From the IMG/VR virus record IMGVR_UViG_3300034022_000350, positions 3,072 to 67,071 of that record: a stretch of 64,000 bases of DNA. The stretch is one strand, 5' to 3'. A program made the position numbers and the translations under genes. Positions 1 to 64,000 of the stretch are shown one piece after another. The notes under the pieces were generated by a model, which saw only the letters and a program-made list of their open reading frames with translations, was not told where the DNA came from and searched no databases. The stretch comes from a virus. Position 1 is the first letter of the stretch. The number at the start of each line of letters is the position of its first letter.

Positions 1-426
1 TATTTCACGTAGTAATGATTTTTCTTCTCTTAGATTTGTAATCTCTTCTTTTAGTCTTTGAATATATAATGTAGCATCCATAAGCTCTTCTTGAACATGA
101 TTAAGCCATGCAAAAACATCAGATTTGTCATCACGTAATGTTTTACCGTATTTTTCAAAGCCTACATCAGACCTATCTACAAATTTGTTTACAACGCATT
201 GTACTACTGGGTCTCTAAATTCAATTTCTTGTTTTGTCATATTTATTTCTTTTTTTCTTTCGTTAAACGCTTTAATTAAATCATATTCAAACCAGGTATA
301 CTTATCTTCCCAAACTATCCAATTGTTTGATTCTTTCCTTCTAAGGATTAGAACTTCTTCCGCTTCTCTAAAATAGTAAATATTTTTAATAATTTCATCT
401 TGCGAATATTCAAAATGCCTATTCAT
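1..426 (-). CDS. Partial protein with a MazG-like/nucleotide pyrophosphohydrolase-type domain (runs off window start; alternative start at 240)
   Basis: Hand translation: open frame from ATG 426, with internal Met at 240, giving ...DRSDVGFEKYGKTL...WLNHVQEELMDATLYI. The EExxD helical motif is typical of all-alpha NTP pyrophosphatases. Confidence 0.6.
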   Translation of the reverse strand, partial: MNRHFEYSQDEIIKNIYYFREAEEVLILRRKESNNWIVWEDKYTWFEYDLIKAFNERKKEINMTKQEIEFRDPVVQCVVNKFVDRSDVGFEKYGKTLRDDKSDVFAWLNHVQEELMDATLYIQRLKEEITNLREEKSLLREI

Positions 427-799
427 ATTTTTTTAAGTAATTTAAACTAGGTTCAATTAAATGCTTTGATTGTTCAAATAATTCTAGAGTTGAATTACAT
501 CTGGGGCATAATATACCCCTAACTTTACCATTTGTATGATTATGATCTATATATCTATCTGACCATTTTAAATTAATATTGCATATCTCACAGTTTTCAG
601 TTTCTTTTAATTTTTTAACTTCATCAAAAGTTATTTTATATCTACTGCTGGCTGACTTTATAGATCTGCATTGCTTACAATCATAACGCCTATATTCATA
701 TCCTTCTTTATTTTTGTATTTGTTTTTAACACTGAATGTTTCAAACTCATATAGAGGCTTTGGTATTTTACAATCTTTACAAATTTTACCTAATTCCAT
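419..799 (-). CDS. Endonuclease VII-like HNH endonuclease
   Basis: CEIC...IDHNHTNGKVRGILCPRCN motif of the T4 gp49/EndoVII family, plus N-terminal CxxC pairs. Confidence 0.85.
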   Translation of the reverse strand: MELGKICKDCKIPKPLYEFETFSVKNKYKNKEGYEYRRYDCKQCRSIKSASSRYKITFDEVKKLKETENCEICNINLKWSDRYIDHNHTNGKVRGILCPRCNSTLELFEQSKHLIEPSLNYLKKYE

Positions 800-800
800 A

Positions 801-1616
801 TTATAGAGTATCTTTCATAAAAGATCCATTAATCATTTTGCCCTTACGGCTTTCAATAACTTGATAAGCTGATACAACGCAATCTTCAACTTTTAAACCT
901 TCTAATGCAGCTAGATTAGTCAATACAACCATCATGTCACCAATAGCATCAATAAGTTCTGGCTTGTCATTTTTAAGAATAGCTCTTGCTAATTCTCCAG
1001 ACTCTTCCATTAGTTTTACATATTGTGTTTTTGCATCTCCATTTCTATATATGCCTCTTTCATCAGCCCATTGTCTAATCAAATCATATACACATGGAGG
1101 TTCTGTTATAGTATCTGGTAATTTTAAATATTGATCTTTGTATTCCATTGCGGGTGTTTTTTTACCCATTGATTTAGCAAACTCATTCATTGCTTTGTTA
1201 TACACATATGACCTAGATGGATTATACATTGAGGTATTAGCATTTTTGACAATCCAATCTATTAAGTCTTCTGTCAATGCATATTTACCAAACTCCGTTT
1301 CTATTTTGAGTTGTTTGTTATCCATTAGATTACCCTTTAACTTGTTAACCGGGCATGGAAAAGTTGTTGTTTGTTCTGTTACATTTAATACCATTTGATC
1401 TCTGTTTTTAATTGTTGTTTTATATAATTCAATATCTTGCTCATAGCCGTATAATGATTGCAATTCTAATTCTCGTTGTGATATATAATCTATATCATTA
1501 CTCTCTTCTAAAATCTCATATTCAGTTGGATGATACCCTTGTCGTGTCTTTAATCTATAATTAATATTACGCGTAACTCCAATCTTTTTACCAAAAACGT
1601 GATAGATAAAATACAT
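801..1616 (-). CDS. MazG-like nucleotide pyrophosphohydrolase with N-terminal extension (possibly GIY-YIG-like)
   Basis: C-terminal KLMEESGELARA...DAIGDMMVVL MazG motif; N-terminal YFIYH...KIGVT. Confidence 0.75.
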   Translation of the reverse strand: MYFIYHVFGKKIGVTRNINYRLKTRQGYHPTEYEILEESNDIDYISQRELELQSLYGYEQDIELYKTTIKNRDQMVLNVTEQTTTFPCPVNKLKGNLMDNKQLKIETEFGKYALTEDLIDWIVKNANTSMYNPSRSYVYNKAMNEFAKSMGKKTPAMEYKDQYLKLPDTITEPPCVYDLIRQWADERGIYRNGDAKTQYVKLMEESGELARAILKNDKPELIDAIGDMMVVLTNLAALEGLKVEDCVVSAYQVIESRKGKMINGSFMKDTL

Positions 1617-1624
1617 AAGCTAGG

Positions 1625-2395
1625 TTAAATGGCCACTTTTGCTGTAATTACTGGGCCGTGTTTATAATTTATTAAGGTTAATGCTCCGTTTTCATAAATA
1701 TACTCTGGAAGATCAAAATTGTCTTGATCCAAATATTCACGTATTGCAGATAGTTGATTGTCGTAAATGTGAGCGTCAATAATTTGCAAGTCAAGTAGGT
1801 TAGGTTTATAACCCGTCCTATCTGCTACATAAATAAGTATCTTACTAAATAATGCAACATCATAAGGTATACCTAAAAACAAATCACCAGATCTTTGTAC
1901 AACAAACATATTAAGTTTATCTCCTTCAACAAAGAATTGGAAATACAAATAACAAGGAGGCAATCGCATTTGATTTAACTGAGCGGGATTCCACAGGCTT
2001 ATAATGTGTCTACGACTGTCTGGATCATCAATTAAACTATTTATAAGCATTTGCATTTGATCTATATTTTGATCATTAAAATTACGCATTTGATGCCCAT
2101 ACACGGGGCCAAGATCTCCATTCTCATCTGCCCAAGCATCCCATATCTTTACACCAGCATCTCTAAATCTTTGTATATTAGTTTCACCATTAATAAACCA
2201 TTTGAATTCTGTATCAAAAGTTTTTTGAAACATCTTTCTACCGGTTATAACAGGAAAATACTTTGAAACATCAATCTTTAAAGAAGCGTTAAATATTGAA
2301 CTACTACCAACTCCAGTGCGATCGTTTCTATGAACGCCCTGTGATAAACATTCCCATAGTATATTTCTGTACTGTGATTCATAACATTCTTCCAT
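1625..2395 (-). CDS. thyA: Thymidylate synthase family protein (possible dCMP methylase/hydroxymethylase)
   Basis: DRTGVG, IWDAWA, LGPVYG, SRRHI, LPPC and QRSGDLFLGIPYD motifs. Confidence 0.9.
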   Translation of the reverse strand: MEECYESQYRNILWECLSQGVHRNDRTGVGSSSIFNASLKIDVSKYFPVITGRKMFQKTFDTEFKWFINGETNIQRFRDAGVKIWDAWADENGDLGPVYGHQMRNFNDQNIDQMQMLINSLIDDPDSRRHIISLWNPAQLNQMRLPPCYLYFQFFVEGDKLNMFVVQRSGDLFLGIPYDVALFSKILIYVADRTGYKPNLLDLQIIDAHIYDNQLSAIREYLDQDNFDLPEYIYENGALTLINYKHGPVITAKVAI

Positions 2396-2396
2396 A

Positions 2397-2735
2397 TTAA
2401 AATAATTTTAGATTATCGGCACTATTTTCAGTTTGCTGCCGTTTTATAGGTTTTTCTTTACTAGGTTTTTCCTTTGGTATATTATTATATTTGTCATAAT
2501 AGTATACATAGAAGTTATACATTTCTTTCCATATCTCTATTTTTTTATATGATTTAGGACTTATATTGTTATTGTTATTTATTGTTATTACTAGACTCCA
2601 ATCAGTTGGGCTATTTGCTTTTGGTGATATAAATATATTATTCTGTATACACCATTTGCATGCTTCCATTTCTTTTATAGAAGCATGATAGTTACCCATG
2701 TCTATACCGTTTTTAGATTTTGATCCACTACCCAT
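2397..2735 (-). CDS. Hypothetical protein
   Basis: ORF tightly packed between the primase-helicase and thyA genes. Confidence 0.7.
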   Translation of the reverse strand: MGSGSKSKNGIDMGNYHASIKEMEACKWCIQNNIFISPKANSPTDWSLVITINNNNNISPKSYKKIEIWKEMYNFYVYYYDKYNNIPKEKPSKEKPIKRQQTENSADNLKLF

Positions 2736-4442
2736 TTATTCCCATGGTAATTTGTCATTAGGATTACTAGTCGGTATGTGCGGGATAAAACAACCGGACT
2801 CGGATTCCCATTTGAAATGACATTCAGCTCCATTCTCGCCTAAGTTTTGGAACTTACATTTAAGAACTTTAACTTTAACAGTCTTCTCTTCATAGTTCCT
2901 ATGAACTAATAAACCATGATAAGATGCATCGTACCATTCACCACCACCTTTAATATTATACATAGTAGGCTCTTCAATATTACCTTTAGAGTCTTTATAC
3001 ATTTTAGTCGGGTGAGCAACAATCATTACTAGCACATCATATTTTTTTGCGAATATTTCTATTTGACTTAAGTATTCTAAAGTATAAACATTGACATCGC
3101 CAGAAGGATCTGCAGATCTTACTTTATTAAATGGATCAATGACTAAGCATTTAATACCTTTACGCTTTACTAACTCTGCGCCTTTACGTAATACAGATTC
3201 TAAAGTATAACGTTCCATGTCAATAAAGAAATAATTATCATTAACATGGTCGGCTACTTGATTCCACTTATCTGTTTTAATGTCTTCTACTTTAGGCATA
3301 CCCTGCCATGTTTTTCGCATCAATTTATGAGCATGCAAATATGTAGGTGTATTCTCAGGTGAAGCATACGCGGTTTTCCAACCATACTTCTCATTGTAAC
3401 CTACAACCATTTGATCTACAAAATCAGATTTACCAGAAGATGGTATGCCGGTGACAGTAATGAACTGACCAGTGTATGTAGAAAAAATACTATCAAAATT
3501 ATCCAAGCCAATTTGGAAACCCGGTTTGAAACCGTTTCTAACAAAATCTGTAACTTCATCTTCAATATCTCTAAATGTTGTAACGTTCTCTAATGGCACA
3601 GGCTTTGATCTACTAATTCTGTTTGACAAAGCTTCTGGTCCATACTTTATTAAATATTCATTAGCATCCTTGCAATCATCAAATGTAGCAATATAACATA
3701 TCTCTGAACCTAATCTTCTAACTAACTCAGTTTGTAATGCTTGACCTGCAGCATCTGAATCAACAGCAATAATGATCTTAGATTTGTCTTCAAAATAGTC
3801 AATGCAATTATCTAGATATTCAAGATTGTTTGTACCCAACGTTGCTCCATTAGGAACAGATATTGCATTAGTAATTCCAGCTTCATGTAATGCAAGAACA
3901 TCCATCTCACCTTCTACAATAACACAATACTCAAAACCAACAATACTATTAATATTATAGAAAATCTTTTCTGCTCCCTTAAACAATTTGAAGTGCTTAT
4001 GTCCATCTCTGTACTTTACATTGATAAGTTGATCGCCAATGAAATAGTTAAAATGTATAGCATTTTCAGTTTTACCAGTCTGTGGCATAAACTCTGGTCC
4101 TTCTGATACTCCTAAGTCATTTAATGTTTGTTCAGATATTCCACGTGTATTAAACCATTCTACTACTTTAGAACTTGGTGGTGTAGTTGCAACAACTGTA
4201 GGTTTGGCATATACTTTTTCGCTTGATCCTTTTCTTTGATATGTATGCAATTGAAATGATTTATTACAGTTATGGCAAGTGCCTAATCCTTTTTCCCAAT
4301 CATATGAAGCACACTTTGCTTTTTGGTTTTTAGGTTCTCTGTTGTGAGAACACAATGGGCATAAGCCTTGGCTTTTCCCTTCCTCTAGTTTATGTTGATT
4401 AAATTGGTCGATCAAGAAACCATTTATTTCTAGTGTTTGCAT
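2736..4442 (-). CDS. T7 gp4/Twinkle-like primase-helicase
   Basis: N-terminal Zn finger (CPLC...CHNC), TOPRIM (VEGEMD, DSDAAG, KDANE), SF4 helicase Walker A GIPSSGKS, IDP, and AHPTK. Confidence 0.95.
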   Translation of the reverse strand: MQTLEINGFLIDQFNQHKLEEGKSQGLCPLCSHNREPKNQKAKCASYDWEKGLGTCHNCNKSFQLHTYQRKGSSEKVYAKPTVVATTPPSSKVVEWFNTRGISEQTLNDLGVSEGPEFMPQTGKTENAIHFNYFIGDQLINVKYRDGHKHFKLFKGAEKIFYNINSIVGFEYCVIVEGEMDVLALHEAGITNAISVPNGATLGTNNLEYLDNCIDYFEDKSKIIIAVDSDAAGQALQTELVRRLGSEICYIATFDDCKDANEYLIKYGPEALSNRISRSKPVPLENVTTFRDIEDEVTDFVRNGFKPGFQIGLDNFDSIFSTYTGQFITVTGIPSSGKSDFVDQMVVGYNEKYGWKTAYASPENTPTYLHAHKLMRKTWQGMPKVEDIKTDKWNQVADHVNDNYFFIDMERYTLESVLRKGAELVKRKGIKCLVIDPFNKVRSADPSGDVNVYTLEYLSQIEIFAKKYDVLVMIVAHPTKMYKDSKGNIEEPTMYNIKGGGEWYDASYHGLLVHRNYEEKTVKVKVLKCKFQNLGENGAECHFKWESESGCFIPHIPTSNPNDKLPWE

Positions 4443-4480
4443 TTACTTTATTTGATTTTATTGTTACTAATGGTAGATAG

Positions 4481-4503
4481 AAAAACCCCAATTAATGGGG
4501 TTT
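4481..4503 (-). terminator. Intrinsic terminator-like hairpin upstream of the primase-helicase gene
   Basis: Minus strand AAACCCCA-TTAAT-TGGGGTTT followed by TT. Confidence 0.55.
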
Positions 4504-4701
4504 AACTAACTACAGTGGGTTGTTGGGCAAAGGTTCAAAAACCTTCACAGCACATAAAAGTCGATTCTTAATTGTAACCTCTGCAGTGGTGCCGACTACC
4601 GCCACTATTTGCGTTCTATTGAAAAAGGAAGTTAGTGCGCCTATACCTAAAAAAGACTTAAAGGCTGCTCTTACGGTAAGCGCTATAAGTACAATTATAT
4701 T

Positions 4702-5016
4702 CTAGAACGGTAAATCATCCATTGGAGCTGCAGATTTTTGTGTCGCAGGAGCAGGTTGGCCGTCAGTTCTTGGTGCAACAGCAACATTATCCCCATTCGT
4801 CCATACCACTTTAACATTTCCAAGGTATACTTTAGCTGCTTTAGCATCTCTTTCTTCTTTTGATTGTTCAACCATCACTGGTCCTTGATTTCCAAATTGA
4901 TCCACTTCGTCATTCAAAGTTATTGTAATGGGTAGGTATTTTCCTTTTTTGCCATCAATAATTTTGTGTTTAGGAATCTCATTCAAATTAATACTTGCTT
5001 TAATAATACTTGCCAT
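4702..5016 (-). CDS. Single-stranded DNA-binding protein-like
   Basis: Small protein with an acidic DDLPF C-terminal tail, next to ERF and exonuclease genes. Confidence 0.65.
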   Translation of the reverse strand: MASIIKASINLNEIPKHKIIDGKKGKYLPITITLNDEVDQFGNQGPVMVEQSKEERDAKAAKVYLGNVKVVWTNGDNVAVAPRTDGQPAPATQKSAAPMDDLPF

Positions 5017-5034
5017 AATTCTCGTTTTTTGTTT

Positions 5035-5769
5035 TTAGTTAAGGGTTTTTGTAATTAAGTATTGTTGTGGTTCAAATCCGTCTGTTCTATAAAATAAATC
5101 ATAAGCTTCTACCGCACGTTTAACTTTGTCTTCGCCTGTTGATAAAAAGTTATCTGAACAATCAAATATACCTATCTGATTTGTTGTCTTATCTATAGCC
5201 ATAAAGATCATATCATATCCAAATAATTGTTTATAGATATATGCTTGACTATCATAGTTATACTTCTTTGCAGAATATGGGAACGCAGATAAGTCAGACG
5301 TAGTTTTCAAATCTATAATCAAACCTTCGTCATGGTTTATAATATCCGCTTTACCTTTCCACATTGCTCCAAATAATTCAGCTACACCAGGTGTTTCATA
5401 TTCAACATTAAAGCCTCTTATTAATTCACTACATATTTTATTAGCAAGCATTGTATCTTTCATTAGTTCTATCTTGTCTGCTTCATGTTGCAGCAAACAA
5501 ATTTCGCCATCGGATAATTCTTTATACTTGTTAGTATTTCTAGTAGATGCATCTATGATCTTATATTTATGTAGCTTATCTGGTTCTAATATTGCAGTAT
5601 GAAAGTAACCACCAATAACAAAGTTTGGATTTGGAGGTTGTGGCTCATGCAACAATAACGGATTAGTAAGCAATGCAGATATGTTTGAGTTGCTTAAAAA
5701 GTTTTTACCAAAGGACCCGTAATAATGCTCATCTTCTTTTAATTTTTCTAGTATTTCTTCTTTTGTCAT
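5035..5769 (-). CDS. PD-(D/E)xK exonuclease (RecE/exonuclease VIII-like)
   Basis: GGYFHTAILEP, KGKADII, IIDLKTT and YDSQAYIY motifs; likely start MTKEEIL at 5769. Confidence 0.85.
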   Translation of the reverse strand: MTKEEILEKLKEDEHYYGSFGKNFLSNSNISALLTNPLLLHEPQPPNPNFVIGGYFHTAILEPDKLHKYKIIDASTRNTNKYKELSDGEICLLQHEADKIELMKDTMLANKICSELIRGFNVEYETPGVAELFGAMWKGKADIINHDEGLIIDLKTTSDLSAFPYSAKKYNYDSQAYIYKQLFGYDMIFMAIDKTTNQIGIFDCSDNFLSTGEDKVKRAVEAYDLFYRTDGFEPQQYLITKTLN

Positions 5770-5770
5770 A

Positions 5771-6355
5771 TTATAGTTTTGATAGGATTGAGGCAGCTTC
5801 TGGTGATAAATCATATTTCTTTTTAATTGTATCAATAGATCCGCCGTTAACAATGAACTGTTCTGCTTTATCAAAAGCTTCGTCATTTGGTGTTAATAAC
5901 ACTTTTTTAGTTTTAACTTCAGGTTCAGCTTTACCATGATCAGGGTCTTGAGTATCATCAATCAAGAATAGATTACCTAATGCATACTTCTTACCATAAC
6001 TAGATGCTGATCCAAACTTCTGTGGCATCTGCATACCTTTTTGCTCAAGATCAACCCCAACAATTGCTGTTGCAGTTATTGATGATATGCCATCTGAAAT
6101 TCTAGCAATTGATTCTAGCATTGGGAATTGTAAAAATGAGCTTTCCAATAGTTTTTCATTAATTGTTACTGATACACCTAGTCTTAATAAATACGGCTTA
6201 GTAGCTTCTAAGATATCTTCTGCTGACCTAAAATTGTACTTACCAAATGAATTGAATCTAGATTTTTTAGATTTAAACTCTGTTTGTATTATTGCTAACT
6301 TATCGTTAAGCAAAAAATCTCTTTCTAGTACTTCTTCTTCTTTTTTTGTTGCCAT
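5771..6355 (-). CDS. ERF-family ssDNA annealing protein
   Basis: NSFGKYNFRSAEDIL and GSASSYGKKYALGNLFLIDD...DPD. Confidence 0.9.
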   Translation of the reverse strand: MATKKEEEVLERDFLLNDKLAIIQTEFKSKKSRFNSFGKYNFRSAEDILEATKPYLLRLGVSVTINEKLLESSFLQFPMLESIARISDGISSITATAIVGVDLEQKGMQMPQKFGSASSYGKKYALGNLFLIDDTQDPDHGKAEPEVKTKKVLLTPNDEAFDKAEQFIVNGGSIDTIKKKYDLSPEAASILSKL

Positions 6356-6384
6356 ATATTTGATTTAATTGGTTAGTGTTCTTA

Positions 6385-6404
6385 TTAATATAATTACGTA
6401 TTTT
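6385..6404 (-). promoter_or_regulatory. Candidate middle/late promoter (AATACGTAAT class)
   Basis: Minus strand AAAATACGTAATTATATTAA upstream of the ERF operon; resembles sites at 18548, 28973, 42245 and 50399. Confidence 0.4.
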
Positions 6405-6424
6405 CTATTTGTTTTACTTTTAAC

Positions 6425-7189
6425 TTATAGGTAATCAAGGACTTGGGAGGAATCTACATTATCAATCAGCTTTTTAATTGCTTGCTTTTTTATCTCTGAA
6501 ATTCTAACATAAGCACTTGCGCCTTCAATGCCTAAATAGTCTGCAATTTGATTTGCAGAATGTTTATCACAGTCTAAACCATAACTCAAACGCAGTACAT
6601 CATATTCATTACCATCTAAATGTTTTTTAAGCAAACTAGTTAGATATAAATTCATTAAGACTACATTGTATGGTTCTGATTGATCTGCTATCTGATAAAA
6701 CGTGTTATCATCATCTTCATCATTCATTTGTTCATCAATACTTAGGAATATAGAATTAAAAAACATAGCTACTAATACGTGATCATTGTTGTTGTCTTTG
6801 CGTATTTCATTTAGCTTATGCTCTGGAATTTTAATAGAGCCTCTATTGATGTCTATGGATCTACGTATGGAGCCTTTGATTCTTTTTGATAGGAATGACT
6901 TCAATGTTGATTCTTTATCATTAGAAGTGTTGATTGTGTCCCACTCTAGTTTATCAATTGCTTGTATTAATCCAATAGATCCTGATTGTATTAAGTCTGT
7001 AATATCTAGTACACCACATGCTTGCGTTGTAGTTGAAAACTTTTTAGATATATTTTCTACAAGTGGTAAGAACTTTGCAATTAACTGATCTCGTGGGTAT
7101 GATTGAAAATCATTATTTAAACTATTCTTATTAGTTTCTTTAATGTCTTCTTTATACCTAATGTAATTTTGTACGTTATAACTTTTCAT
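6425..7189 (-). CDS. Sigma70-family RNA polymerase sigma factor
   Basis: Region 2 (RDQLIAKFLPLV, DLIQSGSIGLIQAIDK), IKIPEHK, and region 4 (VLRLSYGLD...IADYLG...RISEIKKQAIKKL). Confidence 0.9.
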   Translation of the reverse strand: MKSYNVQNYIRYKEDIKETNKNSLNNDFQSYPRDQLIAKFLPLVENISKKFSTTTQACGVLDITDLIQSGSIGLIQAIDKLEWDTINTSNDKESTLKSFLSKRIKGSIRRSIDINRGSIKIPEHKLNEIRKDNNNDHVLVAMFFNSIFLSIDEQMNDEDDDNTFYQIADQSEPYNVVLMNLYLTSLLKKHLDGNEYDVLRLSYGLDCDKHSANQIADYLGIEGASAYVRISEIKKQAIKKLIDNVDSSQVLDYL

Positions 7190-7358
7190 AATTTATTTTG
7201 TTGTTAAATTCTTCAAATGCTTCTGATATAGTGCTTTGATGGAAACCAATAATTAGTAACAGGCTATTTATTATATCTATGTAATCTTCCATTGATAGGT
7301 CGTCATGATCAACCTCAGTTGTATATTTTTTACCGTAATTCTCTATTGATATTTTCAT
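7176..7358 (-). CDS. Hypothetical protein
   Basis: Packed ORF in the minus-strand operon. Confidence 0.6.
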   Translation of the reverse strand: MKISIENYGKKYTTEVDHDDLSMEDYIDIINSLLLIIGFHQSTISEAFEEFNNKINYEKL

Positions 7359-7591
7359 AGTTTTTGTATTTCTTGTTTAACTTCTTGCCAATATTCTTTT
7401 GTATATTCTGTTATGTTCTCTTTATAATAAGGATGCTTATTCGTTTCTCTAATGTAAGGCATAAAAATATGAATTGCTAGTAAAGAGCACACTTTAGCAT
7501 CTTCCATCGCTTCTTCATCGTGCATTAAATTAGCTCTGAGGTATATCCAATACTCTTTAAATATTTCCTCTGCTTTTTGTTTTGGTGTCAT
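7355..7591 (-). CDS. Hypothetical protein (MTPKxKAEE family)
   Basis: Paralogous to the adjacent ORF (AKxCxL.A, VKxEIxKL). Confidence 0.7.
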   Translation of the reverse strand: MTPKQKAEEIFKEYWIYLRANLMHDEEAMEDAKVCSLLAIHIFMPYIRETNKHPYYKENITEYTKEYWQEVKQEIQKL

Positions 7592-7824
7592 AGTTTTTCT
7601 ATTTCTATTTTTACATCAATATAAAAATTATATATTTCATCTTTTGCATAAAAAGCTGCTTTTAAAACTTCATTAACTGCTATTAATGCACATTTTTTAG
7701 CGTGTGATATAACTTCATCATCAAACATTCTTTGGTCGTAATACGTATTCCAATAAAATGTTGTATTATCTTCAATTCTTAAATATTCGTTAACTAACTC
7801 TTCTGCTTTTTTATTTGGCGTCAT
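7588..7824 (-). CDS. Hypothetical protein (MTPKxKAEE family)
   Basis: Paralogous to 7355..7591. Confidence 0.7.
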   Translation of the reverse strand: MTPNKKAEELVNEYLRIEDNTTFYWNTYYDQRMFDDEVISHAKKCALIAVNEVLKAAFYAKDEIYNFYIDVKIEIEKL

Positions 7825-7829
7825 AATAA

Positions 7830-8078
7830 TTATATTAATGCAATTAGCTTCTCAACCCTAATTAATTCTTTGTAAACATTTTCAATATCAGGAATAGGTC
7901 TTAAACATTCATTCAAATATTTATCTAATACCTGCGATAATTTTGGATAGTACCATCTGTCTTTTTGCATATAATTTTTCTTTGTTTTTTCATTATATGC
8001 TTCTTTTTCAAAAATTAAAACAAAATTGTTTTCATCTTTTTCTACTTTGTAATTCTCGTCTAATTTTAATGGTGTCAT
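7830..8078 (-). CDS. Hypothetical protein
   Basis: Packed ORF. Confidence 0.65.
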   Translation of the reverse strand: MTPLKLDENYKVEKDENNFVLIFEKEAYNEKTKKNYMQKDRWYYPKLSQVLDKYLNECLRPIPDIENVYKELIRVEKLIALI

Positions 8079-8698
8079 ATGTTTTGATTTAATAGTTCTT
8101 TTTCTTTTTTTAATTCATTGCCAATATTACGGTGTATTGTTCTTGATGTACAACCAAAATGATCAGCTAACTTTTTTATAGTAATCTTTATTGCAAGGTC
8201 GTGCATGTATAGCATCGCATCGTAAATATCGGATTCATTAATCTTTTTTGTTTTACCAATCATCTTACCAACTATAGATAGCTTCTCATTAAGTGTAAGA
8301 TTGCTGTTGTCGTTAAATATAATCTTTCTTACTTTATTATGAGGAGGAGTTTCTAGATCTTGTAAAGATACATCGTACATCATGCTTTGTAGTAATTGCT
8401 CACTAACATTAAATGTAATAAAACCATTTTCTTTATTGCATATATGCCTAACGATTGTTTCAAACTCATTCTGATCAAGATTAGGATTAAGATACCAGAT
8501 AACATACAAATGCCATTTCAATGCTTTAAATGTTGTTATTTTGGCTTTGCTTCTAAACAACTCATAACATTCTGTTGTACCACTTTCATAGAAAGATCCC
8601 CATTCAAACTCTTGCGTTGGTTTATCATTAATTGGTGCTCTTCTATATATCACTCTTCGTTTGTTTAAAAATTCTGTGTTTCTGTTATAGTGCGACAT
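8075..8698 (-). CDS. DNA-binding protein with C-terminal HTH (possible PriCT-like plus HTH initiator/regulator)
   Basis: ITIKKLADHFGCTSRTIHRNI HTH; central LNPNLDQNEFETIVRHI segment. Confidence 0.7.
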   Translation of the reverse strand: MSHYNRNTEFLNKRRVIYRRAPINDKPTQEFEWGSFYESGTTECYELFRSKAKITTFKALKWHLYVIWYLNPNLDQNEFETIVRHICNKENGFITFNVSEQLLQSMMYDVSLQDLETPPHNKVRKIIFNDNSNLTLNEKLSIVGKMIGKTKKINESDIYDAMLYMHDLAIKITIKKLADHFGCTSRTIHRNIGNELKKEKELLNQNI

Positions 8699-8738
8699 TA
8701 GCTTGCTATTTTATTATATTAATTAGCTAGTGTCACAT
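8690..8738. repeat. Inverted-repeat site 1 (13-bp arms, AT-rich spacer)
   Basis: GTGCGACATTAGC-N23-GCTAGTGTCACAT, overlapping the HTH gene start. Confidence 0.8.
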
Positions 8739-8801
8739 TTTATTACTAGACCTAGTCGTTGCTTCATGAGGTACATAATATTTTTTTATTTCTTATACTA
8801 G

Positions 8802-8834
8802 TATTATCAACTACTAATCGTGTTGTGATTGTAA
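8802..8834 (-). promoter_or_regulatory. 33-bp early promoter-like repeat, copy 1
   Basis: Minus strand TTACAATCACAACACGA-N7-TTGATAATA. Confidence 0.7.
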
Positions 8835-9071
8835 GAACTTTTTAATATCACCTATAGTATATATACCCTGTGCACTATTATCTAAAGGAAATACTCTAGT
8901 ATCATCTGGTAATAATTCAGCAATTGCATTCATCCACCTGCTATTATTCATTGATCTGAAGAATATTTTCTCAAAAAATGATGTATTTATGTAATCAAGT
9001 AACTCACCGTCTTCATCAACTAATTTATCTAAATCCACTTTTCTTTGCGGTATTCCAAATGTTGTACTCAT
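8814..9071 (-). CDS. Hypothetical protein
   Basis: Packed ORF whose C-terminus LQSQHD is encoded by the repeat. Confidence 0.65.
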   Translation of the reverse strand: MSTTFGIPQRKVDLDKLVDEDGELLDYINTSFFEKIFFRSMNNSRWMNAIAELLPDDTRVFPLDNSAQGIYTIGDIKKFLQSQHD

Positions 9072-9274
9072 AATTCTTCGTCTGTTATATCTTTTCTTTG
9101 TTGTAATATTTGAAGCAATCTATCTGCTGTTAAAACATATCCAGCTAATGATTCTTCAGTTCCAAATTTTCCGCAATCTCTATAAAAATCAATATGTACT
9201 ATAGTATTTTCGCTAAATGTTTTTATTTCAAAAGTTGTTGTTTGTTCTATTTTTGGTTTGTATAATAAACTCAT
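9068..9274 (-). CDS. Hypothetical protein
   Basis: Packed ORF. Confidence 0.6.
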   Translation of the reverse strand: MSLLYKPKIEQTTTFEIKTFSENTIVHIDFYRDCGKFGTEESLAGYVLTADRLLQILQQRKDITDEEL

Positions 9275-9498
9275 AATCCTTTCTCTTTTTTATAAATTTC
9301 TAATAGTTGTTTTGTTGTTAATTTATCATCATTCCAACTTTCTTGTATTACAAACCACTCTGCAAATCCAATAGCAAATTCATCTTGTTTTTGCTTTTCC
9401 ATTTCTTTGGCTTGTTCTAAAATATTATTTGAAAATACAAATCCAAATTCAGTTTTTAATTTTTCTGTTAACCATTCTACTGCTGTCATCTTATTCAT
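9271..9498 (-). CDS. Hypothetical protein (TAVEWL family)
   Basis: Packed ORF with TAVEWL...QAKEMEKQ. Confidence 0.65.
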   Translation of the reverse strand: MNKMTAVEWLTEKLKTEFGFVFSNNILEQAKEMEKQKQDEFAIGFAEWFVIQESWNDDKLTTKQLLEIYKKEKGL

Positions 9499-9720
9499 CT
9501 TTAAATGTTTCTTTTAATAACTCACACATATGTAATGCTGAAATGACTTTGGGGCAAGTAGGACAAGGTTCAATACTGTTTTTTACGTATGTACACATAA
9601 TTATTTCTTTTTAAATTGTTAATATTCCAAATAATAAAAAAACAAAAAAAACAATTAATCCACCATATACAACAATAGATAACCCCCATTCTTTTATAAA
9701 TTTTTCCATCTTATTTCTTT

Positions 9721-10026
9721 TTAAATTGTTTTCCATTTCCAATCATCACTTGATTCTGACTTAACTTGACAAGAAAAGATTTGATACCCTGCTCTCCAGT
9801 CTGTTAAATGAACAACTCCATCAGGACTTTCAGCTAATAGTACAATATTGCTTAGTGGTGTTTCTTCAAAAACTGTTTTCCATCTGTCTTGCTCTTGTTG
9901 CCATTTAGCACCTATTGCAAAAGAAGCAAAATCAAGTTCTGAAAAATCTATTTCTTTGTAAATCTTATTATAAGCTTCTTCAAGTGTTTCTTTATTTTTC
10001 ATATTATTTATTTTTAAATTGTTCAA
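9721..10026 (-). CDS. Hypothetical protein (ETLEE/AKWQQE module)
   Basis: Shares modules with 10004..10732; true start may be about 10002. Confidence 0.65.
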   Translation of the reverse strand: MNNLKINNMKNKETLEEAYNKIYKEIDFSELDFASFAIGAKWQQEQDRWKTVFEETPLSNIVLLAESPDGVVHLTDWRAGYQIFSCQVKSESSDDWKWKTI

Positions 10027-10732
10027 ACCATTCTTGTTCTGTTAGTTTAGAATCCCATCCATAAGTGTCTGAATAATCCATATTGTCTTGACCTTGTCTA
10101 AATGCCTCTCTTATATCTTCCTCACTATAACTTTTTTCTTGTTGCCATTTAGCCATTTTTACCATTAATTTCTTAACTTCTAAAACTCCAATACTTTGAC
10201 CCATTGATTTAATTCCATAATCGTCAAGCATTTTATGAGCAACTTCTTCAAGTGTTTCTTGTATTGTTCCTACTGGTTGTAATAATGCAGTGTAGTCAGG
10301 TTCTTCTTTTGGAATGATGATTTTGTAAACAGAATGAAATGAATCAGAATGATGTAAAGATAAATAATTTCCATAAGTAGTAATCTCAACAAATTCACAA
10401 CTTGGATAATTTACAAACCATTCTAAAAATTCATCATCAATAGCTTGTACACCATCTTTGATTAAATCTTGGTCTGTTGTTAAGATGATTACATCTTGTT
10501 TAGATGAATATTGAGCACCGCCTGAATTGTAAGGTTCATTTAGAACTTTGTCCAAATACCATTGGTCAACTCCTTCTTTAATTTCTTCATCAGAAGTGAT
10601 GTAAATGTTTTGAGGACTTCTTTCAAATGTTTGAAAGGTTACTGGGTATTTGTAAAACCTAATTTCTTTTGAGTTTCCACTGTACCACAACCTACTTGGT
10701 TTATCCGTTGGTAATATGTGTATGTTTTTCAT
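10004..10732 (-). CDS. Hypothetical protein (ETLEE/AKWQQE module)
   Basis: 242-aa ORF with mosaic modules. Confidence 0.75.
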   Translation of the reverse strand: MKNIHILPTDKPSRLWYSGNSKEIRFYKYPVTFQTFERSPQNIYITSDEEIKEGVDQWYLDKVLNEPYNSGGAQYSSKQDVIILTTDQDLIKDGVQAIDDEFLEWFVNYPSCEFVEITTYGNYLSLHHSDSFHSVYKIIIPKEEPDYTALLQPVGTIQETLEEVAHKMLDDYGIKSMGQSIGVLEVKKLMVKMAKWQQEKSYSEEDIREAFRQGQDNMDYSDTYGWDSKLTEQEWFEQFKNK

Positions 10733-11055
10733 AAGTTAATTTGTATTTTTCTAGTTTCACATCCCATCTTGTGTATAGCACTTGTCTGTCCACAACTACT
10801 ACAATAATCATCTTGCGTACACTTTGGATAGTTGCATTGTTCTATATTACATATCTCACCTTCACGCTTAACACCATTGTGTTTACATTTATTAGAGTAT
10901 TTACCATTAGGCCAGAAGTATGAACAATTAGTTTCATCATCTTCAGGGCCAAAGTTAGCGTAAGACTGCCAAAGCTCACTAGGAGTTGCTGTGAACCTAT
11001 GGCAGTAATCTTTAGTTGGGCATAGGAAGTTCCTACACATTGATATATCTGGCAT
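10729..11055 (-). CDS. Cys-rich hypothetical protein
   Basis: MPDISMC...C...C.RF and multiple Cys pairs. Confidence 0.65.
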   Translation of the reverse strand: MPDISMCRNFLCPTKDYCHRFTATPSELWQSYANFGPEDDETNCSYFWPNGKYSNKCKHNGVKREGEICNIEQCNYPKCTQDDYCSSCGQTSAIHKMGCETRKIQINL

Positions 11056-11057
11056 AA

Positions 11058-11261
11058 TTATAGTTCTTTTAAAATGTTACCGTTGTTATCTAACCAACCG
11101 TCTTGAATTAAAGCGCTAGCTGTTCTACCATAGTGGCCTTGCAAACTGTATTGCATACCGTGTTGAATAATCTCTGAATACATATTCAATGTATCTTGAT
11201 CACTCAATTCACCAGATTCATATTCCATCATTTGATCTATTAAATCTTTAGTTCTTTCCAT
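11058..11261 (-). CDS. Hypothetical protein
   Basis: LQGHYGRTA motif; packed ORF. Confidence 0.65.
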   Translation of the reverse strand: MERTKDLIDQMMEYESGELSDQDTLNMYSEIIQHGMQYSLQGHYGRTASALIQDGWLDNNGNILKEL

Positions 11262-11458
11262 TATTTATTATCTTTTTCTATTAAACTTAGTATATAAGAA
11301 TATACTCTTACTTCTTTGTCGTGTGCTTTTTCTAAGAATATAGCTCTGTCAGGGTCTACTTTCCAATATCTATCTAATTGTAAACTTTCTCTCATAATGT
11401 TAAGGTATATTGCATATACTTTATCATGAGCACACTCTTTGATTTCTTTGTCTGTCAT
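11261..11458 (-). CDS. Hypothetical protein
   Basis: Packed ORF. Confidence 0.6.
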   Translation of the reverse strand: MTDKEIKECAHDKVYAIYLNIMRESLQLDRYWKVDPDRAIFLEKAHDKEVRVYSYILSLIEKDNK

Positions 11459-11459
11459 A

Positions 11460-11933
11460 TTATTTTGGTCTAGTTATTATATTTTCGTTTGCATTTTTTA
11501 CGCTAACTTTTTCTGCTTCATAGTAATTCCAATATGCTTCAACACTATCGCCAGGAACTTTGTATTGATCAGGCATGCATTGTGGCATAGGCGTTTGCTT
11601 TGCGTATAGCATATTCTTTGGTATCCTGCCTAATGGACCGCTGCATTTTAATATAGTTAAATGCTTTTTACCATAACGTCTTGTGTATTCATCACCAAGA
11701 GCTAACATATGAAAGTAAAGCCAAGAATAATTATCAGAGGACTCTCTAGCCCATACAGCTGACGGATGATTTTTATGTGTTACTTTGTAAGGTACGTCAG
11801 CATCATCGCCATCTAATACCACGTGTGCAGTACATAATAATTGCGCAGATTCAAGTATCATTTTTACTACATGCTTGTTATACATATGCTTAGCCGCTTT
11901 TTCAGGGTCTGTGGATAGATAAAATATATTCAT
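11460..11933 (-). CDS. Pyrimidine-dimer DNA glycosylase/endonuclease V-like protein
   Basis: MNIFYL...KHVVKMILESAQLLCTAH...HKNHPSAVWAR...EYTRRYGKKH. Confidence 0.75.
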   Translation of the reverse strand: MNIFYLSTDPEKAAKHMYNKHVVKMILESAQLLCTAHVVLDGDDADVPYKVTHKNHPSAVWARESSDNYSWLYFHMLALGDEYTRRYGKKHLTILKCSGPLGRIPKNMLYAKQTPMPQCMPDQYKVPGDSVEAYWNYYEAEKVSVKNANENIITRPK

Positions 11934-11957
11934 AATTTAATTTGTTGGTTACATTAA

Positions 11958-11990
11958 TATTATCAATTGTCTGTCGTGTTTAGACTGTAA
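11958..11990 (-). promoter_or_regulatory. 33-bp early promoter-like repeat, copy 2
   Basis: TTACAGTCTAAACACGA-N7-TTGATAATA followed by TTAATGTAACC, 25 bp upstream of the ATG at 11933. Confidence 0.75.
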
Positions 11991-12121
11991 GTTGTTGCTT
12001 CTAACTTTTTGTTATGTTTATGTAATCTATTGCTAGTGCAATAAGAACAACTACCGTGATTCCTGCAAGTTTTATCAAATCTTTTAGATTTTCTATATGC
12101 TTGTTTTACTGTTCTACTCAT
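11963..12121 (-). CDS. Small Cys/His protein (52 aa; below the ORF-track cutoff)
   Basis: Hand translation MSRTVKQAYRKSKRFDKTCRNHGSCSYCTSNRLH...; stop lies within repeat copy 2. Confidence 0.6.
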   Translation of the reverse strand: MSRTVKQAYRKSKRFDKTCRNHGSCSYCTSNRLHKHNKKLEATTYSLNTTDN

Positions 12122-12133
12122 AATAATAAATTT

Positions 12134-12196
12134 TGGAACTAAAAGGGGAATCGAACCCCTAAACCCGTCGACAGGCCGTGATCACACACTTAGTTC
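12134..12196 (-). ncRNA. tRNA-like RNA lacking a canonical anticodon loop
   Basis: T-arm AGGGG-TTCGATT-CCCCT, acceptor AACTAAG/TTTAGTT plus CCA, and two shrunken internal hairpins. Confidence 0.6.
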
Positions 12197-12199
12197 TTT

Positions 12200-12430
12200 T
12201 ATTGATCTGCGAACCGGTTTTTCTCTTATACGCATTTTGGTTACAACCTTGGATCCGTTCCGGCAAACTTCACATAACCCCAGATGATCAACAATGTATA
12301 ATATAGGTAAGTTCAATGATACGCAGCACATACATTGACTATTTAAACTGTTTTGTGGCGATTATAGTCCCCAGTGATTATACATATTTATTCAGCATTA
12401 CGCGCTGTTTCCCGCGATGAACCGTGTATA
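12200..12430 (-). ncRNA. Candidate structured non-coding RNA
   Basis: No ORF of 60 aa or more; nested inverted repeats 12294-302/12377-385, 12313-18/12333-38 and 12202-07/12286-91. Confidence 0.4.
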
Positions 12431-12434
12431 GCAA

Positions 12435-12659
12435 CTACACTTGCTTGAACTTGTAAGTGGCTATGATATGTTTCTTAAGGAACTTACCTTTAGAAGGCGC
12501 ATATTTAAACTCACTTACAATATGTTCAGGCACATTAAAGTATTCATATTCTTTACCGCTTTTAAACGTTACAAATAATCTTCTAACATTAGGATAGTAG
12601 GATGCTTCTGATATTGCGCTACTATTAATATCCAATCTTTCAACTAAGTCTAAGTCCAT
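12435..12659 (-). CDS. KTSC domain protein
   Basis: SSAISEASY...LFVTFKSG..YEYFNVP...APSKGKFL..HI. Confidence 0.85.
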   Translation of the reverse strand: MDLDLVERLDINSSAISEASYYPNVRRLFVTFKSGKEYEYFNVPEHIVSEFKYAPSKGKFLKKHIIATYKFKQV

Positions 12660-13096
12660 TATAGTATATGATTATTTGCAAAGTCTTTAGCCTTTCTTGC
12701 GTTATACGCACGGTTTTGTGACATAGTACCAGATCGTTGTGGAGATGGTAACATTAATGATAATTTATTAACAACATCATATATACTATGTTGGTTATTA
12801 ACCATGCCAGTATACACAGCATTCTCAAGATCAAGTATATTAACACTTACATCTAAGTAAACTTTATCATCTTTTATCCAGCCACCCATAAATATATCAT
12901 CTCTGTATAGTTGTGATGCATTGGTACTTACATAATCTCTAATATCTTTGGCATGGAATATATCAGATGGTATAACCATTTCATAGCCATGTAGGCTAAC
13001 CATATAGCCATTAGACGGTGTTGATTCACCAGTTGTTATATTGTAACTAAAGCCACCAGTTAATCCTAATTCGTCTACTAAATTTGTCAAGTTCAT
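12659..13096 (-). CDS. Hypothetical protein
   Basis: GGFSY...GYMVS...MGGW...VYLDVS...NNQHSIYD. Confidence 0.7.
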   Translation of the reverse strand: MNLTNLVDELGLTGGFSYNITTGESTPSNGYMVSLHGYEMVIPSDIFHAKDIRDYVSTNASQLYRDDIFMGGWIKDDKVYLDVSVNILDLENAVYTGMVNNQHSIYDVVNKLSLMLPSPQRSGTMSQNRAYNARKAKDFANNHIL

Positions 13097-13110
13097 ATTG
13101 TTTTTTTTAA

Positions 13111-13356
13111 TTAGTCTAATAATTCCATATAAGCGTCAGAGTTTACTTCAGCAAACCAATATCTAGCACGATCAAAATCTTTATGATGTATACCTGAATA
13201 AGCAATACCCATAATAAAATCATATACACTTAATTCTATATTATTTAATTCAACTGTAACGCCAGAGAATCTATTTGTTACTGCCATGCCCCTTGGATAT
13301 ATCATGCCACGAAACCATTTAGGCGCTTCTGTATTAATGTTTTTTACTTTTGCCAT
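13111..13356 (-). CDS. Hypothetical protein
   Basis: Packed ORF ending AYMELLD. Confidence 0.65.
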   Translation of the reverse strand: MAKVKNINTEAPKWFRGMIYPRGMAVTNRFSGVTVELNNIELSVYDFIMGIAYSGIHHKDFDRARYWFAEVNSDAYMELLD

Positions 13357-13357
13357 G

Positions 13358-13762
13358 TTATTCTTGATCTAAGATTAATAAATTACCGAATACATCTTCA
13401 ATATGTGTTAGCATCGCTTCATCTAATTTAATTGAGATGTTTCCTACATTTAAGTCTATGTTTTGTAATTGTAGTTGATTGTTATACTCTATATTGAATT
13501 CAGCACTATCATAATCGATTGCTTCAGAAGTGTCTAGCTCAAAATAGTTTTCCATAGTATCACGCACTCTTGTTTGGAATTCAGTAAATAGTTTTTCACT
13601 AATACAACTATTATTTACAGGTTGTAATGCAGATACTTCTTCCATTACATTAGTACGTAATTTAGCTAGTATGTATATAACATCTTCTTTACTAAAAATT
13701 GTTGGGAATGCATTGTCGGAATCGCCAATGGCACATTCAAATAGGTCATTAATTTTTTCCAT
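13358..13762 (-). CDS. Acidic hypothetical protein
   Basis: ORF directly downstream of repeat copy 3. Confidence 0.7.
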   Translation of the reverse strand: MEKINDLFECAIGDSDNAFPTIFSKEDVIYILAKLRTNVMEEVSALQPVNNSCISEKLFTEFQTRVRDTMENYFELDTSEAIDYDSAEFNIEYNNQLQLQNIDLNVGNISIKLDEAMLTHIEDVFGNLLILDQE

Positions 13763-13789
13763 TATATTATATTTTATTGGTTACATTTA

Positions 13790-13822
13790 TATTATCAACT
13801 ATTGTTCGTATTGAGACTGTAA
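13790..13822 (-). promoter_or_regulatory. 33-bp early promoter-like repeat, copy 3
   Basis: TTACAGTCTCAATACGA-N7-TTGATAATA followed by TAAATGTAACC. Confidence 0.75.
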
Positions 13823-14020
13823 GACTCCGTGATCTTCAGCGAGCTCGGCAGCAAAGGTGTATAGCAGATCTTCGAATTCGCTAAACCGGTCAGATTGCAA
13901 TTTTGTTAATTTGGATTCACAGATTTTGAAGTCGGTCCATAATCTGTCGGAGATCTTGTCAATGCCTTCATATACCGCTAATTTAATTAGGTTTGATTCT
14001 TTATCGCTTAATGTTCTCAT
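13799..14020 (-). CDS. Hypothetical protein
   Basis: C-terminus LQSQYEQ is encoded by the repeat. Confidence 0.6.
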   Translation of the reverse strand: MRTLSDKESNLIKLAVYEGIDKISDRLWTDFKICESKLTKLQSDRFSEFEDLLYTFAAELAEDHGVLQSQYEQ

Positions 14021-14168
14021 ATAACTTTAATTCAATACTGTTGTTAAATACTCTATCGTAAGCATTAGCCATACTGTCATTGTCAGCATAATGTACTGAT
14101 TGTACAGTTTCACGCATCCATATTTCAAACGCTAATGTATCTTGAAATGCTAAATTATTATTTTCCAT
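14001..14168 (-). CDS. Hypothetical protein (55 aa)
   Basis: Hand translation MENNNLAFQDTLAFEIWMRE...; fills the operon gap. Confidence 0.55.
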   Translation of the reverse strand: MENNNLAFQDTLAFEIWMRETVQSVHYADNDSMANAYDRVFNNSIELKLYENIKR

Positions 14169-14169
14169 A

Positions 14170-14388
14170 TTATTCTATTATTTTTATAAATTGATCGTTT
14201 TTATCGTGTAATCTAGTTAACCCAAATTCACTGTCTAAAGTAGTGATAATGTAATTTATATCAGCATGATTTAAGCAATGAATGAATTCATGGAAACCTA
14301 ACTTAAAACCTTTTTCAACAGCATATGTGTATAGCACAGAGGCATCTACAATGCCTTTGTTACGCATTGCGATATACTTGTTCATCAT
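14170..14388 (-). CDS. Hypothetical protein
   Basis: Packed ORF. Confidence 0.6.
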   Translation of the reverse strand: MMNKYIAMRNKGIVDASVLYTYAVEKGFKLGFHEFIHCLNHADINYIITTLDSEFGLTRLHDKNDQFIKIIE

Positions 14389-14390
14389 TA

Positions 14391-14624
14391 TTAAATAATT
14401 TCTAGTAATTCGCCATGGGTTAATACTCTAACTAGTAGAGTATTGTGTTCAACATCTGTCCATCCATGACCTGAACCTTTACCAATTGGCACTCCATAAT
14501 CTTTATATCTTTGTACTATTCTACCGTTATAATCAGACCCTACAATGATTGCTATTTGCCCGTCTTGCAATTCGCCCATTTGTATTAATTCATCTGCGTT
14601 TTCTATTTTTAATCTTACACTCAT
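14391..14624 (-). CDS. Hypothetical protein
   Basis: Packed ORF. Confidence 0.6.
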   Translation of the reverse strand: MSVRLKIENADELIQMGELQDGQIAIIVGSDYNGRIVQRYKDYGVPIGKGSGHGWTDVEHNTLLVRVLTHGELLEII

Positions 14625-14642
14625 AATTGTTTTGTTTTAATG

Positions 14643-14891
14643 TTAGTATTTATTTATTAATTCTTGTTTAGTTAAGTGGTAATGGTTCCAGTATGCGCTA
14701 CGGCTATGAGCTTTCGCTTTTGCACCATAAGAGGATTTCATTTTGATCTTCACTTGCTTATAATCTTCGCTAGTGAAGCTTTGGCATAGACCGTCAGTAT
14801 TTACCGCATTAATACGGTTAGCCCTATTGCGTGCTTTCTTTTCTTCAAGATATTGGCACGCTTCTTTCATGTTGTTTGCTATTGTTATCAT
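14643..14891 (-). CDS. Hypothetical protein
   Basis: Packed ORF. Confidence 0.6.
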   Translation of the reverse strand: MITIANNMKEACQYLEEKKARNRANRINAVNTDGLCQSFTSEDYKQVKIKMKSSYGAKAKAHSRSAYWNHYHLTKQELINKY

Positions 14892-14892
14892 A

Positions 14893-15075
14893 TTACTTCT
14901 TGATTATATAGGTTAAACCTTTAAAATTAAACCACTCACGGATGCCGTCGGTATCTTGATCTGCATCATAGATAAAAGCGAAACTAGGTGGTAGATCGCC
15001 AATGAGGTAAGGTGTGTATAGCACGCCGCCTACTAGGATTAAATTGTTCTTAAGAAACTTGATTGATTTTTTCAT
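14893..15075 (-). CDS. Hypothetical protein
   Basis: ORF downstream of repeat copy 4. Confidence 0.6.
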   Translation of the reverse strand: MKKSIKFLKNNLILVGGVLYTPYLIGDLPPSFAFIYDADQDTDGIREWFNFKGLTYIIKK

Positions 15076-15101
15076 GGTATATTATTTATTGGTTACATTT
15101 A

Positions 15102-15134
15102 TATTATCAAAGTAGGTACGTGTTAAGACTGTAA
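15102..15134 (-). promoter_or_regulatory. 33-bp early promoter-like repeat, copy 4
   Basis: TTACAGTCTTAACACGT-N7-TTGATAATA followed by TAAATGTAACC. Confidence 0.75.
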
Positions 15135-15233
15135 GTCTTCATCTTCATCATAAAAATCACAGTGTTCTTTACAAGCCCTGCATATATATGTTTCCTCTAG
15201 CCACTCAGGCGCATCACAACACCAACTTAACAT
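15123..15233 (-). CDS. Small Zn-finger-like protein (36 aa)
   Basis: Hand translation MLSWCCDAPEWLEETYICRACKEHCDFYDEDEDLQS; stop lies inside repeat copy 4. Confidence 0.55.
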   Translation of the reverse strand: MLSWCCDAPEWLEETYICRACKEHCDFYDEDEDLQS

Positions 15234-15442
15234 GACTCACTTGTGTGATGGTTAATAACATATTCTTCAAACTCTTCAATTTGATTCTCTAATAACTCAT
15301 AAGCGCATTTACCCATTAAAGTTATATTGGTAACTTCATAGTATTCCGGACAACCCGGATCTTCTAAAGTTTGTAGTTCTTCAGGGTTATAGTATAACCT
15401 ATATTCAAAATCAAAACCTTTGTATTCTATCGTGTGTTTCAT
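15227..15442 (-). CDS. Hypothetical protein
   Basis: Packed ORF. Confidence 0.6.
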   Translation of the reverse strand: MKHTIEYKGFDFEYRLYYNPEELQTLEDPGCPEYYEVTNITLMGKCAYELLENQIEEFEEYVINHHTSESC

Positions 15443-15446
15443 AGCT

Positions 15447-15683
15447 CTATTTAATTACTCTAATAAATTTATAAGCCTCGTTCATCTTATTGTGAATATC
15501 ATACCAGAAATCCCAACCTTCAGCATTGTCATTTAATCCAAATGCTCCCATAATACCATTCTTGTTCTCTTGATTAATCCACCATTCAAAGTATACACCA
15601 CTTGAACTATTACCGTTACAATTCGCTTTAAACTTATCTTGAACATACTTAGGTTGTAGGTCAAACCACTCTAATCTAGTCAT
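15447..15683 (-). CDS. Hypothetical protein
   Basis: Trp-rich ORF. Confidence 0.6.
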   Translation of the reverse strand: MTRLEWFDLQPKYVQDKFKANCNGNSSSGVYFEWWINQENKNGIMGAFGLNDNAEGWDFWYDIHNKMNEAYKFIRVIK

Positions 15684-15708
15684 AATTTTTAATTTAATTG
15701 TTATTTAC

Positions 15709-15807
15709 TTAGTTTTGCAAGGCAATAGCCGCGTATTTCGCTTGTTTTAAGAAGCTTTTTTTGAACTTTAATACTATCACTCTAATAGCATTGGAATAAT
15801 CTCTCAT
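15709..15807 (-). CDS. Small basic peptide (32 aa)
   Basis: MRDYSNAIRVIVLKFKKSFLKQAKYAAIALQN, directly downstream of repeat copy 5. Confidence 0.4.
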   Translation of the reverse strand: MRDYSNAIRVIVLKFKKSFLKQAKYAAIALQN

Positions 15808-15840
15808 AATCGCTGTATTTGATTGTTATTGTTACACTTA

Positions 15841-15873
15841 TATTATCATTCGGTAATCGTATCAAGACTGTAA
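15841..15873 (-). promoter_or_regulatory. 33-bp early promoter-like repeat, copy 5
   Basis: TTACAGTCTTGATACGA-N7-ATGATAATA followed by TAAGTGTAAC. Confidence 0.7.
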
Positions 15874-16000
15874 GTAGGTGGTTGTTTATTTGATAGAAAA
15901 TATAGTATTGTATGTATAACCCCTAACTCCCTCATTTACAGTGTGTTGTAAAACACTCAGGACACTTTTAACTCATATTATTTATTGTTTGTTACACATA

Positions 16001-16033
16001 TATTATCAAATTAGTATCGTGTTGTGACTGTAA
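16001..16033 (-). promoter_or_regulatory. 33-bp early promoter-like repeat, copy 6
   Basis: TTACAGTCACAACACGA-N7-TTGATAATA followed by TATGTGTAAC. Confidence 0.7.
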
Positions 16034-16197
16034 GAGTAGATCGCGAGGATGCTATACGCGCTCGGGGTACCCCCTCGCGGTGATTGTATATATATAGGTA
16101 GAGCTTGCTCGAAAACATAGGTAAACGATTAGGTTTAGAGACTGGATTAGCCTGATTTGCCGCTGTATGTAGTGATTGATGCTAATGGAAGTGTAAA

Positions 16198-16245
16198 ATG
16201 TGACATAAGGGTATTAAGTAAATAAATAAGGGGCTAACGTCACAC
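16198..16245. repeat. Inverted-repeat site 2
   Basis: ATGTGACATAAGG-N22-GCTAACGTCACAC. Confidence 0.75.
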
Positions 16246-16367
16246 TATATTTTGATCGTTCACCTGCCTGTGTATAGCAACTTTAACTATAAAGTAGGTC
16301 GGAGTCTACTCTTCCGACTCTATTTCAAGGTCAGGCCGTGGGTATAGCACTAAAAGTATTTCATAAA

Positions 16368-16414
16368 GTGTGACACTAGCTTATTAAACTAATAATAGTA
16401 GGCTAACGTCACAC
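16368..16414. repeat. Inverted-repeat site 3
   Basis: GTGTGACACTAGC-N21-GCTAACGTCACAC, flanked by AAA/TTT. Confidence 0.8.
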
Positions 16415-16426
16415 TTTTTTGTTAGG

Positions 16427-16660
16427 TTATTCCATAGGATCCGCCATAGGTCCGATGTATATGGTATCGTTCTTAGTAAATTCTAACATTATAGCGGAGT
16501 GATCCATAGGTATTGATTCTTCGTCGTCATTCCAGATTATAACTTGATCTTTACGGACCTCTTCTACGTCACTCGTGTATAGCACCCACGCTGTTCCCAT
16601 TGATCCGAATGTTATGCCTAGGATTGTACCTAGGCATAGATTTTTAAACTCTTTATTCAT
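16427..16660 (-). CDS. Small membrane protein
   Basis: N-terminal hydrophobic segment LCLGTILGITFGSMGTAWVL. Confidence 0.6.
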   Translation of the reverse strand: MNKEFKNLCLGTILGITFGSMGTAWVLYTSDVEEVRKDQVIIWNDDEESIPMDHSAIMLEFTKNDTIYIGPMADPME

Positions 16661-16674
16661 GATATTATATTTAA

Positions 16675-16836
16675 TTAGTTATTGAATAGACTTAAGATAT
16701 AGTTACCTAGATTGATTTGTTCAGGATATAGAGCATTACTGTTTACATGCAAGAAATCATCTAGACTCATAGTTTCTAATAGTGGAAATTGTTTCATAAA
16801 CATTCTCGCTAGTTCGTGTTTTTGTTCTTCGTTCAT
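16675..16836 (-). CDS. Hypothetical protein
   Basis: Likely start MNEEQKH at 16836, just downstream of repeat copy 7. Confidence 0.55.
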   Translation of the reverse strand: MNEEQKHELARMFMKQFPLLETMSLDDFLHVNSNALYPEQINLGNYILSLFNN

Positions 16837-16860
16837 AACATTATTATTTAGATTCATTAT

Positions 16861-16893
16861 TATTATCAATTGTACTTCGTATTTTGATTGTAG
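16861..16893 (-). promoter_or_regulatory. 33-bp early promoter-like repeat, copy 7
   Basis: CTACAATCAAAATACGA-N7-TTGATAATA. Confidence 0.65.
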
Positions 16894-16900
16894 AAGAGGC

Positions 16901-17263
16901 CTATTCGACCTCAACTACATCTAAGTTTGTTACTTGAGCCAAGTGTCTAACATTACTTGGCATATCAGTTGATTGTGACCAATACTCTCGTTTGATCCAA
17001 CAGGGCATTATAGATAACTTCGGGAGCATTATCTTGAGTACTTCGTCATGGTTGTACGTTATTCTTTGATTCTTGTTGTTAACGAACGTTATTACTTGAT
17101 TACGTCCGAGCCAAGACTTTCTGACTACAAAGTTAGCTCGTTCGATCGGTGGATAGATCAGAGCCAGATCTTCTGGACTCAGCTTCGAGATAGCTTCAGA
17201 TATTAATTCTTTTGAAGTTTTTACAACTTCTACAACTTCTACTTCTTTTTTAAATTTGTTCAT
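16901..17263 (-). CDS. Hypothetical early protein
   Basis: 120-aa ORF downstream of repeat copies 8 and 9. Confidence 0.7.
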   Translation of the reverse strand: MNKFKKEVEVVEVVKTSKELISEAISKLSPEDLALIYPPIERANFVVRKSWLGRNQVITFVNNKNQRITYNHDEVLKIMLPKLSIMPCWIKREYWSQSTDMPSNVRHLAQVTNLDVVEVE

Positions 17264-17302
17264 GATTTTTGTTATTTATTAGATTATTATTAGTTACATT
17301 AT

Positions 17303-17335
17303 TATTATCAAATACTATTCGTACTTAGACTGTAA
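17303..17335 (-). promoter_or_regulatory. 33-bp early promoter-like repeat, copy 8
   Basis: TTACAGTCTAAGTACGA-N7-TTGATAATA followed by ATAATGTAAC. Confidence 0.75.
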
Positions 17336-17388
17336 GAACTATAATTTTATTAATTATATTAAGATCGTTACTTTGTTACTTACATCTA

Positions 17389-17421
17389 TATTATCAAATA
17401 CTCTTCGTATTAAGACTGTAG
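17389..17421 (-). promoter_or_regulatory. 33-bp early promoter-like repeat, copy 9
   Basis: CTACAGTCTTAATACGA-N7-TTGATAATA followed by TAGATGTAAG. Confidence 0.75.
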
Positions 17422-17490
17422 ATAGATCTAACGGATGCTATACGCAATGCTATACATACAAAGATCCTATTGCTAGGATCCTTGATTTAT

Positions 17491-17724
17491 TTATTCTGCT
17501 TCAAATATATTATATTCAAAGAAGTCATATATTCTAAACAACCATTCTGTTATGGATTCTGTATATTCTTCTGTTACAGTATCATAATTTCTTAATAATC
17601 CTGATTGATCAGCTATCCAGTCTTCTAGTTCTTCTGTTATTTTAAATTCTTGATCTGATCCATAATTACTTTCTGTTATTAATCTTTCAACTGTAGTCTG
17701 TAAATCTTTTTCTGTTAATTTCAT
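17491..17724 (-). CDS. Acidic hypothetical early protein
   Basis: 77 aa, Glu/Asp-rich. Confidence 0.6.
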   Translation of the reverse strand: MKLTEKDLQTTVERLITESNYGSDQEFKITEELEDWIADQSGLLRNYDTVTEEYTESITEWLFRIYDFFEYNIFEAE

Positions 17725-17794
17725 GATTATTTATTTATTTAATTAGTTATTTAATATAGTCAGTTTTATAACTTGACTAGGTTATTATTATTAT

Positions 17795-17974
17795 CTATCT
17801 GATAGAATATTTATAAAAATTTCTGTTCAGTATATTATCTACTTCGTCTAGATCTTTTCTATTTATTATTAGATTATCATTTAATATATAAAATGAATGA
17901 TTCAGTTTATTTGAATTAATTAATATTGAATTAATTAAAGACTTGAAATTCTGATTGATTTTTAATTTGATCAT
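17795..17974 (-). CDS. Hypothetical early protein (59 aa)
   Basis: Hand translation MIKLKINQNFKSLINSIL...FYKYSIR, directly downstream of repeat copy 10. Confidence 0.4.
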   Translation of the reverse strand: MIKLKINQNFKSLINSILINSNKLNHSFYILNDNLIINRKDLDEVDNILNRNFYKYSIR

Positions 17975-18018
17975 TTTAATTTATTTATTTAGTTATTATT
18001 AATATTTATATTCAACTA

Positions 18019-18051
18019 TATTATCATTTTGATCTAGTGTTCAGACTGTAA
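18019..18051 (-). promoter_or_regulatory. 33-bp early promoter-like repeat, copy 10
   Basis: TTACAGTCTGAACACTA-N7-ATGATAATA. Confidence 0.7.
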
Positions 18052-18305
18052 ATAAAAAAAAATATATTGATCAGATGCTATACGCATGCTATACACTACG
18101 CGTTGCTCCGTGCTACCACGAATGCACACGCCAACCGTAAGGCATCAAACAATCATTAGCTATCAATAATATCTTAACTAGTTATCGATCGATCCTGGAC
18201 CACGGAAAAGGCAAACTCATTTCCATGAAATCAAAATATGATGGGGGACCCGGTAAAACCAAAGTCATTCCCTTTCTGGGGTGCTTCCGTAGATATGCAT
18301 ATATG

Positions 18306-18402
18306 ACCCGTTACTTATATATTTACAATACGTTTTCATATGTGCCGTTGTTTATATATTCATAATATAATTTTTTTTTAAAAACCCGTTACTTATATAT
18401 TT
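18306..18402 (+). repeat. 19-bp direct repeat (2 copies) in the divergent junction
   Basis: ACCCGTTACTTATATATTT at 18306-18324 and 18384-18402. Confidence 0.85.
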
Positions 18403-18484
18403 GTAATACATTTTATTTTGGAAGCATTATTTTTTTTTACGATGCGTTATATTTCATATTCCGATATGAGATATGGGTTATAAA

Positions 18485-18532
18485 GTGTGACGTTTGCTAG
18501 TTATATATAATAGTAGTAGGCTAATGTCACAC
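18485..18532. repeat. Inverted-repeat site 4
   Basis: GTGTGACGTTTGC-N22-GCTAATGTCACAC. Confidence 0.8.
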
Positions 18533-18547
18533 TGTAAAGTATTGTAA

Positions 18548-18563
18548 TAATACGTAAGTATAT
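18548..18563 (+). promoter_or_regulatory. Candidate late promoter
   Basis: TAATACGTAAGTATAT upstream of the first plus-strand gene. Confidence 0.4.
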
Positions 18564-18585
18564 AGGTATAATAAAACTTAATATT

Positions 18586-20148
18586 ATGGCGTTTAAATTA
18601 AGAAGTAGTTCTCCTTTAATGCAGATAGATCCGCCGGGTAAAGTTAAGTACGGCACGCCTGAATATAAGAAGGCATATGATAAAGGTGAGGTTATAAGTA
18701 AGAGTGGTGTTAGATCACCTATTGCTTTGGATGAGGTTGTTGTAAGAGGTAAGCCTAAAGAAAAAGGTTTTTGGAAGCAGTCTATAAGTAAGTATACTAA
18801 AGAGAATAAAGATACTGGATTGTTGGGGGCTATTGGATCTGTTGTAACATACCCAATGTCTGTACCACAGGATGCAATGACTTATGCTACTACGGGTAAA
18901 GTTCAGAGACCATCGGAAGCGTTAAAAATAAAGAATCCTATTGGTGCTGCTGCAACTGATATGGTATTGGATCCCACTAATTTAGTTGGCGGTGGTGTTG
19001 TTGGTCCTAAGGTAGTAAAAGCGGCTGGTAGAGTATTACCTAAGATTGGGGCTAAAATAAGTAAAGGAGTAAAGTCTGCTGCGTCTTCTTTCAATAGAGT
19101 AGATAATGCAATAAAAAAATCAGATGCTTTAATTTCGAAGATTGATGATCTTACTAAGAATGCCAGTGCTGTGGTTAAAAAGCCAAGCCAAGTTGTTCAT
19201 GATCTTGGTGGCACGGACGAGATAGATGAGTGGGGAAAAATGAGTGAAAAGTGGGAGGCTTCAGATATTTCTGCTGGTAAGAAGATTGATAAAAAAGCTA
19301 AATTACACAAAGGCAAGTTTGTAGAAAAATACGGTACGCAATATAATGAGCATGATGTAAAGTTGCATGGTAGATTACAAGAAACAGAATTAGGTAGAAG
19401 AGATCCAAAAGTTGCTACTGTAATTTCTGAGGAAAGAGATATAAAAAAATACAAATCAAAAGATCCTGCAACATTAAAAGGCGTTAAATCTAGTAATAAT
19501 TCAGAGAAAATTTTTGAAAAAAAGCACGGTATAAGTAAAAGTTATACAAAAACAGATGAGTTATTAAATAATGTGTATACTCACGGATATGATAACAGTA
19601 TAAACCTTAGAGGTACTAGAGGTGGTGACCCAATTAATAAAAAGTTTTATAAAAAAGAGGTTATACCAAAGCTTGAGAATTTAGTTAAAAAAAATAAACT
19701 AAAATCGGACGAAATATTATATAGAGGCGATACAGACTATCCTGTTAAAAAAGTTTGGAGAGGCGGTGTTAAGCAACCAAAAGGGTCTATTAAGTTTTCT
19801 GAATTACAAGTTGGTGATGTTTGGAAACCTGGTTCTTTTGTAAGTACGTCTAGAGAGAAATATATTGCGGAAGGATTTGGAACTATACAAAGCGATATAA
19901 AGGCTCCTCCTGGGCAATCAATATTAAGTTCCAATGCTGTTAAGGGTGGAGAATTTGCTTCTGAAAAAGAAATACTATTACCAAGTAAGTTAAAATTCAG
20001 AGTAGAAAGTAAAGTTAAAAAGGGGCGTGGAAAAAGTGGTGGTAAATCCGGAGACAAAATAGCTTACAAACAATCAATAGTAAATCCTTATACCGTAGGT
20101 AGCGGCATTGCTATTAGCGGTATGCTTCAAGGTAATAAAAAAAAATAA
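18586..20148 (+). CDS. Putative virion protein with C-terminal ADP-ribosyltransferase (VIP2/C3/Alt-like)
   Basis: R-S-E triad: ILYRGD, GSFVSTS, SEKEILLP...FRV. Confidence 0.8.
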   Translation: MAFKLRSSSPLMQIDPPGKVKYGTPEYKKAYDKGEVISKSGVRSPIALDEVVVRGKPKEKGFWKQSISKYTKENKDTGLLGAIGSVVTYPMSVPQDAMTYATTGKVQRPSEALKIKNPIGAAATDMVLDPTNLVGGGVVGPKVVKAAGRVLPKIGAKISKGVKSAASSFNRVDNAIKKSDALISKIDDLTKNASAVVKKPSQVVHDLGGTDEIDEWGKMSEKWEASDISAGKKIDKKAKLHKGKFVEKYGTQYNEHDVKLHGRLQETELGRRDPKVATVISEERDIKKYKSKDPATLKGVKSSNNSEKIFEKKHGISKSYTKTDELLNNVYTHGYDNSINLRGTRGGDPINKKFYKKEVIPKLENLVKKNKLKSDEILYRGDTDYPVKKVWRGGVKQPKGSIKFSELQVGDVWKPGSFVSTSREKYIAEGFGTIQSDIKAPPGQSILSSNAVKGGEFASEKEILLPSKLKFRVESKVKKGRGKSGGKSGDKIAYKQSIVNPYTVGSGIAISGMLQGNKKK

Positions 20149-20149
20149 C

Positions 20150-20428
20150 ATGTCATTTGAATTGAAACATCAATCACCTTTACTGAGACAGAAATTATCT
20201 CCTTTGGCTGCTAAGAAAAAGGCTGCTAGAGATCTTGCGTATGCTAAGACGGATGATAGAAGAATTAAGAAGGCTCACTCACAGAGGATGCATCGTAAAG
20301 ATCCTAATGGTAAAGGTATGGACTATGACCATGAAGATGGTAGGTTTGAGAGTGTAAAGCAGAATAGAGGTAATGAAGGGGAAGGCACTAAGAAAGAGAG
20401 TGGCAAGAAATATAGAATAAGAGACTAA
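20150..20428 (+). CDS. Small basic protein with HNH-like remnant
   Basis: ATG at 20150 (MSFELKHQSPL); MDYDH...NRG. Confidence 0.65.
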   Translation: MSFELKHQSPLLRQKLSPLAAKKKAARDLAYAKTDDRRIKKAHSQRMHRKDPNGKGMDYDHEDGRFESVKQNRGNEGEGTKKESGKKYRIRD

Positions 20429-20697
20429 TGGCTACGCAGAAGTTTATGGGGAAGGGTCAGTTGATTAATAGACTAGCTGCTCAGGTTGGTAGTAAGGAAC
20501 TTGCTATCAAATTACTTAAGAAGAGAGGTCATCTAACCGAGGGTGGTAATCTTACTTCGGAGGGTAAAGTGAGGAATAATATGACTGCTGAGGATCGCGC
20601 TAAGGATAGAGCGTCTAAAGCAACTGGAGAACCTAAAGGTAATTTTAGTTATAACCCGGTTACAAATAGAACTAAGAAACTAAATAGAAAGAAATAG
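20428..20697 (+). CDS. Small basic protein
   Basis: Packed ORF. Confidence 0.7.
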   Translation: MATQKFMGKGQLINRLAAQVGSKELAIKLLKKRGHLTEGGNLTSEGKVRNNMTAEDRAKDRASKATGEPKGNFSYNPVTNRTKKLNRKK

Positions 20698-20698
20698 A

Positions 20699-21043
20699 AT
20701 GGGTATTAAGAAAGTGGAACCTACTGCTAAGAAGTCAGGGGTTATGAGTAATAAATCAGGTCAAACTCCATTGATGAAAACGGCAGCATGGACACGTAAG
20801 GAAGGTAAAGATCCGAAAGGCGGGTTGAACGCTAAAGGGGTCGCTAGTTATAGAAGAGAGAATCCAGGGTCAAAGTTGCAAACAGCTGTGACAAAAAAAC
20901 CTTCGGAGTTGAAAGCTGGTAGTAAAGATGCGAAGCGTAGAAAGTCTTTCTGTGCTAGGATGTCTGGTATGCCAGGGCCTATGAAGAAGCCTAATGGAGA
21001 ACCAACAAGAAAAAAACTAGCATTAGATAAATGGAACTGTTAA
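20699..21043 (+). CDS. Conserved basic phage protein (DUF6321-like)
   Basis: WTRKEGKDPKGGLNAKG...RRKSFCARM...KWNC. Confidence 0.7.
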   Translation: MGIKKVEPTAKKSGVMSNKSGQTPLMKTAAWTRKEGKDPKGGLNAKGVASYRRENPGSKLQTAVTKKPSELKAGSKDAKRRKSFCARMSGMPGPMKKPNGEPTRKKLALDKWNC

Positions 21044-21177
21044 AAAGAAAAGACGGATCGTACTCAAAACGTGGGTTATGGGATAACATACGTGAGAATA
21101 AAGGTAGTGATAAAAAACCTACTAAGAATATGCTGAAAGAAGAAAAGAAAATAAAAGCTAAAACAAAGAAGAAATGA
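21031..21177 (+). CDS. Small basic protein (48 aa)
   Basis: Hand translation MELLKRKDGSYSKRGLWDNIRENKG...; fills the gap. Confidence 0.6.
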   Translation: MELLKRKDGSYSKRGLWDNIRENKGSDKKPTKNMLKEEKKIKAKTKKK

Positions 21178-21665
21178 TTAAGAAAAAATCACCGTTAAAA
21201 CAAGAAGATCCAAAACCTACTTATAGCAATATGCCTACTAGTAAAAGGAGCGGTTTTAAAGACAGACCTTACACTGCTACTAAAAAAGACAGTGCCGACT
21301 ATAGAGAAGGTTATAACAATCCTAATAGGTTAACTACAAGTATGTTTAAAACTGCTGGCCGTATGGAGGCTATAAAAGCTAAAAAATCTCCTTTAAAACA
21401 AGAAGGAGAACCTTATGTTCCGGGTAGAGTATCTAAGGAAGTTAGAGCAGCTGCAAACGCTAAGAAAGCAGCTGGTAGAGAGTTAATGCAGAAAAGATTT
21501 GAAAATAGAGCTTCTAACAAAGGAATGACTACAAATGAATTTTCTAGTTATCTTGATAAAGAAAAAAAGAAAAAAACAATACCAGCAGGTAATCCAAGAA
21601 CTTCATTTGGTACACCGTCTGGCGGTAAAGGCAGCGGGGCTAAGTGCCCAACAATGCCGGGTTAG
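21174..21665 (+). CDS. Basic protein with two KKSPLKQE motifs
   Basis: Packed, Lys-rich ORF. Confidence 0.7.
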   Translation: MIKKKSPLKQEDPKPTYSNMPTSKRSGFKDRPYTATKKDSADYREGYNNPNRLTTSMFKTAGRMEAIKAKKSPLKQEGEPYVPGRVSKEVRAAANAKKAAGRELMQKRFENRASNKGMTTNEFSSYLDKEKKKKTIPAGNPRTSFGTPSGGKGSGAKCPTMPG

Positions 21666-21699
21666 TGAATATAAATAACACATCGATAAAAAATAAACA

Positions 21700-22566
21700 A
21701 TGGCAATAAACAATAGTTACCCAGTAGCAACCCCTGCGATAGGTGATATACTTATAGGTTCTAAGAATCTTGGTGAAGATGGTATGATTACTAAATCATT
21801 CACTGTTGGGGATATACTGTCTCTAGGTGATGGTGAAGTTGGGCCACAAGGACCTACTGGACCTACTGGGCCTACTGGTTTAGTATGGCGTGGCGCTTGG
21901 GGAGATTTGGATGCTTACGTACTTACCGATGCCGTATCGTATAACGGCTCAAGTTATTATTGCTACGTGGAATATATATCTAGTGATACTCCTCCAGATA
22001 TTGATATAGCTAGCTGGGAATTATTAGCTCAAAAAGGAGATATAGGCCCAGAAGGTCCACAACTACCTCAAGTAGCTTATAGTATGAAAGTTAATAATAC
22101 CGGCGCAACAGCGATTCCAGTAACAACCAACTATAGAGCTCCGGGTATTCAAACGCTAATAGATGACCCGATATTTTCAGATGATCAAACCCCTACCGGC
22201 GCTGTTAACAAATTTTATGATTGGCAACGCATGGGTAATTTAGTTACAGTAACAATATGGGTTGAGTATGCTACGTGGTTGGTTGAAACTGGAGAATGGA
22301 TTAGATTTAATCTACCATCTGATATGCCTGACTGCGCTGTTCCAACAGGATTTACTGCATCTAGCAGAGTTATATACACAGGTGTTGCAAATGCTAGTAC
22401 TACAGATAGTAGCATAACACAAACAACTGGTGCTCAAACTTTAAGTTTAATGAGAGCAAATGGCTCATCAGAATCGGCAGGTTTTCATTTCCTTATTCCA
22501 TATACAATAGATGCTTTGAACCCCTTTAAAGTGTTTAGAATGACGCTACAATACTTTACAGCATAA
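21700..22566 (+). CDS. Tail fibre-like protein with collagen repeats
   Basis: GPQGPTGPTGPTG and a WRGAW...YNGSSY carbohydrate-binding-like module. Confidence 0.75.
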   Translation: MAINNSYPVATPAIGDILIGSKNLGEDGMITKSFTVGDILSLGDGEVGPQGPTGPTGPTGLVWRGAWGDLDAYVLTDAVSYNGSSYYCYVEYISSDTPPDIDIASWELLAQKGDIGPEGPQLPQVAYSMKVNNTGATAIPVTTNYRAPGIQTLIDDPIFSDDQTPTGAVNKFYDWQRMGNLVTVTIWVEYATWLVETGEWIRFNLPSDMPDCAVPTGFTASSRVIYTGVANASTTDSSITQTTGAQTLSLMRANGSSESAGFHFLIPYTIDALNPFKVFRMTLQYFTA

Positions 22567-22593
22567 TAATATACGCATCGACAAAAATTATAT

Positions 22594-25047
22594 ATGGCAA
22601 TAGCTAATTCGTATTTTAATAGTTCACCAATAACAGATTCAGATATATTCGTAGGTACTAAGTATACTACGAATAGAACTGTAAACTATACAGCTTTAAA
22701 TATTGCTGACTATCTAAATATAAATTCTAGAATATCTATAAGTGGACAATTAACATTTAAGTTTACTATCTTACCAAACGTAGCAAAGACAATTGCTTTT
22801 GAAAACGGGGGAGGAGATGGTAGACTTTTTTCGTCTATAGATAAACTTATAGTATCTATATTAGATGCCGGCGGTAGTAACATAACCGTGTTCTTAGACT
22901 ATTTAATAGATAGCGAGATACTACTTGCTGAGCAAAATCAACCTAATTCTTTTGGGCATTATAAAGTAACAAACTACGTTGTAACCACAAACCCTAATTT
23001 TTACGAATTAAGTTTGCAATACATTGGAGGTAACGGTAATATATATAAAGACGTATATTACGATATGACTCCCTGGGCAAGTTCCGGCGGTATTGGCACG
23101 ACACCAAATCTTCAGCAAGTAACAGATGTAGTTCCTAATGGAAATGTTACTACTAATGATATAAAAATTAACCAATTAGGATTGTGGGATGCTCCTAGTG
23201 ATGATTATGGATACATATCATTAAACGATAGTAGATATACATTTAAAAATTATGCGGGGATAGAATTGGCTTTTTTCGAAAGGAATGCTGGGTTAGCTAT
23301 TCCAGATGGAAATGCATTCTACGGAGTTATAAGTCAGCCATCAGGGTTTACTACAAATAGAACATATAATTTACCTGATGCGAATGGAACAATAGCTTTA
23401 ACTTCTGATATTATAACCCCTACACTTCAGCAAGTAACAGATGAAGGTGCAACAACTGATAATCCAATTTATGTTTCAGATGGTGCAGGGAATGAAATAT
23501 CAATACAAATAGGTCAAGTACAAATATTAGATGAATTTGGTAGTTATTCACAAATGGGGGCAACTGGCGTTGGTTTTGTGAATGGAGATGGTACGGGTAT
23601 AGAACAATGTAGTGTATCTATAGGGGCTTCTTTTGGTACTCAACAAACAGGATTATTTTTAACTGCACAAGAAAATGGAAACCTTGCGACTTTAGAACTT
23701 AAGTTGGCTCCGGAATATTATAGTGGTTTACCAATTGAAGGTATAGTGTCAAATTATTTTATTCCTTTTAAACCTAGTGGTGATTATACATTAGCAACTA
23801 CTGGTGATATACCAACCAAAACATCAGACCTTATAAATGATGGTGATAATGGTACAAGTCATTTTATATCTTTAGAAGATTTACCAAGCACACTTACTTT
23901 GTATCCTACAACAGCAGCGTCTGGTATTGGTGGTTATAATAAATTAGTTTCTTCTATTACAGACCCAAGTTATAACACTACAGCAGTAGATGTATCAACA
24001 GGAGCTATCACAGGAACAGACCAATTGATTGCTGGATTGATAACAGAACCTAATCAAATTGTTGGTAATCCTGGTATATTCAATATGACGACTATTGGTA
24101 ACATTAGAAAAACAAGCGGTTCTGGTCAAGCTGAGTTTTATTTTAGAGTATATAAGAGAGATGCTGGTGGAACAGAAACACTAATCTTACAATCAAATAA
24201 CACACAGCAAATTACATCTGCTATTTATGCTGAGTTCAATGCAAGTGGTTTATGGAATGATGGTGTATTTACATCAACAGATAGAATAGTAATAAAGTTT
24301 TATGGTACAAAAGTAGGTGGTGGTTCTAACCCAACTTATGATTTTCAATTTGGTGGAACAAGTCCTGTTAGAAGTATAGTTCCAGTACCTTTAAATGTTG
24401 TTCCAGTTTTATCTTTAGATGAACTTAGTAATGTTAACATAACAGGTGTAACAAACAATCAACTATTAGCTTATGAGTCAGCAACTTCTCTTTGGAAAAA
24501 TAGAACAGTAGTTGAAGATACTATTGTGAATGGAGTTATAGATAAAGCACCTAGTCAAAATGCGGTGTTTGATGCTTTGAATTTGAGAAAAAGAATAATT
24601 ATAAGCGACACTGCAAGTGCGACAGTAACTGGAACAACAGCATTGACGTTGGTAAAAACTTATGAACTAACAGCAGGAACTTTGCCTGCAAGTGGATTTT
24701 TAGATTTATTTATGTTTTCTACAAGAACAATAACAGCAGCAATTCATACAATGGGGCTTTATATTAATACAACTAATAATTTTGCAACAGCAACACTTGT
24801 AAGTTCTATTACAACTAATGGCAATTTTAGTCCTATTTTACCATATAAAGCTACTTTTGTCTTAAAAAGTAATTTGATGATTGGAGGATTAGCAGCTCCA
24901 ACACAGGGAACAAATTATGGTAATTCAACAACACAAACTTCAGTAGCCTGTAATAATTCAACTAATTCAGTTTGGTTTTTTGTTGGAATTACACCCGGGA
25001 ATAGCGGACAAATAATTAACTTTCAATCAATGGAAATGGTAGTATAA
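22594..25047 (+). CDS. Tail fibre protein
   Basis: Two TPxLQQVTD repeats, LPDANGTIALTSD, IPTKTSDLINDG and LDELSNV modules. Confidence 0.75.
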   Translation: MAIANSYFNSSPITDSDIFVGTKYTTNRTVNYTALNIADYLNINSRISISGQLTFKFTILPNVAKTIAFENGGGDGRLFSSIDKLIVSILDAGGSNITVFLDYLIDSEILLAEQNQPNSFGHYKVTNYVVTTNPNFYELSLQYIGGNGNIYKDVYYDMTPWASSGGIGTTPNLQQVTDVVPNGNVTTNDIKINQLGLWDAPSDDYGYISLNDSRYTFKNYAGIELAFFERNAGLAIPDGNAFYGVISQPSGFTTNRTYNLPDANGTIALTSDIITPTLQQVTDEGATTDNPIYVSDGAGNEISIQIGQVQILDEFGSYSQMGATGVGFVNGDGTGIEQCSVSIGASFGTQQTGLFLTAQENGNLATLELKLAPEYYSGLPIEGIVSNYFIPFKPSGDYTLATTGDIPTKTSDLINDGDNGTSHFISLEDLPSTLTLYPTTAASGIGGYNKLVSSITDPSYNTTAVDVSTGAITGTDQLIAGLITEPNQIVGNPGIFNMTTIGNIRKTSGSGQAEFYFRVYKRDAGGTETLILQSNNTQQITSAIYAEFNASGLWNDGVFTSTDRIVIKFYGTKVGGGSNPTYDFQFGGTSPVRSIVPVPLNVVPVLSLDELSNVNITGVTNNQLLAYESATSLWKNRTVVEDTIVNGVIDKAPSQNAVFDALNLRKRIIISDTASATVTGTTALTLVKTYELTAGTLPASGFLDLFMFSTRTITAAIHTMGLYINTTNNFATATLVSSITTNGNFSPILPYKATFVLKSNLMIGGLAAPTQGTNYGNSTTQTSVACNNSTNSVWFFVGITPGNSGQIINFQSMEMVV

Positions 25048-25442
25048 TGAAAACAATAGTAGAAACAAATACAGGAAAAGTTTTATTTACAGTAGTAGAT
25101 AATTATGAATTGCAAGATAATCAAATGTTGATTGATTTTTTAGTAACTGAAAACTTTATTAATCCTTGCTGGAATTTTGAAACTCAAGTATTTTATGAAG
25201 GAGCAACAACTCAAGAAATAAATGATATCAGAATACCACAAGCAATAGAAATAGATTTATATTATACGGGACTTATCTCAGACCTTTTAAGAAAACACAT
25301 TGAGAAGTTAAGTATTGACAATGTGCCAATACCTCAAACAGCAATTGATGAAAGAGATAGGCTGAGAGTAGAATGTAACCAGAAGATTACAGATTTAGGA
25401 GTAACAAATTTTGCATATAGACAATCAAACTTAAAATTATGA
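25047..25442 (+). CDS. Tail fibre assembly/chaperone-like protein
   Basis: Follows the fibre gene; FINPCWNFETQVFYEGAT. Confidence 0.55.
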   Translation: MKTIVETNTGKVLFTVVDNYELQDNQMLIDFLVTENFINPCWNFETQVFYEGATTQEINDIRIPQAIEIDLYYTGLISDLLRKHIEKLSIDNVPIPQTAIDERDRLRVECNQKITDLGVTNFAYRQSNLKL

Positions 25443-26935
25443 AAAAGTTTTTATCAATTTTGTTTTTATTAACCACGTTAGTATTAACATCACAAACTGT
25501 AGTTTATCAACCAAGTAATGCAGTTATTTCAAATCCTGAAAAAGGTTTTTATCATTATACATCAACAGGATCTTCTGGTGGATATAATCTAATAAACCAA
25601 GCTACAATAACTGGTTATAGAACCAATGAAAATATTACTGTAATTCAAAGACAATTCTTTTTAAGAGATTTTATTACTGGTATTCCAATTACTTCTACAT
25701 ATCTTACTAATATGCAAACTGATTTTAATAGAATCAGAAATGCAGGAGCTAAAGTGCTAGTTAGATTTACATATACATCATCTACTGCCACTGTGTATCA
25801 ACCTACAAAAGCGCAAATACTTACACATATTGCTCAACTTGCACCTGTAGTAAATGCTAACAAAGATGTTATAGTTTCTATTCAAGCAGGGTTTATTGGG
25901 AGGTATGGAGAGTGGTATTACACTGGAAGTACAGAATTTGGCAGCGGAAACTATACAGCAGTAACTACAGCGCAGTGGAATAATAGAAAAGAAATAACAG
26001 ATAGAATGGCTAACTCATTTGATGTTTCTATTCCCTTACAATTAAGATATGTGTATGCTAAACAAAAAATGTATGGAAATACATTCATAGGCAGGATTGG
26101 ATTTTATAATGATAGTTTTTTAGGAACTTATGGTGACTCAGGAACATTTAATGTTAGTTCTAAACTTGGTACGCCATCTATTGTAGATGTAACATATTGG
26201 CAAAATGCTACAATTAATAATCCTGTTACAGGAGAAACTAATATGGTTAATGTACCAAGGACAAATTGTTCTAATACAATACTAGAAATGGATAAGTTTA
26301 ATTGGAGTTTAATTAACAAAGATTATTTACCAACAGTAATTACAGGGTGGCAAACAAATGGATGTTTTGCTACAATACAAAAGAATGTTGGATATGACTT
26401 TAGACTTAATAATTCAAATATAACTAATAGGGTTTTAACAATCAATATTGGTAATTATGGATATGCAAATGTATTTAAAGACAGGAAAGCTTATTTAGTA
26501 TGTAAAAATACATCCACTAATGTTAACTATTCTTTTGTAATAGATAATAACCTTAAGAATATAAGAACAACAAGTTATACAATTACTACTAATCTAGCAT
26601 CTTTAGGCTTACCAGTAGGTAATTATAAATTACTCTTAAATCTCCCAGATCCACTTATTAATAACAAACTATATTCAATTCAAATGTCTAATTTAAACAC
26701 ATGGACAACAGAAGGGTTTAATGATTTACAACAAGTTTATACAATTAGTCCTTTAAACGTAATTGGTAAAAGAATTGTAATACAAGATGAAGAAATTACA
26801 GAAGTTAAAATATATAGTTTTAATGGAGCACTCATTTCAACAAATTTAGATTTATCAGATTTACCTGAAGGAATGTATATTGTAATTGCTAAAACAAAAA
26901 CAAATCAGATAATAACTAAAAAAATACACTTATGA
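25439..26935 (+). CDS. Secreted DUF4874/DUF4832-like (glycoside-hydrolase-like) protein with T9SS C-terminal domain
   Basis: Signal peptide MKKFLSILFLLTTLVLTS/Q; NPEKGFY, QAGFIGRYGEWYY, IGFYNDSFL, GET; CTD VKIYSFNG...LSDLPEGMYIV...TKKI. Confidence 0.8.
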   Translation: MKKFLSILFLLTTLVLTSQTVVYQPSNAVISNPEKGFYHYTSTGSSGGYNLINQATITGYRTNENITVIQRQFFLRDFITGIPITSTYLTNMQTDFNRIRNAGAKVLVRFTYTSSTATVYQPTKAQILTHIAQLAPVVNANKDVIVSIQAGFIGRYGEWYYTGSTEFGSGNYTAVTTAQWNNRKEITDRMANSFDVSIPLQLRYVYAKQKMYGNTFIGRIGFYNDSFLGTYGDSGTFNVSSKLGTPSIVDVTYWQNATINNPVTGETNMVNVPRTNCSNTILEMDKFNWSLINKDYLPTVITGWQTNGCFATIQKNVGYDFRLNNSNITNRVLTINIGNYGYANVFKDRKAYLVCKNTSTNVNYSFVIDNNLKNIRTTSYTITTNLASLGLPVGNYKLLLNLPDPLINNKLYSIQMSNLNTWTTEGFNDLQQVYTISPLNVIGKRIVIQDEEITEVKIYSFNGALISTNLDLSDLPEGMYIVIAKTKTNQIITKKIHL

Positions 26936-27294
26936 AATTTCTATTCCCAAATTTGGAAATAATGAAACATTTCAGATCTATATCAATTGATTTAGATAAC
27001 TTAGAAGTAATAAAACAAAGAGGGTGGTACAAACATATTCCTTTAGGAATATTAGCTTATATAGCCACTTATATTGTAATATCATTAATACCAGGAAGTA
27101 TTTCTTCTTTTCCTAAACATGTTATTACCACTTTCTTAGTGTTTGTAGGATGTATTATATTTGAATGGTTGCAAAAAGGTAAAAGATTTATTGGAGAACC
27201 CGAAAGATTTGAAAGCAACAAAGACGCAATAGTTAGTACCCCAACTTTATTAGCAACCATAGTAATATTAAAACTACTAAAAACCATAAAATAA
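26932..27294 (+). CDS. Membrane protein
   Basis: Three hydrophobic segments. Confidence 0.65.
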   Translation: MKFLFPNLEIMKHFRSISIDLDNLEVIKQRGWYKHIPLGILAYIATYIVISLIPGSISSFPKHVITTFLVFVGCIIFEWLQKGKRFIGEPERFESNKDAIVSTPTLLATIVILKLLKTIK

Positions 27295-27295
27295 T

Positions 27296-27730
27296 ATGAA
27301 TTTTTTTTACGAGTATTGGCAAACAATTTTAGCTACATTAAGCGCTCCTGTCGCGTGGTTTTTTGGAGGTAGGGCAAAAGCTAAGCAAGATGCCGTTTCT
27401 ACCATGAAAACGATGTATGATGATTTCTTAACAGTGTATAAGAATAGAATGGATGAGGTTATGGCAGAAGTAATAGAAATTAAGAAACACAACCTTACTT
27501 TACAAACAGACTTTAACAATATTCAAATGAGTTACGCTAAAGAAGTTGAGAAGTCACAGAACTGGGAAAAGTTACATAATGAACTTAATAAAAAATATAT
27601 TAGTATATCCACAGAAAATAAAGTTGTTAAAAAAGATTATGAGTTGTTGAAAAAAGATCACGACAAACTTAAAAAAGATCACGATTTAGTTAAAAAACAA
27701 TTAGATGAATTTATAAAAAAGAGCAAATGA
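27296..27730 (+). CDS. Putative holin (N-terminal TM plus coiled coil)
   Basis: N-terminal hydrophobic helix; immediately upstream of the endolysin. Confidence 0.5.
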   Translation: MNFFYEYWQTILATLSAPVAWFFGGRAKAKQDAVSTMKTMYDDFLTVYKNRMDEVMAEVIEIKKHNLTLQTDFNNIQMSYAKEVEKSQNWEKLHNELNKKYISISTENKVVKKDYELLKKDHDKLKKDHDLVKKQLDEFIKKSK

Positions 27731-28197
27731 AACTAAATGAAGAAGGTTATTTAATTATTGCAAATTTTGAAGGCTTGAGATTAACCCCTTATTTGTGCAG
27801 TGCCGGCGTACCTACTATTGGGTATGGTTCAACGTTCTATCCTAGCGGTAAAAAGGTTACAATGCGAGACAAACCAATTACAAAAGCCGTCGCTTGGTGG
27901 ACGTTAAAACAAACCGCAAATATGTTTGCTAATGATGTTGACAGTTTGGTAACATCAAACGTTAACCAAAATCAATTTAATGCACTAGTATCGTTTGCTT
28001 TTAATTTAGGTAGTGATATTGACGCGGATGAAATACCAGAAGGTTTAGGCGACAGTAATTTACTTAAGAAAGTAAATAAGAATCCAAATGATCCTGCAAT
28101 CGCAAAGGAGTTCATGAAGTGGATTAATGCTAATGGCAGACCAAATAATGGTTTAATAAAAAGGAGATCAGAAGAAGTTAAGATATATTTTAAATAA
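27727..28197 (+). CDS. Endolysin, GH24 lysozyme
   Basis: FEGLRLTPYLCSAGVPTIGYG, QNQFNALVSFAFNLG, GLIKRR.EE. Confidence 0.95.
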   Translation: MKLNEEGYLIIANFEGLRLTPYLCSAGVPTIGYGSTFYPSGKKVTMRDKPITKAVAWWTLKQTANMFANDVDSLVTSNVNQNQFNALVSFAFNLGSDIDADEIPEGLGDSNLLKKVNKNPNDPAIAKEFMKWINANGRPNNGLIKRRSEEVKIYFK

Positions 28198-28203
28198 GAA
28201 AAC

Positions 28204-28575
28204 ATGAATATATTAGAAAAAATAAACTTAATTCCATCTAAGATAAAAGACTATATCTTAATAGGATTAATTGTCTCTATAGTTATTATTGTTATTGTTA
28301 TGTCTATTAATAACTTTAATGAAGTTAGAAGACAAGTTAATATAGAAAAAACAAAAAACGAGTTAGTCGATACTAAAGCGCGAGTTGAGCAAGATAAAAA
28401 AGCATTACAAGATAATGTTAAAGAACATGATAGTTTTGTGCAAGTAACAGTAGATGAAATTAAAAATATTACAAAAATAAAACCTAAAAGAATTAAATAT
28501 GAAAGTATTAAAGTTACAGATACTACTTACGCTGCTATGCGGAACATGCTCGATACTGTACAGCCAAACAAATAA
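28204..28575 (+). CDS. Putative inner-membrane spanin
   Basis: N-terminal TM then coiled coil; follows the endolysin. Confidence 0.55.
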   Translation: MNILEKINLIPSKIKDYILIGLIVSIVIIVIVMSINNFNEVRRQVNIEKTKNELVDTKARVEQDKKALQDNVKEHDSFVQVTVDEIKNITKIKPKRIKYESIKVTDTTYAAMRNMLDTVQPNK

Positions 28576-28954
28576 AGACTTAAACTCTCCTGAAAGAGTT
28601 AAAGCTTTATATGGTATAGCGATACAACATAGCGAATTAACAAAACAAGTCAAAGATTGTCAGGATAGATATAATGCAGAGATGCAATCGTTTGAGAATA
28701 AATATAAACAAATACAAGATTTAGCCGTTTCTTTAGGTGAAGAGTCTAGTGCTTTTGTCGACCATAATTTAGATTTACAGGCCGGTCTATTGGGTTCCTT
28801 AAAGAAACAAGAACAGCAAGAAGTTGAATTAGCAAAGTTAAAAGCAAAAAGACCTAAACGATTTGGATTAGGATTTTATGGAGGTTATGATGTTATTAAT
28901 CGTGTATGGTCAACCGGAGCGAGTGTAAATTATAACTTAGTACTTTTGTTCTAA
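28499..28954 (+). CDS. Putative outer-membrane spanin-like protein
   Basis: Overlaps the previous gene; signal peptide, coiled coil and C-terminal amphipathic beta-strands ending in F. Confidence 0.5.
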   Translation: MKVLKLQILLTLLCGTCSILYSQTNKDLNSPERVKALYGIAIQHSELTKQVKDCQDRYNAEMQSFENKYKQIQDLAVSLGEESSAFVDHNLDLQAGLLGSLKKQEQQEVELAKLKAKRPKRFGLGFYGGYDVINRVWSTGASVNYNLVLLF

Positions 28955-29015
28955 TAAGTAAAAATATTACAAAATAGGTAATATATAAACTATATAAATC
29001 TAATTAAATAAAATC

Positions 29016-30560
29016 ATGTCAGACGCTATAGTCAAAAATTTAAGTTTCGGTAAAGAAGCAAGTGATAAGGTATTTGCAGGTATAGAAAAGCTATCAAAAG
29101 CTGTAAGTTCTACATTAGGAGCCAGTGGTAAATGCGTTTTACTAGAAGATTCTACAGGTAGACCTGTTATTACTAAAGACGGTGTAACTGTTGCTGACTC
29201 AATTATATTGTTAGATCCTGTAGAGAATATGGGAGCTACGTTATTAAAAGAAGCAGCACGTAAAACAGTAAGAGAAGCAGGCGATGGCACAACAACAGCA
29301 ACGGTGTTAGCTCACGCTATATTAAAGAACGCTTATAAGATAGAAAATCCAGATACTAGAAAGATTAAAGAAGGTATTAACAAAGCCGTTGATAATGTCG
29401 TTAAGTATCTTGAAGATATGGCAGTTTTAGTTGATGATGATATGTTAGATCATATCGCCACTATATCTACAAATAATGATCCTGAACTAGGCAAGTTAGT
29501 TGGGGATGCTTTCAGAGCAGTTGGTAATACAGGTATTGTAATGATGGAAACATCTTCAGATGCCGAATGTAGCTTGCAGCTAGTTGAAGGCGTGCAATGT
29601 TCAATGGGTTTAACAAATTCACATTTTGTAACTAACCATAAGAATAAGACAGCAGAACTAGATAACCCTTTAGTTTTATTAGTTGAGTCACCGATTGAGA
29701 ATGTTCGTCAAATACAAAAGGTATTAGAGTACGTTATAAAGAACAATAGATCTTTATTGATTATTGCTGATATGGAACAGATAGTATTATCTACGTTAGC
29801 AATGAATAAGTCTAAAGGTAATATAAAAATCAATGTTATCAATGCGCCAACCTATGGTATTAATAGAAAAGAGATATTCGATGATATTGCTTTACTAACT
29901 GGTGCAACTTTAATAAACGAAGATCTCGGCGATGATTTAGATTTAATAGATCCATCAATGCTTGGAGTTTGTTTTAAAAGTATAACAAACCACGAAGAAA
30001 CAATACTTCACGTAGGAGAACCCACCGAAGAAGTACTCGATATAATTAATGACATTAAGAAATCTTTGTCAGAAAATAATAATAGCGCCACAGTAATAAA
30101 ACTAGAAAAAAGATTAGCTAGATTAACAGCAAAAATATCTGTAGTTAAAGTAGGCGCTAATTCAGAAATAGAGTTAAAAGAAAAAGCAGACAGAATCGAA
30201 GATGCTATTTGCGCTACTAAAGCCGCTATTAAAGAAGGTATTGTACCAGGTGGCGGAATAGCTTTATTAAATGCTTCATATAATATAGATACTTTTTCTA
30301 TCGGTGAAGAAATATTGTTAGATTCTATTAGATCACCATTCAATACAATATTAAGCAATGCTGGAATAGAGGTTATGTCAGAAAAGATTGTAACCGGTGT
30401 TGGGTATGGCTTAAATGTTATAACTGGAGAAACAGTAGATATGATTAAAGCAGGTATCATTGATCCACTACTTGTTACAAAGAGTGCTTTGAAAAATGCT
30501 GCTTCTGTTGCTACAACGATACTTTCAACTGACTGTGTAATCAATAACTTGAGGGCATAA
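29016..30560 (+). CDS. groEL: Chaperonin GroEL
   Basis: TKDGVTVA, AGDGTTTATVLA, GIVPGGG, GIIDP. Confidence 0.97.
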   Translation: MSDAIVKNLSFGKEASDKVFAGIEKLSKAVSSTLGASGKCVLLEDSTGRPVITKDGVTVADSIILLDPVENMGATLLKEAARKTVREAGDGTTTATVLAHAILKNAYKIENPDTRKIKEGINKAVDNVVKYLEDMAVLVDDDMLDHIATISTNNDPELGKLVGDAFRAVGNTGIVMMETSSDAECSLQLVEGVQCSMGLTNSHFVTNHKNKTAELDNPLVLLVESPIENVRQIQKVLEYVIKNNRSLLIIADMEQIVLSTLAMNKSKGNIKINVINAPTYGINRKEIFDDIALLTGATLINEDLGDDLDLIDPSMLGVCFKSITNHEETILHVGEPTEEVLDIINDIKKSLSENNNSATVIKLEKRLARLTAKISVVKVGANSEIELKEKADRIEDAICATKAAIKEGIVPGGGIALLNASYNIDTFSIGEEILLDSIRSPFNTILSNAGIEVMSEKIVTGVGYGLNVITGETVDMIKAGIIDPLLVTKSALKNAASVATTILSTDCVINNLRA

Positions 30561-30820
30561 TGAAAGCAATAGGTAAATGTTTAATTATAGACAAGTTAAA
30601 AGAAGGTACCACTAAAACTAAAGGTGGTTTATTACTCGCTGAAAACCAGAGAGAAGATATTAGATATATAGAAGCAAAAGTATTATCTATAGGTGAAGAA
30701 GTAGTTGGTATTAAAGAAGGTGATTCTATATTTTACGATAGACACGCTGGTCATAAGATAGTTGTTGATAAAGAAACTTATCATGTTATAAGATTAGGGG
30801 ATGTAGTTGTTGTTTTATGA
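30560..30820 (+). CDS. groES: Co-chaperonin GroES
   Basis: TKGGLLL mobile loop; directly after groEL. Confidence 0.9.
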   Translation: MKAIGKCLIIDKLKEGTTKTKGGLLLAENQREDIRYIEAKVLSIGEEVVGIKEGDSIFYDRHAGHKIVVDKETYHVIRLGDVVVVL

Positions 30821-31275
30821 TAAGGTTAGAAGCTTCAGATATTAAAGATATTGGATTATTAAAGCATTATAGAATAATCAGAATGTGGGCTTGTAGAAAT
30901 AATGATCTAACAGCTTCAGATTTAGAACTTCTTATTTACTTTGATTGTTTAGATTTTTTTTCAAAGCATGATTATGAAATAGGTACTTATGCATATAGTT
31001 GGGACAACAAACGCTGGAACAAATTATTAAAAGAGGGTTGGATTGTAGTTTGGAGAAATAGAAACCGCACAACTCAAAAATATAATATATATAAAGTTTC
31101 ATTTAAGTGCAAACAACTAATAAGCAGAATGTACCGTATAATGCTCGGTAAAGAAGATATACCTACAAGTTATAGGAATACAATGACAACTAGTAAACGA
31201 TATTCGGATATTGTTGGTTTAACAGCAATAGAGCATGTGAATAACGATAAAACAAGAAACAATAATAATTTTTAA
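30817..31275 (+). CDS. Hypothetical protein (possible winged helix)
   Basis: Packed ORF. Confidence 0.7.
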   Translation: MIRLEASDIKDIGLLKHYRIIRMWACRNNDLTASDLELLIYFDCLDFFSKHDYEIGTYAYSWDNKRWNKLLKEGWIVVWRNRNRTTQKYNIYKVSFKCKQLISRMYRIMLGKEDIPTSYRNTMTTSKRYSDIVGLTAIEHVNNDKTRNNNNF

Positions 31276-31276
31276 T

Positions 31277-31519
31277 ATGCAAACACCAATAAACCCAAAA
31301 GGCTTTACCAATCAAAACACTATTAATAATATGTTTGGCGAAGCGAATCCAGGTACATTCACCAGAACAGTTGGTCAACCTTCGGTTACTGCGCCTACAG
31401 ACCCCTTAACAGGATTACCAATAGATCCGTTAGCTAATCAGAGTCCTGATGCTCCTGTACCACCTCCAGTTGGTGTAAAGTCAAATATAACTCCGCCTTA
31501 CGGCTTAAATACATACTAA
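31277..31519 (+). CDS. Pro-rich small protein
   Basis: Packed ORF. Confidence 0.6.
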   Translation: MQTPINPKGFTNQNTINNMFGEANPGTFTRTVGQPSVTAPTDPLTGLPIDPLANQSPDAPVPPPVGVKSNITPPYGLNTY

Positions 31520-31521
31520 CA

Positions 31522-31731
31522 ATGAATATGAAACACCCAATGAATATTTACGATAAAGAAGCTGCTTTATCAGGAGTGGGGGCTAATGCTCTATGGAATG
31601 GCCCATTTAATACAACTGGATTCCCTAAAGGTAAAGGCTCAAGCAATGGAAAGAATGGTATTATACTAAATAATGATAAGCCATCTTACAATGGATCTCC
31701 TATAACACAAAGAGCTAAAGGTAAATTTTAA
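31522..31731 (+). CDS. Small protein
   Basis: Packed ORF. Confidence 0.6.
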   Translation: MNMKHPMNIYDKEAALSGVGANALWNGPFNTTGFPKGKGSSNGKNGIILNNDKPSYNGSPITQRAKGKF

Positions 31732-31741
31732 ATCGAACACC

Positions 31742-32011
31742 ATGCCAGATACTAAAAAGAAAAAACAAAGTCAAACTAGTGATATGGTTGGGCTACCAAA
31801 AGAGGTTGAAAGTAGAAACAAAGCAATAACTAAAGCAGGTTCTACTGGGCCTAGATACAAAGAAAACAAAACTCCTTTAAAACAAGAAACAATGAAAACT
31901 ACAAGTAAAATGAAAAGCGCAGGTGCTAAAGCAAAACCAAGTTCCCCTATGATGCAGAAAAAGGACATGATGGGTAAAAAAATGGCTCCAACTAAAATGA
32001 AAAAGTGTTAA
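31742..32011 (+). CDS. Small basic protein with TPLKQ/SPMMQ motifs
   Basis: Lys/Met-rich. Confidence 0.65.
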   Translation: MPDTKKKKQSQTSDMVGLPKEVESRNKAITKAGSTGPRYKENKTPLKQETMKTTSKMKSAGAKAKPSSPMMQKKDMMGKKMAPTKMKKC

Positions 32012-32050
32012 TAAACAAATAAAAACAATTAAAACAAAAAACAAAAAACA

Positions 32051-32323
32051 ATGGCAAAGTATATTCAAATTCCAACTACATTAGCAGCTTCTCCAAACAT
32101 CTTGTTTAATACAGATGAAATTGCTTCTGTACTTTACTTAACCGCTACGACTTTTGCAGTATATGCTGGTACAAAATCATTTACGTTCACAACTAGTGCT
32201 GCTGGCGCTGCTGGAACCGTAGCGGCTGTTTACGCTGCTATCCTCGCTACTAATGGTCCAGTGCTAAAAGATGTAGTCATGCCCACTGGCACAACTATTG
32301 CTGCCCTACCTGTAGTTGCGTAA
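32051..32323 (+). CDS. Small structural (capsid decoration-like) protein
   Basis: Ala/Thr-rich; followed by a hairpin. Confidence 0.55.
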   Translation: MAKYIQIPTTLAASPNILFNTDEIASVLYLTATTFAVYAGTKSFTFTTSAAGAAGTVAAVYAAILATNGPVLKDVVMPTGTTIAALPVVA

Positions 32324-32337
32324 TAATTAATTATTAT

Positions 32338-32364
32338 TCCCCCGTATATTGATTTTGCGGGGGA
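32338..32364 (+). terminator. Stem-loop, possible terminator
   Basis: TCCCCCG...CGGGGGA inverted repeat after a stop codon. Confidence 0.5.
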
Positions 32365-32389
32365 TTTAATAATACTAAAAAACAAAAGT

Positions 32390-32722
32390 ATGGCATTTAA
32401 AATGACTGGTCCTCCTTATGATACAAACAATACTCCTATTTATAGTACAGATATGGACGATAACGTTTTAGGTATGGCTCAATCAAATGGATCTATACTA
32501 ATAAATAAAAACGTATCTCCTTTAGAGATAAAGAAAAGCAAGACTATAGAACATGAAATGGTTCATATAGATCAAATGAAACGCGGTGATTTAGGTTACA
32601 CAGACAAAGATGTTATTTGGAAGGGTAAGAAGTACTCTCGTTCAAAAATGAAAGAAGGAGCAAAAAGCTTGCCTTGGGAAAAAGAAGCTTATATAAAACA
32701 AAACAAAAAGAAATTAAATTAA
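32390..32722 (+). CDS. Small zincin-like metallopeptidase
   Basis: GSILIN...TIEHEMVHIDQ (HExxH) with a downstream PWEKEAY third ligand. Confidence 0.75.
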   Translation: MAFKMTGPPYDTNNTPIYSTDMDDNVLGMAQSNGSILINKNVSPLEIKKSKTIEHEMVHIDQMKRGDLGYTDKDVIWKGKKYSRSKMKEGAKSLPWEKEAYIKQNKKKLN

Positions 32723-32986
32723 ATGGAATCTACAAACAAAATTAAGCAAGATCAATTAGAAACTATTAGAACTCAACAAAAAGAGTTAAATACGTTATTA
32801 AATAATATAGGGGTTTTAGAATCTCAAAAACATAGTTTGTTACACAAGTTAGCAGACGTAAACAAAGCGATTGACGAGTTTAAGACCGAATTATTCAATG
32901 AATATGGCAATGTAAATATTAACATTGAGGATGGTTCTTATGCTGAAATGGAAGTTAAAGCAGAACCAGAAACCGTAGAGGAATAA
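32723..32986 (+). CDS. Coiled-coil hypothetical protein
   Basis: Packed ORF. Confidence 0.7.
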   Translation: MESTNKIKQDQLETIRTQQKELNTLLNNIGVLESQKHSLLHKLADVNKAIDEFKTELFNEYGNVNINIEDGSYAEMEVKAEPETVEE

Positions 32987-33213
32987 TGGACTCTGTTATT
33001 AGAAAGATAAGTATAGGCACAGACTATAAGAATGAAGCAATGCATTATTCAATTGGACAACAAGTATATGGTGGTCACGAAATAATCCACATATTGCTAG
33101 ACCCTATAGATTGCTCTTACTATATTTATATAAAGAAAAATGAAGAAGTAATGCCGTGGAAGAAGTTTAATTCTAATATGGCTATTTCTGTTGAATATGA
33201 CTTAGAATATTAA
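32986..33213 (+). CDS. Hypothetical protein
   Basis: Packed ORF. Confidence 0.7.
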   Translation: MDSVIRKISIGTDYKNEAMHYSIGQQVYGGHEIIHILLDPIDCSYYIYIKKNEEVMPWKKFNSNMAISVEYDLEY

Positions 33214-33821
33214 TGAAAAGTGTATTCAGTTTTATTGTTAAACCTGTCGGCGATAGATATAACAATAAAGTAAAAGTTGGTGATAAAGAACTTATCATAA
33301 ATACTAAGATAGAAAGTTTTAAATCAGTTAATAATGTTGCAGAGGTGGTTTCAGTTCCGCTGGCTTATTCAACAGATATAAAAGAAGGTGATTTAGTCGT
33401 AATACATCACAATGTGTTTAGAAGGTTCTACGATATAAAAGGCAAACAAAAAGATAGTAGGTCATATTTTATGAACAATCTATATTTTTGTGATATTGAT
33501 CAGGTATATTTATATAAGCATGATGCCAAATGGAAATCATTTGGAGATAGATGTTTTATAGCGCCTATAAAGAATATAGACGATTTAAAGCCAGATAAAG
33601 AGCAAAGCCTTATTGGTATACTAAAATACGGAAATAGCTCTTTAAAAGCACTTAAAATAAACGAGGGAGACCTTGTTGGTTATACACCCGGTGGAGAATT
33701 TGACTTTGTTATTAATGGGCAACGTCTTTATTGTATGAAATCTAATGATATTGTAATTAAATATGAATATAAAGGAAACGAAGCACAATATAATACTAGC
33801 TGGGCACAAAGCAGTACTTGA
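33213..33821 (+). CDS. Tandem GroES-like protein
   Basis: Two GroES-like halves (AEVVSVP...IKEGDLV; GILKYG...INEGDLV...LYCMKSNDIV). Confidence 0.6.
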   Translation: MKSVFSFIVKPVGDRYNNKVKVGDKELIINTKIESFKSVNNVAEVVSVPLAYSTDIKEGDLVVIHHNVFRRFYDIKGKQKDSRSYFMNNLYFCDIDQVYLYKHDAKWKSFGDRCFIAPIKNIDDLKPDKEQSLIGILKYGNSSLKALKINEGDLVGYTPGGEFDFVINGQRLYCMKSNDIVIKYEYKGNEAQYNTSWAQSST

Positions 33822-34038
33822 GTTGATTAAGGTTGCTGAAGAAGCAATTCTAGACAACGGCGAAGATGATTTAAGTGCCGATAAATTAAAAAATGCTGCG
33901 GCTACTAAAAAGTTAGCGATATTCGATGCTTTTGAGATTTTAAGCAGAATACAAGAAGAAGAAAAGTTATTAGTTGAAAGCGAAAAAGAAGCAGAGCAGA
34001 AAGTATTTAAAGGATTTGCGGAAGGGAGGTCTAAATAA
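33763..34038 (+). CDS. Putative terminase small subunit
   Basis: Small helical protein directly before the terminase large subunit. Confidence 0.4.
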   Translation: MNIKETKHNIILAGHKAVLELIKVAEEAILDNGEDDLSADKLKNAAATKKLAIFDAFEILSRIQEEEKLLVESEKEAEQKVFKGFAEGRSK

Positions 34039-36260
34039 TGTACGAACAAACTTTGTATAAGATTGTGCCTAACTACGTAAAGTCTAGTGTTATAAAGCAA
34101 AACAATAGATTAAAAAAATGGAAGTATGGGTATAATAAGGACCATGATATGGTTGTTATTAGCAAGAACGGAAAGATTGGTGAAATCATTGAAATCCAAA
34201 ATCTAAAGATAGCTCTGCCGTTAATAGAAAATGTTTACTCAAGATCTAAGAATAAAGAAGAGCAATACTGGGCTCAAATGGAGTTCCCTAAAGACTTAAG
34301 TAAAATTAAAAGTACATTTGATTGGGATAAACAACCAGATACTTTTAAAGACCGTTGGTATGATTATATTGACAATGAGTTTAAATATCGTGAAGAAGGT
34401 TTAGCGTTTTATAATAACGGTATTCCTACATATATAACAGGTACACATTATATGTACTTGCAATGGAGTAAGATAGATGTCGGCGCACCTGACTTCAGAG
34501 AGTCAAATAGATTGTTCTTTATATTTTGGGAAGCTTGTAAAGCAGATCCAAGATGTTATGGAATGTGTTACTTAAAGAATAGACGTTCCGGGTTTTCTTT
34601 TATGTCTTCTGCGGAATTAGTAAACCAAGCAACAATATCAAGTGATTCAAGATTTGGTATATTATCAAAAGCTGGTGCAGATGCAAAGACAATGTTCACC
34701 GATAAGGTTGTACCAATATCATTAAACTATCCTTTCTTTTTTAAACCTATCCAAGATGGTATGGATAGACCTAAAACAGAATTAGCATATAGAGTGCCAG
34801 CTTCTAAATTCACAAGAAAGAAACTAGATAGTAAAGAGAATCAGGCAGAACTTGAAGGCCTTGACACCACAATTGATTGGAAGAATACCGGCGATAACTC
34901 TTATGATGGTGAAAAGTTAAAACTTTTAGTACATGATGAGAGCGGCAAATGGTTAAGACCTGATAATATTTTGAATAACTGGCGAGTTACAAAAACTTGT
35001 TTAAGATTAGGTAGTAGGATTATTGGTAAGTGCATGATGGGATCAACATCAAACGCTTTAGATAAAGGTGGTGATAATTTCAAAAAATTATATTACAATT
35101 CCGATGTTACAAAAAGAAACCGCAATGGACAGACTAGCTCAGGATTATATAGTTTGTTCATACCTATGGAATGGTCGTACGAAGGATTCATTGATACTTA
35201 TGGGATACCTGTGTTCGATACTCCAAAAAAACCAGTCAAAGGTGTAGATGGCAATGAAATTGAATACGGTGTTATCGAGCATTGGCAAAATGAAGTTGAT
35301 GGTTTAAAGTCAGATCAAGACGGTCTAAATGAATACTATAGACAATTTCCAAGGACAGAGCAACATGCGTTTAGAGATGAGACTAAACAATCTTTATTTA
35401 ATCTTACAAGAATATACGAACAGATAGATTATAACGAAGATTTAAGGAATAACGATATTGTAACAAGAGGTAGTTTTCAATGGGAAAACGGCATACCAGA
35501 TACTAAAGTAGTATTTTACCCAAACAAAGATGGTAGATTTCTTGTTTCTTGGGTTCCGCCATTTCAACTGCAAAACAATGTAATTGTTAAGAATGGTTTA
35601 AAGTATCCAGGTAATGCACATTGTGGGGCATTTGGGTGTGACCCTTATGATATATCAGGAGCAGTAGGAGGAGGCGGATCTAACGGAGCATTAAGTGGTC
35701 TTACTAAATTTTCCATGGATGACGTTCCTCCCAATAGATTCTTTTTAGAATATATAGCTAGACCCCAGACCGCTGAGATATTTTTTGAAGAAGTTTTGAT
35801 GGCCTGTGTGTTTTATGGTTTCCCTATACTTGCAGAGAATAATAAACCTAGATTACTGTTTCACTTTAAAAGAAGAGGCTATAGAGGCTACTCTATGAAT
35901 AGACCTGATAAAGAATGGAATAAATTGTCTATAACAGAAAGAGATATTGGCGGAATACCGAACTCAAGCGAAGATATAAAACAAGCACACGCAGCAGCTA
36001 TTGAGTCTTATATAGAAGATTTTGTTGGCCTTAGAGAAGATGGTTATGGCGATATGTATTTCAACAAAACATTAAATGATTGGGCAAGGTTTAATATCAA
36101 TGATAGAACGAAGCATGATGCTTCTATAAGTTCCGGTTTAGCTATAATGGCATGTAATAAAAACAGATATGCTCCTTCAGCCCCTTTAATACGGCAGACT
36201 TATAATTTAGGAATTAAAAAATACGACAATACTGGTTCTTCATCAAAAATACACAATTAA
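34038..36260 (+). CDS. Terminase large subunit
   Basis: KNRRSGFS Walker A, VHDESGKW Walker B, FGCDPYD nuclease motif, AENN, and HDASI. Confidence 0.92.
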   Translation: MYEQTLYKIVPNYVKSSVIKQNNRLKKWKYGYNKDHDMVVISKNGKIGEIIEIQNLKIALPLIENVYSRSKNKEEQYWAQMEFPKDLSKIKSTFDWDKQPDTFKDRWYDYIDNEFKYREEGLAFYNNGIPTYITGTHYMYLQWSKIDVGAPDFRESNRLFFIFWEACKADPRCYGMCYLKNRRSGFSFMSSAELVNQATISSDSRFGILSKAGADAKTMFTDKVVPISLNYPFFFKPIQDGMDRPKTELAYRVPASKFTRKKLDSKENQAELEGLDTTIDWKNTGDNSYDGEKLKLLVHDESGKWLRPDNILNNWRVTKTCLRLGSRIIGKCMMGSTSNALDKGGDNFKKLYYNSDVTKRNRNGQTSSGLYSLFIPMEWSYEGFIDTYGIPVFDTPKKPVKGVDGNEIEYGVIEHWQNEVDGLKSDQDGLNEYYRQFPRTEQHAFRDETKQSLFNLTRIYEQIDYNEDLRNNDIVTRGSFQWENGIPDTKVVFYPNKDGRFLVSWVPPFQLQNNVIVKNGLKYPGNAHCGAFGCDPYDISGAVGGGGSNGALSGLTKFSMDDVPPNRFFLEYIARPQTAEIFFEEVLMACVFYGFPILAENNKPRLLFHFKRRGYRGYSMNRPDKEWNKLSITERDIGGIPNSSEDIKQAHAAAIESYIEDFVGLREDGYGDMYFNKTLNDWARFNINDRTKHDASISSGLAIMACNKNRYAPSAPLIRQTYNLGIKKYDNTGSSSKIHN

Positions 36261-38656
36261 TGAATATATATACAAATACGAATAGTGCTTTTCCAAGTCA
36301 AGTAGTTAGTGATGCCGAAAAGGCATCTATGGAATATGGACTACAAGTATCTAGAGCAATAGAACAGGAATGGTTTGATCAAGGTAGAACCACGCAGAAC
36401 AGGTATGTTTCTAATTGGAATAATTTTCATCAGTTAAGATTATATGCTAGAGGAGAACAATCAGTGCAAAAGTATAAAGACGAATTAGCTATTAATGGTG
36501 ACTTATCTTATCTTAATCTTGATTGGAAACCTGTACCGGTTATTTCTAAATTTGTTGATATTGTAGTAAATGGTATGTCACAAAAAACATACGATATTAA
36601 AGCCTACGCACAAGATCCTGAATCATTAAAAAATAGAACAGCTTATGCTGAATCGGTGCTTAGAGATATGTACTCAAAGGAATTGGTTAATAAAGCAAAG
36701 GCCGTATTTGGTAAAGACTTTTCTTCTTCTCCATTAGCCCAAGATGAATTACCAGAAAGCAAAGAAGAATTAGATTTGCATATGCAATTATCTTATAAGC
36801 AATCTATTGAAATAGCGGAAGAGGAAGCAATTAATAACGTGCTTGATGCCAACAAATGGGATTTAACAAGGCGAAGATTAAATTACGATCTTACAGTATT
36901 AGGTATCGCTTGTACTAAAACGAGTTTTAATGTTTCAGAAGGTATTAAAGCTGAGTATGTTGATCCAGCTTATTTGGTATATTCGTATACAGAAGATCCT
37001 AACTTTGAAGATATATATTATGTTGGAGAGGCTAAAGCAGTAACATTACCAGAATTAAAAAAACAATATCCGCATATTACAGAAGAAGAGTTGTATAAAA
37101 TACAACAGATGCCTGGTAATAGACAGTATATAACTGGTTGGGGTAACTACGATGAAAATACCGTACAAGTTTTGTATTTTGAGTACAAGACATATATGAA
37201 CCAAGTGTTCAAGATAAAGAAAGGTGATAACGGTTTAGAAAAATCTATTGAAAAAACAGATGAGTTTAATCCGCCTGAAAATGATAACTTTGAAAAAGTA
37301 TCTAGGACTATAGAGGTACTATATACTGGAGCAAAGATACTTGGTACGCAAACAATGCTAGAATGGAAATTGTCTGAAAACATGACTAGACCATTTGCAG
37401 ATACTACTAAGGTAGAAATGAATTATGTTATTTGCGCCCCCAGAATGTATAAAGGTAGAATTGATTCTACAGTTAATAAGATTACCGGGTTCGCGGATAT
37501 GATCCAGCTGACACACTTAAAATTACAACAGGTGATGTCAAGAGTTGTGCCAGATGGAGTATTTGTTGATGTTGACGGGCTGGCTGAAGTTGACTTAGGT
37601 AACGGAACAAATTACAACCCAGCAGAAGCGTTGAATATGTATTTCCAAACAGGTAGTATTGTAGGTAGATCATTAACGCAAGATGGCGGAATGAATGCGG
37701 GTAAAATACCTATCCAGGAATTAAATAGCTCTTCTGGCCAAGCTAAAATATCATCGTTAATACAAACATATCAGTATTATTTACAGTTGATAAGAGACGT
37801 CACGGGATTGAATGAAGCAAGAGATGGTAGTACTCCTGATAAAGATTCTTTGGTAGGATTACAAAAGATGGCCGCTAACGCATCAAACACTGCTACAAGA
37901 CATATACTACAATCTAGTATGTTCTTAACCCTTAGAATATGTGAGAATATATCTTTAAGAATTGCGGATTGCTTAAACTATCCATTAACCGCTAGAGTAT
38001 TAGAGCAGAGTATAACAACATATAACGCAAAGACTTTGGATGAGATTAAAAATCTTAATCTACACGACTTTGGTATATACTTAGAATTAGAACCTGACGA
38101 AGAAGAAAAAGGTATGCTTGAACAAAATATTCAAGTAGCACTTAAAAGCGGTAATATTGATCTTGATGACGCAATAGATATTCGACAGATACGCAATCTT
38201 AAGTTGGCTAATCAGCTATTAAAACTAAGAAAAAAGAAAAAGCAGAAAGCAATGCAAGATGCTCAAATGCAGAATATACAAGCACAAGCTCAAGCAAACC
38301 AACAAACTGCTCAGCAGGCAGCTTTATTCGAAGTACAGAAACAACAAGCATTGACACAAGAAACTGTTAATGTTGAAAGAGCCAAATCTCAATTTGATAT
38401 TCAAAGACTACAAATGGAGATGCAGCTTAAACAACAAATGATGGAGCAAAAGTTTCAATACGATATGCAATTAGCGCAAGTACAATCACAAGTTAAAACA
38501 CAAGGATTGGAATTAGCTGAAGATAGAAAAGATAAGCGTACTAAAATACAAGCGACTCAGCAATCAGAATTAATAGATCAAAGAAAGAACAATGCTTTGC
38601 CTAAAGATTTTGAATCAGAAGAAGATGACTTAATGGCAACATTAGGTATGTCTTAA
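36260..38656 (+). CDS. Portal protein
   Basis: Follows the terminase; 798 aa; VTGLNEARDG and a Gln-rich C-terminal barrel. Confidence 0.85.
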   Translation: MNIYTNTNSAFPSQVVSDAEKASMEYGLQVSRAIEQEWFDQGRTTQNRYVSNWNNFHQLRLYARGEQSVQKYKDELAINGDLSYLNLDWKPVPVISKFVDIVVNGMSQKTYDIKAYAQDPESLKNRTAYAESVLRDMYSKELVNKAKAVFGKDFSSSPLAQDELPESKEELDLHMQLSYKQSIEIAEEEAINNVLDANKWDLTRRRLNYDLTVLGIACTKTSFNVSEGIKAEYVDPAYLVYSYTEDPNFEDIYYVGEAKAVTLPELKKQYPHITEEELYKIQQMPGNRQYITGWGNYDENTVQVLYFEYKTYMNQVFKIKKGDNGLEKSIEKTDEFNPPENDNFEKVSRTIEVLYTGAKILGTQTMLEWKLSENMTRPFADTTKVEMNYVICAPRMYKGRIDSTVNKITGFADMIQLTHLKLQQVMSRVVPDGVFVDVDGLAEVDLGNGTNYNPAEALNMYFQTGSIVGRSLTQDGGMNAGKIPIQELNSSSGQAKISSLIQTYQYYLQLIRDVTGLNEARDGSTPDKDSLVGLQKMAANASNTATRHILQSSMFLTLRICENISLRIADCLNYPLTARVLEQSITTYNAKTLDEIKNLNLHDFGIYLELEPDEEEKGMLEQNIQVALKSGNIDLDDAIDIRQIRNLKLANQLLKLRKKKKQKAMQDAQMQNIQAQAQANQQTAQQAALFEVQKQQALTQETVNVERAKSQFDIQRLQMEMQLKQQMMEQKFQYDMQLAQVQSQVKTQGLELAEDRKDKRTKIQATQQSELIDQRKNNALPKDFESEEDDLMATLGMS

Positions 38657-38688
38657 AAAAATATTAACCAATTTTATATTATTATATC

Positions 38689-39873
38689 ATGTCAGAGACT
38701 ATTAAACAAGAGGGGGATTTTAAAATATCCAAACCTAAAAAACCAAAAAATTTAAACAAGCAAACTGAAGTTACAAAAGTTGACTTTGTAAATCACGAAA
38801 AAGAAGCTGAAGTACTAAAAGTAGTTATACCAACATTAGAAACAGATAAAGATGCCATTCAAGAGCAAAGCACAAATGAAAGCATGTTACGCACAGAACA
38901 GTCCGAGTTGGGATTGCAAGAAGTGGTCGAAGGAAACGAAGGGTCCTTTGAAAATGTTATACATGAAATCACAAACGAAGAAGTAGTACCAGTTATTACT
39001 GAAAAAGAAGTTGAGAAGCATGTTCAAGAGCAAGTTGCAACAGGTAAACCATTGCCTGAAAATATTGAGAAGTTAGTTTCTTTTATGGAAGAAACCGGGG
39101 GAACAATAGATGACTATGTAAGATTGAACACGGATTACTCATCTGTTGATAATGAATTATTACTAAAAGAGTATTATAAGAAATCACGTCCGCATTTAGA
39201 TATGGAAGAGATTGAATTTATGATGGAGGACACTTTTAGTTATGATGAAGACGAAGATGAAGAGCGAGACATTAAAAAGAAAAAACTCGCATTTAAAGAA
39301 GAAGTTGCAAAAGCGCGAACTTTCTTAGAAGAACTCAAAGGGAAATATTATCAGGAAATCAAGTTGAGACCTGGTGCTTCTCAAGAGCAAAAAGAAATTA
39401 GCGACTTTTTTAACAGATATAAAAAAAATGAAGAAGAGTCAAAGGTGCGACACGAACGTTTTAAACAGGAAACTAAAAAATTATTTACAGAAGATTTCAA
39501 AGGTTTTGAATACAATGTAGGTGAAAAAAGATTTAGATACACTGTCCAAAATAACGAACAAGTTGCAGAAAAGCAATCAGACATTAATAATTTTATAGGG
39601 AAGTTCCTAGATAAAGAAGGTAATGTTAATGATTCTAAAAACTATCATAAAGCTCTTTATACCGCTATGAATTCCGATAAGATTGCTCAACATTTCTACG
39701 AACAAGGGAAGGCAGATGCTATCAAAGAGGTAATGACTAATTCAAAAAATCCTAGTTTAGCACAGCCAAGACAAACGTCAGGAGAAGTGTTTATCAATGG
39801 TTTAAGAGTTAAGTCTGTTAGTGGTTTAGATTCTTCAAAATTAAGAATACAAACAAAAAAATTTAACAACTAA
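38689..39873 (+). CDS. Putative scaffolding protein
   Basis: Acidic and helical; lies between portal and capsid genes. Confidence 0.55.
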   Translation: MSETIKQEGDFKISKPKKPKNLNKQTEVTKVDFVNHEKEAEVLKVVIPTLETDKDAIQEQSTNESMLRTEQSELGLQEVVEGNEGSFENVIHEITNEEVVPVITEKEVEKHVQEQVATGKPLPENIEKLVSFMEETGGTIDDYVRLNTDYSSVDNELLLKEYYKKSRPHLDMEEIEFMMEDTFSYDEDEDEERDIKKKKLAFKEEVAKARTFLEELKGKYYQEIKLRPGASQEQKEISDFFNRYKKNEEESKVRHERFKQETKKLFTEDFKGFEYNVGEKRFRYTVQNNEQVAEKQSDINNFIGKFLDKEGNVNDSKNYHKALYTAMNSDKIAQHFYEQGKADAIKEVMTNSKNPSLAQPRQTSGEVFINGLRVKSVSGLDSSKLRIQTKKFNN

Positions 39874-39884
39874 AATTAAAGATT

Positions 39885-41339
39885 ATGTCAAACATATCTC
39901 CGCAATTCGGTTCAATTAAACCGAGTCAAAAACAACAAGCGTTAGAAACAAATTACTTAAACTTCGCAAATGGAAGTGGTAATGATTTCGCGCAACAATA
40001 TTTACCAGAAATCTACGAAGCAGAAGTAGAACGTTATGGGAACAGAACTTTGTCTGGATTCTTGCGTATGGTAGGTGCTGAAATGCCTATGTCTTCTGAT
40101 CAAGTTATTTGGTCTGAACAAAATAGATTGCATATCGCTTACAACGATGTAACAGCAGCTACTGCTACTACATTGACGTTTACAACTGGCGGCACAGGCA
40201 GTAACTTCGTTGCTAATGTAATTTCTCCGGGACAAACTTTGGTAGTTATGGATCCAACAACAGGTAAAGAATTAAAAGTACTTGTTACTGCTTCTGCAAC
40301 TGTATCCACTACAGCCACTATCACTGTTGCTACTTATACTCAAGCTAGTTTGTTTTCTGGGGCAGTAGTATGGAGCGCTGCAAATACAAACCTTAAAATC
40401 TTTGTATACGGTTCTGAATTTAAGAAAGGTACTACAGACGCGTCAATCAACGCTGTAACCCCCTCTTTCCGACAGTTTAACAACTCCCCTATCATCATCA
40501 AAGAAAGATACCAAATCTCTGGTTCTGACACTGCTCAAATCGGGTGGGTTGAAATTGCTACCGAGGATGGAGCTGGCGGATTCTTATGGTACTTAAAAGC
40601 AGAGTCTGAAACAAGACTACGTTTTGAAGATTACTTGGAGATGTCAGTTATTGAAGGCGAATTAGCTGCTGCTAGTTCAGGTGTTGCTAACATTGCTGCT
40701 ACAGGTGACGGTGCTGTGTATAAAGGAACTCAAGGTCTTTTCGCCGCTATCAAAGATAGAGGTAATGTTGTAAATAACTTTACGGCTGTTGGTGGCTTAA
40801 GTGATTTCGATTCTATCTTGAAGAACTTAGATACTCAAGGAGCTATCGAAGAAAACATGTTCTTCTTGAACAGATCTACTTCGCTTGACTTTGATGATAT
40901 GCTTGCTTCTTTATCTTCTGGGGCTGCCGGTGGTGTTGCTTACGGTTTATTTGAAAACTCTGAGCAAATGGCATTGAATTTAGGTTTCTCTGGTTTCCGT
41001 CGTGGATCTTATGATTTCTACAAAACAGATTGGAAATACTTAAACGATGCTTCTACTCGTGGTGGAATTGCTAACACTTCTATTGATGGTGTACTTATTC
41101 CTGCTGGAACATCTACTGTATACGATCAACAATTAGGAACTAACATCCGTAGACCTTTCTTACACGTTCGTTACCGTGCTAGTCAAGCAGACGATAGACG
41201 TATGAAGTCTTGGATCACCGGATCTGTTGGAGGTGCTTACACTTCTGATCTTGATGCAATGCAAGTACACTTCTTATCAGAAAGATGTTTAGTTACACAA
41301 GCTGCTAACAATTTCGTATTGTTCACTGCATCAGTGTAA
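39885..41339 (+). CDS. Major capsid protein
   Basis: Position, size, downstream terminator and GTQGLFAAIKDRG motif. Confidence 0.8.
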   Translation: MSNISPQFGSIKPSQKQQALETNYLNFANGSGNDFAQQYLPEIYEAEVERYGNRTLSGFLRMVGAEMPMSSDQVIWSEQNRLHIAYNDVTAATATTLTFTTGGTGSNFVANVISPGQTLVVMDPTTGKELKVLVTASATVSTTATITVATYTQASLFSGAVVWSAANTNLKIFVYGSEFKKGTTDASINAVTPSFRQFNNSPIIIKERYQISGSDTAQIGWVEIATEDGAGGFLWYLKAESETRLRFEDYLEMSVIEGELAAASSGVANIAATGDGAVYKGTQGLFAAIKDRGNVVNNFTAVGGLSDFDSILKNLDTQGAIEENMFFLNRSTSLDFDDMLASLSSGAAGGVAYGLFENSEQMALNLGFSGFRRGSYDFYKTDWKYLNDASTRGGIANTSIDGVLIPAGTSTVYDQQLGTNIRRPFLHVRYRASQADDRRMKSWITGSVGGAYTSDLDAMQVHFLSERCLVTQAANNFVLFTASV

Positions 41340-41345
41340 AAATAT

Positions 41346-41390
41346 GGTGATATTACCCCTGCTTCATCGTAGGGGTAATTATTACCTTTT
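41346..41390 (+). terminator. Intrinsic terminator after the capsid gene
   Basis: ATTACCCCT...AGGGGTAAT stem and T-run. Confidence 0.7.
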
Positions 41391-41416
41391 AAAAAATTAT
41401 TAAATTATATTATATT

Positions 41417-42247
41417 ATGAAACAAAATACAAAAGAAACAGTAGTAGATCAAGAAGTAACAAATGAAGTTGTTGCAACAACAAAACCTCAAGAACCGAAA
41501 CAAGCAAAGAGTACTTGGGAGATTAAAGATAGAACTTATATAATTGCCGATAGTGCATTCCCATTAACATACACGCTACAGTGTAGACATACTCCAAGGT
41601 ATCCATTGTTATGGTTTAATCCAGACACAAAAGAACAAGAAGAATTAAGATATGCTACTAATCAAAATTCGCCATTAGTAAGAGAGCAGAAAGGGCAAGT
41701 AACGCTAGGACATGTTATATTTGAAAACGGAACGCTGTTTGTTCCAAAAGAAAAGCAAAACTTACAAAAATTATTATCTATTTATCATCCGGGGCTTAAT
41801 ATAAAGTTTACAGAGTTTGACGCAGTCGTTGAAGCGGAAGATGACTTAGATTATTTAGAATTAGAGGTTGACGCGATGAATGCGGCTTTAGCAATGGATA
41901 TTGATATGGCAGAAGCTATTGTAAGAGTTGAAGTAGGATCTAGAGTCAATAAGATGAGTTCTAAGGAAGTAAAAAGAGATTTGTTACTACTAGCTAGGAA
42001 AAATCCTTCTTTGTTCTTAGAATTGGCTAATGATGATAATGTTCCTTTAAGAAACTTAGCGATTAGAGCAACTGAAACTGGAATTATTAAACTATCACAA
42101 GATCAAAGAACATTTATGTGGGGAGAGAATGATAGAAAGCTTATGACAGTACCGTTTGATGAGAATCCGTATTCTGCAATGGCGGCGTTTTTCAAAACAG
42201 ATGAAGGAATTACAATCTTTAAGTCTATAGAGAAAAAACTTAAATAA
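41417..42247 (+). CDS. Conserved hypothetical protein (head module)
   Basis: 276-aa ORF after the capsid gene. Confidence 0.8.
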   Translation: MKQNTKETVVDQEVTNEVVATTKPQEPKQAKSTWEIKDRTYIIADSAFPLTYTLQCRHTPRYPLLWFNPDTKEQEELRYATNQNSPLVREQKGQVTLGHVIFENGTLFVPKEKQNLQKLLSIYHPGLNIKFTEFDAVVEAEDDLDYLELEVDAMNAALAMDIDMAEAIVRVEVGSRVNKMSSKEVKRDLLLLARKNPSLFLELANDDNVPLRNLAIRATETGIIKLSQDQRTFMWGENDRKLMTVPFDENPYSAMAAFFKTDEGITIFKSIEKKLK

Positions 42248-42266
42248 TACGTAATACTAATATATA

Positions 42267-42300
42267 GGCGGATATTGTAAATTAAACTGCAATATCCGCT
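42267..42300 (+). promoter_or_regulatory. Stem-loop downstream of a candidate late promoter (42245)
   Basis: GCGGATATTG...CAATATCCGC. Confidence 0.5.
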
Positions 42301-42323
42301 TAATATTATAATAAAAATAGCAA

Positions 42324-43019
42324 ATGGCAGTAAGTGTAGACACAGTATATAGAACAGTTCTATTAATTATAAATAAAGAACAAAGAGGTAACTTAACTCC
42401 AGACGAGTTTAATAAGACCGCGACTCAAGTTCAATTGGAAATATTCAATGAATACTTTGAAGATCTAAACCAAGTTCTTAGAGTTCAAGGTAATGATAGC
42501 GAATATTCAGATAGAATAAAAAACCTAGAAGAAAAAATAGCTTTTTTTCATTCTAGTGGAGTTTGTGATTTTTCTACTGATCACTTTACTATTCCTGATC
42601 CTACTAATTTTTATAAAATAGGCACTGTAATATATAAAAATGAAAAAGAGATTCAATATGTTCAACCAAACGAACTATTAGAACTAATGTTATCTCCCGT
42701 AACCAAGCCTTCGCTTTATTGGCCTATATATGAATATAGAAACTTCAATATATATGTATATCCAAAAACCATACAAGACGATGTTTCTTGTACATATATT
42801 AAGAAACCTTTAAATCCAATATGGAACTTTACATTAGGGCCAAATAATCAATATATTTACAATCCAGGAGCATCACAAGATTTTCAATTACATCCATCAG
42901 AACAAAATAATTTAATAACTAGAATATTACTTTATTCAGGTATAGTTGTAAATGATCCGCAAATAGTTGGTATAGCTGCTCAACAGATACAAGCAGAGAA
43001 TATTAATTCAAAATCATAA
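42324..43019 (+). CDS. Tail ring/adaptor-like structural protein
   Basis: Position in the structural module; NKEQRG.LTPDEFN. Confidence 0.6.
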   Translation: MAVSVDTVYRTVLLIINKEQRGNLTPDEFNKTATQVQLEIFNEYFEDLNQVLRVQGNDSEYSDRIKNLEEKIAFFHSSGVCDFSTDHFTIPDPTNFYKIGTVIYKNEKEIQYVQPNELLELMLSPVTKPSLYWPIYEYRNFNIYVYPKTIQDDVSCTYIKKPLNPIWNFTLGPNNQYIYNPGASQDFQLHPSEQNNLITRILLYSGIVVNDPQIVGIAAQQIQAENINSKS

Positions 43020-43025
43020 TAGAAT

Positions 43026-44288
43026 ATGTCAACCCCAAACAATGGATTAATAACAGAAACTAATAGACAGTATTACGAAGGTGCTCAAGGTTTTGAAATA
43101 ATATATACTCCAGGAGGAGGTAGATTGCCTTGGACTAATACTTTTGAAACAACTTTTAACACTGATTTAGTATTTGGTGGCTGGGATCCCAACGATACAG
43201 ATTACGCTTTAAATAACTTTAAATTATACTGGAGCGCAACTGGATTTCCTGGCACGTTTCAAGAGGTGGTTACAGAGTATTCTGTAATTGGTAATACAAT
43301 AAGATATATTAACTCTGGGTTGCCGGAAACTAATAGTGTTTTAGTTGTTCAATTAAAAACATTAAGCGGCGGTAGATACGGAGATCAAGATGATCCATCT
43401 ACTTTAGCTTATGGCGAAACTACAGAGCAAAATTACGGCAGTTATTCTTACGTAACCCTTAATGATATTGTGAGTAACTTTATTGTTGCTTATGTTGGAC
43501 ACGGGAAATTAATAAACACCGTAAAAAGAACAGACGTAATATTTCATGCTAAACGTAGCATGCAAGAGTTTAGTTATGATACTTTAAAAAGTATTAAATC
43601 ACAAGAACTAAATATACCGCCAAGCCTAAGTGTTATAATTCCACAAGATTATGTAAATTACGTTAAGATGTCTTGGATAGATCATTCAGGAATAAAGCAT
43701 CCTATATACCCATCGAACAATATAACTATTAGCCCCTATGAGAATCCTATACAGGATAATAGAGGTATGCCGATTCAAGATAACTTTGAATCAAATATAA
43801 CGGGTACATCGATAACTGAAGAAAGATGGGCAACTAATAACAAAGAACGCGTAAAGTTTGATATTAATAACTTTGTAGGGGATTGGTATAATGGCGATAT
43901 GTGGGTTCAAAGTGCTTTCTATGGTAGAAGATACGGATTAGATCCTCAATATGCAAACATGAACGGTTATTTCACTATGAACGAAAGAGAAGGCAAAATT
44001 TCTTTTAGTAGTGACTTAGTTGGTAAACTAATAATATTAGAATATGTGTCTGATGGTTTGGCATACGATTTAGATTCTAGAGTGCCTAAATTGGCCGAGG
44101 AGGCTATGTATGCTTATATTTTACATGCTATAATATCTACTAGATCAAATCAACCTGAATATCTTGTAAATAGATTAAAGCAAGAAAAAAGAGCAAAATT
44201 AAGAAATACTAAAATTAGATTATCTAATATAAAGTTAGAAGAGATTACGCAAGTATTAAGAGGTAAATCTAAATGGATTAAACACTAA
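43026..44288 (+). CDS. Structural protein (ring/adaptor-like)
   Basis: IPQDYVNYVK...LEYVSDG; position. Confidence 0.6.
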   Translation: MSTPNNGLITETNRQYYEGAQGFEIIYTPGGGRLPWTNTFETTFNTDLVFGGWDPNDTDYALNNFKLYWSATGFPGTFQEVVTEYSVIGNTIRYINSGLPETNSVLVVQLKTLSGGRYGDQDDPSTLAYGETTEQNYGSYSYVTLNDIVSNFIVAYVGHGKLINTVKRTDVIFHAKRSMQEFSYDTLKSIKSQELNIPPSLSVIIPQDYVNYVKMSWIDHSGIKHPIYPSNNITISPYENPIQDNRGMPIQDNFESNITGTSITEERWATNNKERVKFDINNFVGDWYNGDMWVQSAFYGRRYGLDPQYANMNGYFTMNEREGKISFSSDLVGKLIILEYVSDGLAYDLDSRVPKLAEEAMYAYILHAIISTRSNQPEYLVNRLKQEKRAKLRNTKIRLSNIKLEEITQVLRGKSKWIKH

Positions 44289-44292
44289 TAAA

Positions 44293-47200
44293 ATGGCTGA
44301 AGTAAAAAATAGTTTCCTACAATCAAAAATGAATAAAGATCTAGATGATAGGCTTATTCCTAATGGGCAGTATAGAGAAGCTCTAAATATATCTGTTGGT
44401 AAATCTGAGAATAATAATGTAGGTGTATTACAAAATATATTAGGTAACGCGAAACTAAATGTGTTAAGTACCGTAGATGCTAGTTTAACTTGTATAGGTG
44501 CTTTTATGGATAATCAGAATAATAGGATATATCAATTCTTGACTAACTATATTGACTTAACTCCTGAAAACATAACTTTATGCGATAACATCCCCCCTCC
44601 AACTGGCGGTTGGACAATGAAGATAACTGTATATGATTTTAATACTAACCCACAATATAAAACGCTAGTATCCGGTACGTTCTTAAACTTCTCAACTACA
44701 AACTTAATACTAGGCGTAAATTTAATAGAAGGATTGTTATTTTGGACAGATAATAGAAATCAACCAAGAAAAATAAACGTAGAGAGCGCAATAAATAATC
44801 CATTATATTATACTACAGAAACTCAAATATCTGTTGCTAAATATGCTCCTATAGATCCTATTTCTATGTTTAGAAAAGCAACTGTAACAATAACAGATAT
44901 AACGGACGGTGTTTATTCATTTGAAGACATGGTTGGGGTTTTAGAGGTAGGTATGACATTAATATCCGGAACTATGCCCGAAAGTGGTTATTCTACGGTC
45001 CTTACCGTAGGAGAAGGCACATTTGAGCTTTATATTTTTAATTCTGGTATAATTGTTGGAGACACAATTACATTCCTAACATCGACAATGACTAACAAGT
45101 CTAACGACCCGGGGTGGGCCGGAGACCCATCTTTTCTAGAAGATAAATATGTAAGATTTAGTTATAGATTTAAGTTTGATGATAACGAATATTCTTTAAT
45201 AGCTCCATTTACACAGATAGCTTATATCCCAAAACAAAAAGGTTATTTTTTGAGTGGAGATGAATCGTCTGCTTATAAGAGTACAGTAATCAGTTGGATG
45301 GAGAATAATATTAACAATATAGAATTATTAGTACCATTGCCTGATACCGGTAACAATATTAGAGATACTTATAAAATAACGCAATTAGAGATATTATATA
45401 AAGAGTCTGATGCTTTATCTATAAAAGTGTTAGAAACAATAGAATATATTGACATAAGACAATCATCTACAAATACCAATATATACAACTATGTTTATCA
45501 GTCTCAAAAACCATTTAAGACACTTCCAGACGATCAAGTAACTAGGGTATATGATAATGTACCTGTTAGAGCTTTAAGTCAAGAAGTAGTTGGGAATAGG
45601 GTAGTATATGGTAATTTTTATAATACATATTCACCTCCAGTCGGTTTAAACTATAACACTACTATATTGCCAAAATCTAGTGTTTTTAATAATTTTATAG
45701 AATATCCAAATCATACAGTAAAGCAAAATAGGAATTATCAAACAGGATTTATATTAGCCGATAAATTTGGTAGACAATCGTCCGTTATATTGTCTACAGC
45801 TCCAGCCCAATCCACTGAAATTGGCGGTACTTTATTTGGAGGGTCAACTATATATGCGCCTTATGAGGACCAAAACTCTGCTAACATTTTGTCAGTTAAA
45901 AACTGGTTTGGAAACGCGATAGTTACTATTGTTAATAGCACAATAGACTCCGTCAGAGACATTCAGGCAGGAACTCCGGGATTATATGCCGAACCGGTTT
46001 CTAATATTGGTTTTATAGTTTTACCAGGGTCTACTACTATAACCGATAATTCTTATCAATTTACAATTGATTCAACATCTAATCAAACCGTGCCAGCAAT
46101 AGGGGATAGCATGCGCGGTGCTTATACTGACTACGTGACTGTTATACCAAAGAAAAACACAGATCCAACCCCTTCACCGCCAACTTATTTTATTAGAACA
46201 AATGGTAGGGTAAACGATTTGTATTTATCAAATCTTGATAATCCTGTAGATAAAAAGTTTTCATATAATATAAACGAAATAGGTTGGTATTCTTATAGAG
46301 TTGTAGTAAAACAACAACAACAAGAATATTATAACGTGTATTTACCCGGCATGTTGGATGGTTACCCTAGTGATCAAACATATGGTTCTCAGGTTGTATA
46401 TGATTCTTTAGGTGTAGCTTCTACGCAAAATGGTATAAATATAACTGATTTTCCTATAGGAGAAATTGGTAAGACTAGTCATATAGTATTAATTAATGAT
46501 AACATAAATAAAGTACCAAGAGACTTAGTTGAAGTAGGTCCTGATCAAAAATTATATAGAAGTAGTGTTTCTTTATATGGTAAAGTAGAAAATTCTATTA
46601 CAATAATAGACGTTATAGCAGACGAAGATTATTTAGTAACGAACCCTTTAGCTACCTCTATAATATATAAATTATCAGAGAATGGAAACGGTTCTGGTGT
46701 TATAAAAACAGTTGTTCCAGGTAATGGAATTCAGTCAAATGAAGCAAATGACCCTATTGACAATCCAAATAGATGGTATGCAAATACAGCAGTCGTTTCC
46801 AATGAATTGTATTCTTTCTTAGAGTATAATTTAGCCCTTGAAAGTAGTGGCGATAGCATTGTTGAGTTAAAGCCGTCTACTAACATAGTAATCATTGATG
46901 ATGAAGTGGTTTATGAAATAGATGGTATTGTTTATTACGCTACAATTACAAATGTTATTGGCAGTGATATAGAAATTACTCCAACCCTAGCTGTTGATAT
47001 GCCAGCTAATACAGAACTAAAAATAATTAGACCAACACATGGTATTATAAGATTCAGTCCGCCTAATAACGTTGTTAATGATGGCAGTATTAAATATTTA
47101 AACTACACGATTGCTAAAGGAGAGAATATACAATATTTTCCTACAAGAAAAGCAGATGTTGTTACAGCTATAGCAACGGCTGCGGATTTTAACTTTTTAG

Positions 47201-50200
47201 AAAACGATGTAAACAACATAAAAGGCACCGCCGGTTTAAATTTTTACCAACTTCAAACAAAGCCTAGCATAGGCAGAATTTCAGTTGTAAATCCTATTGG
47301 AGTAGTCAGCGACAAGATGATGCCATATTTAAGTGTATATGAAACAACCCCAGTATCGTCAGCATTACAATTATTCTGGGAAACTACTTCTACTGGCCTT
47401 ATATCTGATCTCAATTATGACGTTTTAGTTGGGTATGAAGGACCTATTGGATTTAGCAATATAAATTTTTTATTTTATGAAAACCAAAATAGATTAGGTG
47501 TTGGCACAGAAGAAGGTGAACCTAATTCTAAATGGATAACTAATACTTTTGTGATTTTAAATAACACAGGAGTACCTTTATCTTTTATAGGTTCCCCCGT
47601 GTTAGTTTCAGCTTTTGATAACTCATCCCCAGCAATTGATTTGACTTCTAAATTTGGAGTTAGTTTAAATCAGGATCTTGATCCAAGTTCTATAAGACTT
47701 TTTATTAACGATGCCTTCGCATTTGATCACGACGCTCCGGTACTTGGGGACTATACTTTTACTATAAAGGTTGAATGGGAACCAAATAATTTTGCTACAT
47801 TTGAGTTAACAGGTAGATTAAGAAATATTGAACCTTATTTTACACAAACAGCAGCTGAATATAGTAAAAAAATATTTGTTGAATTCCCTACAGTTACTAG
47901 TACAAGTCAACCAATAGTAACGTTGACTGCTAGTAATGGATCTTTCGCTGCTTCACCGCAAGATCAACAGGGACTATATTGGACTTTAATAGAAGGCAAT
48001 GAAAATAACTACTTCACGTTAAATTCAACCAATGGATTATTATCACTTATAAGCCAAACTATACCATTAGGGGTTTATACTTTGAAAGTTAGAGTTCAAG
48101 ACGCATATGCTGGGGCCCCATTGGTAGGAGAAGAGGATTATTATGGTACGTTGTTCTCCGATATTGAATTTACAGTTACTGTAATAACCCCTCCTGTTCC
48201 TGAAAGCTTAATATATGAAACAGACGAGTTTGTATGGAATCATGATACCGCTTGTAGTGATTCTAATGTAATTGGACAGGGTTACGCAGCTTTTTATATT
48301 GGTGCATCAAATTTAGAGTTAGGTGCCTTTGGTGTAAATAATGGAATAAATCCGTTTTTACCTGATATAACAGATACATTTCCATCACCTCCAACTACAT
48401 CTGCGTTTCAATCATATATTAACGTTGGAGAAGCTAACGGGTTAATATTTGGATCATCTAATCCGCCTACAGGTTTAACAAGGGGTTCTCTAGAATTTAT
48501 CATGTCAAATGTTGGTAGAAATTTATATCCTAATACTACTGCTATTGATACTTTGCAAAAAATAACAGCATATTGTAATACTCAAAGACAAGGTAAATTA
48601 GAATACATATTATATTATAGACCATTATCATCACCTATAAACGGGAGTTGGTCTGTGTTTAAAAACAATAATAGTATGCCGCTTGATACTCCTACAAATA
48701 CACCGGCTATTTGGGACGATTTTAGCAGTGAAATGTCGGTTTATCATTATACTGCATTACGTGTTGCGTCAACGGCAACGATACCTGCTTCGCCATTAAA
48801 TCTAACTATAATTGATTCCGAACCATTACCGAAAGTAAATGATTATATTGTTTTTGGATTATCACTTAGTGGTAACGGTTATTATAAAATAACAGAAGTT
48901 TATCCTGGAGATGGTATATATACGGTAATATTAGAAACTGGCGGGCCATCAGTTTCTATTCCTGCAAATTCAATTGTCAATGTAGCTAGAATACCTGAAA
49001 ATAGTCCAGGTGATGTGTTGAAACAAACATCTTTAGTAGCTACAATACCTGGCGAGTATTGCCTTGTATTAAGATATAAATACAAAAGGGAGGTTTCAGG
49101 TACTGTATTCATGCGATATGCAGATTCCCCGAGTATTAATATGATTGTGACATTAGACATTTCTACGACTTCTAAAGAGGTATTTGTAGGAGATACTATA
49201 TCATGGCGAGAAGCATCTTTTCCTTTTACAACATATATTAGAACCATAACGCAAGTCAGCGGAGTAGGAAGTAATACAATACGTATTAGTGGTTCAAATG
49301 TATTCATTAATGATAATCAAATATTTATAATAAATAGATCGTATCCTGAGAATTTATATTGTTCTACAGTAGATTTCTTTGGCAAAGTACAAACTAAAGA
49401 TGTTAATGACTACGAAAATAGTTATAGATATGACGTGGCTATAAATACACCATCTTCTTATCCATATAGTAGAGAACTTGGAGCACCTGCGCCCGCTAGG
49501 CTTGGTTTTGATTACTTATCAAACGTATATGTCAATGCTCAGTCTGTTGCATCTAATGAAATAACTATTATTGATTTCCCGTTGGCTACTTATTTAAACG
49601 AGATGGTTGGAAGTATCGCTCCTGGTGTATATATATGGACTTCTGGATATACAAATTGGGGTGGAGATCCATATTTCAATGATAACACTAGGGTTGTTAG
49701 CATAAATGAAACAACAAAAGAACTAATATTAAGTAGTAACACAAAAATACCTATACCTGAAAACACTGTAATTGTTTTATTTACCAGGAATACGGATGTA
49801 AAAGGAAGTTTGTGGGCTACTACAAACAATGGTAACTCAATAAAACAGTTTTATATTGATGAAGATACCCTAATACCTTGGGAACCTGCATTCGGCGGTA
49901 GATATTGTACTTATAGGAATTCAGATAAAAACTATAGTAGTATAATAACAGATGGACCTATTACGTGGAGTGCTCCACCTATAAATGGTTCGTCTTATAT
50001 CACATTAATGCCACCTATAACTGAAAAACCTTACTTCACAGCTATATTTGAGGATAACGGTAGTTTTGTAGCGAATAGCAACGCTCCGTTCGTTAATTAT
50101 TATACGGCTTGGGATTATAATCAAAGAGGCCAGTTATTCGGTTCAGCTACAGCTGTTAACGGTCAATATCTAATTGACACTAATAATACGTTCTTACAAG

Positions 50201-50388
50201 CATGGGTAAAACCATCTGATTGGGTATACAACATAACCAGAGGCACTTCGTCTACAGTCTTATCTGTGATTGATATTAATACAATTTTATTAGCTGATCA
50301 AATAATAAGTGAGATTGGCGATAACTATATTATAAGTCCGTATTTAGACCTTGATGCTTTTAATTTATTGCAAGTTAAATCAATTTAA
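44293..50388 (+). CDS. Large tail protein (muzzle/stabilisation-like N-terminus with long beta-rich, cadherin-like extensions)
   Basis: KMNKDLDDRL, LFWTDNRNQPRKIN, RFSYRFKFDDNEYS, NRVVYGN. Confidence 0.7.
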   Translation: MAEVKNSFLQSKMNKDLDDRLIPNGQYREALNISVGKSENNNVGVLQNILGNAKLNVLSTVDASLTCIGAFMDNQNNRIYQFLTNYIDLTPENITLCDNIPPPTGGWTMKITVYDFNTNPQYKTLVSGTFLNFSTTNLILGVNLIEGLLFWTDNRNQPRKINVESAINNPLYYTTETQISVAKYAPIDPISMFRKATVTITDITDGVYSFEDMVGVLEVGMTLISGTMPESGYSTVLTVGEGTFELYIFNSGIIVGDTITFLTSTMTNKSNDPGWAGDPSFLEDKYVRFSYRFKFDDNEYSLIAPFTQIAYIPKQKGYFLSGDESSAYKSTVISWMENNINNIELLVPLPDTGNNIRDTYKITQLEILYKESDALSIKVLETIEYIDIRQSSTNTNIYNYVYQSQKPFKTLPDDQVTRVYDNVPVRALSQEVVGNRVVYGNFYNTYSPPVGLNYNTTILPKSSVFNNFIEYPNHTVKQNRNYQTGFILADKFGRQSSVILSTAPAQSTEIGGTLFGGSTIYAPYEDQNSANILSVKNWFGNAIVTIVNSTIDSVRDIQAGTPGLYAEPVSNIGFIVLPGSTTITDNSYQFTIDSTSNQTVPAIGDSMRGAYTDYVTVIPKKNTDPTPSPPTYFIRTNGRVNDLYLSNLDNPVDKKFSYNINEIGWYSYRVVVKQQQQEYYNVYLPGMLDGYPSDQTYGSQVVYDSLGVASTQNGINITDFPIGEIGKTSHIVLINDNINKVPRDLVEVGPDQKLYRSSVSLYGKVENSITIIDVIADEDYLVTNPLATSIIYKLSENGNGSGVIKTVVPGNGIQSNEANDPIDNPNRWYANTAVVSNELYSFLEYNLALESSGDSIVELKPSTNIVIIDDEVVYEIDGIVYYATITNVIGSDIEITPTLAVDMPANTELKIIRPTHGIIRFSPPNNVVNDGSIKYLNYTIAKGENIQYFPTRKADVVTAIATAADFNFLENDVNNIKGTAGLNFYQLQTKPSIGRISVVNPIGVVSDKMMPYLSVYETTPVSSALQLFWETTSTGLISDLNYDVLVGYEGPIGFSNINFLFYENQNRLGVGTEEGEPNSKWITNTFVILNNTGVPLSFIGSPVLVSAFDNSSPAIDLTSKFGVSLNQDLDPSSIRLFINDAFAFDHDAPVLGDYTFTIKVEWEPNNFATFELTGRLRNIEPYFTQTAAEYSKKIFVEFPTVTSTSQPIVTLTASNGSFAASPQDQQGLYWTLIEGNENNYFTLNSTNGLLSLISQTIPLGVYTLKVRVQDAYAGAPLVGEEDYYGTLFSDIEFTVTVITPPVPESLIYETDEFVWNHDTACSDSNVIGQGYAAFYIGASNLELGAFGVNNGINPFLPDITDTFPSPPTTSAFQSYINVGEANGLIFGSSNPPTGLTRGSLEFIMSNVGRNLYPNTTAIDTLQKITAYCNTQRQGKLEYILYYRPLSSPINGSWSVFKNNNSMPLDTPTNTPAIWDDFSSEMSVYHYTALRVASTATIPASPLNLTIIDSEPLPKVNDYIVFGLSLSGNGYYKITEVYPGDGIYTVILETGGPSVSIPANSIVNVARIPENSPGDVLKQTSLVATIPGEYCLVLRYKYKREVSGTVFMRYADSPSINMIVTLDISTTSKEVFVGDTISWREASFPFTTYIRTITQVSGVGSNTIRISGSNVFINDNQIFIINRSYPENLYCSTVDFFGKVQTKDVNDYENSYRYDVAINTPSSYPYSRELGAPAPARLGFDYLSNVYVNAQSVASNEITIIDFPLATYLNEMVGSIAPGVYIWTSGYTNWGGDPYFNDNTRVVSINETTKELILSSNTKIPIPENTVIVLFTRNTDVKGSLWATTNNGNSIKQFYIDEDTLIPWEPAFGGRYCTYRNSDKNYSSIITDGPITWSAPPINGSSYITLMPPITEKPYFTAIFEDNGSFVANSNAPFVNYYTAWDYNQRGQLFGSATAVNGQYLIDTNNTFLQAWVKPSDWVYNITRGTSSTVLSVIDINTILLADQIISEIGDNYIISPYLDLDAFNLLQVKSI

Positions 50389-50417
50389 AAATCAAAATAA
50401 ACAAGTAATTATTAATT

Positions 50418-52010
50418 ATGGCAGCAACTATAGAATTAAAATATTTTAACTCATTCTGGTTAAAGAAACTAGATACAGTAGTTGATGTGTTACCGTTCGA
50501 AAAAACAACAAATAGTGTCATTGAGGTTGGCGATTCTCTTGTTAATGTTACTGGAGATTTTGTATCTGTTGGCGTAGGTCAGGAAATAAGTTATACTTTA
50601 GAAGGTACAATTTTCACTAACACTGTGTTGTATGGTAGTAATGGGGGTAACGTAGTAGTTTTTTCAAACCCTGTTACTGAAGAAGTTCCCATTGGTACTA
50701 TTATAAAATTTGGTGCTATAAAAGATTTTTCACATGTCCCAGAAGGATATCAATCAACTCCTGACAGTGACTGGTATATTGAAGAAGCTAGAATACGTGG
50801 TGGTTATAATAATACATCGGTAGATTTTGGAGTTAAAGCTTATATAGTTGAAGACATAAATGGTCAACAATACAGAAGTAACTCTATGATATATTCTGGG
50901 ATATTTAATTCTAGAACAGGTGTTAACAATACTAATCAATTCTCAATAGCAGAAGATATAGTTAGAAGTGTTGAACCATCTCAAGGATCTATACAAAAAC
51001 TATACGCAGAAGATACTAATCTAATAATATTTCAAGAGAGAAAGGTTAGCAGAGCGCTGATAGATAAAGATGCAATATATTCGGCAGAAGGACAGCCAAT
51101 GACTACGTCTGGAACACAAGTAATAGGCCAGATTCAATCATACGCTGGCAACTATGGCATAAGTACTAACCCAGAAAGTTTTGCTGTTTATGGGTATCGA
51201 AAATACTTCACGGATAGAAATCAAAATGCTGTATTAAGATTGTCTCAAGATGGTATAACTGAAATATCAGCCAATGGTATGATTGATTACTTTAGAGATA
51301 ATTTGTCTGGAGTTGGTGAAAACGGTAAAATTATTGGCTCTTGGGATATGCATAACAAACTATATGTGCTATCTATGCAGCCTCCGGTTGTAATAGGCAC
51401 AAGAGACGATATAGACCGTTTTCAAACAATATCTTTTGATGAAGATATAAACGGCTGGGTTAGTTTGTATTCATTTAAACCGCAATTAGCTGGCAGTTTA
51501 AGAGAAAACTACTTTACTTTTAAGGATGGCAATATTTGGCAACACTATGTTCCTACTACTCTAGCAAGTTACTGTAATTTTTATGGAGTTCAATATAGTT
51601 CTAAAGTTACATTAGTCTTAAATCCTAATGTATCTGAGTCTAAAAACTTTAATACTATAAACTATGAAGGTAGCACTGGATGGGCCCTTACAGAGCTTTA
51701 TACTGACTCTGACAAAGCATTAAGTATTAGTTCATTTGTATTACCAACCAATCTAAGCGATCTACAAAACCAATTATTTACAACATCTTTCAAGAGTAAA
51801 GAAAATAAATTTTACGGTTCTGTTATAAATGACACATCGTCAGGACAAGGCGAGGTTGTATACGGTGATTCAATGTCAGGTATAAAAGGATATTATGTAA
51901 CAGCCACTTTAGAGTTCCCAGACCCTTATTCAACTAGTACGTCTAGAACACAATCAAAACAAGCAGAATTATACGCAGTGTCTTTAAACTATGTTCATTC
52001 TTATTATTAA
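50418..52010 (+). CDS. Tail stabilisation/muzzle-like protein (C-terminal-type part)
   Basis: YGISTNPESFA, YFTDRN, VLRLSQDGITEIS, KENKFY. Confidence 0.65.
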   Translation: MAATIELKYFNSFWLKKLDTVVDVLPFEKTTNSVIEVGDSLVNVTGDFVSVGVGQEISYTLEGTIFTNTVLYGSNGGNVVVFSNPVTEEVPIGTIIKFGAIKDFSHVPEGYQSTPDSDWYIEEARIRGGYNNTSVDFGVKAYIVEDINGQQYRSNSMIYSGIFNSRTGVNNTNQFSIAEDIVRSVEPSQGSIQKLYAEDTNLIIFQERKVSRALIDKDAIYSAEGQPMTTSGTQVIGQIQSYAGNYGISTNPESFAVYGYRKYFTDRNQNAVLRLSQDGITEISANGMIDYFRDNLSGVGENGKIIGSWDMHNKLYVLSMQPPVVIGTRDDIDRFQTISFDEDINGWVSLYSFKPQLAGSLRENYFTFKDGNIWQHYVPTTLASYCNFYGVQYSSKVTLVLNPNVSESKNFNTINYEGSTGWALTELYTDSDKALSISSFVLPTNLSDLQNQLFTTSFKSKENKFYGSVINDTSSGQGEVVYGDSMSGIKGYYVTATLEFPDPYSTSTSRTQSKQAELYAVSLNYVHSYY

Positions 52011-52021
52011 AATTAAACTAA

Positions 52022-52429
52022 ATGGAATTAAATATAAGAGCTTTAGAAGATTCGGATTGGGATACATTGTTATCTTGGTGGAAATGGTGGAGATGGCCGG
52101 AACTAAGCAAAGATGTATTACCAATGAATGGTACCGGTGGATTGATGATTTGTAAAGGGGATATACCTATAGCGGCTGGGTTTTTATATCTAACCAATTC
52201 TAAAGCAGCTTGGCTAGATTGGATTGTTTCTAATCCTGAATACAGAGAGAAAGACAGAAAAGAATCTTTAGTTTTGCTTATAAACGGTTTAGAAACGGTG
52301 GCTATAAATGAAGGTTGCAATACAATAATAAGTATAACAAGGAATAAGAGTTTAATGGATATACATAGTAAGCTAGGATATACTGTAGACAAGAATCCTT
52401 CTTATGAAATATCAAAAAAAATAACATAA
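52022..52429 (+). CDS. GNAT-like acetyltransferase
   Basis: WIVSNPEYR...LINGLE...A...G...KLGY. Confidence 0.55.
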   Translation: MELNIRALEDSDWDTLLSWWKWWRWPELSKDVLPMNGTGGLMICKGDIPIAAGFLYLTNSKAAWLDWIVSNPEYREKDRKESLVLLINGLETVAINEGCNTIISITRNKSLMDIHSKLGYTVDKNPSYEISKKIT

Positions 52430-52430
52430 T

Positions 52431-53186
52431 ATGGCAGCAGTAACGGCAGCGGTAACGGCAGCGGTAGTGGTTGGAGGATCATTGGTAGCAGCTAATCAAG
52501 AAAAGCAAGCGGCTAAAGGATATAAAAATGAAGCTGAAAGAAAGGCTGCAGAAATAGCAGCTCTTGAAAAAAACAGACAAGCTATCCCAAACCCTTATGC
52601 TAATTTAAAAGACATAAGTAGTATGGCTAAAGATCTTAGTGGTATGGTTAGTAATCCATTTGCTAACTTAGGCGTTTCTGTACAAGCTGCTAAAATGCAG
52701 GCTGAAGAGGCGGATATGTCATTAGCAAATACATTAGACACTTTAAGATCTACAGGAGCAAGTGCCGGAGGAGCTACGGCATTAGCTCAAGCAGCTTTAC
52801 AAAGTAAGAAAGGTGTTTCTGCTAGTATAGAACAGCAAGAAGCCGCTAATGAGAAATTAAAAGCTCAAGGAATCCAGCAAATGGAACAAATGAAAATGGC
52901 GGAAGCGCAAAGACTACAGAATATTCAAATGAATGAAGCTCAAAGGATACAGGCTGCTGAAGCAGAAGGTATTAAATTTCAATATGGGGAACAAGAGAGT
53001 AGAGATATAGCCAAACTTAATAGGTTGTCTGGTCAAGAAGTACAAGCGCAACATAATAGGCAATCAGCATTACAATCACAGAGTGCTTTATATGGATCAG
53101 CAATTGGAGCAGTCGGTAGTTTAGGCGGTGCTGCAATTGGTTCTATGGGCTCTGGCAGCGGAACAACTACTACTCCAAAGGTATAA
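52431..53186 (+). CDS. Ejection/internal virion protein
   Basis: Ala/Gln/Gly-rich with hydrophobic termini, typical of podovirus ejection proteins. Confidence 0.65.
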   Translation: MAAVTAAVTAAVVVGGSLVAANQEKQAAKGYKNEAERKAAEIAALEKNRQAIPNPYANLKDISSMAKDLSGMVSNPFANLGVSVQAAKMQAEEADMSLANTLDTLRSTGASAGGATALAQAALQSKKGVSASIEQQEAANEKLKAQGIQQMEQMKMAEAQRLQNIQMNEAQRIQAAEAEGIKFQYGEQESRDIAKLNRLSGQEVQAQHNRQSALQSQSALYGSAIGAVGSLGGAAIGSMGSGSGTTTTPKV

Positions 53187-53212
53187 CAAATCAATATTAA
53201 AACAAAAATATA

Positions 53213-54769
53213 ATGGGGTATTACGAAAATCCGCCTATAATCGAAAGAGCAAAGAGTGGCGAGTTGATTGGTGCTGGTATTGAAAGAGCTGCGGCATCAA
53301 TAGCCGGCGGCATACAGGCATATTCAGCTAATGTAGATAGAGCAAAAAAAGAAAGGGAAGCATCTGTAAAAAAAGAACGTGATGAAAGAAATAGAATAGA
53401 GCTTCTTTGGAATAATAAAAAAGATGATTGGTCTGCGAAACAAGGTAAATTAGGGGTAAAACCTGATGAAAAAATATACGAAATAGTTGGCCAAAGGATT
53501 AAAGACGCTGCCGATGCTGAAATAGGGTTACTTTCTGAAACCGATGGACCAAAACGGCAGGAGTTGCTTGCTAAAATATCTTTAGCAAATACATACATAG
53601 ACGGAACTGCTGATGGTGTAAAAACATTAGGTGGAGAACTTGCCGTATATGCTGATTCTGCTGGAACTTATGGACAACCTGGAGGATATGTTGTAAATGG
53701 AGTTGGAGACGTTGTTGACAAAAAAATGGGAGCAATGAATGTTTTGACTCAAAGAACGCAGGACTATGACGACTCTAGTTACGAAGTAACAGATGATAAT
53801 GAAGGCGGGTTCAATATTACTGCAAAATGGAAAAAGAAAGGAGAAACGGATTATAATGAATATACTTTTAATTCAAGGGAATATTTGACATCGGATAAAT
53901 TATCTAATAATTCTTTTCTTATCAAAGTTCCAGATAGAAATGAAAACATAAAGCAAGCTAAAGAAACTTTCTTTGACAAAGATCAACTCCGACCAGGATA
54001 TTTATCAAATATTCCAGAAACAATAAATGTGCCTAGTGAAGGTAGACAAATGGAAATGGTTGGAGTTAGGAGATTGAATTTACCTGCTATAACTGATGCT
54101 GTGAATGAAAAATCTGACATTGAAGCAACTGGTTGGGTAAATGGTAGTAAGACACCTGAACTTAGAGCATTCGTAGATATAACACTTGGTAAAGATAGAG
54201 GTTATTTCGATAAAAATATTGCTCCATTGACTCCAGAAGAACAACAAAGAGCTATAAAGAAAATGCTTACAGAAAACACTTTAGAGTCTGTAACAAAAAA
54301 CTTAACTACAACAACAGAAAAAGGCGAAGATGGTAAGGAAACAACTGTTTACTGGGAAAATAGAGATGCCATTGTTACGCCTAAAAAAGAACCTAGATTA
54401 ACCGCTGCCGGAAGAGGCGGTAGGGGGGGAGGCGGTAAAGTTACCGAGGCTCAAAAAAATTATGACTACGCTGCCGAAAATATCCGACGTGTAATTACAA
54501 ATAAAGGAGGATCAATAGCCGGAACACAAGGAAGAAGATTGTTATTAGAAAACGGTAAATTAAAAGCATTCCAATACGATAAAGAGATGCTTGATTTTGA
54601 ACCAATATTAATAGGCGAAAGAAAATACGAGGATTTTGCGGACGAGATATATAGAGCAGCAGAAGCTATAGAAGCATATAGTGCTAAAAGAAGTACTCCT
54701 TTAAAAGACAAATTTAAAAGTAAAAAGAAACTTATAAAAAAGAAACCTAAAGTAGTTAAATTACCTTAA
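53213..54769 (+). CDS. Internal virion protein
   Basis: Lies between the ejection protein and the giant protein. Confidence 0.6.
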   Translation: MGYYENPPIIERAKSGELIGAGIERAAASIAGGIQAYSANVDRAKKEREASVKKERDERNRIELLWNNKKDDWSAKQGKLGVKPDEKIYEIVGQRIKDAADAEIGLLSETDGPKRQELLAKISLANTYIDGTADGVKTLGGELAVYADSAGTYGQPGGYVVNGVGDVVDKKMGAMNVLTQRTQDYDDSSYEVTDDNEGGFNITAKWKKKGETDYNEYTFNSREYLTSDKLSNNSFLIKVPDRNENIKQAKETFFDKDQLRPGYLSNIPETINVPSEGRQMEMVGVRRLNLPAITDAVNEKSDIEATGWVNGSKTPELRAFVDITLGKDRGYFDKNIAPLTPEEQQRAIKKMLTENTLESVTKNLTTTTEKGEDGKETTVYWENRDAIVTPKKEPRLTAAGRGGRGGGGKVTEAQKNYDYAAENIRRVITNKGGSIAGTQGRRLLLENGKLKAFQYDKEMLDFEPILIGERKYEDFADEIYRAAEAIEAYSAKRSTPLKDKFKSKKKLIKKKPKVVKLP

Positions 54770-54787
54770 TAAAAAACAACATTAAAT

Positions 54788-57700
54788 ATGCCTATATACA
54801 ATTATAACGGAGTTGATTTTACAGAAGAGGAAGTATTATCTAAAGCTGAAGAAAAAGGACTTGATATTGATACATATATTAATAAATTCGGTATTAAAAG
54901 AATAGAGGATGAACCTACTATTGAACCGCCGGGAAAGCCGAAGCCTGCTGTAAAAAAGGGTGCCGTAACAGCAGGGAAACCAAAAAGTACGGCATCCAAA
55001 TCGGTAAAACCTTCATCGGTATCTCAAGATAATATTTTTGGTGAGGATAAAATAAAAAGTTCTTTTCTAGGTAAGTTACAAGAATCAGTTGATCCAGAAA
55101 CAAAGACCGTTAAACCTGCAAGTGTAAAACCAGTAAAGCCAACTACTAAGCTTATTTCTGAATATCAAGCAGAAGAGGCGAAGAAGGAAGAAGGTGGCTT
55201 TATGAATTATATAAAAGAAAGCTTGGATTTTACAGTGTCTAAAGCCGTGCAATCTATTTATAAAGCGCCTGAATACGCATACGATTTTATAGCTTCTAAT
55301 TTTACTGATCCATTAGCTAATACACTAAGAGAGGCCGCTGGGTTTGAACCAGTGTATAGTTCTTCTGATCAGATAATGGAAACGTTTGGTATAAAAAATA
55401 TACCAGCCGATATATTGCAAGAAAGAATAAAAGAATCTAATAAAGTATTTAAAGATTATAGTGATAAAAATGGAGTTGACCCATTAACAGCTATTGAGAA
55501 TGGTAATTACTTAGGCGCTGCAAAACTAGTCGCCGGAGGTACGGTTCAATCTTTTGCTCCAATGGCTGCGGCTATGCTAAGCGGTGGTAGTTCTGCAGTA
55601 TTAGCAGGTATCGGGGCTTCTGCTGCAGTTTCAAAATCAGAAGAATTAAAAGCTGAAAATCCAGAAATGGACACTCGAACTAGAGTGAATAATGCTGCTG
55701 TATCCGGATTGCTTGAACGTTATGTTGGTCAATTTTTTACAGGAATTTCTGGTTCTGTTGCTAAAAGAATAATAGCTGATAAAGGGGCCGAAGCGGGTTC
55801 TAAAATATTAGCCAACGGGTGGAAAAGCATGGTAGAAAATGCTATTGAAAAAAATCCGTTAATAGGAGCTGTTGGAGAGGTAGTTGAAGAAGGTGGTGTT
55901 GAATTGGCTAATCAATTAAACGATATGAATTCTGGTATTAGAAAAGAACTGGATTATCGAGCGATTGCAAATGCGGGTATTATAGCTACTGGTATGGCGG
56001 GTACAAATACCGTGCCTGTATATGCGGCTAAAGGCTATATGAAAGCTGCTGAGTATAATAAAGTTAAGTCAGTAAATAAAGAAATAAATAATCTTACAAC
56101 GCAATTATCAAATCCTTTCGTTAGTGATTCTGATAAAAAGATAATCTCATCACGAGTTACTAGACTTGTGGATGAGAATAAAGCTATTGTAGGCGCTAAC
56201 TTAGAAAAGATTAATGCGTTACCAGATAGTATAAAAGAAGAAATCTCTGTATTAAATACTGGATTAGATAATATAAAAAGCAAATATTTAGACTTGCAAG
56301 ATAATCCTGAACTTCCAATAGATGTACAGGAATCAATGACTAAAGAACTAGCAATACAAGCTAAAGATTTACAGAAAAGAAAATCTAGTATAATTGAAGG
56401 CAATTATATTTACGAGGACTTTAAAAAGTTGCCAGAAGCAGAACAAACTAGAATTAAAGATAAAGCAACGGAAATGTTGATTGCTGATTCTGATTTGATT
56501 GGGGAGGGTAAAACTAGCTTTAATGAAGAAGAAATAAATAGAAGCGCTATAGATATTTACAATGCAGAATTACGTACCAAAGTAATTACAACGGACATTG
56601 AAAGAACTCAGCAAGCAATAAAAAATATAGGCCTTGGAGAAGATCTTGATATGCCTGAATTAAACACGGCAAACGATGTTATAAAATACCTAACAGAAAA
56701 TACAACTCTTGATACGGATACAATTGATAATATTGCCGATGACTATGGCTCATTTATACCATTAGCGAATGGTAAAGAAGCATTGTTAATAAACAAAGAA
56801 GCTGCTGAAATGGATCAAGTTGTTACAACTGGACAACATGAATTCTTGCATAAACTTATATATAAAGCTGTTTTAAACGATCCTAAGCTGCAAAAACAGA
56901 TGGGAACGCAGTTATATAATCATATTGAAAATTATGTTGGTACGGAAGCTTTAAATGACACTAAATTTAAAGGTAGATACGATACATATAAAGCTGACTT
57001 TGAAGAAACAAAAAGCGGATATGAAGCTACAATAGCTAAAGCTAAAGCGTTTTTAGATAAAGAGCAAATAACACAAGAGCAATATGATAAGACAGTTGCT
57101 GATGCTGATAGTAGAATTGTTAAAGCAGAAGGTAAGTATTTAGAAGAGGTATTACCTTTGTTATCGGAATCTTTATCAAGCGGAGATATAAAGTACAACG
57201 AAACATTCTTTACAAAAATAGGCGATATAATACGTAGAGTATTTCAAAAATACGGATTAAGTAAAGTAAGATTTGATACTGGCAAAGATGTATTTAATTT
57301 TGTTAGAGACTATAACAAAAGTTTTGAGAAGGGACAATTTAACAAAGCTTTTAAAGCACTGGCAAAAGAGGGTTCTTATAAAGGATCCATAGCTAAAGGC
57401 AATAAAGCCGTAAGAGCAATACCTACATCAGCAGATATAAAATCATCAAAAGTACAAGTTGAAAGTCTAACTAAAGAATTGCAAGACCTTGAAGACGAAT
57501 ACGATGAAGGTTATGGAGATATGGAAGAGGCTGAATATACTTCTAAAAAATCCAACATTGAACGCAAGATAAAAGCAGCGGAGAAGTTAATTGAAAAAGC
57601 TCCGGTTAAAGAAGAGGTTGTTAAAAAAGAAAAGACAAAAGAAGAGCAGGAAGATGCCGAGGAAAATGCACTTAAAAAAATAGTAAGAGAAGAAAAACAA

Positions 57701-60700
57701 TCTATATCTTCTGACAAAGTGCAAAAGATCTACGATGAGAAAGGTAGAAATGGCGCTGACCAAATTATAAAATTGTTTAGACCAATAACAAAACGCATTG
57801 TAGACAAACGTAGAGATGCCCCGGACTTTGATAATTTTAGAGAAATATTAACAGATGAAATTGAGACAGGAGTAGGCGGTATTTTAGATTTAATAACTAA
57901 ATACAAACCTGAATCAGGGGTTCCATTAGCTGCTTATATTAATAAATATCTGCCTGTTAGAGCAATTGCAGCATCTAGAAGAGTATTAGGTAAAGAATTC
58001 AGCAAGGATGCTTCAGAAGAGACTGGCCTAATGGCTACAGAGACTGCAGATCAAAATATGACTGAAAGAGTTGTTGAAAAACCAAAGTATAAGAATGCAT
58101 TGGAATCAAAGGTTTTTGAACCAGAAACTTTAGAATCAATAAATAGCAAGATACTTACTGTTATTAGAACTCTGAAGTCCCGTATTGATGCTCCTATAAC
58201 ATTAAACCGAACTGTAACGCCATTAATAACAGAGATTAGAGATGAGATTGGTAAGCAAGTCGACATTGATGTTAAATCAGCAATGGGTACTAAAAAAGAC
58301 AATCAACTAAGGAACTGGTTATTAAAGAATAAAAAATATGTTCTTGAGAATATGACTACCACCTGGCTTATGGGTAAAGATGGGCAAGGAGGCATGCCAA
58401 TTGCTATTCAAAAAAGAGTAGATGGTAAATGGACAAATTTTCCAGAATGGGTTGGCAAAAAGATTGACAGAGAGTCTATGGGCACAGATAATGCCGGTAG
58501 AACATCAGGTCGTGAATTGGCAAGAAGGTTGCCAAATGTTGCAAACAATATATCGGACACGGATTTTCTTGACCAAATTATTGGTCCTGATGGTAATCCA
58601 ATTAGAGGTAGGAAAGAATCTTTAGCAAAAGTTGTTGCTGAAGAAGCATCTTTTGATATTATATTAGATGATCTTGCAAATGAAGGACCTATATTTGACG
58701 CTTTAAAAACAAATCAAGAAAGACAAGGTGTTGAAGTATTTGAAACTCTTGCTGCAGAAATGGCTAGACAAGCTGAACGTGGTAATGTTAAACAATCTAA
58801 GAAGGTTGCTAAAGAAGTATTAACTGTATTAAGTAAAAACGAATGGGATTTAAACAACGAAGACTATAAGAATTTTGTATCTAGTTTGTCTAAAGAAGAT
58901 TCTGACTATGTTACCAATGTACTACAAGAAAAATCAATAAAGCAATTAAGAAAGTACCTAAAGGTAATTGATATAGAAAATAAAGAATTTGATTTTAAGA
59001 ATAAAATAATATCTGCTTTAGAAGATCCTGTTGAAAAGGTACTTAGTAAAATAAACAGATTTAAGTTAATTAGCCAAGTAGCATCGACATCAACATCTAA
59101 GTTAACTGATTTAAAGATAGAGTATAAAAAGAATACGTATAACTTTGAATTAAAAGTAGATAAAGATTCTAGACTTAAAGGTGTAGTTATAAATAATGTA
59201 ACTACAAATCCAACAATAAACAAAAACACAGGTATAAATGATGTAATAGCTGACGCATTAAAGAATGATACTAATGTTAAAGCGTATACAGATTATTTAT
59301 TAGCTAACGGGGGCGAAATAGTTGCTAATGGCAGTATAAAAGTACCAATAAGCGTATTTAAAGATCCTAAAGCAAGAGATTTACAAGACAAAGCTAAAGT
59401 TAGAATACGAGCAAATGCAGATTTAGTAAAAAATATAAACGGAGGTGTTAATGATGCTATTACATTTGGCGGAATTGGAACATTCTCTTATGGTGACACT
59501 AAGTTTGAAGGTGTATTACCTGATTTAGAAGGAGACGTAGACTTTGAGGTAACCACTCAAAGGGGCTCTATGGACAAAGATAAAAATGTTAGTGTGTATT
59601 TTATTGGCTTTCCAAAAATGGCTCAAAATTGGGATCAGAAATCGCCTATAGATATACATGATAAGCCAAAGAAACTATTAACAATAATTAGAAAAGCTTC
59701 TTTATTAAAACGTAATAGAATATCTGCAAAAGCAGTTAAAACGGTATTGAATGCTGCCAGACCATCTTACGCTGCAAAGCCTAAAAAAATAAGTGTAATA
59801 GACATTGACGAAAGACTTGCCAAAATAAAAAAGAAAATTTCATATAAAGATAAAGAAGGCAAGGTTAAAAAATTAACTGTACCGGAATTCCTTAAACAAC
59901 AAATGCAACTTGAACTTGACGGTATTATATTTGATTATACAGACGTAAAGGATGAGGTTGGGAAAAACAAAGACATACTAGATGGTTTTGACAATACAGA
60001 TCCAGACAGCAGCTTTGGTGTAACAACAGAGTCAACGGATTCGAGCGGTGCTATACAAGTATTATTACAAAACGTAGGAGTTAACATACCTGCAAACAAT
60101 ATAAACACATTAGACGATAGCACAGATCAGGCGAAAGCTGATTGGGTTACAGGTAAGTTCTCGGAAGGGTTCAATGATTTTAATATTGCCGGCGATAAGT
60201 TTAAAAACTCAATAGGTGTAAAAACAATATTAGAAGACTTTGATGTAAAAGGAGAAAAGCAACAGAAAAAGCTTGCATTCTTTAATTCATTAGACGGACA
60301 ATTTAATAAGATAATATCACAGAATACAGGGATAGGCCCTATGATTACTTACTCAGATATTGTTGCTAAAAGAAGAGGTGCGCGTAAGGGTATATTTGAC
60401 GTTTATGTTCCACCTTCTGCTGCTGACTTTGAGTTGCTTTTGTATAAGTTTCTAGGTAAAGGTGCAAAAGGTGAAGAACAGTATAAGTTTTTTAGAGATG
60501 CTTTGCTTGATCCATATTCAAACGGTACGGATTTATTAGATGCTGCTAGACAATCGATCAAAAACGATTACAAGAAATTACTAAAGGAATATCCATTTGT
60601 TAAAGGACAATTAGAAAAGCTAATACCAAATAGTGAATTCACATATGACCAAGCAATACGTGTTGCAATATGGGATGCTAATGGCGTAGAGATTCCTGGA

Positions 60701-62479
60701 TTAACTAAGAAAGACCAAAGAATGTTAAGCAACTTTGTTAATAATGATCCAGATTTAACCCAGTTTAAGAATGGATTACTTATAACCGGTAAGCAGGGTA
60801 AAGATTGGATTAAGCCGGAAGCTAATTGGGACGCTAGTACAATTATTTCTGATCTTCACGGTCTTACAGAAGGTAATGGTAGAAAGAAGTTCTTGGAAGA
60901 ATTCATTGCTAATGCAGAGCAAATCTTTGGTAAGTGGGATCAAGGTAGATTGGTTGGCCCTAACATGAATAAGGTAGAAGCAATATATGGTACCGCTACT
61001 AGAGAAGCTATTGAGGACGTTGTATATAGAATGACTACTGGGAAAAATAGAAGTCAAGGAAAAGACAAAGGCACTAATGCTTGGAGTAATTGGGTAAATA
61101 ATTCCACTGGTACAATTATGTTTCTTAACACTAGATCGGCATCATTGCAGTTAATAGGCGCAGTTAACTTTTTAAACTTAAGAGATAATAATCCTATTGC
61201 GGCAGGGAAAGCTTTTCTTAATCCAAAACAATATTGGGAAGATTTTGCAACTATATGGAATTCAGATAAAATGAAGGAAAGAAGGGGCGGCCTTAAAGAA
61301 GACGTAGCTTCATCTGAAATAGCCAATGCAGCCGCTGGCAGCAAAAACAAAGCCTCTGCGGTTATATCCTATCTTCTAAAGATTGGATATACGCCAACAC
61401 AATTAGCGGATAGTTTTGCTATTGCTTCTGGAGGCGCACCATTTTATAGAAATAGAATTAATTCATATTTAAAAGAAGGATTAACACAGGAGGAAGCTGA
61501 AGATAAAGCCTGGACAGATTTTACAAAAGTATCAGACGAGACACAGCAGTCGGGTGATCCAAGAGATATATCACAACAGCAAGCAAGCCCAGCGGGTAGA
61601 TTATTATTGACATTTCAGAATACAGCAATGCAGCAGTCACGCATTGTTAAGAAATCATTTTTGGATCTTAAGAACGGTAGAGGAGATGCTAAAACGCATG
61701 TTGCAAAAATAACTTACTATTTAGCTATTCAAAATATAATGTTTTCTGCATTACAACAAGGATTATTCGCCGTAATTTTTAATGATGATGATGATGAAGA
61801 AAAAGACAAAAAAATTATAGATGTTGCAGAAGGCGTATTAGATTCTATACTAAGAGGAACTGGATATTACGGGGCTATAGTGGCTACTCTCAAAAATATG
61901 GCCGTAAAATATTTAAACGAAAAAGATAAAAATTACAAAGCTGATTATGCTAAAGTTGTTTTAGAAGGGGTTAATATATCTCCTCCTATAGGGTCGAAAG
62001 TACGCAAAGTTTATTCTGCATTACAGCAAACAAAGTTTGAAAAAGATCTTATAGAGAAGCGTGGATGGGATGTTATGCAAGACGGGAGAATCCATTTAGG
62101 CCCAATGTATTCTGTTTCTGGTAAGCTTATTGAAGCCGGAATAGGTGCGCCGACTGACCGTTTAGTCAATAAAATAGAAAATGTTTCACAAGCGATGAAT
62201 TCGCACCATAGTGCTCTGCAAAGATTGGCCCTTTTGTTTGGCTGGAATTCAATTAGCCTTGGCATAGAAGAAACTCCAGGTGATCTTAAAATAAGGGAAG
62301 AAGCTAAAGCATTTAGAAAAGAAGCCGGTAAAATAAAAGGTAAAGAAACAAGACAGAGAACAAAGGACTCCATTAAAGCTTTGCCTCTTAATGAAAGAAT
62401 AGCTTTAAAAAGAGCAAAACGTGAAAAGCGTAGAGAAGAAAAAAGAAAAGAAAGAAGTAAAAAAAGAAAGATGGGATAA
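54788..62479 (+). CDS. Giant polyvalent internal virion protein (zincin HExxH, sigma-2-like, possible PD-(D/E)xK, degenerate HAD-like)
   Basis: 2563 aa; HEFLH at 56837; sigma-like segment at about 57750-57990; last gene of the ejection cluster. Confidence 0.75.
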   Translation: MPIYNYNGVDFTEEEVLSKAEEKGLDIDTYINKFGIKRIEDEPTIEPPGKPKPAVKKGAVTAGKPKSTASKSVKPSSVSQDNIFGEDKIKSSFLGKLQESVDPETKTVKPASVKPVKPTTKLISEYQAEEAKKEEGGFMNYIKESLDFTVSKAVQSIYKAPEYAYDFIASNFTDPLANTLREAAGFEPVYSSSDQIMETFGIKNIPADILQERIKESNKVFKDYSDKNGVDPLTAIENGNYLGAAKLVAGGTVQSFAPMAAAMLSGGSSAVLAGIGASAAVSKSEELKAENPEMDTRTRVNNAAVSGLLERYVGQFFTGISGSVAKRIIADKGAEAGSKILANGWKSMVENAIEKNPLIGAVGEVVEEGGVELANQLNDMNSGIRKELDYRAIANAGIIATGMAGTNTVPVYAAKGYMKAAEYNKVKSVNKEINNLTTQLSNPFVSDSDKKIISSRVTRLVDENKAIVGANLEKINALPDSIKEEISVLNTGLDNIKSKYLDLQDNPELPIDVQESMTKELAIQAKDLQKRKSSIIEGNYIYEDFKKLPEAEQTRIKDKATEMLIADSDLIGEGKTSFNEEEINRSAIDIYNAELRTKVITTDIERTQQAIKNIGLGEDLDMPELNTANDVIKYLTENTTLDTDTIDNIADDYGSFIPLANGKEALLINKEAAEMDQVVTTGQHEFLHKLIYKAVLNDPKLQKQMGTQLYNHIENYVGTEALNDTKFKGRYDTYKADFEETKSGYEATIAKAKAFLDKEQITQEQYDKTVADADSRIVKAEGKYLEEVLPLLSESLSSGDIKYNETFFTKIGDIIRRVFQKYGLSKVRFDTGKDVFNFVRDYNKSFEKGQFNKAFKALAKEGSYKGSIAKGNKAVRAIPTSADIKSSKVQVESLTKELQDLEDEYDEGYGDMEEAEYTSKKSNIERKIKAAEKLIEKAPVKEEVVKKEKTKEEQEDAEENALKKIVREEKQSISSDKVQKIYDEKGRNGADQIIKLFRPITKRIVDKRRDAPDFDNFREILTDEIETGVGGILDLITKYKPESGVPLAAYINKYLPVRAIAASRRVLGKEFSKDASEETGLMATETADQNMTERVVEKPKYKNALESKVFEPETLESINSKILTVIRTLKSRIDAPITLNRTVTPLITEIRDEIGKQVDIDVKSAMGTKKDNQLRNWLLKNKKYVLENMTTTWLMGKDGQGGMPIAIQKRVDGKWTNFPEWVGKKIDRESMGTDNAGRTSGRELARRLPNVANNISDTDFLDQIIGPDGNPIRGRKESLAKVVAEEASFDIILDDLANEGPIFDALKTNQERQGVEVFETLAAEMARQAERGNVKQSKKVAKEVLTVLSKNEWDLNNEDYKNFVSSLSKEDSDYVTNVLQEKSIKQLRKYLKVIDIENKEFDFKNKIISALEDPVEKVLSKINRFKLISQVASTSTSKLTDLKIEYKKNTYNFELKVDKDSRLKGVVINNVTTNPTINKNTGINDVIADALKNDTNVKAYTDYLLANGGEIVANGSIKVPISVFKDPKARDLQDKAKVRIRANADLVKNINGGVNDAITFGGIGTFSYGDTKFEGVLPDLEGDVDFEVTTQRGSMDKDKNVSVYFIGFPKMAQNWDQKSPIDIHDKPKKLLTIIRKASLLKRNRISAKAVKTVLNAARPSYAAKPKKISVIDIDERLAKIKKKISYKDKEGKVKKLTVPEFLKQQMQLELDGIIFDYTDVKDEVGKNKDILDGFDNTDPDSSFGVTTESTDSSGAIQVLLQNVGVNIPANNINTLDDSTDQAKADWVTGKFSEGFNDFNIAGDKFKNSIGVKTILEDFDVKGEKQQKKLAFFNSLDGQFNKIISQNTGIGPMITYSDIVAKRRGARKGIFDVYVPPSAADFELLLYKFLGKGAKGEEQYKFFRDALLDPYSNGTDLLDAARQSIKNDYKKLLKEYPFVKGQLEKLIPNSEFTYDQAIRVAIWDANGVEIPGLTKKDQRMLSNFVNNDPDLTQFKNGLLITGKQGKDWIKPEANWDASTIISDLHGLTEGNGRKKFLEEFIANAEQIFGKWDQGRLVGPNMNKVEAIYGTATREAIEDVVYRMTTGKNRSQGKDKGTNAWSNWVNNSTGTIMFLNTRSASLQLIGAVNFLNLRDNNPIAAGKAFLNPKQYWEDFATIWNSDKMKERRGGLKEDVASSEIANAAAGSKNKASAVISYLLKIGYTPTQLADSFAIASGGAPFYRNRINSYLKEGLTQEEAEDKAWTDFTKVSDETQQSGDPRDISQQQASPAGRLLLTFQNTAMQQSRIVKKSFLDLKNGRGDAKTHVAKITYYLAIQNIMFSALQQGLFAVIFNDDDDEEKDKKIIDVAEGVLDSILRGTGYYGAIVATLKNMAVKYLNEKDKNYKADYAKVVLEGVNISPPIGSKVRKVYSALQQTKFEKDLIEKRGWDVMQDGRIHLGPMYSVSGKLIEAGIGAPTDRLVNKIENVSQAMNSHHSALQRLALLFGWNSISLGIEETPGDLKIREEAKAFRKEAGKIKGKETRQRTKDSIKALPLNERIALKRAKREKRREEKRKERSKKRKMG

Positions 62480-62510
62480 TTAAACTAGGCGCCATACCTA
62501 AAATTCCATA

Positions 62511-62550
62511 AATAAAAAAGGGACACTTTATCGGTGCCCCTTTTTTTATT
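62511..62550. terminator. Bidirectional intrinsic terminator
   Basis: AAAAAAGGGACAC-TTTATCG-GTGCCCCTTTTTTT between convergent operons. Confidence 0.85.
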
Positions 62551-62552
62551 TG

Positions 62553-62747
62553 CTACTTAGCTAATTCTTCTTTTGCTTTTTCAGTCATGAGTTTAATAGC
62601 ATCGTCATAACCTGGCATTAACTTAAGTGTTTCTAATGTACCAGCTGCTAAAGTTGTTAAGTGTTGTTGCTCGCCCATTACGTGTTGCAGAACTCTTGTT
62701 AAAGATTCTACTTTGTTTTTCATTTCAACTAATGTTTGTTCTTTCAT
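62553..62747 (-). CDS. Hypothetical protein
   Basis: Last gene of the minus-strand operon. Confidence 0.65.
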   Translation of the reverse strand: MKEQTLVEMKNKVESLTRVLQHVMGEQQHLTTLAAGTLETLKLMPGYDDAIKLMTEKAKEELAK

Positions 62748-63307
62748 TTTTTTACTTTATAAAACATTACAAATACCACTCTACTTTCCTTGAATTCATT
62801 TGGATACTTACTATGAAAGTAATTACACGGATATGATATTAATCTATTCTTTTTGTGGCCTATTATAGATTTTAAATCCCATAAATCAAGGTCATTAGCG
62901 TCTTCGTTTAACAATCTATTTTGCGCTTCAACACTTATTTTTTTAAGTCTATCTCCATATTTTTTATGCTCCCAAAAAGCAGTGCCATTTAATCCTTCTT
63001 GGTTACAGTCAGAAATAAACAACACGCATGCTCTGTCTGGCAGTTGACCTTCTATTATAGAATCATTATGTATACGCCAATCTCTATCTTGTCCTTCCTT
63101 AGCTTGTCTAAGAAAATATAATATAGGTTCTATACTATTACCTTCTAGATCCTCTATTTCAAATTTTATAACTTGAGCTATCGGATCAGGTATCTTTTTA
63201 ACCCAGAAGGATTTTCCAGGAGTTATTACTTCCTGGAATTCATCCTTATTGGTATTTAATAATTCAATTAAATTATTATCTAAAAAATCATCTTTTATAT
63301 AGATCAT
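62744..63307 (-). CDS. 2OG-Fe(II) oxygenase superfamily protein
   Basis: IHND (HxD), GTAFW, NRLISYP..YFHS and distal R. Confidence 0.8.
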   Translation of the reverse strand: MIYIKDDFLDNNLIELLNTNKDEFQEVITPGKSFWVKKIPDPIAQVIKFEIEDLEGNSIEPILYFLRQAKEGQDRDWRIHNDSIIEGQLPDRACVLFISDCNQEGLNGTAFWEHKKYGDRLKKISVEAQNRLLNEDANDLDLWDLKSIIGHKKNRLISYPCNYFHSKYPNEFKESRVVFVMFYKVKK

Positions 63308-64000
63308 ACTATTTCACAATTACCACCACCGCAAGCAGCCGAATCTGCAAAGTTAGTATTATCTTGAACTTCAATTACTTTAGATAGATCAACATTTTTT
63401 AATGTAGACATCATTTCTTCATAAACTTCTTTAGTACAGTCCTCAAACGGGGTTTGTTTGTATGTACCCCCGTGGTAAGGTAAGACAGACAATCCATTAT
63501 AGTACTCCTTATTCGCCCACATCCATTCACCAATGTTTTTCCATTCGTCGTCTCTGACAGAAACTGTGCAAGAAACATTATGAGTATTATTGCCTTTAGT
63601 ATGTCCATTTTTTACCCAGTCTTTTGATATTAGTTTAACTCTTTCAAGAAGATCTAATGTAGACTCATGTCTTGTTATAGCGCCATTAGGAGCCTTCTGA
63701 GGGACTGAAATAACGGCTTGCAATGTTGGATTAAAATATTCATCTTCGATCAGTTCTGGATGATGTATTGCTAAATAAGAATATATTGCTTCATTCTTAC
63801 CTAAGCGCATACGGCGAACATAATAATCATTATGCCAAGCATGTATACCGCTAGAAGTACCAAGGACCAAACTAGTTGTTCCGGCTGGCTTGACTGCAGT
63901 AGTTCTTGCTGCTTTATTGATTCCCAACGCCGCTGAGATAACATTGTTTGTGTCTTTAACCACTTGTGAAGCTTCTTCATAATTCAATTTTAAATTAGAC
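63304..64000 (-). CDS. nrdJ: Class II (B12-dependent) ribonucleotide reductase, C-terminal part (truncated by window)
   Basis: TTAVKPAGTTSLVLGTSSGIH, HNVSCTVS, and C-terminal CGGGNC. Confidence 0.88.
   Translation of the reverse strand, partial: SNLKLNYEEASQVVKDTNNVISAALGINKAARTTAVKPAGTTSLVLGTSSGIHAWHNDYYVRRMRLGKNEAIYSYLAIHHPELIEDEYFNPTLQAVISVPQKAPNGAITRHESTLDLLERVKLISKDWVKNGHTKGNNTHNVSCTVSVRDDEWKNIGEWMWANKEYYNGLSVLPYHGGTYKQTPFEDCTKEVYEEMMSTLKNVDLSKVIEVQDNTNFADSAACGGGNCEIV

Follow-up and report, generated by a model that had tools for sequence, protein, structure and literature searches.

An aspartate-177 ThyA homologue paired with a MazG-domain gene suggests synthesis of 5-methyl-dCMP by an uncultured freshwater phage

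The window analysed here is a stretch of 64,000 nucleotides, positions 3,072 to 67,071 of the IMG/VR record IMGVR_UViG_3300034022_000350. The genes found from position 2395 of the window down to position 1 are all located on the minus strand and are separated by gaps or overlaps of 1 to 9 nucleotides.

1..426, minus strand: ORF206, 206 aa, helical, function not assigned (first 142 codons; the full gene is L002:2877-3497)
419..799, minus strand: endonuclease VII-like (HNH) gene, 126 aa (PF02945, E 6.8e-14; phrog_2633)
801..1616, minus strand: MazG-domain protein, proposed dCTPase, 271 aa (PF03819, PF01503, phrog_1992, phrog_715, PDB 1vmg)
1625..2395, minus strand: ThyA-family enzyme, predicted dCMP C5-methylase (5-methyl-dCMP synthase), 256 aa (PF00303, phrog_160, alignments)

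The 256-aa protein matched PF00303 over residues 8-255 of 256 (E 1.1e-73, 248.1 bits for a cut-off of 24.3), phrog_160 (E 1.4e-82) and thymidylate synthases of the PDB (E down to 2.8e-59), and it shares 37% identity with E. coli ThyA (K-12 thyA). Alignment to PDB 2tsc and to K-12 thyA placed an aspartate opposite N177 of E. coli (..GIPYDVA.. versus ..GLPFNIA..) and a tyrosine opposite H147 (..LPPCYLYFQF.. versus ..LAPCHAFFQF..). A preliminary description of this DNA had pointed to Asp in place of Asn177 and to PPCY in place of PPCH; the alignments bore out both substitutions, and the pair Tyr147 and Asp177 was constant in the best 120 of 120 database relatives (78-100% identity). In canonical ThyA, Asn177 reads the O4/N3 face of uracil; the phage protein, with Asp at this position, departs from the canonical dUMP-methylating enzyme. 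Two other substitutions, A142R and C168G in E. coli numbering, accompany N177D and H147Y. All other catalytic or folate-contact residues that we checked are conserved, namely R21, E58, W80, W83, Y94, R126, R127, L143, C146, Q165, R166, S167, D169, G173, H207, Y209 and the C-terminal ..VAI, so that the catalytic Cys146 and the phosphate-binding arginines R21, R126', R127' and R166 are all present.

The Tyr147 and Asp177 pair was also present in 38 of 38 related IMG/VR loci (57-83% identity). Comparison of 150 cluster representatives showed that His147 was absent from 25 of the 37 D177 sequences versus 2 of the 108 N177 sequences, while the four isolate-sized loci of the canonical group (L052, L061, L075 and L084) were all N177. 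A FastTree tree that retained 147 of the 154 sequences, without support values, had the D177 forms spread over several clades, with enzymes carrying histidine, proline or tyrosine at position 147 intermixed among them; it is too weak for counting independent switches. Megablast found no near-identical phage records, and the best protein identity in the phage collection was 42%. The source annotation of the relatives is plain thymidylate synthase.

The 271-aa product of the next gene passed the cut-offs of PF03819 (30.2 bits for a cut-off of 22) and PF01503 (29.2 for 21.3) and matched the MazG-like families phrog_1992 and phrog_715 as well as PDB 1vmg (E 8e-5). Its MazG-type all-alpha NTP pyrophosphohydrolase domain corresponds to the C-terminal 105 aa or so (about window positions 801-1130), the N-terminal 165 aa or so forming a separate domain without assigned function. 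E42, E43 and E46 (..EESGEL..) and D61 and D65 (..DAIGD..) of the domain, which we take to be its metal ligands, were the same in all 16 homologues aligned. No NCBIfam equivalog matched the protein, and no significant profile match was obtained between its MazG domain and either T4 gp56, which matches PF08761 (dUTPase_2), or the PRA-PH protein of Xp12. Direct homology to these two proteins was rejected, leaving a family-level kinship via Pfam.

The placement of a MazG-domain gene in the same operon as the ThyA homologue, proposed in the preliminary description, agrees with the two Pfam matches and with the tight packing of the minus-strand genes. In 37 of 38 D177/Y147 viral loci, versus 0 of 41 canonical ThyA loci, the gene immediately downstream of the ThyA homologue encodes a MazG domain; this 37:0 contrast does not amount to 38 independent events since the D177/Y147 loci are related to one another. 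The exception is locus L024, in which the MazG domain was lost. In five loci (L023, L025, L026, L031 and L033), the pair is the sole part held in common with this genome. In modified contigs, PRA-PH is reported to be one of the five domains most often encountered close to such genes (bioRxiv 10.1101/2024.12.05.627091), and structural matches to dCTP pyrophosphatases are reported for the dCTPases of DLP3 and RB69 (PMC13326640, Table 1). The MazG-domain protein could be a dCTPase, an assignment to which we give roughly even odds.

The preliminary description had counted two pyrophosphatase-like genes beside the ThyA homologue. The MazG-domain gene was upheld and the second, located at positions 1-426, was not; the endonuclease VII-like gene that separates the MazG gene from ORF206 had been overlooked. 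In related loci, the ORF206 homologue directly follows MazG, and the only endonuclease VII homologues (32-34% identity) sit elsewhere; the endonuclease gene looks like a mobile insertion outside the nucleotide pathway. ORF206 had no Pfam (E up to 10), NCBIfam or PDB match in the sequence, profile and Atlas searches, it matched only PHROG families of unknown function, and hhalign gave a probability of 0.6% against the MazG profile. Its assignment as a pyrophosphatase was rejected, since Pfam, NCBIfam, PHROGs, PDB, Atlas and hhalign all gave no support. Among the 120 ORF206 homologue clusters listed, one carried the source label 'NTP pyrophosphatase' and four that of 'regulator of replication initiation timing'. 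The segment GFEKYGKT fits the Walker-A pattern; its lysine is not conserved in the homologues, and a kinase reading was therefore also rejected. The AlphaFold model of ORF206 (pLDDT 51) was too poor for use. The conserved core of the protein begins at Met63, which is the start of most homologues, and a homologue was present in 27 of 38 D177/Y147 loci versus 0 of 42 others.

The same minus-strand string contains ORF187, a gene with a 2OG-Fe(II) oxygenase fold (model pLDDT 88), whose named Foldseek matches among those listed were a putative oxygenase, proline hydroxylases and cyanophage proteins. These are generic 2OG oxygenases, with no TET, JBP or AlkB among the matches listed, and a TET/JBP-like assignment was rejected. 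The PDB sequence matches of ORF187 to a Plasmodium aminopeptidase look spurious.

Searches of the 67,071-base record found no dCMP-type deaminase (PF00383), no DHFR (PF00186) and no second PF00303 gene. Neither a C5 DNA methyltransferase nor a DNA polymerase of family A or B was found in the genome, and no dNMP kinase was detected (no PF02223; a helicase was the only Walker-A protein besides the rejected pattern in ORF206). No glycosyl- or carbamoyl-transferase was found among the ORFs scanned, the small ORFs having been scanned in part. Since no DNA polymerase, dNMP kinase, deaminase or DHFR was detectable, the phage would depend on host enzymes for these steps. The published in vivo assays of such enzymes added the dNMP kinase of T4 (bioRxiv 10.1101/2024.12.05.627091); the phage genome is without a detectable one. 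Restriction-site avoidance and CpG depletion were considered as a proxy of modification and dropped because the signal was mixed: GATATC was observed 3 times versus 21.3 expected (O/E 0.14) and CATG 115 times versus 181 (O/E 0.64), with an O/E of 1.05 for GATC, 1.03 for CCGG and 0.72 for CpG. The continued avoidance of some C-containing palindromes counts against modification; fully protected DNA need not show such avoidance.

The N177D substitution is reported to turn ThyA to dCMP and to yield 5mdCMP (PMC8670742), which matches the preliminary statement that it makes a dCMP methylase of E. coli thymidylate synthase. In the same report, positions 177 and 147 are the two that best tell apart the thymidylate synthase homologues of viral contigs with modified cytosine and those of unmodified contigs. 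According to a second report (PMC13326640), which names 12 residues located within 6 Å of C5, hydroxymethyl products are associated with an acidic residue at position 143 and 5-hydroxy products with D169N; the authors themselves hedge the rule on position 143 ('thought to', 'appears to correlate'). Four of these 12 residues differ between the phage protein and E. coli ThyA, namely A142R, H147Y, C168G and N177D. The phage protein has the combination of a 5-methyl-dCMP synthase (D177, a non-acidic residue at 143 and Asp169), and with L143, D169 and D177 it therefore reads as a dCMP methylase under the published code. It differs from the hydroxymethylases of the T4 gp42 type by Leu143 and by its ..AKVAI tail, and from the 5-hydroxy-dCMP synthases by Asp169. 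On the strength of these residues, dCMP is very probably the substrate of the ThyA homologue and a methylated nucleotide is its likely product. Five of seven metaviromic D177 homologues are reported to have made 5mdC in E. coli when the T4 dNMP kinase was co-expressed, as did the Xp12 enzyme, while two of the seven gave no 5mdC (bioRxiv 10.1101/2024.12.05.627091).

The preliminary description had proposed either 5-methyl- or 5-hydroxymethylcytosine. The residue rules and the experiments on relatives favour a modified cytosine, and we narrowed the product to the 5-methyl form because the enzyme retains L143, D169, W80 and the C-terminal tail. Were the ThyA homologue to act as T4 gp42 does, hydroxymethylating dCMP, the phage DNA would contain 5-hydroxymethylcytosine, possibly further decorated. 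The alignment confirmed the earlier statement that T4 dCMP hydroxymethylase has Asp at position 177, and this residue is thus common to both enzymes; the rule on position 143 is a correlation only (PMC13326640), and an oxygenase-fold gene lies in the same string. However, the phage residue at position 143 is a leucine, neither Asp nor Glu, and W80 and the ..VAI tail, which closes the active site of ThyA, are both kept, whereas T4 gp42, only 23% identical, has no such tail. The transferases that would decorate hydroxymethylcytosine were also missing among the ORFs scanned, and we consider a hydroxymethylase unlikely.

The ThyA homologue might instead be mainly an ordinary or dual-substrate thymidylate synthase that raises dTMP for a genome of 67% A+T, the aspartate being tolerated and MazG serving for house-cleaning. 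It is the only ThyA-family gene of the record, it carries the source label of thymidylate synthase and it passed the cut-off of the thymidylate synthase profile TIGR03284 (206.3 bits for a cut-off of 108.35). In contrast, its best-matching NCBIfam equivalog, NF002497, failed (253.7 bits for a cut-off of 327), Asp177 and Tyr147 are strict in the best 120 and in the 38 relatives, N177D is reported to shift the preference to dCMP, and cytosine modification of the DNA goes along with both positions (PMC8670742). This explanation appears improbable to us.

Comparison with known systems showed a close parallel in Xp12, the classic 5mC phage, whose thymidylate synthase homologue (5-methyl-dCMP synthase; MT664984, L004:45326-46195) has Asp177, a residue other than His at 147 and one that is not acidic at 143, with a PRA-PH (MazG-clan) gene directly beside it. 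Its validated product is the one predicted for the phage enzyme (bioRxiv 10.1101/2024.12.05.627091). However, the two enzymes are 25% identical and that of Xp12 has no ..VAI tail; the Asn143 and Pro147 of this validated methylase, where the phage has Leu143 and Tyr147, count against the methyl call. The Xp12 cluster also has a dCMP-family deaminase and a DHFR, a context that is typical, not strictly defining, and absent from the phage. A DNA polymerase I is reported for AXL1, which is related to Xp12 (PMC9206674), whereas no polymerase of family A or B was found here. The same specificity switch on a ThyA scaffold was engineered in the dCMP methylases E. coli ThyA N177D and L. casei TS N229D, for which formation of 5mdCMP is reported (PMC8670742), but the phage enzyme is natural and carries H147Y, A142R and C168G in addition. 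The metaviromic D177 homologues (MetaGPA, eLife 2021; bioRxiv 2024.12.05.627091) have the same diagnostic positions 177 and 147 and a PRA-PH/MazG-type neighbour; they were reportedly chosen for an adjoining deaminase (bioRxiv 10.1101/2024.12.05.627091), which the phage does not have.

T4 gp42 and gp56 resemble the phage pair in joining a ThyA-family dCMP enzyme with Asp177 to an all-alpha NTP pyrophosphatase expected to clear dCTP. Unlike the phage enzyme, gp42 has Asp143 and Thr147, and T4 has its own dNMP kinase (gene 1), polymerase and glucosyltransferases, whereas the phage has no detectable dNMP kinase or family A/B polymerase. The 5-hydroxy-dCMP synthases RB69 gp48 and DLP3 gp80 are ThyA-family enzymes with Asp177 as well, but they are reported to differ by D169N, L143E and the use of flavin, the phage enzyme having D169 and L143 (PMC13326640).

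Taking together the ThyA fold, the conserved residue pattern and the pairing with the MazG gene, we infer a route in which the ThyA homologue, a natural counterpart of the N177D enzymes, would take dCMP in place of dUMP and convert it to 5-methyl-dCMP, with methylene-tetrahydrofolate as donor of both the carbon and the hydride. The MazG-domain protein would hydrolyse dCTP to dCMP and PPi, and this would eliminate the competing nucleotide and feed the methylase simultaneously. Phosphorylation of 5-methyl-dCMP to the triphosphate would fall to kinases of the host, and the phage primase-helicase would recruit the host replicase to incorporate 5-methyl-dCTP into the phage DNA. The outcome would be DNA partly or fully substituted with 5-methylcytosine and resistant to many restriction enzymes. 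We assign a probability of about 0.6 to the reading, drawn from sequence, that the phage makes 5-methyl-dCMP with its D177 ThyA homologue, that MazG clears dCTP and that the DNA carries 5mC. The chances for and against a substantial content of 5mC in virion DNA seem to us balanced.

The same enzyme could supply 5-methyl-dCMP as an intermediate only, from dCMP that MazG releases from dCTP; a host deaminase would convert the methylated product to dTMP/dTTP, and the two genes would then move the nucleotide pool towards T at the expense of C while leaving the DNA unmodified. Phages of the Xp12 type have been proposed to deaminate 5mdCTP to dTTP (bioRxiv 10.1101/2024.12.05.627091) and the present phage is A+T-rich, but it has no deaminase of its own, the deaminases reported in that preprint are phage-encoded and occur in phages that also have 5mC DNA, and nothing would block the incorporation of 5-methyl-dCTP; we find this fate of the nucleotide hard to credit. 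That the Tyr147 class makes an undescribed product, Tyr147 and Gly168 altering the chemistry at C5, is very improbable: four substitutions lie among the 12 residues within 6 Å of C5 and no validated enzyme with Tyr147 was confirmed in the main texts of the published work, but all residues of the normal methyl-transfer route are kept, and the tree, in which D177 enzymes intermix whether position 147 is His, Pro or Tyr, fits a tuning role of this position better than a new chemistry.

Returning to the synthesis of 5-methyl-dCMP, a broader proposal would be that the D177/Y147 enzyme and MazG form a self-sufficient mobile cassette of two genes, replacing C by C5-modified C through host kinases and replicase only, in a phage without its own DNA polymerase, nucleotide kinase or deaminase. 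In a bolder form, the product of the Tyr147 class would be other than 5-methyl-dCMP and perhaps processed by the 2OG-Fe(II) oxygenase of the same gene string. We regard this proposal as doubtful.

The principle that a dCMP-type ThyA homologue marks cytosine-modified phages is already published; the phage adds to a known kind of system and the gain is thus incremental. The stretch was found only in contigs assembled from metagenomes of lake water and other fresh waters, with shares of 0.89 and 0.69 in two studies and of at most 0.23 in the rest, and terminase similarity indicates that the hosts of these phages are probably Flavobacteriia. If the main reading is true, widespread uncultured freshwater and marine phages carry DNA with 5mC that a very small set of genes produces ahead of replication, which would bear on escape from restriction, on vulnerability to methyl-dependent nucleases and on methylation-aware sequencing of viromes. 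The annotation of these genes would also be affected, since the source labels and the NCBIfam equivalog that is passed both call them thymidylate synthase. Finally, the strict pairing with MazG offers a candidate for a compact dCTPase that would spare 5-methyl-dCTP.

The ThyA homologue and the minus-strand genes considered with it are listed below; L002 denotes the full 67,071-base record, other L-numbers denote viral loci with ThyA relatives, and residues of the homologue carry E. coli ThyA numbers.

Window 1625-2395, minus: ThyA homologue, 256 aa (PF00303, E 1.1e-73, whole length)
Window 801-1616, minus: MazG-domain protein, 271 aa, MazG-type domain C-terminal (PF03819 and PF01503 both over cut-off)
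Window 419-799, minus: endonuclease VII-like gene, between the MazG gene and ORF206
Window 1-426, running off the window (L002:2877-3497), minus: ORF206, 206 aa in the full record, no known family matched
L002:1089-2087, 358-819 and 3-332, and window 63304-63999, minus: pieces of a class II-like ribonucleotide reductase and an HNH endonuclease gene
Window 62744-63307, minus: 2OG-Fe(II) oxygenase-fold protein, 187 aa (model pLDDT 88)

The ThyA homologue matched solved thymidylate synthases in the PDB with E values down to 2.8e-59. Alignment to the ThyA sequence of the E. coli K-12 record placed an aspartate at the N177 position and a tyrosine at the H147 position, as the preliminary description had claimed, and showed that R21, E58, W80, W83, Y94, R126, R127, L143, C146, Q165, R166, S167, D169, G173, H207, Y209 and the C-terminal ..VAI are retained. 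Four of the 12 residues within 6 Å of the substrate C5, as named in PMC13326640, differ from E. coli (A142R, H147Y, C168G and N177D). Y147 and D177 were present together in all 120 of the best database relatives (78-100% identity) and in all 38 related viral loci (57-83% identity). When the survey was widened to 150 representatives of the 50%-identity clusters nearest the query, residue 177 was asparagine in 108, aspartate in 37 and another residue in 4, with one further sequence being a fragment. Of the 37 D177 representatives, 25 had a residue other than histidine at position 147 (16 Tyr, 8 Pro, 1 Val), compared with 2 of the 108 N177 representatives. Judged from these alignments, the Y147/D177 pattern is under selection.

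In ThyA, access of water to the exocyclic methylene intermediate is blocked by the C-terminal carboxylate together with W80 and L143; when these sites are mutated, hydroxymethyl product escapes. All three are kept in the ThyA homologue, which fits a methyl product. In the product code, as set out in PMC13326640, an acidic residue 143 corresponds to hydroxymethylation (T4, MilA) and D169N to flavin-dependent 5-hydroxylation; the homologue has L143 and D169, so the diagnostic residues for both reactions are missing. PMC8670742 describes ThyA N177D as a dCMP enzyme forming 5mdCMP, and gives residues 177 and 147 as the best two discriminators between thymidylate synthase homologues of cytosine-modified and unmodified viral contigs. 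In 10.1101/2024.12.05.627091, formation of 5mdC is reported for E. coli in which T4 dNMP kinase was co-expressed with the Xp12 enzyme or with any of five, out of seven, metaviromic D177 homologues. On these residue rules and experiments on relatives, we read the ThyA homologue as most likely a natural dCMP methylase, the predicted substrate (dCMP) being a firmer assignment than the predicted product (methyl).

The adjoining MazG-domain gene reported earlier proved real and conserved. PHROGs labelled its domain MazG-like, PDB 1vmg was matched with an E value of 8e-5, and the acidic residues of the motifs ..EESGEL.. and ..DAIGD.. were invariant. The N-terminal part of about 165 aa (window 1122-1616) gave only weak T5orf172 and MUG113 matches (E about 0.1) and no assignable family; it is fused to MazG in the query and occurs in 32 of the 38 related loci, whereas L022, L025, L026 and L043 have short ORFs (roughly 100-120 codons from stop to stop) and L031 and L033 have ORFs about 200 codons long.

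We compared 80 viral loci with ThyA relatives, of which 38 were L143/Y147/D169/D177, 41 canonical and one H147/D177. The 38 D177/Y147 loci are relatives of one another and thus not 38 independent events; in 37 of them the ORF immediately downstream of the ThyA homologue encoded a MazG domain (ORF boundaries -99 to +17 nt). The exception, L024, had the N-terminal-domain ORF only, and the MazG domain was absent in every frame. No MazG homologue was found at E 1e-3 in the 41 canonical loci, and the domain HMM (E up to 1) gave a single weak match there (E 0.021, L084), with roughly 5 kb between it and the ThyA gene. The ThyA-MazG pair was the sole part homologous to the query genome in L023, L025, L026, L031 and L033 (5.3-7.7 kb each), and no ThyA-family gene was found in the two nearest terminase relatives checked. 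From this varied context and these absences, the pair behaves as an accessory cassette.

ORF206 had been described as a second pyrophosphatase, and none of the tests run ties it to any pyrophosphatase; it is a conserved helical protein. Most of its homologues start at Met63 of the query and some have an extra N-terminal extension like the query's. In an alignment of 39 sequences, 45 positions of the conserved core were invariant, including F70, R71, D72, P73, V74, V75, Q76, K92, Y93, W107, L108, N109, H110, E113, E114, L115, D117 and A118. Of the 38 D177/Y147 loci, 27 carried a homologue; the 42 others had none. The MazG and ORF206 homologues abut in relatives, where endonuclease VII homologues (32-34% identity) occur only elsewhere, and the endonuclease VII-like gene probably counts as the operon's second mobile nuclease. 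The proposal of cytosine modification was sound in outline without its second pyrophosphatase, and is narrowed here to predicted synthesis of 5-methyl-dCMP.

The reductase gene straddles the arbitrary ends of the record and is fragmented around the HNH endonuclease gene (phrog_3322, E 2e-34). Relatives such as L008 and L009 have it as a single intact reading frame (about 625 aa) with 92-98% identity to the first query piece, and the break resembles the insertion of a homing endonuclease, either within an intron or by splitting of the gene. After the reductase, at the end of the minus-strand gene string that also holds the ThyA homologue, the confident oxygenase-fold model matched a putative oxygenase and proline hydroxylases (Foldseek E 1e-6), with H80, D82 and H165 invariant; no entry named TET, JBP or AlkB was among its listed matches, and the modelled protein resembles common cyanophage oxygenases with no assigned role.

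The IMG/VR record, of which the window covers bases 3072-67071, is rated complete by CheckV. Its plus strand encodes the large terminase, a portal and virion proteins; its minus strand encodes a replication/recombination set (primase-helicase, Erf-like annealing protein, exonuclease and sigma-like factor). Terminase matches came from 87 phage records, 86 of them from phages of Flavobacterium, Cellulophaga, Tenacibaculum or Maribacter, with 44% identity to the best cultured match and 64% to an uncultured spring virus. The stretch was present in assembled contigs of lake-water and freshwater metagenomes (sampled-word shares of 0.89 and 0.69 in two studies; at most 0.23 elsewhere). One may therefore reasonably guess that the source is a phage that infects Flavobacteriia in fresh water. 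The record has a G+C content of 33% and a CpG O/E of 0.72; GATATC is found at 3 sites (21.3 expected) and CATG at 115 (181 expected), and GATC and CCGG counts are at expectation. A 254-aa protein (window 6425-7189, minus) has a match (E 1.3e-20) to a PHROG family that bears the name RNA polymerase sigma factor, a hint that the phage may control transcription itself. The plus strand also carries a 514-aa GroEL-like chaperonin gene among the structural genes (window 29016-30560; phrog_5725, E 1.2e-131) and giant ORFs of 2031 aa (window 44293-50388) and 2563 aa (window 54788-62479).

Searches of the 67,071-base record found no second PF00303 gene, no dCMP-family deaminase, DHFR, C5 DNA methyltransferase or thymidylate kinase, no family A or B DNA polymerase, and no Walker-A proteins besides the primase-helicase and a non-conserved look-alike. 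We infer that the MazG protein acts as a dCTPase, which would remove dCTP and supply dCMP to the methylase. As no kinase or polymerase of the phage's own was found, host kinases would phosphorylate 5-methyl-dCMP and the host replicase would build the product into phage DNA, with dTTP supplied by the host.

Such dependence on the host would be unlike Xp12 and T4. In the alignment, the enzyme of Xp12, the classic 5mC phage, has N143, P147 and D177, and T4 gp42 has D143 and T147 but lacks the C-terminal tail. A PRA-PH protein gene adjoins the Xp12 enzyme (E 6.6e-15), and 10.1101/2024.12.05.627091 counts PRA-PH as one of the five domains most often met near such thymidylate synthase homologue genes in modified contigs. 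T4 gp56 matches dUTPase_2, and the DLP3 and RB69 dCTPases match dCTP pyrophosphatase structures (PMC13326640). Direct profile comparisons of the MazG domain with T4 gp56 and with the Xp12 PRA-PH protein were not significant, and the likeness to known systems is one of family level.

Systems of this kind have been published before, and such genes carry the automated label thymidylate synthase. What the present locus adds is a Tyr147 subclass, a near-obligate two-gene cassette with MazG, and its occurrence in a phage without its own polymerase, kinase or deaminase.

Follow-up and report, generated by a model that had tools for sequence, protein, structure and literature searches.

An asymmetric, oriented word overlaid on the early genes of a lake-water phage and its uncultured relatives: a candidate stoperator-like polar site

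The early region of a lake-water phage carries a short, exact and asymmetric DNA word, GTGTATAGCA, in two oppositely oriented classes of sites. The layout of these sites suggests a stoperator-like, polar candidate protein-binding site that would act on early transcription; we hold this reading tentatively and give it a little less than an even chance. The word itself is conserved across a large clade of uncultured phages comprising at least hundreds of genomes. We found no earlier description of the word or of its layout in print. To our knowledge, no part of a phage genome is less well understood than its early region, and for phages of Flavobacteriia-like hosts hardly anything is known of how genes are controlled.

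The window, i.e., the whole stretch of 64,000 nucleotides analysed here, contains 17 copies of the octamer GTATAGCA, both strands counted. Dinucleotide-preserving shuffles gave a mean of 2.85 copies (sd 1.64, largest 8), and none of 100 reached 17. The copies are not spread uniformly: 15 of the 17 lie within 8207-18094, which is 15.5% of the window (binomial P = 6.8e-11). The initial annotation had listed these 15 with coordinates and strands that all proved to be exact matches. It reported only one octamer elsewhere, at 60049 (-), and missed another at 4055 (+). The word tolerates little variation, the 24 one-mismatch variants of the octamer occurring three times in total within 8000-18200. 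A longer form, G[T/C]GTATAGCA, is present in 12 copies, all in 10771-18094. In a logo of 57 single sites from six genomes, G occupies position -2 in 47 sites and T position -1 in 49, and no conserved flank was found beyond these two positions; this logo defines the full word as the 10-mer GTGTATAGCA. The 10-mer logo has no palindromic symmetry, so the word is asymmetric.

The word shares its domain with the early promoters. Ten early promoter-like repeats (TACAGTC..ACACGA..TTGATAATA) span 8802-18050 on the minus strand, with upstream ends at 18050, 17420, 17334, 16892, 16032, 15872, 15133, 13821, 11989 and 8833, and no good copy of the repeat was found elsewhere in the window. A phage sigma factor gene (6425-7189, minus strand) lies just past the end of the octamer domain. 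Sites of the first class, which we call head copies, are co-oriented with transcription and abut the upstream edge of early promoters, either singly or as 11-13 bp tandems. In the window they are on the minus strand: a single copy at 16050-16057, 17 nt upstream of promoter copy 6 (16032-16001; copies are numbered from the low end); a pair at 17436 and 17448 (17436-17455, 12-bp period), 15 nt upstream of copy 9 (17420-17389); and a pair at 18076 and 18087 (18076-18094, 11-bp period), 25 nt upstream of copy 10 (18050-18019). The initial annotation had correctly placed them upstream of these three promoters, twice in tandem. Copy 10 is the first early promoter, and a G+C-rich stretch lies upstream of its pair of sites.

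Sites of the second class, the body copies, are inverted single copies that recur about every 1.1 kb along the early region of 10 kb. All ten in the window are on the plus strand. Seven of them, together with the 4055 copy, sit in minus-strand ORFs, which bears out the remark in the initial annotation that many are inside coding sequence. They are found at 8207-8214 (ORF 8075-8698, codons ATG CTA TAC), 10773-10780 (ORF 10729-11055, GCT ATA CAC), 11604-11611 (157-aa ORF 11460-11933), 13859-13866 (ORF 13799-14020, CTG CTA TAC), 14329-14336 (ORF 14170-14388, GTG CTA TAC), 15016-15023 (60-aa ORF 14893-15075, GTG CTA TAC) and 16577-16584 (ORF 16427-16660, GTG CTA TAC). The other three are non-coding: the copy at 12426-12433 is directly beyond the stop of ORF 12435-12659 (KTSC domain), and those at 16272-16279 and 16342-16349 are flanked by a pair of long hairpins. 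The five head copies are all non-coding as well. Outside the cluster, the octamer at 4055-4062 is antisense in the primase-helicase ORF and is preceded by AT, not GT; the one at 60049-60056, antisense in a 2563-aa late ORF, may be a chance occurrence.

The orientation rule is tied to promoters and not to position, a point that was overlooked in the initial annotation. Each of the 12 copies in the window that do not adjoin a promoter is oriented antisense to the local ORF. The two orientations interleave, with 16050 (-) to the left of 16272, 16342 and 16577 (+), and they do likewise in the relatives G001 and G002. Across the relatives, the full promoter pattern follows 115 of 169 co-oriented clusters and its GATAATA box alone follows 25 more, whereas just 42 of 270 inverted copies are so followed. 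Head copies precede the upstream box of the promoter with a gap of 0-40 nt, and the distance between the octamer end and the TACAG box is 0-6 nt in 28 of 57 cases. The tandem period is most often 12 bp, both in a motif scan (88 cases, against 14-20 each for 10, 11, 13 and 14 bp) and in loci fetched by protein (27 cases, against 14 for 13 bp and 6 for 11 bp). The spacing of body copies is more even than chance would give: over 203 intervals the median is 1106 and the CV 0.60, whereas randomly placed sites give 0.95 and never less than 0.80 in 500 simulations.

In coding sequence the word is written against codon preference. Shuffling synonymous codons in 33 early ORFs gave 0.32 expected coding copies against the seven seen (about 20-fold), and none of 2000 shuffles reached seven, the largest value being three. 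The codons that carry the word are rare (CTA is 13% of Leu and TAC 24% of Tyr codons), and TG-CTA-TAC is used in six of the 14 Leu-Tyr pairs of the early ORFs. One frame, encoding x-Leu-Tyr, accounts for six of the eight coding copies. The word is kept at orthologous places in six of eight comparisons with G002 and four of six with G001, where third-position identity is only 0.52-0.74 (0.93 for one G002 gene). The copies at 8207, 13859 and 15016 are kept in both relatives, the copy at 14329 in G001 but not in G002, and the 4055 octamer in the orthologues of G002 and G003 but not in that of G001. For the 11604 copy, none of G001, G002 and G003 has the word at the orthologous place. Copies lost at an orthologous place are replaced elsewhere in the same gene.

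To describe the layout independently of the word, we fetched the loci of 80 relatives via a conserved 120-aa early protein and not via the motif. The octamer is present in 77 of these loci, with at least three copies in 70, and the same oriented layout recurs in the 77. Co-oriented copies are confined to -2 to +2 kb of the 120-aa gene (24, 136, 69 and 20 per 1-kb bin), inverted copies extend from 0 to +10 kb (61, 20, 42, 34, 25, 29, 22, 24, 22, 13 and 5), and control words are near zero. Five relatives have 8-20 copies each, compared with 0-3 of the reversed control; the loci L198, L200 and L202 have three copies each. A single octamer is found in the relative L216 (G068; 41.7 kb, including 8.3 kb downstream of the 120-aa gene). 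The codon shuffles, the orthologous retention and the recurrent layout lend good support to the initial proposal that this is a dispersed, oriented and probable binding site overlaid on genes.

The reader of the word is probably encoded by the phage, since tandem sites are practically absent from bacterial genomes (the tandem 20-mer has five occurrences in 596 Gb, four of them in contigs of Bacteroidota MAGs). The leading candidate, albeit a rather doubtful one, is the 120-aa early protein itself: its gene (16901-17263, minus strand) is flanked by sites and preceded by promoter copies 8 and 9. This family has 1465 clusters in metagenomes and no Pfam or PHROG family. No DNA-binding fold was matched by its structural model (pLDDT 72.6), for which Foldseek returned nothing at E <= 0.001 and a wide structure search a best Z of 3.3. 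Among phages that share the invariant word the 120-aa proteins are only 30-45% identical, and a slowly evolving host reader would explain such invariance more easily. The second candidate is the 207-aa early protein (8075-8698, minus strand), present in 35 of 37 relatives, with a weak C-terminal HTH_11 match (E 8.7e-4, under the Pfam cut-off). A 157-aa early protein, found in 36 of 37 relatives, is related to pyrimidine-dimer glycosylases and resembles T4 endonuclease V. No PDB sequence match was found for the 120-aa profile, the 207-aa or the 157-aa protein. The 120-aa, 207-aa, 157-aa, 60-aa and sigma proteins all have homologues in L216 despite its single octamer; therefore, it does not follow that any of them needs the sites.

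In our preferred, stoperator-like explanation, one sequence-specific protein would read the asymmetric GTGTATAGCA on DNA and act on RNA polymerase in a direction-dependent way. We infer that the GCA end of the site faces RNA polymerase in both classes: in head sites it would point toward polymerase bound at the promoter just downstream, and in body sites toward polymerase coming from upstream. Thus one face of the bound protein could meet polymerase in both. Protein bound upstream of a promoter would recruit polymerase or hold it there, and protein bound inside genes would stall it; every unit driven by a promoter would contain one block or more. As the protein accumulates, the early region of about 10 kb might undergo a graded or timed shut-off, or be paced. 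The position of head copies upstream of the promoter, not over it, suits an activator or insulator as well as a repressor. Three roles were proposed initially, namely a guide for DNA internalisation or translocation, protection of first-entering DNA, and early-gene shut-off; the last, as a stoperator-like polar block, appears to fit the layout best. A broader version is fairly unlikely: a new phage polarity system, in which a 120-aa protein of unrecognised fold would read an invariant 10-mer written via rare codons at a spacing of about 1.1 kb and impose direction on a machine tracking the first 10 kb of the injected genome. In this way host RNA polymerase might be arrested on a schedule, the DNA might enter step by step, or forks or nucleases might meet a barrier, with the promoter-side tandems as a loading or control point.

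Transcription, DNA entry and possibly replication run the same way, so polarity toward RNA polymerase is inseparable from polarity toward another machine. It is unlikely that the sites are a polar signal to some machine, not RNA polymerase, that tracks along DNA, with the promoter-side tandems as its loading site or origin. Such a signal could serve stepwise genome entry, a barrier to replication forks or helicases, or the priming of the lagging strand in the 10 kb that enter first. The single orientation and even 1.1-kb spacing of body copies do resemble spacing of Okazaki length or of a fail-safe kind, the word's domain stops with the early region, and the phage encodes its own primase-helicase. 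The head sites are also iteron-like, with a period of one helical turn, beside G+C-rich and A+T-rich stretches at a divergent junction. However, co-oriented copies track individual promoters and interleave with inverted ones, and there is no one origin or switch point; this interleaving near the head of the region also weakens the translocation guide. Known primases recognise about three bases, not 10, which counts against priming. The record is moreover permuted, a ribonucleotide reductase gene being divided between its two ends, and these may not be the physical ends of the genome. An element acting in RNA is quite unlikely too. Early mRNAs would carry UGCUAUACAC for an RNA-binding factor (antitermination of the boxA or ops type, or targeted cleavage), or UGCUAUACAC would pair with GUGUAUAGCA of read-through RNA from head sites. 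The strict orientation of body copies relative to transcription, the exact complementarity of the two classes and the presence of sites in both coding and non-coding RNA would all agree with this, but what is conserved in head copies is a distance on DNA, the 0-6 nt to the promoter, and the helical-turn period. The 17436/17448 pair follows a plus-strand terminator-like hairpin (17463-17480) and hence may seldom appear in RNA. The only Rfam match, a weak one, was a tmRNA-like fragment outside the region.

A Chi-like site that tames a host nuclease of the RecBCD/AddAB type at the first-injected DNA end, protecting the early region, is improbable. The word is exact and frame-independent and is met within about 1 kb, its invariance across diverged phages would fit a conserved host reader, and body copies, if the genome end is the head of the early region, are on the strand ending 3' there. 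The active orientation of E. coli Chi is likewise the strand ending 3' at the entry end. Yet across 61 genomes from the class to which a Bacteroidota MAG belongs, a sample that may not include the host, the octamer and its reversed control have similar frequencies; the densest genome has 191 octamers in 2.9 Mb. There is no excess in two MAGs holding phage-like contigs, and the GT prefix precedes only 5/191, 6/110, 12/183, 13/222 and 7/113 octamers of the five richest genomes (3-7%). Promoter-abutting inverted tandems would be left unexplained. The lack of enrichment in the 61 genomes makes a Chi-like role unlikely and, together with the tracking of promoters by co-oriented copies, weakens protection of first-entering DNA. 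Site-specific single-strand nicks, such as are found in T5 and some other phages, might be introduced at the word by an enzyme of the phage, possibly the 157-aa protein. The word is strand-specific, exact and dispersed, and this endonuclease V-like protein is widespread in the relatives, but it is also present in the octamer-poor L216 and the promoter association is left unexplained; we regard nicking as highly improbable, and contigs by their nature cannot reveal nicks. The probability that the word has no function, and reflects chance, composition or a peptide (V/L/M-L-Y-T) shared by paralogous small proteins, is negligible. The predominance of one reading frame would favour a shared peptide, but the proteins have nothing else in common and three of ten body and all head copies are non-coding. 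The synonymous shuffles and the layout of the 77 relatives refute this reading.

An exact, easily recognised cis-element with a clear geometric rule provides a handle for finding the reader protein and for defining early transcription units in metagenomic phages. As far as we know, stoperator-like polar silencing has so far been peculiar to one group of temperate mycobacteriophages; the word allows one to ask whether it is a wider strategy, used by apparently lytic phages too. Evenly spaced and strictly polar, it is also a test case for one-sided stopping of a tracking enzyme. No "architecture-imparting" oriented word system is known to belong to a virulent phage and not to a chromosome; the polarity system, if true, would be the first.

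Several known systems share features with the word. Phi29 p4 and T4 MotA are phage factors at fixed sites adjoining promoters, where the protein contacts polymerase from just upstream, and with phi29 p4 one and the same contact serves to activate one promoter and to hold polymerase at a second; unlike the word, their sites are not known to include dispersed copies inside genes or an inverted class. Chi and KOPS are exact, strongly oriented 8-mers that lie across genes and are recognised by a machine moving along the DNA. However, they are genome-wide and enriched in the host chromosome, whereas the word is limited to the phage early region, includes a promoter-bound class and has no enrichment in the 61 sampled genomes, the true host possibly being unsampled; KOPS/SRS guides switch orientation once at their target, while the orientations here interleave. 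Replication-origin iterons cluster in one short region, in contrast to tandems at three separate promoters across 2 kb and singles across 10 kb. In Tus-Ter, RTP and TTF-I at Sal boxes, an asymmetric protein-DNA complex stops a tracking enzyme from one side only, and in rDNA the TTF-I T0 site just upstream of the promoter accompanies copies elsewhere. These systems are cellular, with longer sites, and are likened to the word by layout; we know of no polar terminator or barrier in a phage early region.

The closest comparison is with the operator and stoperators of cluster A mycobacteriophages, read by the L5 gp71-type repressor. The host phylum is another one here, and the word is 10 bp long, not 13. 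Cluster A stoperators lie in short intergenic gaps, whereas most body copies are inside ORFs, and the sites here, unlike those of cluster A, occupy only some 10 kb of early genes. The cluster A operator is in the early promoter region, where bound repressor bars polymerase, while head copies are upstream and inverted relative to body copies. The cluster A repressor is monomeric, with an HTH and a stoperator domain; none of our candidates resembles the solved repressor by sequence, and, unlike in cluster A, the scanned ORFs showed neither a noticeable integrase nor a repressor. The likenesses concern the sites themselves. Those of cluster A too consist of a short, asymmetric and exact word in many copies, which, as here, is placed both at early promoters and inside transcribed regions (PMC9283540). 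Finally, orientation is tied to the direction of transcription in both systems, and in cluster A stoperator orientation follows transcription and is needed for the block, reversed sites giving no repression (PMC9283540).

The octamer occurs 17 times in the window against 2.85 expected copies, and 17 was reached by none of 100 shuffles. Fifteen of the 17 copies lie within 8207-18094 (clustering P = 6.8e-11), which confirms the early clustering reported in the initial annotation. All octamer positions recorded there are exact matches. The copy at 60049 is also present, but it is not the only one outside the cluster, as a plus-strand copy at 4055 had been missed.

The 24 one-mismatch variants of the octamer account for only 3 occurrences in total in the region 8000-18200. 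A logo of 57 single copies from six related genomes gives the extended ten-base form GTGTATAGCA, with G at -2 in 47 copies and T at -1 in 49; the same copies have no further conserved flank within 20 bases on either side. Eight plus-strand octamers fall inside ORFs of the minus strand; the reading frame is xTG-CTA-TAC for six and GCT-ATA-CAx for two, and no other likeness was seen among the eight proteins concerned. Leucine is encoded by CTA in 13% of cases, tyrosine by TAC in 24% and valine by GTG in 8%. Despite these low shares, TG-CTA-TAC spells 6 of the 14 Leu-Tyr pairs in the early ORFs. Synonymous-codon shuffling of 33 early ORFs (9063 nt), a control that had been proposed together with the original observation, yielded the word on the antisense strand 0.32 times on average and 3 times at most; the observed 7 was reached by none of 2000 shuffles. 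We found no published description of the word in the main text of open-access papers and preprints, including the literature on Cellulophaga, virion-polymerase promoters and podovirus transcriptomes. The octamer string stands in 862 papers; among those listed, it appears mostly in loxP and primer sequences.

The window belongs to a tailed phage with about 33% G+C, whose record of 67,071 bp (the window is its bases 3072-67071) is rated "complete" by CheckV. Small early ORFs run along the minus strand, starting at about 18.0 kb and reaching 7.2 kb. The phage sigma factor gene (6425-7189, minus) lies directly beyond this region and is followed on the same strand by genes for an Erf-like annealase, an exonuclease, a primase-helicase (2736-4442), a thymidylate synthase and a MazG-like protein. 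The late arm (18,586-62,479, plus) encodes an endolysin, GroEL (29016-30560, E 1e-131), a protein with a match to a PHROG family annotated as co-chaperonin GroES (33213-33821), terminase, portal and structural proteins, a tail-fibre-like protein, an ADP-ribosyltransferase-domain protein, and two giant proteins of 2031 and 2563 aa. A crAss-like virion polymerase was considered and rejected, the D-x-D-x-D motif being absent from the five largest late proteins. The ADP-ribosyltransferase-domain protein (520 aa, 18586-20148) is the product of the first plus-arm gene and has no tblastn match among GenBank phage records. Its similarity to the ADP-ribosyltransferase exoenzyme family (E 1.5e-7) lies in the C-terminal part, and a role in modifying the host is possible. 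The two ends of the record (window 63304-63999 and the record's first 2 kb) each carry part of a ribonucleotide reductase-like gene, so the assembly is circularly permuted and its ends need not be the true genome ends. No tRNA genes were found, and the sole match of the Rfam scan is a weak tmRNA-like fragment. An intergenic tRNA T-arm-like hairpin (GGTTCGATTCC core) at 12144-12160 on the minus strand has a weak tmRNA match (E 0.019) and a terminator-like call.

The deposited phage closest by terminase is "Caudoviricetes sp." MW202828.1 from a spring (64%), which has 2 octamers in the first 50,000 of its 60,850 bases. Next come podophages of Flavobacterium, Cellulophaga, Tenacibaculum and Maribacter, with 44% or less, and because of these relatives a host in Flavobacteriia is likely. 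A 498-aa protein (25439-26935, plus) with DUF4874 and DUF4832 and a weak, sub-threshold Pfam match to the type IX secretion sorting tail resembles a host protein, a hint that the host belongs to Bacteroidota. The region 8000-18500 has no megablast match among GenBank phage records. Of the words sampled from 8200-18190, contigs of two lake-water metagenome runs contain 98% and 86%, and the former run may represent the sample from which the phage came; no RNA dataset is among the runs listed.

The early region carries a promoter-like repeat, TACAGTC-N5-ACACGA-N8-TTGATAATA, followed by 25-35 nt to ATG. Its ten copies, numbered from the low end, are all on the minus strand, within 8802-18,050, and the window has no good copy outside this range. 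The repeat is tripartite (TACAGTC..ACACGA..TTGATAATA..TGTAAC) and may resemble the phi14:2 promoter logos, and the pattern recurs in many relatives. Five minus-strand octamers share the promoter orientation and lie 15-25 nt upstream of promoter copies 6, 9 and 10, at two of them as pairs 12 and 11 bp apart, just as had been noticed by eye. We call them head copies. The remaining octamers are antisense to the gene that carries them in 12 cases out of 12, including the two outside the cluster; those within the early region are referred to as body copies. The core inference of the initial annotation, a dispersed and oriented site overlaid on genes, holds. Judged by eye, the gap between a body copy and the following gene start looks like that expected with short genes.

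Contigs of other lake-water runs fuse promoter copies (for example 8841 to 17368, 17998 to 13774, and 15874 to 12087), so the repeats look like either junctions of early-cassette exchange or points of assembly collapse. Four long hairpins of the AAAGTGTGAC...GTCACACTTT type with arms of about 22 nt lie at 8685-8743, 16194-16250, 16363-16417 and 18480-18537, and several relatives have such a hairpin about 30 nt before a tandem octamer. These hairpins may be two-way terminators or protein sites; their TGTGA..TCACA core is CRP-like. At the divergent junction before the first plus-strand gene (18306-18414) there are three 31-nt direct repeats of the ACCCGTTACTTATATATTTACAATACGTTTT type, which may serve either as origin repeats or in promoting transcription of the other arm. 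At many loci, hexamers like GGAGCG/GAAGCG form G+C-rich stretches before tandems in A+T-rich genomes, for example at 18095-18125 of the window.

The oriented two-class layout is a clade-wide feature. Five related records have 8-20 octamers each against 0-3 copies of the reversed control, and in all five the early region begins with co-oriented tandems, behind which inverted singles extend across about 10 kb. When IMG/VR was scanned for octamer pairs separated by 2-6 bases, at least 118 stretches matched. Among the matches listed, a tandem period of 12 bp occurs 88 times, and periods of 10, 11, 13 and 14 bp occur 14-20 times each, at about chance level. Many of these matches share a composite in which GGAGCG/GAAGCG repeats within a G+C-rich stretch come first, GT-GTATAGCA-ACGC-GTATAGCA second and the promoter last.

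The only early ORF common to all five compared genomes encodes a 120-aa protein (16901-17263, minus). As a motif-independent control, we took 80 of 158 relatives defined by a homologue of this protein and oriented them on its gene. Co-oriented octamers number 24, 136, 69 and 20 in the 1-kb bins from -2 to +2 kb, and all other bins hold 1 in total. Inverted octamers number 61, 20, 42, 34, 25, 29, 22, 24, 22, 13 and 5 in the 1-kb bins from 0 to +10 kb, with 15 in the ten upstream bins; the reversed-word control is near zero in the same loci. An octamer is present in 77 of the 80 loci and three or more in 70. Where 5 kb or more of downstream sequence is available (40 loci), at least two inverted copies are seen in 39. 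The full promoter pattern follows within about 90 nt after 115 of 169 distinct co-oriented clusters, and the GATAATA box after 25 more; among inverted copies, only 42 of 270 are followed in this way. The distance from the last octamer to the TACAG box is 0-6 nt in 28 of 57 cases. Inverted copies are spaced evenly, with a median of 1106 bp over 203 intervals (not independent samples, because the loci are related) and a coefficient of variation of 0.60, where random placement gives 0.95 and never less than 0.80 in 500 simulations; intervals below 400 bp number 29 against 56 expected.

Single positions are kept less strictly. At orthologous places, 6 of 8 copies are kept in the related genome G002 (third-codon-position identity 0.55-0.93) and 4 of 6 in G001 (0.52-0.61). 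In G003, 1 of 4 copies is kept (0.43-0.50). Orthologues that have lost an octamer often carry another copy elsewhere. Octamer density is better conserved than octamer position.

The coordinates follow one geometric rule: the GCA end of the site faces RNA polymerase in both classes. In head copies this end points towards the promoter a few bases downstream, and in body copies it is upstream, towards polymerase coming from the early promoters. We suggest that one face of a single protein touching polymerase would underlie this rule. Body copies would then be polar blocks to early transcription, a reading we adopt because the operator/stoperator system of cluster A mycobacteriophages is the nearest precedent, and head copies would be a promoter-side control point of the same protein. 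In the window, each early promoter has at least one body copy downstream, 61-1400 bp away. Among the functions suggested when the cluster was first noticed, early-gene shut-off would fit best.

Other readings appear less probable than the stoperator-like one. The polarity could be directed towards a tracking machine other than RNA polymerase, which is conceivable given that transcription and probable DNA entry, and possibly replication as well, share one direction here; we consider this unlikely. Reading of the word at the RNA level is less likely still. A Chi-like host word is quite improbable. Across 61 genomes from the class of one Bacteroidota MAG, octamer and reversed control have about the same frequency (at most 191 octamers in 2.9 Mb, in the densest genome), and the GT prefix stands on 3-7% of octamers in the five richest genomes, as composition predicts. 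The lack of excess argues against a Chi-like role, although the sampled genomes may omit the true host. That MAG was one of those with the tandem 20-mer, which occurs 5 times in 596 Gb of bacterial and archaeal genomes, 4 times in contigs of Bacteroidota MAGs that are phage-like in appearance. Such scarcity, mostly in phage-like contigs, indicates that the tandem site is not a host regulatory element. Nicking at the word is the least credible of these readings, and we give it very little weight.

For the stoperator-like reading, the best phage candidate for the protein that recognizes the word is the 120-aa early protein. At E <= 0.001 it has 1465 metagenome cluster representatives, and among the best 120 most are 77-94% identical. 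The protein contains many invariant polar residues, and few genes of the clade are as conserved as the one encoding it. Of 123 loci fetched by the motif, about half of them chance matches, 43 have this gene no more than a few hundred bases from the tandems. The protein has no family in Pfam or PHROG, no tblastn relative among 50,697 GenBank phage records, no usable Atlas match and no hit in a PDB sequence profile search. Its predicted model (pLDDT 72.6) gave nothing at E <= 0.001 in Foldseek against the PDB; in a wide structural search the best Z was 3.3, with restriction-endonuclease-like folds in the top rows, at a score level that is common.

Against this candidate stands the relative G068 (locus L216), which has a homologue yet only one octamer in the 41.7 kb of its incomplete record. 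Its homologues, 60-88% identical, include the 120-aa protein, a 207-aa protein with a weak C-terminal HTH, a 157-aa endonuclease-V-like protein, a 60-aa protein and the sigma factor; a comparison with G069 is limited by the incompleteness of the G068 record. Like this locus, L198, L200 and L202 retain the conserved early proteins and promoters and have only 1-3 octamers. A substitute word was sought in L216, and no convincing motif emerged. Presence or absence of 34 proteins (33 early ORFs and the sigma factor) gave no clean predictor of octamer density over 37 loci: the KTSC (74 aa) and 82-aa proteins are missing in all four poor loci, but in many rich loci too. These four loci are natural "knock-outs" and could reveal the purpose of the sites.

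The nearest precedent for the word system is the operator/stoperator system of cluster A mycobacteriophages. According to the passages of PMC9283540 on these sites, a monomeric repressor binds more than 20 asymmetric 13-mers at promoters and within transcribed regions, the orientation of the sites tracks transcription, and a reversed site loses repression. Unlike cluster A stoperators, the copies of the word described here are placed inside coding sequence and restricted to the early region, and the head copies are in inverted orientation, upstream of the promoter. The phage also differs from cluster A mycobacteriophages in that no lysogeny genes were noticed in the window.
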